Source: Mizuhopecten yessoensis
Lineage: Eukaryota
Assembly: GCF_002113885.1 (NCBI RefSeq)
Contig: NW_018407733.1
Span: forward strand, 1,552,834-1,610,291
Reading direction: 5' to 3'
Length of the DNA stretch: 57,458 nucleotides
Position numbers and translations under genes: made by a program
Notes under the pieces: model-generated
What the model was told of the DNA's origin: nothing
The model's database searches: none
What the model saw: only the letters and a program-made list of their open reading frames with translations
Shown: in pieces, positions 1 through 57,458 of the stretch
Numbering within the stretch: the first letter of the stretch is position 1
How the letters are laid out: every line of letters begins with the position of its first letter

Positions 1-11509: not shown

Positions 11510-14500
11510 TGCTATCTCATAGTTCACTCTGTCTCATTGTTCACACTGTCTCATTGTTCACCCTGTCTCATTGTTCACTCTGTCACATTGTTTACTCTGT
11601 CTCTTTGTTCTCTCTGTCTCATTGTTCACCCTGTCTCATTGTTCACTCTGTCTCATTGTTCACTCTGTCTCTTTGTTCACTCTGTCTCATTGTTCACTCT
11701 GTCACTTTGTTCACTCTGTCTCATTGTTCACTCTGTCTCTTTGTTCTCTCTGTCTCATTGTTCACCCTGTCTCATTGTTCACTCTGTCTCACTCCATCTC
11801 ATTGTTCACTCTGTCTAAGTCTGTCACATTATTCACTCTGTCTCAGTGTTTACACTGTCTCATTGTTCACTCTGTATCATTGTTCATTCTGTCTCTTTGT
11901 TCACTCTGTCTCATTGTTCACTCTGTCTCATTGTTCACTCTGTTTCATTGTTCACTCTGTCTCTTTGTTAACACTGTCTCATTGTTCACTCTGTCTCATT
12001 GTTCACTCTATCTCATTATTCGCTCTGTCTCATTATTCACTTTATCTCTTTGTTAACACTGTCTCATTGTTCACTCTGTCTCATTATTCACTCTGTCTCA
12101 TTGTTCACTCTGTCTCATTGTTCATTCTGCCTCATTGTTCACTCTGTCTAATTGTTTTCTCTATTTGATTGTTCACTCTGTCTCTTTGTTCACTCTGTCT
12201 CATTGTTCACTCTGTGACAGTGTTCACTCTGTCTCATTGTTCACCCTGTCTCATTGTTTACTCTATCTCATTGTTTACTCTATCTCATTGTTCACTCTGT
12301 CTCTTTGTTCACTCTGTCTCATTGTTCACTCTGTCTAATTGTTTTCTCTGTTTCATTGTTCACTCTGTCTCTTTGTTCACTCTGTCTCATTGTTCACTCT
12401 GTGACAGTGTTCACTCTGTCTCATTGTTCACCCTGTCTCATTGTTTACTCTATCTCATTGTTTACTCTATCTCATTGTTCACTCTGTCTCTTTGTTCACT
12501 CTGTCTCATTGTTCACTCTGTCTAATTGTTTTCTCTGTTTCATTGTTCACTCTGTCTCTTTGTTCACTCTGTCTCATTGTTCACTCTGTGACAGTGTTCA
12601 CTCTGTCTCATTGTTCACCCTGTCTCATTGTTTACTCTGTCTCATTGTTTACTCTATCTCATTGTTCACTCTGTCTCTTTGTTCACTCTGTCTCATTGTT
12701 CACTCTGTCTAATTGTTTTCTCTGTCTCATTGTTCACACTGTCTCTTTGTTCACTCTGTCTCATTGTTCACTCTATCTCATTGTTCACTCTATCTCATTG
12801 TTCACTCTATCTCATTGTTCACTCTGTCACATTGTCCACTCTGTCTCATTGTTCACTCTGTCTCATTGTTCACTCTGTCTCATTGTTCACTCTGTCTCAT
12901 TGTTCACTCTGTCTCATTGTTCACTCTGTCTCATTGTTCACTCTGTCTCATTGTTCACTCTGTCTCATTGTTCACTCTGTCTCATTGTTCACTCTGTCTC
13001 ATTGTTCACTCTGTCTCATTGTTCACTCTGTCTCATTGTTCACTCTGTCTCATTGTTCACTCTGTCTCATTGTTCACTCTGTCTCATTGTTCACTCTGTC
13101 TCATTGTTCACTCTGTCTCATTGTTCACTCTGTCTCATTGTTCACTCTGTCTCATTGTTCACTCTGTCTCATTGTTCACTCTGTCTCATTGTTCACTCTG
13201 TCTCATTGTTCACTCTGTCTCATTGTTCACTCTGTCTCATTGTTCACTCTGTCTCTTTGTTCACTCTGTCTCATTGTTCACTCTGTCTCATTGTTCACTC
13301 TTTCTCATTGTTCACTCTGTCGCTTTGTTCACTCTGTCTCATTGTTCCCTCTGTATCATTGTTCACTGTCTCTTTGTTCACTCTGTAACATTGTTCACTC
13401 TGTCTCATTGTTCACTCTGTCTCATTGTTCACTCTATCTCATTGTTCACTCTGTCTCTTTGTTCACTCTGTCTCATTGTTCCCTCTGTCTCATTGTTCAC
13501 TGTGTGTCTTTGTTCACCCTGTCTCTTTGTTCACTATGTCACATTGTTCACTGTCTCTTTGTTCACTCTGTCTCATTGTTCACTCTGTCTCTTTGTTCAC
13601 TCTGTCTCATTGTTCCCTCTGTCTCATTGTTCACTGTCTCTTTGTTCACTGTGTCTCATTGTTCACTCTGTCTCATTGTTCACTCTGTCTCATTGTTCAC
13701 TGTCTGTTTGTTCACTCTGTCTCATTGTTCACTCTATCTCATTGTTCACTCTGTCTCTTTGTTAACACTGTCTCATTGTTCACTCTGTCTCATTGTTCTC
13801 TCTATCTCATTGTTCACTCTATCTCATTGTTCACTCTGTCTCTTTGTTCACTTTGTAACATTGTTCACTCTGTCTCATTGTTCACTCTGTCTTTTTGTTC
13901 ACTCTGTAACATTGTTCACTCTGTCTCATTGTTCACTCTGTCTCTTTGTTTACTCTGTCTCATTGTTCACTCTGTCTCTTTGTTCACTTTGTCTCATTGT
14001 TCACTCTGTCTCTTTGTTCACTCTGTCACATTGTTCACTCTGTCTCATTGTTCACTCTGTCTCTTTGTTCACTCTGTAACATTGTTCACTCTGTCTCATT
14101 GTTCACTCTGTCACATTGTTCACTGTCTCTTTGTTCACTTTATCTCATTGTTCACTCTGTCTCATTGTTCACTGTCTCTTTGTTCAATCCGTCTCTTTGT
14201 TCACTCTGTCTCTTTGTTCACTCTGTCTCATTGTTCACTCTGTCTCTTTGTTCACTCTGTCTCATTGTTCACTTTATCTCATTGTTAACTCTATCTTTTG
14301 TTCACTCTGTCTCATTGTTCACTCTGTCTCATTGTTCACTCTGTCTCTTTGTTCACTCTGTCTCATTGTTCACTCTGTATCTTTGTTCACTCTGTCTCAT
14401 TGTTCACTCTGTCTCATTGTTCACTTTATCTCATTGTTAACTCTATCTTGTGTTCTCTTTGTCTCTTTGTTCACTCTATCTCATTATTCACTCTGTCTCA

Positions 14501-14670
14501 TTGTTCACTTTATCTCATTGTTAACTCTATCTTTTGTTCACTTTGTCTCTTTGTTCACTCTATCTCTTTGTTCACTCTGTCTCATTATTCACTCTGTCTC
14601 ATTGTCCACTATGTCTCTTTGTTCACTCTGTCGTATTGTTCACCCTGTCGTATTGTTCACTCTATCACTC
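11510..14670. repeat. 17-bp satellite (CTCTGTCTCATTGTTCA)n, ~3.1 kb, intronic
   Basis: Visible array with a homogeneous core at ~12840-13250; source of the spurious SLFTLSHC ORFs. Confidence 0.97.
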
Positions 14671-15539
14671 TATCCCACACTATCATTAGACAGAAATGTA
14701 TATCCTGTTACTGTAATCGTTGATTTCAGTGGATTATGGATTAAATTGTGAAATATAGTTTAAACTTTGTTTCATTTAAAAAGTGAACACGATCAATATA
14801 AACAGGTTTATTAGAGGGTTATGAAAACAAGATAAAAGTTCATGTTTAAGACAAAATCACGTGACGACACTGGATGTAATTTGAACAGCCCACCCCTTAC
14901 AAGTGAATCCGTAGTGTTTGTAACTGAACACATGTTTACCTAAGGGCTACCCGACGTTGTAGTGTCATAGCTTAATTATAAAGTTCGACATATACACACA
15001 ACATCAAATTAAACTATACGCTGCACTGTGCGCATTCTCCATTATACTGACATATTCCAGGGGTGTACAGAGCGAAAGTGAGTGTAACCCATAAATATCG
15101 AGAGTGGAACATACCGGGAACACACTGTCCATAGGCCGACCACAGTGCATGTTTTCCCGTTACAATTTTGTTTGTTTGTGTTTAACAGCCCATCGACAAC
15201 TGTGGTCATTTAGGGGCATGGGGATTTATGTATTGTTTGTTAAACAAACATGTGAGTAGCGAAGATAATATCAGATAAAAAAGAATATTTTTAAAAGCAT
15301 TCTTATGATATGTGTAAATAATTAAAATAAAAAGGGGGGCTAAAATAATCAGAGAAATAATGAATAAATTATATGGAATATGTGATTGTATATAAATAAC
15401 GTCAAAGAGGGCAAGGTGAGTTAAAAGAAATCCGAGTCTGGTGTCTTTCAAATAGTTAAATAATGCCATCGAGTCCACGGATCCAGTTACAACTCTAACC
15501 AATTAAATCACCAATAGCGATAGGAATAAGTTATATTAA

Positions 15540-16221
15540 CCTGGTTCGGGTACGTACTCTGTACTCTTACAATAATACGTAACCTATTACCTGTCAGGTA
15601 CGTACTCTGTACTCCTACAATAATACGTAACCTATCACCTGTCAGGTACGTACTCTGTACTCCTACAATATTACGTAACCTATCACCTGTCGGGTACGTA
15701 CTCTGTACTCCTACAATAATACGTAACCTATCATCTGTCGGGTACGTACTCTGTACTCCTACAATAATACTTAACCTATCACCTGTCAGGTACGTACTCT
15801 GTACTCCTACAATAATACATAACCTATCACCTGTCGGGTACGTACTTTGTACTCCTACAATAATACGTAACCTATCACTTGTCAGGTACGTACTCTGTAC
15901 TCCTACAATAATACGTAACCTATCATCTGTCGGGTACGTACTCTGTACTCCTACAATAATACGTAACCTATCCCCTGTCAGGTACGTACTCTGTACTCCT
16001 ACAATAATACGTAACCTACCACCTGTCAGGTACGTACTCTGTACTCCTACAATATTACGTAACCTATCACCTGTCGGGTACGTACTCTGTACTCCTACAA
16101 TAATACGTAACCTATCACCTGTCAGGTACGTACTCTGTACTCCTACAATATTACGTAAACTATCACTTGTCAGGTACGTACTCTGTACTCCTACAATAAT
16201 ACGTAACCTATCACCTGTCAG
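15540..16221. repeat. 48-bp minisatellite (GTACGTACTCTGTACTCCTACAATAATACGTAACCTATCACCTGTCAG), ~14 copies
   Basis: Visible array; 16-aa periodicity in ORF 15508-16440. Confidence 0.95.
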
Positions 16222-16899
16222 ACCCAACAGCATGCACGAAAGGGTTTGAGTTTTGAAAGTATTTCGTAAGTAAAGCAATATTCCGCTCCAACCAACTGAG
16301 CTATACCGGCCAATGCAACTTTCTTGTCCAAACTTTGCAACATTTATAGCCGAAACGAAATTAAGGGAGGCTTTGCATACGTGATTTAAATGTAAGTATT
16401 TCCTAATAATAGCGGTCTCGAAGCGTATCGTTTTATACATTACTGAAAGATAAAAAAAAAATACCTTGTCTGAAATAAGTTACTTTTATTCGCATTGCAT
16501 CTTGATTGGAGTCCGTTATGCCTCGCTGAACCTGGTTAAGGAGAAATCACGTTCCGCATGACCTAGGTACATTTATACACCAGTGGTATGTGGTAGGAGG
16601 ACGGACGCCGGTCTCGTGACCGTCTTGGATAAAGGATAGGTTCATGCTATATTTTAGAATCAGAATAAAATCACCAATGCGTGCAAACACAGTGAGATGT
16701 AATTGTGCGTTTAAATTTAGCGACGTGTTACATAGATCTGTAAAACATGGGTCTCTCACGAATATCCGGTTCATTGATCGTATATATGTAGACCATGGTC
16801 ACCTTTCCTTTCTCTACAGGTTCTCAAGTTTTATTTTACACTCATGACACACGAGATGTGTTACAAGAGTTCAACATTTGAATAAATTTCAATTACATA

Positions 16900-17790
16900 G
16901 CAAAGTGAGTACAGATTGTGTATTCAACATGTAAATATATAATACTACAGAATAATAGCACTGCATTTATCTTATGTCACTTAAAGCCTAAATTGTTTTC
17001 TCTAGAAAACGACTTATTTTAGGTAAAACATGTAAATTACAAAAAGAAATCATTCCTTTTAGCTTAAAATTGCTTGGGTTTGTAGTGTAATAATCATGGA
17101 TATATATTTTTCTTATTGATGATATATAAATATTTTGGCATTTAAACAAATAATGTGGTTCATCACCTAAACCTGTTTGACATAAAGGGCATATTCTATC
17201 TGATTTTGGAGTTGCATTCCAGCGTCCAGTCTCTATTGGGAAACTTAGATTAGACGTGCGGAATTTACAAATAATTTTTCCTATCTTTTTCATTAAGTTT
17301 TGTTAAATATGATTCATACTGAAAGTTTGTCTTAAATATGGAGTAGAATTTACCACGAGAAGATTTTTCTATCTCTTGGAACCATTTCTGTATAAATTGA
17401 TCTTTTAACCGCTGTTTAACTACAGATTTGAAATGATTTCTATTCATAGTACAAGTATTTTGAAAAATCCACAAATTGCTAAAACCTAACTTGTTTCATA
17501 TATATTTTTTATGTAATTATTCCATTTAAAATCCGTTTGTTCATTTGATTGTGAAACATATGTCATTTTGTATATCAGACGAGATATTTTGCTCCCGCCA
17601 GTTAACAAACTTAAACCAGAACATGATCATTCTTGGCTTGATTTCTACTTCCAGAGGATATCTCCCGGTTTCTCCATAAATCATGTAATTCGAAGTAGAA
17701 CTTTCCACATTCATGATTCTTTTACAAAATTGCAAATGCATTCTTTCTATGGTAATAGTGTTATCGAATCCCCATATCTCACAAGCATAT
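16900..17790 (-). mobile_element. 3' fragment of a non-LTR retrotransposon ORF2
   Basis: HLQFCKRIM...MIYGETGRYPL, QRLKDQFIQKW, KFRTSNLSFPIETGRW...RICPLC...GDEPHYLFKC across frameshifted ORFs. Confidence 0.85.
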
Positions 17791-19424
17791 ACATGTACAA
17801 TAGGATCGGTGAAACAAGAGGACTGTGAGTTTAAAAAACGCTGTCAGAATGCTGATTATCTATCAGCAACACAACTACACGTTCGACCTACACGTGTACT
17901 TTCGGTCACGGGTGTGCTACTGGGGCACGACGCCATCTTCAACCTTCTGTGACCCTTCCCAAATGATGGGTTCAACTGCTTGTCATGCTGAAAAATCGTG
18001 ATTACTGCACACTCTATTGAATTTACTTATTTCGAACAAACAAACGACCACCCAGGAAAGCAGTTTTCCCTTCACACAGTATCTATTATGCGTATAGAAC
18101 ACTTAACCAAATACGGAAGTAAAATAATTGTTATCATTTGGATTAAACTTTTTGTAAGGTTAGTAAATCGCGATCACAACCAGGAAAAGAGTTGAACTCT
18201 TAAAAAAGTCTCTATTTCATTTAAAAAACAAATGGATTAACAACAGGCAAAGCCTATATAAGTCCTCTCCAATAGGTACCACATATATACACCAAAGTGA
18301 ATAAAGTAAATAATAGATATCATAGACAGTAGTATATATATAAAGAGAAACAGATTTTAGAATGAAAGCATTGATGGTAGAGTTACACAAACATTCAGAG
18401 AGTAAAATGATTACTTTGGGCAATGTATAATAATTAAACATGTAAAAATCTACTGAAGCTTATACAGAATTGCATACCCACATGCCTACATGTCACACAC
18501 CCTCACACATACAACACACATATATATAAGATGTGTACTCAGCCTTAGTAAGTCATATTTGCTAAAATGGCATACACATGTTTAAAATACCTTCTTATGA
18601 AATATACCGATTAAAATTTTGCTGAAATTCACTCCCTAAGAGTAAAAATTATAATTATATTAAAGAAATCCTAAATAGTCACCTGACAGTCTAAAACTCT
18701 CAATTGCCCCAGATCAGTGATGTAATTTTACCGCACGCGCGTCATCAACAAGGCCAAATGTAAACATCGCGGCGAAAGAAAAAGATGCATGCAAAAGCCA
18801 TGACAGGCACGAGGTATCAATACCGTTTATATAACAACAACATATAGGTAGGAATACTACACTTGCATCATACATGACCTTTGAAAACAATTATTTACGT
18901 ATAGTATTGCTGTCTTGTCCGCTAGTTGAGTCCGACATGGCACATGACGGCGTGCTATTGTTGTTATCTTCACTGCCTCACTTTCGAAACAACCACGTGA
19001 CATATATAAATAGATCTGCGCTAAATGTACGCGGGGCTTCCCCGAGATTTCAATGGTCAAAACTGGACATTGCAAGCAGAACTCGACCATCATATTGCCG
19101 TGGTATAACTTTTGGAAGGCCAGAGAACACATTTAGACCCATTTATTTTGTAATTTGTTCCCCGACCAGCCCCTTTAAGACAAGTAAAAACATAGTGATA
19201 GCATTTTCACTAGGTGGAACCACAGGCACAAACTGGATCAGGGATAAGATGATCTGTAAAGCATCATTTCTTAATTGGCACAAAATAATTTTTAATTTTC
19301 GTGGGTTACAATTTTTAAAAGTATCAGAAATAGCTTCAATATGATTAGCTATAGTATTTTTAAGATTCTTTTTGAAGGAATTAAGGCTAACTAACCTGGT
19401 CGGCGAAGGAATATTGCATGGTAG

Positions 19425-20430
19425 TAGACATTTCTCATTTTGAGGCAGACCTACCACGGAGCCAGAGACGGACACTGAAAGTAGTAAAATCAGGGAACAT
19501 CTCAACATTATTTATTATCTAATCTGTATTAAGGATTCCTGTCCCCTGCTTGCGACAAAACACTAAAGAGTTATATTTTAATGTTCCTTACCTACAGGTG
19601 CATCCCCTGATTTTCATTACATGTACAACTGATAAAATCCCCTTGGCTGATATCACCTTACTGGGTTTGTTTTGCAGGGTTTTTTAAGATTAAAAATACA
19701 TGTATTTAAATATTTTGGTTGTGTTGCATGGAGAAAATTCCATGAAAGCTGTCGATTTAAACTAAGTCGAAAATAGCAGAAAACAAGATAATAAACAAGA
19801 ACATATATGTCAATACAGAAAACCACTCCTTTCATGGCTAATAGTTTAAACAGATGACAGAATAATAAAGGTCGCTTCGCCGCCTTCATGTCCTTTTGTT
19901 CAACCACCTCTCTACAAAAATGCAAAGGAATGAAGTGACGAATATGTGCGGATAGCACCTTCAGCTTAACGCTATTATAAAAAGACACCGTGTAAGCGTT
20001 AAACATTTCTTTCGTAATATGGAGAAGTTTGTGGATGGTAAATTTAATCCACAAATGTATATGTGATCTCTGTCACTCTGGTAAAATACAAACTTTTTTC
20101 CAACTGATTATTTTGGCTCGGGTAATATTTTTTAATTCATTCGGCGTCAGAAAAATATAATCGACGTCCCGGGTGAGATCCTGCCGCATTGAGCCGCGAA
20201 AAAGACGAAAACGACTGTGGTCACCGGTTATATACTTTTTTATCTGTGTCTCCATACGATGTTACCTGTTCGCTTACCTGTAGTCAGGTACGTGGGCGTC
20301 TATACACTCTGACATACCCTCTACGCTACGTTCCATATAAAATTGATTTTTAAATGACCCCTGTATTTACCTGTCTAGGTCTCTGTCTCCACGCTCCGTG
20401 CTAGGTATACCCCAAAATGAGAAAGGTCTA
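19425..20430. mobile_element. ~1.0-kb non-autonomous DNA transposon with ~50-bp imperfect TIRs starting TAGAC (possibly Academ-type)
   Basis: Left TAGACATTTCTCATTTTGAGGCAGACCTACCACGGAGC vs revcomp of right TAGACCTTTCTCATTTTGGGGTATACCTAGCACGGAGC; flanks TAG / TAA. Confidence 0.8.
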
Positions 20431-20454
20431 TAAGGCAAGAAGCTTGTATTATAA

Positions 20455-22760
20455 ATACTATTTCTTGACCTTGGTATATTGGAAAGACCTGTGGTGTCGC
20501 AGGTAATGAATATTTTGCTGATGATTAATGAATAGTTCAATGATATTAAACAAATAATCAGGGGTTAAATTATTTATAATTGTATACATTTCCATGCCAG
20601 TTTCTTGATATAGTCTACAATGTGAAGTATCACTTCTTAAACCAGTTATAATCTTCATTGCATCAATCTGTACAGATTCTGATAAATTTGATTCTTCGAA
20701 AATTGGTCTAACAAATGAGTAGTATAATGTTTAAAGAGTGTTCCTATCCACTTTATGTTTCTATATAAGTAACAAATTCAGCCGTTTACATGCTTTATTG
20801 TATATATCATTAATATGATCTCCCCATGTGCCTTTTTAATAAAATATAAGTCCTAAATGTTTATGAAATATGTTATCTTGAATTACTTGATTATCAAAAA
20901 TCAACAGTGGGTGAACCCTGTTTTTCTTACTTACAGTTAGTGCAACTGTTTTACAAACAGACTGCTGTTGATTAATTTATCTAAAATACCTGTGATGTTG
21001 ACTTAAATTTTTGGAAAATAGTATGAAAAGGCTACATGTTTTCTATAAATCAAAGACTTATTAGAATTAAAATCAATTTCGGATATTTTAGCCCAAGTAT
21101 TAATAGATTCAAGGTCGTCATTCAACTCAGCAGTTGGAGTTGCAATATCATCATCAACAATAACATAGAGAGAGGAATCATCAGCAAACAACTTTATATT
21201 GGTATTTATTTCATCAGTTATCATTAATAAAAAGTAAGAATAAGAAAGGTCCAAGTACAGAGCCTTGTGGAACACCAGCAGTTATATGTTTAAATGCAGA
21301 ATTATAACCATCAAAGATAATTCTTTGTTTTCTATCAGTAAGATAACTTTCAAACCATTTATACAAATTACCAGATATTCCATATTTTTGTTAACCTATT
21401 CAAAAGACCCTTATGCCAGGGTCTGGCATAATGGTCTTTTGAATAGGACCAACAGTCAAAAGCTTTACTTATATCACAAAACACTAATCGTGCATCCTTA
21501 CCTTTATCAATGTTGGTCATAATCAAACTATATATTAAATATATGTTTACCGTGCCTAAATCCAGATTGATGGGGGGATAGGAGGGAGTGAGTGTGCAAA
21601 AGATTATAGACATATTTGAAGACACATCTTTCCATTAATTTTCCAACGATCGATAGCAGTGTTATACATGTAGGCCTGTAGTTAGTTAATATAGACTTGT
21701 TATCTTTTTTTATGCACGGGGTGACGTTAGCAAACTTTCATTCAGATGGGAATACTCCAAATATAATTGACCTGTTAAAGAGATTACTTATGATGTGATT
21801 TACCAGGTCAGGACCAATGGCCTTAGAACATTCATTGGTAAGAATAGCATCTCTGACATCATTAAAAGATCAGATAAAAGGAATTATTACATTCGTCGTT
21901 AATGTTAGGGATATTAACACTGGAGTCATCAACTGAAGACTGGACACAAAAGAAGTCATTAAATAATCAAGCTTTCTCAAGGTCAACGCTATTTTTATGA
22001 AGCAATGGTGCCGTGGTATACAAATTTTACCAGAGTAAGGTAATAGTTGCTTTACAGTTTTCCACCATCGTTTAGCACTAATGTTAGAAGGTTTGCGAAG
22101 TTCGCTACATAAATTAGAAAAGTATGTTAATTTGGCGTGCTTGATTGTGTTAACACATTTGTTACGAAGTCGACAAAACTTTGCCCAGTGAGCTTACGTT
22201 TACGAGTTAATCTCCTTAATTCGTTTGATAGCCAAGGCGGTTCATTAGATCTGATGGTTATTTCTTTATTCGGAATACAAGATTTAGCAATAGTAAGTAA
22301 AATATCTAAGAAATGTTTGACAACATCATTAATATCATCGAAATCACTCAACAAATTCCAGTTAACTGAGCTTAGTTTTTCCCTAAATAAATCGTAATTT
22401 CTTAGGTCAAAAAGCCAAACGTTTCGCTTAAACACCTACTGCACTGGCTTTGAAATATCATAAGAACAGTAAATTGGACAATGATATCTAACCGGTTGGT
22501 CAAGGAAGCTTTCTCCAACATAACATTTATGAATAAGGTTATTACTGCTAGTACAGACTATATCTAACAATGACTCAGAGGCTTCTGTATAAAAAGTTGG
22601 TGATTTAACAAGCTGAGTTTGATTAAAGGAAACAAGTATATCGCTTAAGTTGGCGGATGATGGTCTACTAGGGCATTTGCTTTATAGTCGCCGTTATCAC
22701 AATATGAGAAATACCTGTATTATACGCTTTTCCTATAGAATGCGAGTTATGGGACCATAT
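20455..22760 (-). mobile_element. Decayed CR1-group LINE ORF2 (reverse transcriptase region)
   Basis: VFCDISKAFD, NIKLFADD and CIPNKEITIRSNEPPWL motifs in fragmented minus-strand ORFs. Confidence 0.85.
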
Positions 22761-22869
22761 GCATTATGCATTATATATTGACATCAGTTGGTTGACTGTA
22801 GAGTCTCTAGGTTGAATTCCAGACTGGTGCTCACTGATAATATGGTGTTTGGTTACATAATTAAAGACA

Positions 22870-24440
22870 TACTAAAAAATTGTTTTTTCTAATATTTTAT
22901 TTCAAATGGGTGTAATTGCAATCGGTCTATAATTATTTGGATCACCAATAGCTCATTTACCTTTATATAGAGCATTAACTTTAGCAGAGGAATACTATCA
23001 TTAGTAACTGTTTTAGTAAAGAGAATTTTAAGTGGTAAAAATTATAGAAGGTAGAAGATTTTTTATTATTTGAGGAGAAACATTGTCGGGCCCAGGAGGT
23101 TTATTATCCCTAATTAGCTGGACTTGCTCAATTATGTCTTGAGCTGATATTATAATTTCACTAAGGTTGATATGACGAAGGACAGGTAAATCCATATCAG
23201 AATTGTTAATATTATTAGTATCATCAACCGAGTTAGAAATAGAAGTAATTACATTATTAATAGCTTCTGCTTTATCCAACGGATGAATCAAAATATCATT
23301 ACCAACTTTAAGAGGATGAGAAGGTTCTTTTTTATTGGAAAGACCACTTATGGACTTAGCAATACGCCACCACTTACTAGGTGGTATGGTCTTACCTACA
23401 AGAGAGTTTTGAAGTTTCCTTAGATATGTATCTTTAGCTTTTCTAATAAGGTCAGTTACACTATTTCTCAAAATTCTAAAAGTATGCCAGTTATTTACTT
23501 TATTAGTATGTTTTGTTATTTTATGTAATCTATTCTTTTTCCTTTACTGGGTTCTTATTTCATTAGTCATCCATGATTTATCATTTGGCTTTACTCTTAT
23601 TACTTTACATGGAATATACTTTTCGGTAAGCAAGTTTATTTGATTTATAAGTATACTATTTATCTCATTTACATTATTATTATGTCCAATTAATGTATTC
23701 CAATCAATTGCTAGAAGACATCTATTTATTTCATTTCAGTTACATTGTAGCTTCACTAAATTTAAAAACGTCTTTTACAAATGATTTCACTTTTAATACT
23801 TTGAAACATAAATTCATAACAATAGGACAGTGGCCACTACATAGCGGTGATAGGACTTCTGAACACTGCACTATGTTTACAATATGTTAACATAGAATAT
23901 GTCAATACCAGTTGCTGTTGTATTAGTTATTCTTGTAGGACATTGAATGATATTTTTTAGCTGAAACTTAGTTAAAATTCTTGCAAGATGTGTGTTAGAA
24001 GAAAGAGAAAGCATATCCTGGTTAATATCACCAGTAATAATAGCATTACAGGTTACATTAGTCAGTGTATCAATTAAGTTATCCAATTTATTCCAGTAAG
24101 CAACATTTGAGTTTGGAAGTCTGTAAATACAAATGTACAACAAAGAAAACACATTTTGTTAGATGATCTAATTTCTAAGACAATATTTTCCAAATTAACT
24201 GATTCAAGATCAAATCTTCTTGTAGCATGAATATTATCTTTGGTATATATCATGACACCTCCACATTGCCTTTCCTTCCTATCATTTCTAAAGAAAGTAA
24301 GATGTGACTCTAATTTGAGATCAGTATCATTGACAGAATCATCTAGATGAGTTTCAGAAAAGCAGAGAATGTCATTTTCAACAAATTCACTTTCAACAAG
24401 TTCAAGCTTATTACGCAAAGAACGAACATTAATATGAAGA
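22870..24440 (-). mobile_element. Second decayed CR1-group LINE ORF2 (APE endonuclease and linker)
   Basis: DILCFSETHL, RNDR...GGVMIY, IYRLPNS, IITGDIN, PTRITNTTATGID and KPPGPDNV motifs. Confidence 0.85.
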
Positions 24441-25367
24441 ATCGATATATTGCTTAATTCATATTTATCTTGACAACTAAAAGTTTACCGAGCTTAAACA
24501 TCTACCTGAATATAAATAACATAAACAAGGCCAACTAATAAAATAAAAATAGTAATAAAATTACAAAACAACAACAAATAAACCAACAAATAACAATAAT
24601 GAAAACCATAAGACGACCAATGATATATCATATCATTCAAGAGTCAAAAATTATAGGGTAATTGATATTTACACGTAAGTGAAATCAACAATTTGAATAG
24701 CACCAATGTCAGTTTTCATATATTTATGTAAATTAGGTACTGATAAACTATTTGTCAGTTGAAACAGGGAAGGAAGAGCTGATATCTTTAATCCCTTGGA
24801 TGTTTAATCAAACTATCAAATTAAATCGAATATATAAAGTAGTGTATAGAGTTGTTACAAACTAACAATGAATAGTTGTATAGAGTATGTTGACCGTTTG
24901 ATCCATAGACAAGGGTTATATATATATATATAGCATCAACAAATTGACTCGGAACTACATGACAACAATTAGTCTCTATTTTACGTAATCCTAGTCTAAT
25001 ACGGAAGTAAAATTTGACATTATCGTTTGGTTAAGGCCGCCTGATGGAAGGGCTACAACATTTTTGTACATGTTTAACTTTGATCTGAGGTGTAAACAAG
25101 TAAACGAAAGATGCAGTTCCTATATACAATAACTACTTGATCACATGATTTTCAGCAATATATTTTATGACGAATTTATTGATTGATTAATGCATATCAA
25201 TAAATCAAGGATGATTTAAGCATATTTCTTTTACATAATAAACATACCGGAAACAATTTTTGAATACAATTGTATATTGTTTTCTGGATTACCTTCAGAT
25301 CATAATAGAAGGCCTTATTTTATTTTTAAATATAGATATCTAATGTATTCCATCTTTTTGATTCCAG

Positions 25368-25689
25368 TGCGGAGCTGATACCCATAGTATTAGGAGCCAG
25401 GAAGGAAGACTACGCCCAAGTATTACCTAAACATTCTTACATCCATGTGGAAGACTTCGAGTCCCCTCAAATGCTAGGCGAATATTTAAATCTGTTGGAC
25501 AAAAATGACACCTTATATAATGAATATTTCAAATGGAAAGAGACAGGAGATAAAATCATCGATGATTTGAATTGGTGCAGAGTCTGTACACTTCTCCATG
25601 AAACGTCACTTCCGGTCATGTGGTATGAGGACATCCAACATTGGTGGAAGCCAGATGGAGCCTGCAATGGTGCTAAAAAATGGGATTAA
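25368..25689 (+). CDS. Fucosyltransferase gene A1, coding exon 2 (spliced protein 475 aa)
   Basis: AG at 25366-25367; IPIVLGARKEDY...PKHSYIHVEDFESP..LGEYL..LDKNDTLYNEYFKWK...WCRVC; TAA at 25687-25689. Confidence 0.92.
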
Positions 25690-26142
25690 TTGTTCTTTTC
25701 TTTTCCTTTATTAATATTAATTAAAACATTTTTTAACAACTTCACAAAGAGAGAATGGGAGGGGGTGGAATTTTAAACATTCATCAGTGAATTGTTTTGT
25801 CTCCAAATCTATCCAGGTGCTGTAATTTGCAGTTATCTATCGATAATGCCAGATTACTGCAGTAGACATGTCCGTCAGATATATGTCAATGCATGTATAG
25901 TCATAACCCATACCCGGATGTGTTCAAGTGGCTAAGGTCAGTGTAGCCTATGGCATTACTGACCAGGCGAAAAGAAATAGTGACTATAACGCTGGACCAA
26001 GTGTATATACTCGGACTATACATATATTGCTGTTGGCAAGTAACACCCTAGGCTCAAATGATGGTTGCCAAAATACCAGGAAGTATGGTATGTACTATTT
26101 TACTCCGAGGACGGTTTAACCATTTTCCGGACACAAGGGAAT

Positions 26143-27377
26143 ATGAAACGGATGTTTGTTATTTGTGTACGTTGGTATCCAACTTTCGTACCAGTGTTTG
26201 TGGGTGTTTGGTTTTTTATTTTATTTAGCATCGTCTATAGAGCACAATTTCCATACAAACACGTTTCTTTACAAAAAAGGATTTCGGAAACATTTGTTTT
26301 CGATATTGAATATGATTCAACAAAACATTCTGAAAATACTATTTTCCATGTGGAGCCATGGAATTACGATTACGATTCGGACGACGAATTGTTGACAACT
26401 CCATTATCACTGAAAGTAGCATCAACTCGAACATATTCAGTCTCGACATCGGCTAAAATAACAGCATCATCTTCTACGGAAAGGTCAAGTGCGCTGCCAC
26501 CTAAAGAACCTACTGAACTAACAACTAAATTCCAGGGAAGGACTTTTCAGAAAATGGCGACTCTGGAAATTTATGATTCAAAGTTTACAGACGAATTTGA
26601 CCACGGTGTGTCTCGTGACATACTGGACCTACTGCCTGTTCGGACTCACATTTTAGACATGTCAATCCCTGAAAAAGATGTGAAATATAACGCTGGACGA
26701 ATTTTCCATCAACTGAATCACGTGTCAATAAAGTATAACTCCGCCAATGTCAAGGTTGTTTATCTCTCAGGAAAGCAAGGTTTTTGGCACCATCCGCCAG
26801 GGATGGCGGCGTTTGAGCAGTGTCGTATAAAGGCATGTAAGATAACATACGATACAAAACATGGAGCTGACGCTGACGCAGTTGTGTTTAGTAACCCTGG
26901 GCAACTTCCACGGATACCTCCATTTCCGAGGAAGTCTCCGAATCAAGTATGGGCGGTATCTATGATTGAGTGCCCAATGAATTCTAGGACGCTGAAAAAG
27001 TACAACGGGCTTTTTAATTGGACCATGACTTATCGAACTGATTCAGTGATAGAAACACCGTATTTCAAATACCAGAAATATAAGGACGTTTACACTAAGA
27101 CAAACATTACGACAAATTACGCCAATGGGAAGACAAAAAAAGTTGCTTGGTTAGTTTCTAATTGCATGATGACAAGAAGTGGGAGGATGGCTTATGCTAA
27201 AAAACTTGCCAAATATATTGAAGTAGATATTTATGGTGCATGCGGAACAAAACGCTGCCCCCAGATAGAGGATGAAAAATGTATGCGCATGCTCGAGACT
27301 GATTACAAGTTTTACCTGGCGTTCGAAAACACCAAATGTCTGGATTACGTCACCGAAAAAGCTGTCAAGGCGTTAAA
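26143..27377 (+). CDS. Alpha-1,3-fucosyltransferase (GT10, FucTA-like) gene B1, coding exon 1
   Basis: First in-frame ATG 26143; TM anchor FVPVFVGVWFFILFSIVY; Ser/Thr-rich stem; ADAVVF, IECP, FNWTMTYRTDS, KKVAWLVSNC, YKFYLAFENTKCLDYVTEK; GTAAGT donor at 27378. Confidence 0.93.
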
Positions 27378-27887
27378 GTAAGTGATCTTTATCTAAGGGT
27401 AACGCATTTCATTTCTTTACTCTTAATTATGTTGAAAATAACGCATTGATTTGCTTGTCGTGAGCTTAAAACCTATATACATGGAACATTTTATTGCAGC
27501 TAATTTATTAAAACATGTGGGTTTTTTAAATGAACGTTTAAACGGGTTTTTACACTGGTGAAGCAGTTTTACCGTTTATTCGGTAATCAGAAGAATTAAT
27601 TGTACCAACCGGCTAATAAACTCGTACATGTAACAGTGAACTGTTTGGTTGGAGCAAAACCCAAAAATATACTCATTACGGTTTTATCATTCTGTGAGAA
27701 CGGTACATACGTTAACGGATCCCAGTGTAACTTTGATTTATCTAAGATTTGTTTGCTGTGATCGGGTGTTTTAACGGTGTATGTAATGGGTTATATTTCA
27801 ACATTAAAAGTTGTTGTGTGTACAATGGTACAGGTTGTACTTCACCTCAGTAAATAAATCGGCTGCTAAACCATGGTAAAAAAACGT

Positions 27888-28480
27888 TTAGACTGTTTGT
27901 AACCATCGGAAAAAATACGGCGACAAATTATGGTAACACTAAAATATAGTTGTTGTTACACATGGGATTTCTGGGCCAATATATCTTTTTAACGATTCTC
28001 TTTTCATTTTCTGATTATTTATTAAATTAGTTTATTTATCATTTTCCAGATATAGCTTAAGATATTGTGTTTGATTTTCGAATCTAATTATCATTATTAA
28101 AACTGTTCTTTTTGTCTCTTTTCAGAAACAAAGTAATACCAATAGTGCTAGGCGCCCCGAAGGCCACATATCAGTCGATACTTNTTAGACTGTTTGTAAC
28201 CATCGGAAAAAATACGGCGACAAATTATGGTAACACTAAAATATAGTTGTTGTTACACATGGGATTTCTGGGCCAATATATCTTTTTAACGATTCTCTTT
28301 TCATTTTCTGATTATTTATTAAATTAGTTTATTTATCATTTTCCAGATATAGCTTAAGATATTGTGTTTGATTTTCGAATCTAATTATCATTATTAAAAC
28401 TGTTCTTTTTGTCTCTTTTCAGAAACAAAGTAATACCAATAGTGCTAGGCGCCCCGAAGGCCACATATCAGTCGATACTT
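27888..28480. other. Probable assembly artefact: 296-bp direct duplication around a single N (28184), duplicating the B1 acceptor
   Basis: 27888-28183 repeats as 28185-28480; the right-arm homologue has only one copy. Confidence 0.9.
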
Positions 28481-28753
28481 CCAAGCGGATCTTTCATTCA
28501 TGTAGAGGACTTCCGGTCTCCTGAGGAACTTGCGCAGTATTTACACAAATTGGACAAAAACGATACTTTGTATAATGAGTACTTCCGTTGGCGGGAGGAG
28601 GGCGAGTTCATTGAAACAAAGCCATGGTGTCGACTGTGTGGGCTTCTGCATGAACCCCTCCTGCCCCCCGTGTGGTACAATGACATTGAACAGTGGTGGC
28701 GACCAAAGGATGTTTGTATCGGTAAATCGGATTGGGCGGATACATTGTCATGA
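28423..28753 (+). CDS. Fucosyltransferase gene B1, coding exon 2 (spliced protein 521 aa)
   Basis: tttgtctcttttcAG acceptor (28421-28422); AA|A gives KAL-K-NKVIPIVLGAPK...SFIHVEDF...LDKNDTLYNEYFRWR...WCRLC; TGA at 28751-28753. Confidence 0.92.
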
Positions 28754-28764
28754 CGGTGAACCTC

Positions 28765-28776
28765 AATAAAAATAAA
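28765..28776 (+). promoter_or_regulatory. Tandem AATAAA polyadenylation signals after gene B1
   Basis: AATAAAAATAAA 12 bp after the stop; retained in B2 (~41742-41753, minus strand). Confidence 0.5.
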
Positions 28777-30579
28777 ACCTGACCCTGTCATGAAATTTAC
28801 GTACTATAAGTATGTTCCAAGCATCACTACGTGTATTTCACAGCAGTACAGTTTGATAGCATCGTCTTTCTCCAAGCAGAGGAAGAAGGAGGAATGGTCG
28901 ACATGTCAAGCTGACAAACATGAAGCTTACCAAGCCGAGGGTTCGGATCCCAAATCTCAACCACTAGGAGTGATTTTTCGGATACGTTTATCCACCAACT
29001 TTTCAGTTTTCAGTCCCCGTCCTAGAATGAAGGCAAGCTTAACACGGTGACCTGGAAGTAGGACCTGCTTTAGGTTGATACAATACATACTTAATACGAA
29101 AGGTTTATTTTATGTTTGATACGCACACATTTACTTATTTGTCTAGTGGGACTACACTTTTCTACACTATTGACTATCTTTGCTCAGTCCCGACATATTC
29201 CTATGGTGTTTAGTAACAGTAATTGGTAGGAGAAAAGGTGCAATGTTTCCGCTTTGTGTGAGGGATAAAGCCTGGGGAGTTAAATCAAAAGGGTGGAATC
29301 TCAGCCCTCGGGGTAAGATTAACTGATGTATAGCTCTCTCCGACGTCTCGGGCTCGACATATATATTTTTCTTTCTTAATTTCAAAGTGTGGAAAGGGAA
29401 CCTCGATAATTCATTCACCCTTTTTACAAGCAAAAGTGGCTGGTTTAGGAGACAACTCGATTACTGGGACAGATTTTTACAGGAAAAATCACAGTTATGC
29501 ATCCAAACAATACGAAAACCGGATAAGTGGTGGCTGGATGATCGAGGTTCGACTTTTAGATCTAATCATAGCAAAGTTAACGTTATTAAAAGTCTTCAAA
29601 GTGTTAAAATCTTGACGTTAAGCTAACTATACATTGAACAACTTGGCCTATATTGTATTATTACTATTTACTTATTGTTGAAAATTATTTATTTGTATTT
29701 GTAGCTCTAACGATTAAGTTTGCTGGCGGGCTTTTTTGTCAATGCCTTGCGGATTGGGACTCCGGGGCTCCGCACCCAATGTTTATTTTTATATTTCTCA
29801 ACAATAACAATTTATCAAAGCTTGAACACAACAGTAATATAATTTATTTACATTGTATATGGCGTTTGATTTATTTGTTTTAATGAATATCAGAAAAATG
29901 AATACTGTCTATAATTAAATGACTTAAATGATACGACATGCTTAAGAATAAGATACTCAAGCAAACTGTGATAAGACGGAAGTTCACTGTTACACTAGTA
30001 ATTATCTACGACATTACTTGCAATAATTTTAAATTAACCTTTAAAGCAATTTATACATTTAAACGTTACAAGACGCTTAATTGAGCGTTTTTAGATAACG
30101 CCAAACTAATAACTTAATCTCCAGATTTAGAGGTTTTACATAATTTAACAGCAACAACAACATCAGCAGCAGCAACAACAGCAAGCTGCTGCTTCTTAGC
30201 CGCCCTCGCTGCAATGTCAACAACATATTTTCTCGGTTTGGTCGATCTGCACAGGAGAAGGTCACACTCGTCATTGATATCATACTGAGTATCCTTGTCT
30301 CTGGGACGATTTTACAAAGTTCAAATGCCTTCCAAACAACTTAAAAATTAGCCGTTTCCCTTATATGGCCTCACTTCTGATTACTCTTGGATAAAACAAT
30401 CTCTATATTTATACAACATTAAATTTTCTTGGCCAAGGGATGCTCCGTTCCATGTAAGGTTAACATAGTTTCACTCGTACTGAAGGAGGCGTTTTTTATT
30501 TACCCCTGTATGACCTCACTTCTCTTTTTCACCCTATGTATTCAACGTTAAATTCCCTTCAGCCTGGGGTGTTCCGAAC

Positions 30580-30800
30580 CACAGGGACCTGAGAATTTGT
30601 TACAGCTATATTTGTACCTAAACTAAGTTGTTCAGAGTAATTCTACACGTTAAGGAGTAAGATCAACTTTCTGTATAACATCATCATTGGGGTGTCTTTT
30701 TTTACCGAAAGTTTATCTTAACCACTAAAACGTGTAAAATTACTCTGAACACCTTAGTTTAGTTCCAAATATATCCGTAACTAATTCCCAGGTCCCTGTG
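30580..30800. mobile_element. 221-bp MITE with ~70-bp TIRs (CACAGGGACCTG...) and 8-bp TSD TTCCGAAC
   Basis: TSD at 30572-30579 and 30801-30808; related half copies at ~45654-45720 and ~46217-46320. Confidence 0.85.
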
Positions 30801-31199
30801 TTCCGAACAAAATAAGGATAGTTTATTCTAACTAAAGGAGCAATAATTAAGAACGGAATTCCCAGTTTCTCCATACAGTTTCAATCTTCCGCCCCTTAAC
30901 CCTGTGATTCCGAAGGAAACAAATGTCATCAGTATATATCTATTACTAAATCCCTGTGATTCCGATAGAAACACATGCCATCATTATATATATCTATTAC
31001 AAAAACCCTGTGATCGAGCGTCATTGTTCAGGCCAAAAAATTGCTTTCAACAAACCGTTTCAAAAATGAGCATAAACTATTTTATGAAGAAAAAAGATGA
31101 GCCCAGAAAAAGTACAATTCAATGTTTTTACACTGACATGTTACCTTAACTATGAACTATTCAAAACAGTAGGAATATTGTTTGTTCTAGGTTACAATT

Positions 31200-34036
31200 C
31201 TAGCGAACCAGGTACTGAAGTAATAGCGCAGGATGAAATTGATATATATAGTAATGAAATTGTGTCAGCATTAATAAATTCGGCTAAAGAGTCTATACCT
31301 GAAGTAAAATTTAAAAAGCATCTAAAGTCGTACTGGAATAAACAGTTGGCATTGTTTCACGATACCATGATATGAGTCAGAGCGCTATGGCTGAGGGACG
31401 GGAAACCACGAGATGTATTAACTGATAGTTACAGAGATTACAAACAGGCTAAAACTGATTTCAGAAGGCGCCTAAGGCAATCGTTTGAAAAGTACATGAC
31501 AGCGCAGTTTACAGAGATAGATACATCTGAAAAAATTGACCAGAAATTATTTTGGCAACTATTAAAGAGCAAAACACCAAAGAAACAATGTGCTCAAACT
31601 GAGTTGAAGTACGACAGAGTCACTTATCGTAATTCAAACGATATGTTAGAAAAATGGGCATGCCATTTCATAGATATATCTACTGATAAGGCAGACAATC
31701 GTGTCGATAACAAGTTTCAGAGCGAGATATTATAATGTGTTAGCGACATTGAAATTGGGCTTTCCAATGGAAAGGACAAGTATTTGGATGACCCTGTTAT
31801 AGAGCGTGAAATCAAAAATATATGTTGTAAATTAAAACTAAACAAAGCTGGAGGGATTGATGATATTATGTATGAACACTTCAAGTACGGGAGTAAATTG
31901 CTATATAGTCGTTTGTCGAAGTTATACAATGCTGTCATTAAGTCTCAACATATACCTGATGATTGGAAAAAAGGCCTTATCATAACACTGTATAAGGGAA
32001 ATGGTAAACCGAAAGATGACCTGAATAGTTATAGCGGGGTGACACTTTTACCTGTAATATTCAAAAAGTTTTGAAATAGTTTTGTCAAAGAGATTGGATC
32101 CTGTCCTTAGCACGGATAATTTCCCAAACAGGCAACAATTAGCATATCAAAAGGGGTTATGAAGTCTGCTAACGTCTTTTAATCTTCAAGAATGTATACA
32201 GTATAACACCGAGAAAGGAGAAGACGTACATGTAGGATTTCTCGATAGCAACAAGGCTTTCGACACCGTTTGGCATGCTGGGTTGCTCTCTAAACTGCAT
32301 GAATTAGGAATAAAATGTAAATCATGGAACATTATGAAAAATATGTATACCAATGTACAAAGTAGTATTTTAGTGAACGGATTGAGGTCAAGACGGGTAA
32401 CAATGGAGAGCGGTATCTTACAGGGAAGTGCTCTTTCAGCAAAATGTATATCTTGTTTTTATAAATGAATTGTTGAACATTATTGGAAAATGTTGGAAGG
32501 GTACAGTAATAGCAGATCTGCGAGTTAACATTCCCACATAAGCAGATGATATCTGTATAATTAATGCTAAATATTCTGATCTGAAATACATGCTTTCTAT
32601 ATATGTGATGAGTACAGTATGAAATGGAGATATACATTATCTTCTGCTAAAAGTAAAGTTGTAACTTTTTCCTGTAAAAGAAGAAATATTGAATGTAAGA
32701 CTTTGTATTTATATAATTGTATTCTTCCGAATGTTGATGATATCGTCCATGTTGGTGTAATGATGAACAGTAAATTTAATTCAATAGAGCGTACCTTACG
32801 TGCATGTAACAAGTTACGAAGCGGAACCATGAGCATCTTTCGATGTGGAGCCCATCCAAGTGCTTTCAATCCACTAACTTTAAATAGAACTATAAAATGT
32901 AAAGTGTATGCTGCAGCCTGATATGGTTGTGAATTATGGTGTTTATTAAGAACAGACATGTTAATGCTTGAAAGAGCACACCATTTTATCGTGAAAGCAA
33001 TACAAGGTTTTGAGACTAAAACCCGTACAGATATGTGTACAAGTCTACTTGGATGGACTAGTATAGAATCCTATAGACACTAGAAATTGTTGTTCCTAGG
33101 TAGGTTACGTATAGATTAGATAAGACGAATTTGTCGTCTCGTGTATTCTTTACAAAATATTTTCTCGTTGATATAGAATCTAAAGTCAATTCAAATAGAC
33201 CAGGGTTCGCAGTTGATATACTAAGAATACTGCCAAAGTATAAATTGTTTGAAGTGTTTAATGATTTTATAACTAACTGTGCTTTCCGTCTAAATGTATG
33301 TGGCGTGTTAAAGTAAAGAATGCCGTATACTCAGTAGAGGAATTAGCGTGGCGAGAAAGAATGGCCAATGGTGGCGAGTATACTAGATTTTCTCTTATCC
33401 ACGGTCATTTAGTACCACATGTATTATGGAGACTGGCATTTAAATTCCCAGCCAAAAGAGAAGCTATACAATATGTCATGAAATTAATTGTAACTATCAG
33501 AGAGTGTGAGGGTGAAGAATTATGTCATAAATGTGGCTTTATGTACAGTGATATAGCCACCCATATAGTTCTACAATGTGATTATACAGGAGAGTCAAGA
33601 GATAATTTATGGTGTGATATTATAAATATAAAAGACATTATGTTTAGTGTGTACTTACATTCCATGTCTGATTATGATCTGTTTCTTATGAGTTGAATTC
33701 ATCGGAGTTAGATGACTTTCGCATAAAATCTGTAACTTTTCTACAAATGATGTTTTTACCTAAACTTTATAATGTGTCAATTGTAACATTTTTCCTTTTT
33801 TTGTATTTCGTATGATGGTCATCTCTCAAGTAACTTAAGATAAGTTAAGGAGCGTAGTGACGCAAAGGGGAGTTAACTCCATCGTAACCCTTATTTTACA
33901 AACAATTTATCTTTTGAATTTCCGTTTGTATATTGTCATATAACATGTACGTTACTTTGTCAATCTTCTATGAATGCATATATGTATTGTTCTGTTTGTG
34001 AATCTTCGATTCGGAGGAAATAAAGAGAATAATAAT
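31200..34036 (+). mobile_element. Decayed, 5'-truncated LINE (RT ORF2 plus 3' tail) in the palindrome spacer
   Basis: KAGGIDDIMYEHFKYG, IPDDWKKGLIITLYKG, GFLDSNKAFDTVWH (~32234-32275), GILQGSALS, C-terminal CHKC...HIVLQC; tail aataaagagaataataat. Confidence 0.88.
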
Positions 34037-34197
34037 CCAGATATGCAGGACATTTGATATATCACCTTTATGTTAGCTCGGCTGCCAAGGAGAGAATTTA
34101 CCTGAAATTAGAGTCTTTGTTGAGCTATCATACCTAACTCGCATCTCTTAACAAACCGGAGTAATAATACCCGGCGTTCTACTGTACTCAAAACAGA

Positions 34198-34381
34198 ACC
34201 CACTACGGTGTTATCTTAAACGAAATTAAGGGGAGGTAACTGTTTGTATATATTACGAGCGTACGTTTTTAAAAACACACTTTTTCAACAGCAGGCACAC
34301 TACTTCTGAGAATCCCACAGTAGTTTTTCATACAAACAGTTACCTCCCCTTAATTTCCTTTAAGATAAAGCGGTAGTGGGT
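34198..34381. repeat. Inverted repeat with 52-bp arms (48/52 match) and 80-bp spacer
   Basis: 34198-34249 ACCCACTAC...GAAATTAAGGGGAGGTAACTGTTTGTAT vs revcomp of 34330-34381. Confidence 0.92.
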
Positions 34382-34474
34382 AGGGCAACCCCAGAGGAAG
34401 TGTTTCGTTTTGCACACGGCACGCAAATACAGACTATATTACCGATCGCCGGATGTCGGTTTGTCAGTTCAAAA

Positions 34475-35675
34475 ATGGCGGTCGAAGTGTCAACATCAAC
34501 AAGCTCTTGGTTAGATTCCTCTGGAATTTGGCTTTCCTGTATCAATAAGAAAGTCTACACTGTACAAATGAGAGACTGTCCAAGTATAAAAGTAAAAGTT
34601 CGTGTAGGACACCTAGCGCCAGCAAACAAGACTGCTGTTAGACGTTGCATCCTGTTCGCCGACGACGAGTTACTGGAGTCAACATTCGCCAACAAAACGT
34701 CACCAGCCTTGCTACTAGTCAACAATTCTTGTAATTTTAAGGTATTTTTGTTTTTCTTACAAAGTCAAATCCAAGAAAAAACGAAGCGAATTATTGGGAA
34801 ATATTTCTTGTTTTTGAAAACCGATGATTTCTTTCAAATGAACAAATTGGGTCTTCAAACAGTGCAAACCGACACCATGTACATTTGTGCATGTATTGCA
34901 ATTGTGTTTTATACATATACCTATTTTATGGTGTTCTATGACGAAGTTCTCTTTGTGTGTTATATAATATTTTCCTTTTGTTTCAGTTTTACAAAGATGC
35001 AGCCAGTGGTAATTTTAGCATTGGAAGGGAGCCTTGGGCTGTACTAGTATGGTCATTTGCCATTGTTCCAGGAGCAACTTTCCAAGGGAGACCTGATCAT
35101 ATCAATGCTCTAGATCTACCCGGTATGCCTGTTCACAATCTGAACTTTCTAGATCAAGTTCAACAATGTTCATGTCTTGGTGGAGGAAGCATCTTTGTGC
35201 AAATTGAAAATAATGCTATTTCAAGAACTGAACTTACTGACTTGGGCAGTGACAGTGATGAGGATGACGACCAAAGTAGTTCGGAACCAAATAGTGATGA
35301 GGATGAACATTACACTTCCATCATTCAGATAAGAGGATCAACATACGGGGAACATTACCGGCAAAATTTAAAAGATGTGCAGAGTGCCCTAAGACAATGT
35401 CCATTTGTGCCAGTCAGACTTTTGTCAGAAGAAGACAATCCAATGTTACTGTTAATAGCAAGGACCTTAAGCTTGGCTATATAGGTGTAAAACATATACC
35501 AAAGGTAACAAAGGCTATGAAATCGAGAGAAATAGTGAAGACATCTATGAAGTCCGTCACATCGTGGTACGTCAGAAACATTAGTTCGAGAAAACTGAAG
35601 GGATCCATCATTATCTGCAAGAAAGGGAAATGGCTTCCAGATTCAGACAATAATGTTTATAATGCAGATTTGTAA
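34475..35675 (+). pseudogene. Two-exon gene for an unknown N-domain + acidic linker + HIRAN-like domain protein (~318 aa), frameshifted near 35442
   Basis: AAAAATGGCG start at 34475; exon 1 to 34741; phase-0 GT..AG intron 34742-34986 (acceptor ttttccttttgtttcag); exon 2 has SDSDEDDD...SDEDE then IQIRGSTY...Q.L...VRLLSEEDNP and, in the shifted frame, VTVNSKDLKLGYIG, matching the HIRAN pattern. Confidence 0.7.
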
Positions 35676-36382
35676 ATATTTAATTGTCATATGTAAATGT
35701 ACATATGTATAAATACAAAAATTACTGGGGCAACCCTATGGTTTCCGGAGGGCCTGGGTTGCAATCCTTATTTGGCTCGTGGTACTATCACTCCCAAAAC
35801 ACTGTTGTCGAGCATAAAAAAAAATCATAAAAGTTCCGAAAGGTGTTTTTTTTTATATAAGATTTATTAACCTAGCTATATTCTAATGCCGGAAGATAAA
35901 TTTTCAATTTGTGTAATTATGTAGTTTAGATTTGTTTTAAACATATTTTATTGTAATTTATATAACAACTTATATTAAGCCCTTTTCCTACAATTTATTA
36001 CTAAAAATTATCAAGATGGCATATTTTTATCAGTCCTTGGTAGTTTTTTCATGAAAATCCAAGAATGAAGAAAATCCTTTTAATATGCTATGTCCATTTA
36101 TAACTGAAGGTACCAGATTCTCATAACATAAAAATACCAAATCACCTATTCTGTAAACCTACAAACAAAATAATACACCCCTGACGCCCAAGAAATAAGG
36201 GAAATAACTCTAAAGTGACTTAGCGAAAATCGTTTATAGCAATATATATCTCATACATCCTGCAGGTGGGAAAGTCACTTTTGATAAAACAAGGGATGGA
36301 AGCAGGGTAAAAAGTTAAGTTGAAATAAAGGATACGCAATAGAAAAATAACCATATAACAAACCAGTCCCCGACTGATATAG

Positions 36383-38128
36383 GAAAGCTGCAACGTATGT
36401 GTTCTGACCACGTGCGGGTAGTTCCGTTTATAACAAGGACAAGTCTACCACCCCACAGCAATTTTATGTTCAGTCGAACATATTTATGTAAACATGAGTA
36501 CCTTCAAATGGATACATATATATGTACCACCGTGGGGCGATATATAATCTGAAGCGGTACACCGTTTTTAGACTGTTCAAAGCTTAAGAGGAGGATATAG
36601 AATAGGAAGAACTGTATTACCACTATAAACTGTATAAAACGACCCGTAAAATAGGTCCTCTCGCTCATTCGGCGTCAAACCCTACAAGGTTAGCGCGGGT
36701 AAAGGAGGGAGGCCAATTGTGCTATATGGCCCTATCAATTAGGTAGGAATAACGGGATATACGAATAATGAACTAATAATCAATATCTGTTTATCTAACA
36801 CAGCGAATAGTGTAATAACAACAATATCCAATCAATCAAAATAATAAACAAATTAAGTTAATCTTACAAAAACTAATAAACATATATTAAATTCAAAAAA
36901 AACAAAAACATTTCACTTCCGGTTGATCTAAGAAAGCTGCAACGTATGTGTTCTGACCACGTGCGGGTAGTTCAGTTTAAAAAAAGGACGAATCTGCTAT
37001 CCTACAGCCATCTTATGTCTAGCCGCTCATATATATGTATACATGAGTACCTTCAAATGGATACATATATATGTACCACCGTGGGGCGATGTACAATCTG
37101 AAGAAGTACGCCGTTTTTAGACTATTCAAAGCTTAAGAGGAGGATATAGAATAGGAAGAACTGTATTACCACTATAAACTGTATAACACGACCCGTAAAA
37201 TAGGTCCTCTCGCTCATTCGGCGTCAAACCCTACAAGGTTAGCGGAGGTAAAGGAGGGAGGCCAATGGTGCTATATGGACCTATTAATTAGGTAGGAATA
37301 ACGGGATAAACGAATAATGAAGTAATAATCAATATCTGTTTATCTAACACAGGAAATAGTGTAATAGCAACAATATCCAATCAATCAAAATAATAAACAA
37401 ATTAAGTTAATCTTACAAAAACTAATAAACATTTATTAAATTTAAAACCCCCACTAACATCAGTTTCACTTCCGGTTGATGTAAGAAAGCTGCAACGTAT
37501 GTGTTCTGACCACGTGCGGGTAGTTCCGTTTATAAAAAAGGACGAGTCCGCCACCCCACAGCAATCTTATGTCTAGTCGCTCATATATATGTATACATGA
37601 GTACCTACAAATGGATACATATATATATGTACCACCGTGGGGCGATGTACAATCTGAAGCGGTACGCCGTTTTTAGACTGTTCAAAGCTTAAACGGTGGA
37701 AATAAAGTAGCACAGAAATGTATTACCACTATAAACTGTATAATACGACCCATAAAATAGGTCCTCTCGCTCATTCGGCGTCAAACCCTACAAGGTTAGC
37801 GCGGGTAAAGGAGGGAGGCCAATGGTGCTATATGGCCCTATTAATTAGGTAGGAATAACGGGATAAACGAATAATGAACTAATAATCAATATCTGTTTAT
37901 CTAACACAGCGAATGGGGTAATAACAACAATATCCAATCAATCAAAATAATAAACAAATTAAGTTAATCTTACAAAAACTAATAAACATTTATTAAGTTA
38001 AAAAAAAAACTTAAACATTTCACTTCCGGTTGATGTAAGAAAGCTGCAACGTATGTGTTGTGACCACGTGCGGGTAGTTCCGTTTATAAAAAGGACGAGT
38101 CTGCCACCACACAGCAACCTTATGTCTA
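36383..38128. repeat. ~552-bp tandem repeat, three full copies plus a partial fourth
   Basis: GAAAGCTGCAACGTATGTG starts at 36383, 36932, 37485 and 38039 (periods 549, 553, 554). Confidence 0.95.
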
Positions 38129-38684
38129 ATAGAGTAAAATACTATATATATGTGTATACATGATTAAATACACGTAAATGTAAACACAACAACCACTAAA
38201 ATATCCTCACACAATCAAACAACCAACCCCTCCCCCTCCCACAAACCATCCCAAACACCACTCCGGTCCAGATTAACAGCATTTAATAAAACCCATAAAT
38301 CCTTCTGCACATCTCTTGACACCCAGCACATCTTTCAACATCCATCCCATCCAGGTTATAACGCAACTATAACACTAATCCGGATTAAGGAGTGCAAGAA
38401 AATATACTCAAAAGCTATTAGTATCTAGAATATAATGGTGACATTTGTTTCTTTCGAATCACAAGGTTTTTGTAGGAGATATATATATAATGATGACATG
38501 TGTTTCTTTACCTGTGTACCATGATTTCAACGGGTTCAGGACTACTTCTTTACAAGGAAAATAATGATTTAGGGGTAAGAATCTCCTCCGGGGCGGAAGA
38601 TTGAAACTGTATAGGGAAACTGGGAATTCCGTTCTTAATTATTGCTCCTTTAGTTAGAATAAACTATCCTTATTTTGTTTGGAA

Positions 38685-38904
38685 CACAGGGACCTGGGAA
38701 TTAGTTACGGATATATTTGGAACTAAACCAAGGTGTTCAGAGTAATTTTACACGTTTTCGTGGTTAAGATAAACTTTCGGTAAAAATGCGACCCAAATGA
38801 TGATGTTATACCGAAAGTTGATCTTACTCCTTAACGTGTAGAATTACTCTGAACAACTTAGTTTAGGTACAAATATAGCTGTAACAAATTATCAGGTCCC
38901 TGTG
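38685..38904. mobile_element. Right-arm copy of the CACAGGG MITE
   Basis: Same TIRs; TSD GTTTGGAA / GTTCGGAA. Confidence 0.85.
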
Positions 38905-38991
38905 GTTCGGAACCCCACAGGCTGAATGGGATTTAACGTTGTATAACTGAAGGATGTATCTAGGGTGAAAAAGAGAAGTGAGGCCATAAAG

Positions 38992-39250
38992 GGGTTATTG
39001 CTTACAGATGATGGTAATTCTGCATCTTGTGACATCCTTGACTTGTAGTCCGTCACTGCTGTCATTCTAGTCGCGAAGCCTCATTTGACGTCATCAGGTG
39101 ATGGCCAGCCCTCTTCAGATNGGGTTATTGCTTACAGATGATGGTGATTCTGCATCTTGTGACATCCTTGACTTGTAGTCCGTCACTGCTGTCATTCTAG
39201 TCGCGAAGCCTCATTTGACGTCATCAGGTGATGGCCAGCCCTCTTCAGAT
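38992..39250. other. Probable assembly artefact: 129-bp duplication around a single N (39121)
   Basis: 38992-39120 repeats as 39122-39250 with one substitution (ggtaatt vs ggtgatt). Confidence 0.85.
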
Positions 39251-39762
39251 GTTTCGACCCTTAATCACTACATCCTCCGGCTGGTGGGTCAGTAGTGGTG
39301 GCCAAATCACTACTCGTCTATGTCGGCTTTCACATCGGCTCTTCTCGTATATATTTTTAAAAAAAAAACGTCTCCTTCAATACGAGTGAAACTATTTTAA
39401 CTTAACATGGTATGCTCCATCCCTTGGACAAGAAAATTCAATGTTGTATAAATGTAGAGATTGTTTTATCCGGGAGTAATCGGAAGTGAGGCCATATAAG
39501 GGAAACGGCAATTTTTTAAGTTGTTTTGAAGGCATTCGTCCCAGAGACAAGGCTATTCAGTATTATATCAATGACAAGTGTGGCCTTCCCCTGTGCAACC
39601 TGTTGTTGTTGATGTTATTGTTGTTGTTGTTGTTATATTATGTAAAATCTCTAAATCTTGAGATTAAGTTATTAGTTGGGCGGTATTTAAAAGCGCTCAA
39701 TTAAGCTAAAGTCCTGTAACGTTTTAATGTATGAATTTTTTTAGAGGTTCACTTTATGTTCA

Positions 39763-40095
39763 GGAGGCACGGTAGTGTAGTGGTAGGACTCCGGTCTCGT
39801 GGCCGAAGGGTTACGGGTTCGAGTCACGACAAGACACTTTGAGCAATATACTTTACTCCGCTTGTTCCAGTCTACTCAGCTGTAAATGAGCACTTGGTTG
39901 GGCGGTGCTAGAATTGTAGAATGCTAGCTGTGAGCGCCGAAATTGCAGCACCGGCTGTATGCTCCCCAGAGAGTAGAGAAAGATATTGCCTGGTTGCAAA
40001 GGCGCATAATAATTTGTGAACCGCATTGAGACGACCTACGCACTAGGTTGTGATAAAGCGGTATATAAGAACCTCGGATTATTATTATTTTTATT
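39763..40095 (+). mobile_element. tRNA-derived SINE with CORE-like centre and (ATT)n tail, right-arm specific
   Basis: A box TAGTGTAGTGG, B box GGTTCGAGTC, centre tttgagcaa..ctttactcc...cagtctactcagctgtaaatgag, tail aagcggtatataagaacctcggattattattatt. Confidence 0.85.
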
Positions 40096-41763
40096 ATCAT
40101 GTTTAATTCTATTATTTCCTTTAAAGAAAATAGTAGCAGGGATTTTGAATTTGAAACTATTCCCAGTAATGATAATTACTAATGTAACAGTGAACTTCCA
40201 GCCTTTTCCCAGTTTGCTTGTATATCTCATTCTACTACGTCATATCATTTAAGTCATTTCAGTATAGACAGTATTCATTTTTCTAATATTCGTTGAAACA
40301 AATACGCCAAACCGCATACACAATGTAAATCAATTATATTACTGTGGTGTTTAAGCTTTGATTAATTGTTATTGTAGAGAAATATAAGAATAAACATTGG
40401 TGCGGAGCCTCGGAGTCCCAATCCGTAAGGCATTGACAAAAAATCACCCAGCAAACTTAATCTGTGACGGACGCGAATATATATCATTCTAATAAATGTG
40501 TAAAGCTGTTCTGTGTGGTAAATGGTCTGGCATTCGTAATTCAGATGATGTCGAATTGGAGCTCTCCTTCGTTGGAGATACAATCACCTTAACCTAATTC
40601 GTCCGGCAATCATAATATGATCATATTTTCTATTTGTGTTTAATTTTATTTTCTAATTGGTGTTTTTCAGTCTAAAAGCAACAAATAAATAACTGTTTCA
40701 ACACAGCAGATTTATTTAAAATAAATCATTTTCAACAATAAATAAATAATAATAATACAATATAGGCCAAGTTGTTCAATGTATGGTTAGCTTAACGTCA
40801 GGATTTTAATACTTTGTTAAAGACTTGTCAAACTAACAAGACTTTGAATAACGTTAACTTTGCTCTTAAAATCACGTGTATAGATCTAAAGTCGAACCTC
40901 GATCATCCAGCCACCACTTATCCGGTTGTCATATTTTTGGATACATAAGTATGTTTTTTCCTGTAAAAACTGTCCCAGTAATCGAGTTGTCTCCTAAACC
41001 AGCCACTTTTGCTTGTAAAAAGGGTGAATGAATTATCGAGGTTCCCTTTCCTCACATTGAAATTAAGACAGGTAAATCTCCACACAACGGGTAAATTCAT
41101 CTATATAAACCCGAGACGTCGGACAAAGCTATACGTCAGTTAATCTTACCCCGAGGGCTGAGATTTCCCTCTTTTGATTTTTACTCCCCAGGCTTAATCC
41201 CTCACACAAACGGAAACATTGCAGCTTTCCTCCTACCAATTACTGTTACTAAACACCATAGAAACATGTCGGGACTGAGCAAAAATAGTCAATAGTGTAG
41301 CGGGTTGTTTGTGGCAGAGACACAAAATTAGCAAGAAACATGTAGCCCCACTAGACAAACAAGTAAATGTGTACACTGAACCATTCATCGGGTTTGCGTA
41401 TCATAAATTACAAAAATCTTTCATATTAGATGTATTGTATCATCCTAAAGCAGGTCCTACTTCCAGGTCACCGTGTTAAGCTTGCCTTCATTCTAGGACG
41501 GGGACTGCAAACTGCAAAGTTGGTGGATAAACGTATCCGAAAAATCACTCCTAGTGATTGAGATTTGGGATCCCAACCCCCGGATTGGTAAGCTTCATGT
41601 TTGTCAGCTTGACATGTCGACCATTCCTCCTTCTTCCTTTGCTTGGAGAAAGACGATACTATCAATCTGTTCTGCTGTGAATTACACGTAGTGATGCTTG
41701 GAACATACTTATAGTACGTAAATTTCATGACAGGGTCAGGTTTTATTTTTATTGATTTCACCG

Positions 41764-42094
41764 TCATGACAATGTATCCGCCCAATCCGATTTACCGATA
41801 CAAACATCCTTTGGTCGCCACCACTGTTCAATGTCATTGTACCACACGGGGGGCAGGAGGGGTTCATGCAGAAGCCCACACAGTCGACACCATGGCTTTG
41901 TTTCAATGAACTCGCCCTCCTCCCGCCAACGGAAGTACTCATTATACAAAGTATCGTTTTTGTCCAATTTGTGTAAATACTGCGCAAGTTCCTCAGGAGA
42001 CCGGAAGTCCTCTACATGAATGAAAGATCCGCTTGGTAGTATCGACTGATATGTTGCCTTCGGGGCGCCTAGCACTATTGGTATTACTTTGTTT
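41764..42094 (-). CDS. Fucosyltransferase gene B2, coding exon 2
   Basis: Protein identical to B1 exon 2; acceptor AG at 42096-42095; intron 42095-42776 (682 bp). Confidence 0.92.
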
Positions 42095-42776
42095 CTGAAA
42101 AGAGACAAAAAGAACAGTTTTAATAATGATAATTAGATTCGAAAATCAAACACAATATCTTAAGCTATATCTGGAAAATGATAAATAAACTAATTTAATA
42201 AATAATCAGAAAAGGATAAGAGAACCGTTAAAAAGATATATTGGCCCAGAAATCCCATGTGTAACAACAACTATATTTTAGTGTTACCATAATTTGTCGC
42301 CGTATTTTTTCCGATGGTTACAAACAGTCTAAACGTTTTTTACCATGGATTAGCAGCCGATTTATTTACTGAGGTGAAGTACAACCTGTACCATTGTACA
42401 CACAACAACATGTATTTAATATTGAAATATAACCCATTATATCCACCGTTAAAACACCAGATCACAGCAAACAAATCTTAGATATATCAAAGTTACACTG
42501 GGATCCGTTAACGTATGTACCGTTCTCACACAATAATAAAACTGTGATGAGTATATTTTTGTGGTTTTTGCTCCAAAAAACAGTTCGCCGGTTGGTACGA
42601 GCGTACGTACTTCTTCTGATTACCGAATAGACGGGTTAGCTGCAATTCATACCTACAATGTTCCATGTATATAGGTTTTAAGCTCACGACAAGCAAATCA
42701 ATGCGTTATTTTCAACATAATTAAGAGTGAAGAAATGAAATTTGAACTGCGTTACTCTTAAATAAAGATCACTTAC

Positions 42777-44011
42777 TTTAACGCCTTGACGGCTTTTTCG
42801 GTGACGTAATCCAGACATTTGGTGTTTTCGAATGCCAAGTAAAACTTGTAATCAGTCTCGAGCATGCGCATACATTTTTCATCCTCTATCTGGGGGCAGC
42901 GTTTTGTTCCGCATGCACCATAGATATCTACTTCAATATATTTGGCAAGTTTTTTAGCGTAAGCCATCCTCCCACTTCTTGTCATCATGCAATTAGAAAC
43001 TAACCAAGCAACCTTTTTTGTCTTCCTATTGGCGTAATTTGTCGTAATGTTTGTCTTAGTGTAAACGTCCTTATATTTCTGGTATTTGAAATACGGTGTT
43101 TCTATCACTGAATCAGTTCGATAAGTCATGGTCCAATTAAAAAGTCCGTTGTACTTTTTCAGCGTCCTAGAATTCATTGGGCACTCAATCATAGATACCG
43201 CCCATACTTGATTCGGAGACTTCCTCGGAAATGGAGGTATCCGTGGAAGTTGCCCAGGGTTACTAAACACAACTGCGTCAGCGTCAGCTCCATGTTTTGT
43301 ATCGTATGTTATCTTACATGCCTTTATACGACACTGCTCAAACGCCGCCATCCCTGGCGGATGGTGCCAAAAACCTTGCTTTCCTGAGAGATAAACAACC
43401 TTGACATTGGCGGAGTTATACTTTATTGACACGTGATTCAGTTGATGGAAAATTCGTCCAGCGTTATATTTCACATCTTTTTCAGGGATTGACATGTCTA
43501 AAATGTGAGTCCGAACAGGCAGTAGGTCCAGTATGTCACGAGACACACCGTGGTCAAATTCGTCTGTAAACTTTGAATCATAAATTTCCAGAGTCGCTAT
43601 TTTCTGAAAAGTCCTTCCCTGGAATTTAGTTGTTAGTTCAGTAGGTTCTTTAGGTGGCAGCGCACTTGACCTTTCCGTAGAAGATGATGCTGTTATTTTA
43701 GCCGATGTCGAGACTGAATATGTTCGAGTTGATGCTACTTTCAGTGATGATGGAGTTGTCAACAATTCGTCGTCCGAATCGTAATCGTAATTCCATGGCT
43801 CCACGTGGAAAATAGTATTATCAGAATGTTTTGTTGAATCATATTCAATATCGAAAACGAATGTTTCCGAAATCCTTTTTTGTATAGAAACGTGTTTGTA
43901 TGGAAATTGTGCTCTATAGACGATGCTAAATAAAATAAAAAACCAAACACCCACAAACACTGGTACGAAAGTTGGATACCAACGTACACAAATAACAGAC
44001 ATCCGTATCAT
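42777..44011 (-). CDS. Fucosyltransferase gene B2, coding exon 1
   Basis: ATG 44011; 7 aa differences from B1; GTAAGT donor at 42776. Confidence 0.93.
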
Positions 44012-44454
44012 ATTCCCTTGTGTCCGGAAAATGGTTAAACCGTCCTCGGAGTAAAATAGTACATACCGTACTTCCTGGTATTTTGGCAACCATCATTTGA
44101 GCCTAGGGTGTTACTTGCCAACAGCGATATATGTATAGTCCGAGTATATAAACTTGGTCCAGCGTTATAGTCACTATTTCTTTTCGCCTGGTCAGTAATG
44201 CCTTAGGCTACACTGGCCTTAGCCATTTGAACACATCCGGGTATGGGTTATGACTATACATGCATTGACATATATCTGACGGACATGTCTACTGCAGTAA
44301 TCTGGCATTATCGATAGATATCGGCAAATTATAGCACCTGTATAGATTTGGAGACAAAATAATTCACTGATGAATGTTTAAAATTCCACCCTCCCATTCT
44401 CTCTTTGTGAAGTTGTTGAAAAAAAAAGAAAAAAAGAAAGAAAAGAAAAAACAA

Positions 44455-44776
44455 TCAATCCCATTTTTTAGCACCATTGCAGGCTCCATCTGGCTTCCAC
44501 CAATGTTGGATGTCCTCATACCACATTAACGGAAGTGACGTTTCATGGAGAAGTGTACAGACTCTGCACCAATTCAAATCATCGATGATTTTATCTCCTG
44601 TCTCTTTCCATTTGAAATATTCATTATATAAGGTGTCATTTTTGTCCAACAGATTTAAATATTCGCCTAGCTTTTGAGTGGACTCGAAGTCTTCCACATG
44701 GATGTAAGAATGTTTAGGTAATACTTGGGCGTAGTCTTCCTTCCTGGCTCCTAATACTATGGGTATCAGCTCCGCA
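44455..44776 (-). CDS. Fucosyltransferase gene A2, coding exon 2
   Basis: Acceptor AG at 44778-44777; 3 aa differences from A1; stop TGA; intron 44777-48258 (3,482 bp). Confidence 0.92.
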
Positions 44777-45829
44777 CTGGAATCAAAAAGATGGAATACA
44801 TTAGATATCTATATTTAAAAATAAAATAATGCCTTCTAATATGATCTGAAGGTAATCCAGAAAACAATATACAATTGTATTCAAAAATTGTTTCCGGTAT
44901 GTTTAATATGTAAAAGAAATGCTGAAATCATCCTTGATTTATTGATATTCATTAATCAATCAATAAATTCGTCATAAAATATTGTGCTGAAAATCATGTG
45001 ATCAAGTAGTTATTGTATATTATAATTACATCTTTCGTTTACTTGTTCACACCTCAGATCAAAGTTGAACCATCAGTCGGCCTTAACAAAACGAAAATGT
45101 CTAATTTTACTTCCGTATCAGACTAGGATTACGTAAAATAGAGACTGTTTGTTGTCATGTAGCTCCGAGTCAATATGTACAATATAAAGATAAAAGATGT
45201 TTTCAAATAGTATTTTATCGTCTGAGGTCAAACTACTAGCGATTTGGGGGGACAACATAACCTAGTTACGTCAAATATACAATGTCGAGATCATCCACAG
45301 TAGTACCCGGATGTCAACCGGCAATTCCGTCGCTATTGGGGTATGGGTGTGTTCCAAGAAATCACCCAGACAACTTTACGCCGAGATTCACACCTGAGAG
45401 ATGTTTTTTAAATATCCGACGTTAAATAAAGTGTATTGTATAGGATACCGGAGACAGGCTACGACAGTTGCCTATATTTTCACCCCGAAGATCCTGTCTC
45501 TAAAGAGCTCGACTGCAACAGACACCTCTAACACAGGGACACGAGAAGATGTTACACCTATGTTAGGACCTGCACTGAGTTGTTAAGACTAGTATTACAT
45601 GTTTTAAGGGTTTCGATTTTTCGGTACAAATGCCAAGCCCAATGATTATATATGTAAAATTACTCTGAACACCTCAGTTTAGGTCCAAATATAGCTGTAA
45701 CAAATGATCAGATCCCTGTGACCACCACCACCGAAACATGTGGTTTGATTGGCTGGTTAATTTGAGGGAAGAAATGTCTGGGCTTTTCGGAATCACAGCA
45801 GCTTATCGTACCAAATGTTACGATTAACA

Positions 45830-46218
45830 TACCGTATATACCTGTAGGAGGTTAGCGTATATACCTGTAGGAGGTACCGTATTTACCTGCAGGAGGTTAC
45901 CGTATTTACCTGTAGGAGGTACCGTATATATACCTGAAGGAGGTTACCGTATATATACCTGAAGGAGGTTACCGTATATACCTGTAGGAGGTACCGTATT
46001 TACCTGTAGGAGGTTACCGTATATAACTGTAGGAGGTAACCGTATATATACCTGAAGGAGGTTACCGTATATATACCTGAAGGAGGTTACCGTATATATA
46101 CCTGAAGGAGGTTACCGTATATAACTGTAGGAGGTTACCGTATATACCTGTAGGAGGTTACCGTATATACCTGTAGGAGGTACCGTATATACCTGTAGGA
46201 GGTACCGTATATATACCG
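45830..46218. repeat. 22-25-bp minisatellite (CCGTATATACCTGTAGGAGGTTA), right-arm specific
   Basis: Visible array abutting a MITE half at ~46217-46320. Confidence 0.9.
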
Positions 46219-46764
46219 TTTTTACCGAAAGTTGATATAAACCCCTTAAACGTGTAAAACTACTCTTCACACCTTATTTTAGGTCAAAATATAACAGTAA
46301 CAAATTATCAGGTCCCTTTGTTACGTAAGTGTTGGAATGCATGATGGCACAAGCAGACAGGCCTCTTGCCAGTAGCTAATGGAGAATGTGCCCTTGGTCC
46401 AGGGGTACAGGTACGCATATTGAATGCGTCATTTTCGCCATGAAATGCATTTTTTATACATTTGTGTACAGGAAGTGTATGTCGAACTCCATAATTAAGC
46501 TATGACACGACAATATCAAATTTAGCGTTGTGAGTAGTTTACGTCGGGAAGCCCTTAGGTACAGATTCACTTGAAAGGGATGGGCTGTTCAAATTACATC
46601 CAAACTGTCGTCATGTGATTTTGTCGTAAACATGAACTTGATCGTGTTGACTTTTTCAATGACAAAAAGTTTAAACTATATTTCACAATTTAATAGTTCA
46701 CTGAAACCAACAATAACAGTAACAGGATATACATTTCTGTCTAATGGAAGTGTCGGAAAGAGAG

Positions 46765-47650
46765 AAAGAGTGAACAAATAGACAGAGTGAGCAATGAGAC
46801 AGAGTGAACAATGAGACAGAGTGAACAATGAGACAGAGTGAACAAAGAGACAGAGTGAACAATGAGTTAGAGTGAACAATAGGACAGAGTGAACAATGAG
46901 ACAGAGTGAACAATGAGATAGAGTTAACAATGAGACAGAATGAACAATGAGATAGAGTTAACAATGGGACAGAGTGAACAATGAGACAGAGTGAACAATG
47001 AGTTAGAGTGAACAATGAGATAGAGTGAATAATGAGACAGAGCGAACAATGAGTTAGAGTGAACAATAAGACAGTGATAACAATGGGACAGAGTGAACTA
47101 TGAGACAGAGTGAACAATGAGACAGAGTGAACAATGAGACAGAGTGAATAATGAGACAGAGTGAACAATGAGACAGAGTGAACAATGAGACAGAGTGAAC
47201 AATGAGATAGAGTTAACAATGAGACAGAGTGAACAATGAGATAGAGTTAACAGTGGGACAGAGTGAACAATGAGACAGAATGAACAATGGGACAGAGTGA
47301 ACAATGAGACAGAGTGAACAATGAGATAGAGTGAACAATGAGACAGAGTGAACAATGAGACAGAGTGAACAAAGAGACAGGGTGAACAATGAGACAGAGT
47401 GAATAATGAGACAGAGTGAACAATGAGTTAGAGTGAACAATGAGACAGTGATAACAATGGGACAGAGTGAACTATGAGACAGAGTGAACAAAGAGAAAGA
47501 GTGAACAATGAGACAGAGTGAATAATGAGACAGAGTGAACAATGAGACAGAGTGAACAATGTGATAGAGTGAACAATGAGACAGAGTGAACAATGAGACA
47601 GAGTGAACAAAGAGACAGGGTGAACAATGAGACAGAGTGAATAATGAGAT
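46765..47650. repeat. 17-bp satellite, right-arm copy (~0.9 kb)
   Basis: (TGAACAATGAGACAGAG)n, reverse complement of the 11510-14670 unit with homologous flanks. Confidence 0.96.
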
Positions 47651-48258
47651 AGCAACTGACGTTGTGTTCGCATTTACATTAACATTTACGACTAAATGTC
47701 ACCATATACAGACAGCTGTGGATGTTGATTTTCACGTTGCCACATGTATTATTGTTATTTAGATAATACGGATATTACGACTATGGTGATGGTTTAGCCA
47801 CGTTGCAACAACCGCGTCCTGAAACTAACATCGATTCATGAAACATTTCTTGTGACAATTTTGCCAAAAATAGAGGTCTTAAATGAACAGCTGTATCATT
47901 GTCGATGAGCTTTAAAATATTGACATAGATATAACTCATTTCTGGGCAGTCTTTCATCATAGTATCGATTGTCACCATTATTATTTTTCTGTTATTTCTT
48001 TGCATGTAAAATATATGAACTAAGTAAGGGTTCAAGTCGGGATTTCGACATAAAATGAATGATGTGTGTTTGTGTGTATGCTGTCTGTCTGTATTCATGT
48101 GTATAAAGTATATGTATATGTAAGAACTTTAAATATCAAACGTTTAAACACTAGGAAGACTATTCTTAAGCATATGAAAAGCATAATTTTCGATAAAAGG
48201 CCTCTTTCTTATGACAGAAAGTGAACATGAGAGGAATGATTGTTTTATAAAAACTTAC

Positions 48259-49364
48259 TCGTAAGCGTTCATCACTTTCTCCGTCAAATAGTCGTGGCAT
48301 TTGTGGTTCTCAAACGACAGGTAGAACTTGTAGTCCCTCCTGGTCATTTCGACGCATTCTTTGTGTTTGGACGCTGGACAAGACAGTGGACCACAGTGCC
48401 CGTAAATGTCCACTTGCACGTGTTTACCCAGTTCTCTTGCATACTCCATACGTCCACTCTTTACAATATTGCAGTTAGAAACCATCCAAGCGACCTTTTT
48501 GGTCCGGCCCTCGGCGAAATTGCGACCTGGGGTCGGGATATCAGGAGGCGTCCAACAATTCCGTCCAATTTTGAAATAGGGATCATAAATTGTAGAGTCT
48601 ACTCTATACGTGTTTGTCCAGTTGAAAAAGTTTTTATAGTTATTCATTGGCCACGATCTATCTGGACTCTCATTGATGTTTAAAATTGCAATTTGTTTAG
48701 AAGATGATTTTTGAAAAGGTGGTGATAACGGTAGAAATCCAGAATTAGCAAACACAACAGCATCAGCCGTGGCCTCCGCACTTCTCTCGTGGGTTAAACT
48801 ACAGCGGTTCACCTTGCAGTGCTTGAAGAATTCTAATCCCGTGGGAACGTTTGTCCATTTTTCCATGTGCCAAATATACACAACTTTGATATCCGATTTA
48901 CTGGAGTAAGTTCTCGGCACATATTCTAATTGTTCGTAAACTCGATCTGACGGAGCATTCGTATGGAGGAAATCGTCCGGAAGTAGGCGCAAAATACGTT
49001 GTTTCTCCGATTCGCTAATGTTAACTTCCGGCGGAAAGTATCTGATGGGATGTAGCCGGTTTTTGGTTCTATCAAAACCAACATTTAAGTTTGTCCTTGT
49101 CGGCGATTTCGAGATGTCTAAACAATAACTTGAATTAAATATTTTTGAATGAAAATCCTCCGATACATAATTATAATCTGACGTTATTTTCTTCGTTATA
49201 ATGACATTGCGAGAGTTGTGTTTGTGTTCCATCTGCCTCACAAAGTAATGCGGTCTCAGATTGATCATTCCTGTTACACAGACTACCATAACGACAGTGA
49301 GAATAAATACCTTTTCCTGCCATTTTGTGTTTCGTGTCCAGAACACTCTTCTCAGTAGTCCCAT
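48259..49364 (-). CDS. Fucosyltransferase gene A2, coding exon 1
   Basis: ATG 49364; 5 aa differences from A1 exon 1; GTAAGT donor at 48258. Confidence 0.93.
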
Positions 49365-50169
49365 AGTTTGATAGAAAGTACACCTGTTCTGCACATTCAC
49401 AAATACAGGGAACTCGTTTAGCCAACATAGAATGACTGTTACACGACTCCCGACGCCCTACATGTATACAGTACTTACTATACGTTACGCCTCGCTTAAT
49501 AAGACAGTGAACTAATGTCTGTTTACACGCGGTAGGACCTCTGAGGACGGTATATACGAAGTGTGTACCCGGCTAACCCTGGGGGGCTATGTATATGTAT
49601 ATATACATATGCAAAGTTCCTGCCTGCAAAACGTGCAATGAAGGAAGTTGCAAATTAGCTACCTTCCGTCGTAACGTGGCACGCACATCGAAACGTCGAT
49701 TAGTCGGAACATAACGAAGAATTAAAAAAGCAGATGAAACAAACGAACGCCAGTATATTATTTAAATCTTTTCTTGTTGAAAAATAAACATATAATTCAT
49801 ATCGGCTTAACAAATTATATTTGAACTCCGGAAATTTGAGCATTATAAATAGGCTATACTGATTAAGGAAGGTAAATCTTGAACTTTTAGCTTAAACAAA
49901 TACTCATGTGTATTTCTACTTGCCAGACTGAGTGGACAAAATACAATCCTTGAAAGGAAATACATTGTTTTCAATAGCTGCTTGAAGCCCCGGTCCGGAC
50001 ATAAGTTGGTAGAGTTATATCTATGGATACTCTCGTTAGCGAGGAAACAATAGGTTGTGTATTCATAGAATCCATCGCTGATGTGAGGTATGAATACGGT
50101 TATTCAAACCCAAGGGATAAAATATTGAGCAGGAGACCCGAGGCTTTGCTTTAAGTTCATCTTTAACTT

Positions 50170-50375
50170 TAGATGAGTGTTTGATGGAACCTTGTTAGTC
50201 CGGACATTTTATGATGTATGTTTGCTGGAACCTTGTTAGTCCGGACGCTTTATGATGTATGTTTGATGGACCCTTGTTAGTCCTGACACTTTATGATGTA
50301 TGTTTGATGGAACCTTGTTAGTCCGGACATTTTATGATGTATGTTTGATGGAACCTTGTTAGTCCGGACACTTTT
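50170..50375. repeat. 41-bp minisatellite, right-arm copy (about 5 units)
   Basis: gatggaaccttgttagtccggacactttatgatgtatgttt units. Confidence 0.85.
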
Positions 50376-50699
50376 ACTTATTAAAGTATTAGAACCTCGA
50401 CATTGCGGATATGTTGAATGTCTGTGAGTAGAACCTTGACAGTCAGGACACTGGTCTGCGTTCAGAGCAAAACTTGTATAGTGTGAACACTTTGTGTACA
50501 ACGGGTCTTTGATAGTCCAGACAATCTTTGATGGGTCCCTCGTTAGTCCAGACATTTGAATTTGTGAAGTGAAACTTCGATAATCTGGACACTTTGGTTT
50601 TACATATCGGAAGACTTCTCGCTAGGAGGAGCAAAGCGTATATTGGGGAAAGGGATGAGGGGAGGTAACGTGCGTGTGTGTGTGGGGGGGGGGGGGAAA

Positions 50700-51090
50700 T
50701 TTTGTTTAACGTCCTTTTAACAGCTAAGGTCATTTAAGGACCTGCCTCCATGTGACTTTATAGTGCTATATCACTGAAATACCATGCCGAAGGAACCCAG
50801 CACAGCATTCCGCCCGGTCACATTATACTGACAACGGGTGAAGCAGTTGTTGTCATTCCCTAAATGCTGAACGTTAAGCAGGAAATAACAACTACCATTT
50901 TTAAGGACTTTGGTATGTCCCGGCCAGGGGACAGAGCCCATTACCTTCCTCACATGGGCGAACGCTCAACATTAAGGCCAAAAGTGAGGTGTTGCCAAGC
51001 AAGGCGTTAGGAAATAAAAGGTAGTTAGATGTAGAAAGAAAGATAAAGATCCCAAATATTGCAATGGGTGCAGCAGATTTATTGTGGTAG
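50700..51090 (-). mobile_element. Right-arm copy of the Meta-SINE-like element, with an internal deletion
   Basis: Reverse complement of 7300-7780 lacking roughly 7635-7725. Confidence 0.75.
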
Positions 51091-51278
51091 CTTTTGTGTC
51101 CCCAAATAAAGGACACCAACGCAAATCGCCAATTCTGCAGGGGGTTCCCCCATTAGTCGCCTCCTACGATACACTTTTCCCGATTCCCAACCTGCAGGGG
51201 TGGTGTGTGGGGGTAGAATAATGGGGTCGATGTAGGGGGATGAGGGTCATATCTATCATTTATGCAGTCTGACACATT

Positions 51279-52566
51279 TTTAGCTCACCTGGCACGAAGT
51301 GCCAAGTGAGCTTATGCCGTGGCGCGGCGTCCGTCCGTCTTCCGTCTGTCTGTCCGTCCGTCCGTCCGTCCGTGCGTCCTCGTCCGTCAACTTTTTCTTT
51401 AAACAACTTCTTCTGAAGAACGGACAGGCCTAGAGTCATGATATTTGGCTGAAAGCTTCGTTGGTAGGAGCCCTACAAAGTTTGAGAACGAAAATGACCT
51501 TGACCTGCTTTCAAGGTCACAGGGGTCAAATATGTCAAAAACTTCAAACGACTTCTTCTGAAGAATTAAAAGGTATAGAATCTTCATATTTGGCTGATGG
51601 CTTCCTNNNNNNNNNNNNNNNNNNNNNNNNNNNNNNNNNNNNNNNNNNNNNNNNNNNNNNNNNNNNNNNNNNNNNNNNNNNNNNNNNNNNNNNNNNNNNN
51701 NNNNNNNNNNNNNNNNNNNNNNNNNNNNNNNNNNNNNNNNNNNNNNNNNNNNNNNNNNNNNNNNNNNNNNNNNNNNNNNNNNNNNNNNNNNNNNNNNNNN
51801 NNNNNNNNNNNNNNNNNNNNNNNNNNNNNNNNNNNNNNNNNNNNNNNNNNNNNNNNNNNNNNNNNNNNNNNNNNNNNNNNNNNNNNNNNNNNNNNNNNNN
51901 NNNNNNNNNNNNNNNNNNNNNNNNNNNNNNNNNNNNNNNNNNNNNNNNNNNNNNNNNNNNNNNNNNNNNNNNNNNNNNNNNNNNNNNNNNNNNNNNNNNN
52001 NNNNNNNNNNNNNNNNNNNNNNNNNNNNNNNNNNNNNNNNNNNNNNNNNNNNNNNNNNNNNNNNNNNNNNNNNNNNNNNNNNNNNNNNNNNNNNNNNNNN
52101 NNNNNNNNNNNNNNNNNNNNAAGAATTAAAAGGCATAAAATTATAATATTTGGCTGGTGACTTCCCGGGATAGAGCTCACCAAAGTTTGCAAATGAAAAT
52201 GACCTCAACCTACTTTAGAGGTCACAGAGGTCAACAACATTTTAATGGATTTGTTCTTGAGAACTAAAAGGAATGGATTCATAAGATTTGGCTGGTAGCT
52301 TTTTGGAATAGAGCTAACCAATTTGAGAAGGAAAATGACATTGACCTACTGACAAGATCACAGGGAAAAATATGTCAAGCAACTTCTGAAGAAGAATCAA
52401 AAAGCATAGAATCTTATAATAATATTTTGCTGGTAGTTTCAACAGATGGAGCCAACAAAGTTTGCGAGGGAAATATTTTTAGTGCAATATAATATTTAAT
52501 GAGAATATTTTGCTATGACTGCTTAAATATTCAGGTGAGCGATACAGGCTCTCTTGGGCCTCTTGT
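51279..52566 (+). mobile_element. HINE/DINE-1-like non-autonomous Helentron element, right-arm specific, spanning the gap
   Basis: 5' TTTAGCTCACCTG...CAAGTGAGCT inverted repeat, (GTCC)n microsatellite, internal tgaccttgac-containing repeats, 3' CAGGTGAGC sub-TIR plus hairpin aggctctcttgggcct; inserted in a T-run with no TSD relative to the empty site at ~7094-7108. Confidence 0.85.
51607..52120. other. Assembly gap (514 N)
   Basis: Run of N. Confidence 1.
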
Positions 52567-53399
52567 TCTAGATTATATTTGAATATTATTTTTTCCAGTT
52601 ACTAGAATCATGGGGGTACCATTGTTGAAGTGTAAAAAATATCAAAGAAAATACATTACTGAGAACTCTACCAATTATTAACTAGATGGTGCTTCGTTCC
52701 ATACTGGTGTTGTGTACATATGGCCTCTTGCGATACTGAAAGTGACGATTTTTTTTAAGAGTATGTCTTTAGGGCTTTAACGTGAATATACAATTGTATG
52801 GTCCGCGAACGATTGCCCAAAGGTATTAGGATTATTGTCAGCCAGCATAACACTTTATATCTATAGATTGCGGAAGTATGAAATAAAAATATTTCAAATG
52901 AAATGAAAACATCTTAGAATAACTTGGAATGAACTAGAAAAAAATGAAATAGATATAGCTTGAAATAAAGAAAAGACAATTCTGAATGAAATACATGTAA
53001 ATGTCTTTAAATGAAATATATTTATTACAAAATATTTAAAATAAATGTTCAAGTGTGATAGAGATATCTCCCACATGGAAAGGATTATATGAACTATTTT
53101 TATTGTTTATAAGACCCCTACGTGCAATAAAATACGGGCCAACAAGAGTGATTACTATACGTTGAAATAACGTGTTTCATCATTATTGTAAAACAAATAA
53201 AGTTTATATGTATAAATATCTCTTTATAGGTATAAAACGATAAGTTGGCTTTTCACAGCACGAAAATAGGAAGTAGCATCTGGCAATATTGATTCTGGTT
53301 CTATCGGAGAAAATCGAGTCAAATTACTGACGATTTTTAAGTAAACAGACTATACGAGCTTCTATAGAAATTTCACCAAAATGTTTCCTATATAAACAC

Positions 53400-53900
53400 C
53401 TTTTGGAACAGTTTTTTTCTCTCCAGTTTTATCTCACCAAATATATTTCTACAAAATATCAAATTTGTACTACTAGAATTCGTACGTCTACCCACACACT
53501 GGCTATAGAGGCTGGAAGATATAGAAATATACCTAGGGAGCAACGACATTGTAGAGAATGTAACTCCACTGATGTAAAAGATGAATACCATCTTTTATTG
53601 ATCTGCAGTAATTGTAAAAATCTTAGAGAATGGTTTATTAAGAAATATTATTTGAAAAATCCTTCTGTTTTTAAAGCTATCCAGTTGTTAAGTGTCCAAA
53701 ATTGTGAAGATTATGCATGCTAGGAAAATGTATATTTGAAGCAAACAAATTAAGAAACCCTTATTTTTTTCACATATCAATGTCCATTGTATTTATTTCA
53801 GAGAATCAATAATTCTCTATACATTGTGTATTGTGTATATATATATATATATTATATACTGATGGGCCTAAGGCCTAAAGTTCGAATAAAAACTTGAAAC
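53400..53900 (+). mobile_element. 3' fragment of a LINE ORF2
   Basis: RIRTSTHTLAIEAGRY...RHCREC...DEYHLLLIC...FIKKYY; AATAAA near 53885. Confidence 0.8.
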
Positions 53901-54447
53901 TAATTGATTTTTCTATCAGTCACGTGTTTCAACTGTTGTTTTAATAAAAATAAATGAAATTGGACTATCTTGTAGAAAGTTATATTTACTTGTTTTTACC
54001 CTTGAATGTTGTGTTGACTTGCCCGCGGACACTTCCTTCCTTGACCTGTAGGCCTGCTACAGTCCGACATGAATCATTGATATGCAAAACTAAGTATCCG
54101 GCTTGTTCTATTTGTTATCTGACGTGAGAAAGACCACGTGTTTAAATGCATTAACAGTGAACCTAGTTATGTTATGTATATGATGACGATGTAGTATTGG
54201 TTCATGGTGACTGTTTGTCCCTTTGTGTTAGGGTTGTGTCCAACGTCATTTTCTTTTTTTCACAAAAACATCACCCCAGTGTTTTCTTGCACCTTTCTTC
54301 TGGGCTTTTTTTATCGTTATACATTAAGATAACTTAGATATCGGATAAAGGTTCGAGGAAAGAATGAGTATACGAGTGTTGTGAACCAGTCACCCGCCAA
54401 GGCAAAACAGACCGAAGCAAATCCGAGACCCATATTCCTATTGTTAT

Positions 54448-55279
54448 CGCTGTGTGTTAACGACACCGAATATTGCTATCAGGAAGGCGGTGATCACACG
54501 AGGTGGACTGCAGTTGAAGGTGATTTTTTTTTCTTTATTTTCCTTACTTCAGAGGCTGTTATGTGCTTGATGCTTTTTGGATCAATACCTCACATTTTCA
54601 GCGTTTACTTAAACCATAGAAAACGTTTATACATGAGTCAATATTTCTTCCAGACTTACAAACACGTAGTCTGGTATAGTACGTGGCTGAATTAACACTT
54701 GTAGTACTCCCCTCCACATACTTTACTGCCTACAACTAAATAAAGATGTATCTACATTACACTCATTTATTGTGTCAGTGAAAGCATTGTATTAAATGAA
54801 ATATCGTCAAACGTATTTCCTTGAACTGTACGGCAACTGGAATGTTTGTTTTTATATTACTGTACGGCATCATGCAAATTGCAAGTCGCCGTACAATGCT
54901 ATGAAATTATGTCAGCATATTCCTCATATTTTACAACGAGTTCGAAAGTACGATAAATGTATTAAATGCATTTACATATTAGTTACTTATAGGTATTGAA
55001 ATTTTTTCCAAAAAAAACCACTACAAATATTAATTCAGACACCTGATATACCAGGCGGTGTGTTTGCAAGTCTAGAAGAAAAATTGACCCGTACACGAAT
55101 GTTCTCTGTGGTTTAAGCCATTGCTGAAAATGTGAGGAATTGATTCAAAAAGCCTTAAGAACATACACGCCTCTGAAGTAAGGAAAATAAAATAAAAAAA
55201 TGTTTACCTGCAACAGAAGCCCACTTGGTGTGATCAGCGCCTGCCTAGTAGCGATATCGGGTGTCGTTAACACACAGTG
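54448..55279. mobile_element. 832-bp foldback MITE with ~255-bp degenerate TIRs, CACTGTG terminus and 5-bp TSD (Transib-like)
   Basis: 54448-54705 is an imperfect reverse complement of 55020-55279; GTTAT at 54443-54447 and 55280-55284; termini CGCTGTG and (revcomp) CACTGTG. Confidence 0.8.
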
Positions 55280-56619
55280 GTTATGGACATTATTATTAAC
55301 TTTCTTAATAATTCAATCCCTGTTTATTTCATATACGGTGTTTCCATGTGGATATTAAATCGATATCCAAGGACCTGCTCCGATTACCGCAATTCAATCA
55401 GATGTCGACTGCTGACGGACAAACTTTAGGCATCCGGTTTTGAGAGATGCAAGTCGATATTCTGTTTACTTCTGTGATTGAAATGACGATTTTTTTGTCA
55501 ACACCCCAGATTCCTCTTCGGGAACGTTTCATTACCAGGATTTGAGTAAAATGTTTACGATGGGTGTCGTCGATGAACCAGAAGACGCTAAACCTTTTGG
55601 AACACTTGGTCTTATCATCCTTGTATATTTTGTGGGTGTCTGTTAAACCTTTTTGTTTTTGTTAATATTTTGTCGTCGTTTTATCGGTTTTGAGTTTTCA
55701 AATTTCAGAGTTTTCCAACGCTGGACATCTATCTGCCATGCATATTGGTCAGAACGCCTAATCCGACCACACATCGTCCCAAAAGGAGATGGGATAGGTC
55801 AGCCTAAGTCAAGTATTCATTGAGAATTAACAAACTATTTCTTAAAATGTACTCGTCATGATTTCTATAGCCATGCAACCTGACCCAAGTAACAAGACTT
55901 TTGTTGAGCGTGTTTTCAACGTTTTTAATTTCAAGATGGTACCCAAACCGATACACTCTTCCGTTATGCTCTAATTCCTATAGAAGAAGAAAATGCTGCT
56001 ATTGTAAGAGTATAAGGTTCATAGCATAGCACTTCCTAGTGTCGATATTACAAACTGAATAAGTGTCACCATCATCTCTTCGCTACAGATGTCCGACTGT
56101 TACTTGACTACCCCTTCCAATAACCAGCCGTCTTGTCGTCTTTCATTTGGCATACACCGTATCTCATCATTTTACCTGGGAAACGTCACTTCCTTTGTCG
56201 CCACCATCAGGTAAGGCATCTTGTGAAGGGTGCAATCGTTACCTTGTACACGCTGGTGTGGGAGCTAGGTTGTCGCTGTATATTTAGTAACGGGTTATCT
56301 ACCCGACATAACTTAAATATTTCCTCAGATTTAACTTTGCATAAAAAATCGACCTGGACAAACACATCCCAATTAATTCAATTACTAAAGTAAAAGTAAC
56401 CCTTTTACGAATATACTTTTTTGGATTTTAACTGATGGCTAATAATCATGAAGGGGAAATAGCAGCAAGACACATGTATTAATAACAATAGCACGGTCTT
56501 ATGGTTACTGGTAGTAAAGTTTTAATTGGGTAAATATAAATACTGTCGAGGAGGGGGCTCTCCCTTCCTCTTTAGTAATACTGAAATATCTTGTCCACAG
56601 TACTCAACATAACTTGGTC

Positions 56620-57458
56620 AGGACTGGTCAGGAAACAGATACAGCCACGTTAGAGGACTGGTCAGGAAACAGATATAGCCACGTTAGAGGAATGGTCAGG
56701 AAACAGATATAGCCACGTTAGAGGACTAGTCAGGAAACAGATATAGCCATGTTAGAGGGCTGGTCAGGAAACAGATATAGCCAGGTTAGAGGACTGGTAT
56801 CATATCTCAGTAGTGTATGGTCAGGAAACAGATATAGCCACGTTAGAGGACTTGTCAGGAAACAGATATAGCCACGGTAGAGGACTTGTCAGGAAACAGA
56901 TATAGCCACGTTAGAGGACTGGTATCATATCTCTGAAGTGTATGGTCAGGAAACAGATATAGCCACGTATAAGAACTGGTATTATATCTCTGTAGTGTAT
57001 GGTCAGGAAACAGATATAGCCACGTTAGAGGAATGGTCAGGAAACAGATATAGCCACGTTAGAGGACTGGTCAGGAAACAGATAAAGCAACGTTAGAGGA
57101 CTGGTATCATATCTCAGTAGTGTATGGTCAGGAAACAGATATAGCCACGTTAGAGGACTGGTCAGGAAACAGATATAGCCACGGTAGAGGACTTGTCAGG
57201 AAACAGATATAGCCACGTTAAAGGACTGTTATCATAATTATCTCAGTAGTGTATGGTCAGGAAACAGATATAGCCACGTAAGAGGACTGGTATCATATAT
57301 CTGTAGTGTATGGTCAGGAAACAGATATATCCACGTTAGAGGACTGGTATCATATATCAGTAGTGTATGGTCAGGAAACAGATATAGCCACGTTAGAGGA
57401 CTGGTCAGGAAACAGATATAGCCACGTTAGAGGACTGGTCAGGAAACAGATATAGCCA
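56620..57458. repeat. 34-bp minisatellite (GGACTGGTCAGGAAACAGATATAGCCACGTTAGA) with interspersed longer variants; runs off the window
   Basis: Visible array; some units carry an extra tggtatcatatctcagtagtgta segment. Confidence 0.95.

Follow-up and report, generated by a model that had tools for sequence, protein, structure and literature searches.

The window, by which we mean the whole stretch of 57,458 nucleotides of Mizuhopecten yessoensis DNA analysed here, carries what is almost certainly a transposon fragment flanked by a target site duplication (TSD). All features of the fragment lie on the forward strand. The fragment (34392..35727) is the 1,336-bp left arm of a P-like DNA transposon with terminal inverted repeats (TIRs), which we call family A, and it has neither the right arm nor the transposase gene. 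It begins with the left TIR CAGAGGAAGTGT (34392..34403), which in its family form reads CAGAGGAGGTGT, position 34399 being a private change, and which is the reverse complement of the right end in the complete copies C5590 and C564. A subterminal motif, TTTTGCACACGGCAC, follows at 34408..34422; C5590 and C564 show it at both ends, C294 has it on the right, and it is possibly a transposase binding site. The arm stops at a break junction, CTG (35725..35727), which is common to the internal sequence of the element and to the last three bases of its true right end, and which falls where the sequence separating the two convergent genes is AT-rich and foldable (z -3.3). On either side stands one copy of GGGCAACCC, the left one (34383..34391) abutting the conserved left terminus and the right one (35728..35736) followed by a flank that is single-copy in the genome; the 9-mers at other copies differ. 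A sequence-only reading had already noted this 9-bp direct repeat inside a left site, TAGGGCAACCCCAG (34381-34394), and a right site, CTGGGGCAACCCTA (35725-35738), the letters and positions of which are correct, and the repeat is found within the window only at 34383 and 35728. Chance, which that reading had left open, can now be ruled out because the repeat abuts the left terminus exactly (34391/34392) and ten other family-A left ends start at the same terminus with different flanks.

The arm contains the second gene of the element. Exon 1 (34475..34741) encodes the N-terminal part and was located by tblastn with the mussel homologue P0015 (76% over 89 aa); its product gave no family match. 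A GT-AG intron (34742..34986), placed by the sequence and by the junction in P0017, separates it from exon 2 (34987..35675), which encodes an acidic linker and a HIRAN-like domain and ends at the family stop (35673-35675). The two-exon product, starting at the ATG at 34475, equals the database protein P0017 (Mizuhopecten yessoensis LOC110456622). The HIRAN gene described from the letters stands as a two-exon gene but not as an intact frame: a 25-bp deletion after 35441 shifts the frame, removes the D-x-N-A loop and brings in an early stop at 35482-35484. The HIRAN call itself is weak, with a Pfam E of 0.012, below the cut-off, for an intact copy and no match for the window ORF.

The 'palindrome' of the window consists of two inverted duplications, one nested in the other, whose arms (24939-30895 / 38590-45178 and 8851-11140 / 47799-50149) reach 94-96% identity. 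The two ORFs scanned, at 26065-27381 and 9521-10690, encode GT10 fucosyltransferases and have mirrored ORFs on the opposite arms; we saw no link between these duplications and the transposon. Two 17-bp satellite arrays (11392-15000 and 46761-47652) lie inside the outer inverted duplication and are mutually inverted, and single N characters at 28184 and 39121 sit amid near-perfect tandem duplications of 297 and 130 bp, which are likely scaffold-join artefacts. To the left of the arm, a 182-bp MITE-like element (34199-34380) with inverted arms of about 50 bp, CCCACTAC...GTAGTGGG, ends 2 bp ahead of the TSD, and its arms match dozens of genome sites. The spacer to the right (36375-38172) comprises approximately three tandem copies of a unit of about 550 bp, 91% alike.

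Copies, ends and target sites

We searched the genome with window positions 34100-36000 and scored 40 of the 248 candidates; among these, the copies found start at 34392, with homology up to 35727. Compared with the first 1,336 positions of longer copies, the window arm shows 90-95% identity; against C5590 there are 20 substitutions over 1,336 aligned bases. The left flank differs from copy to copy, and CAGAGGAGGTGT is therefore the true end. The picture on the right is different: whether copies stop at the claimed sites had been put forward as a check, and all five of the other copies that reach the equivalent of 35727 run past it with TGATGTG; the right site therefore does not mark where a cassette naturally ends. 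From partial copies we estimate a parent element of about 9-10 kb with 12-bp TIRs (CAG...CTG), the true right end being the inverted repeat ...ACACCTCCTCTG. A subterminal motif, TTTTGCACACG, is found in direct orientation at both ends, and its core recurs at the left ends of a sister family, B. Two-ended copies bear private 9-bp duplications (TGCTTAGGG in C5590, CCTATAACG in C564 and CTTACTCCA in C76692 of family B), and GGGCAACCC is therefore a TSD. The side options of the sequence-only reading, a 9-bp TSD and a mobile unit, were accordingly right, each copy having its own 9-mer. Among the genomic copies examined we found no intact autonomous one. Ends of the hAT type, TAGGG...CCCTA, were considered and rejected because homology begins at the CAG at 34392.

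Several copies carry later changes. C186 (genome G000, L030 201-713) has its left end split after base 43 by an insert of about 380 bp with a duplication of about 14 bp, and C4470 has lost 4 bp exactly at the right junction. The C564 copy (L025 ~1770-3680) holds an insert with a GIY-YIG match and an RT-like ORF that is likely Penelope-like. The C5590 copy alone (L021 1644-3116) holds a nested fragment with a weak phage-integrase match, presumably DIRS/Ngaro-like. In long metagenome loci, first 13 and then 7, a TIR/TSD search yielded candidates at chance level only, and the 9-bp TSD is therefore established for the scallop families only.

The targets share a preference. Over 19 targets, all different 9-mers, the commonest letters give the consensus G G T N N N A C C, and target GC is 56% vs 37%. 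Mirror symmetry is evident across the 18 sites besides that of the window (r 0.75; p 0.016 with random 9-mers as the null and 0.005 with shuffles), while strict pairwise palindromy is weaker (24/72 pairs). The palindromic arms seen around the repeat are modest, pairing at 5/6 positions, a level reached by 387 of 56,929 window 13-mers (0.7%); they are the element ends joined to a palindrome-leaning target, GGT-NNN-ACC. Any TIR element in such a target would yield, on paper, both a palindromic 'empty site' and a palindromic 'circle junction'. One-armed copies with perfect TSDs mimic att-flanked cassettes, and annotation may be misled by them.

Transposase and HIRAN-like second gene

Longer copies carry a multi-exon transposase gene on the opposite strand, facing the convergent HIRAN-like gene. 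Among full-length relatives, a Mytilus protein of 1,104 aa stands closest (82-93% identity by exon); further named relatives come from a nemertean, from lancelets and from a sea anemone. A profile search gave 285 representatives at E<=1e-30, a number that rises to 3,642 at E<=0.001. D443 and D809-x-x-H812 are kept in 14/14 aligned homologues, D653 in 12/14 and E985 in 10/10 homologues reaching that position, consistent with a putative catalytic DDE triad, D443/D653/E985, with a D(2)H motif. A model folded from the mussel homologue is of low confidence (pLDDT 58.8, pTM 0.40), and comparisons that use it should be read accordingly. In VIA-align it matches the P transposase 6p5a best (Z 15.4, with 153 residues at rmsd 2.6), the second match scoring 10.2; model residues 668-981 align to chain positions 317-522, where the RNase H fold is split by a GTP-binding-type insertion. 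P transposase also ranks first in Foldseek (E 0.038), and Atlas features place the enzyme with P/THAP9 clusters (0.90). Pfam matches to P domains were below cut-off, and a PDB sequence search returned nothing useful. Taken together, we are confident that the enzyme is P-like, and we make no claim to membership of the P superfamily.

Elements of the P superfamily typically have TIRs, a 7-8 bp TSD, an N-terminal THAP domain and a single transposase gene. With this superfamily (P, PDB 6P5A/6PE2; THAP9/Pdre; 1360; Galileo) the scallop element shares the DDE triad with D(2)H, a motif defined for the superfamily in PMC3698922, as well as an intron-containing gene, short TIRs, subterminal motifs, a target consensus and, in the low-confidence model, an RNase H fold interrupted by a large insertion that corresponds to the GTP-binding region of P. 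Closest among these known systems are the divergent D. buzzatii P element and BuT5, for which the same source describes 9-bp TSDs like those of the scallop element. There are also differences from the superfamily. The scallop-type enzyme is about 1,100 aa long, with no THAP match in 8 + 12 homologues and a weak Myb/SANT-like N-terminus (sub-threshold matches in P0006, P0026, P0030, P0034 and P0092), and a helical insertion of approximately 120 residues (469-586) separates its first two RNase H strands. In addition, the subterminal motif is in direct orientation and there is a second, convergent HIRAN-like gene.

A 9-bp TSD also suggested AcademH, described as having a 9-10 bp TSD and two genes (PMC10045372, citing Kojima 2020), and both features are shared by the scallop element. 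We dropped this candidate on the Pfam, Atlas and fold results, the enzyme folding like P transposase in the low-confidence model, and on the lack of a helicase match in the 42 ORFs of the two longest copies, C294 and C4470, which are decayed, so that short exons could escape detection. Pfam is described as having no Academ profile (PMC5751038).

The scallop families A and B, which are about 57-72% alike, show 89-93% amino acid identity to their mussel counterparts (L022 9288-9998; P0001, P0004, P0008); judged from these sequences, horizontal transfer between scallop and mussels is possible.

The convergent second gene is present in both scallop families, C4470 lacking it through an internal deletion, and the pairing extends to metagenomes. 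Of 99 related metagenome loci the best 80 were examined; the C-terminus of the transposase is included in 32 of these, and a convergent homologue lies downstream of the transposase in 12/17 loci with at least 1.5 kb of sequence there and in 10/11 with at least 2 kb, counts in which one match is weak and in which L216/L217/L219 and L162/L189 are kin. Of 14 bivalve-type members, nine match HIRAN (PF08797) at E<=0.1, with 0.0004 as the best value and none shown above the cut-off; among 11 metagenome partners six match, one of them an ORF that exceeds the Pfam cut-off (38.7 vs 24.7 bits). The first HIRAN alignment returned nothing useful against PDB sequences, and HLTF HIRAN chains were the top PDB sequence matches (E 0.04). 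The model of the protein has a pLDDT of 34.9, and fold and Atlas searches with it were uninformative. An N, an N-A and a G-Y are invariant across 13 sequences. In HLTF, the E/D-x-x-N-x-x-D-x-N-A-I loop of HIRAN makes the contact with the 3' end. The scallop-type protein shares this loop and the G-Y with HLTF/Rad5, but differs in being a stand-alone, transposon-borne protein with an unknown N-terminal domain and an acidic linker. HLTF HIRAN is described as binding 3' single-stranded DNA ends (PMC7214843), and the second gene likely encodes a HIRAN-like protein that is predicted to bind DNA ends.

Origin of the one-armed copies

On the indicative evidence of contigs from public runs, in which its junctions recur, the one-armed form in the window is not an assembly error. 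Contigs from seven such runs were placed on the locus, with the caveat that contigs drop rare forms and that those spanning a junction reach just 27-30 bases into the element, slightly short of the 31-base overlap required. The filled left junction was present in 4/4 runs tested and the truncated right junction in 4/7, the remaining three being without cover of the right flank. That flank (35728-35935) is covered in X1, X4, X13 and X14; X6, X8 and X11 show no cover of it (~35728-35810), although X6 and X8 show the left junction, and this is possibly due to a second allele with a further deletion or to filtering. The one-armed form is thus probably common in the species, the contig evidence being indicative.

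Nor is the window copy alone in its form. Among 17 left ends (11 of family A and 6 of family B), four belong to two-ended copies, five to one-armed copies with a TSD, and the other eight have sequence gaps or no TSD in the examined span; extending C3615, C5301, C5461 and C4706 revealed no TSD where homology stops. The one-armed copies are 76, 132, 145, 1,336 and 7,986 bp long and all end in CTG followed by the TSD, which is perfect in three and has one mismatch in two. The terminal bases they have in common with the true right end number 5, 7, 5, 3 and 3, respectively. In C1843 the last five bases, CTCTG, fit the right end and not the internal sequence at that point, GTCAG; genuine right-end bases have therefore been kept. 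Of three lone right ends, none was a right-arm-only copy with a TSD in the span examined.

We consider that the window copy and the other one-armed copies arose, with a probability of roughly 70%, through abortive gap repair after excision. A full element would have inserted at GGGCAACCC; at a later excision, one strand would have been cut by the transposase about 5 bases in from each end, so that both flanks kept a short 3' tail. The left flank would then have primed the copying of 1.3 kb from a sister or homologous copy and, once this had halted, the new strand would have annealed to the right tail through CTG. We favour this route, with a right tail some 5 nt long, because right-end bases were kept in C1843 and because there are published precedents. 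For P, Ac and Tc1, deletion derivatives are described as arising when gap repair is interrupted and completed through microhomology (PMC3814204), and P is described as cutting 17 nt inside its ends, one strand within the TIR, with donor breaks mended by HR or NHEJ (PMC7776569). The derivatives of P, Ac/Ds and Tc1 resemble the scallop copies in their internal deletion, microhomology and intact TSD, but differ in that nearly the entire right arm is lost in the five scallop copies. The retained right-end bases, at most 3-7 nt, hint at a cut stagger of about 5 nt, as opposed to the 17 of P. That 3/5 tracts are shorter than 150 bp would be expected of aborted synthesis and not of nibbling from the right. 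Plain gap repair does not explain the left-only bias (5 vs 0), and the case is weakened by the fact that only C1843 of the five junctions clearly requires right-end bases; for the junction of C1616, an internal CTG that has lost three T is an alternative reading.

The window junction fits a cryptic end equally well. If the transposase had used the true left end together with an internal CTG as a surrogate right end, a 1,336-bp piece would have been inserted and the TSD made at that point. P is described as using surrogate ends in 'end bypass' (PMC8277862), four of the five one-armed copies stop at or beside an internal CTG, and the left-only bias would follow if a strong binding site sits at the left end. 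However, C1843 has CTCTG as its last bases at a place where the element internally reads GTCAG, the window junction offers just three TIR bases without the subterminal motif, and every truncation is unique, none having multiplied, so that we regard this route as unlikely. Still less probable, in our view, is a cut at the right end only, after which resection would have removed kilobases on the element side and microhomology would have joined what was left to the short flank tail. This would account for the asymmetry, is in keeping with the sequential cleavage described for P ends (PMC7776569), and has a parallel in the 4-bp loss of C4470 precisely at the right junction; but it predicts small losses on the right, and three of the five copies retain less than 150 bp of 9-10 kb.

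The main proposal of the sequence-only reading, a self-contained cassette integrated as a circle by a tyrosine recombinase at attL/attR-like sites in the manner of a Crypton, is refuted because other copies extend beyond the right site and carry different 9-mers, and we give it next to no credence: the formal geometry of the two sites and the weak integrase-like match in C5590 (Pfam E 0.004) speak for it, but that fragment is a nested insert missing from other copies, the 19 different 9-mers have no common core, and the parent has TIRs and a DDE enzyme. The 42 ORFs of C294 and C4470 include no tyrosine recombinase. The junctions that this proposal had pointed to, empty site and circle, were both absent from the contigs of the seven runs, from which rare forms may drop out, and a genome search for the empty site matched only the window locus. 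Cryptons, which are described as having no TIRs and terminal direct repeats of 4-6 bp (PMC3212892), resemble the scallop element in the short direct repeats flanking both ends, but the latter has 12-bp TIRs, a copy-specific 9-bp repeat and a DDE enzyme.

The window locus itself is a dead one-armed fragment, predicted to be immobile because it has a single end and a frameshifted gene. In the literature searched, with Repbase outside its scope, we found no description of a P-like transposase paired with a HIRAN gene; the family may already be present in Repbase or in curated TE libraries for bivalves (PMC10294476). Very tentatively, and as an idea that we ourselves consider doubtful, the parent may belong to a widespread, undescribed P-like lineage of marine invertebrates whose own HIRAN protein would grip the short 3' donor tails and steer repair to copy-back, the one-armed copies being failures that record a stagger of about 5 nt. 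A P-like enzyme that combines a different DNA-binding module with a conserved HIRAN partner would make the parent a eukaryotic cut-and-paste element with its own DNA-end-binding accessory protein. The parent lineage gives a handle on whether GTP use and the 17-nt stagger hold across P-like enzymes, and on whether transposons control how their donor breaks are repaired, which sets copy-number gain.
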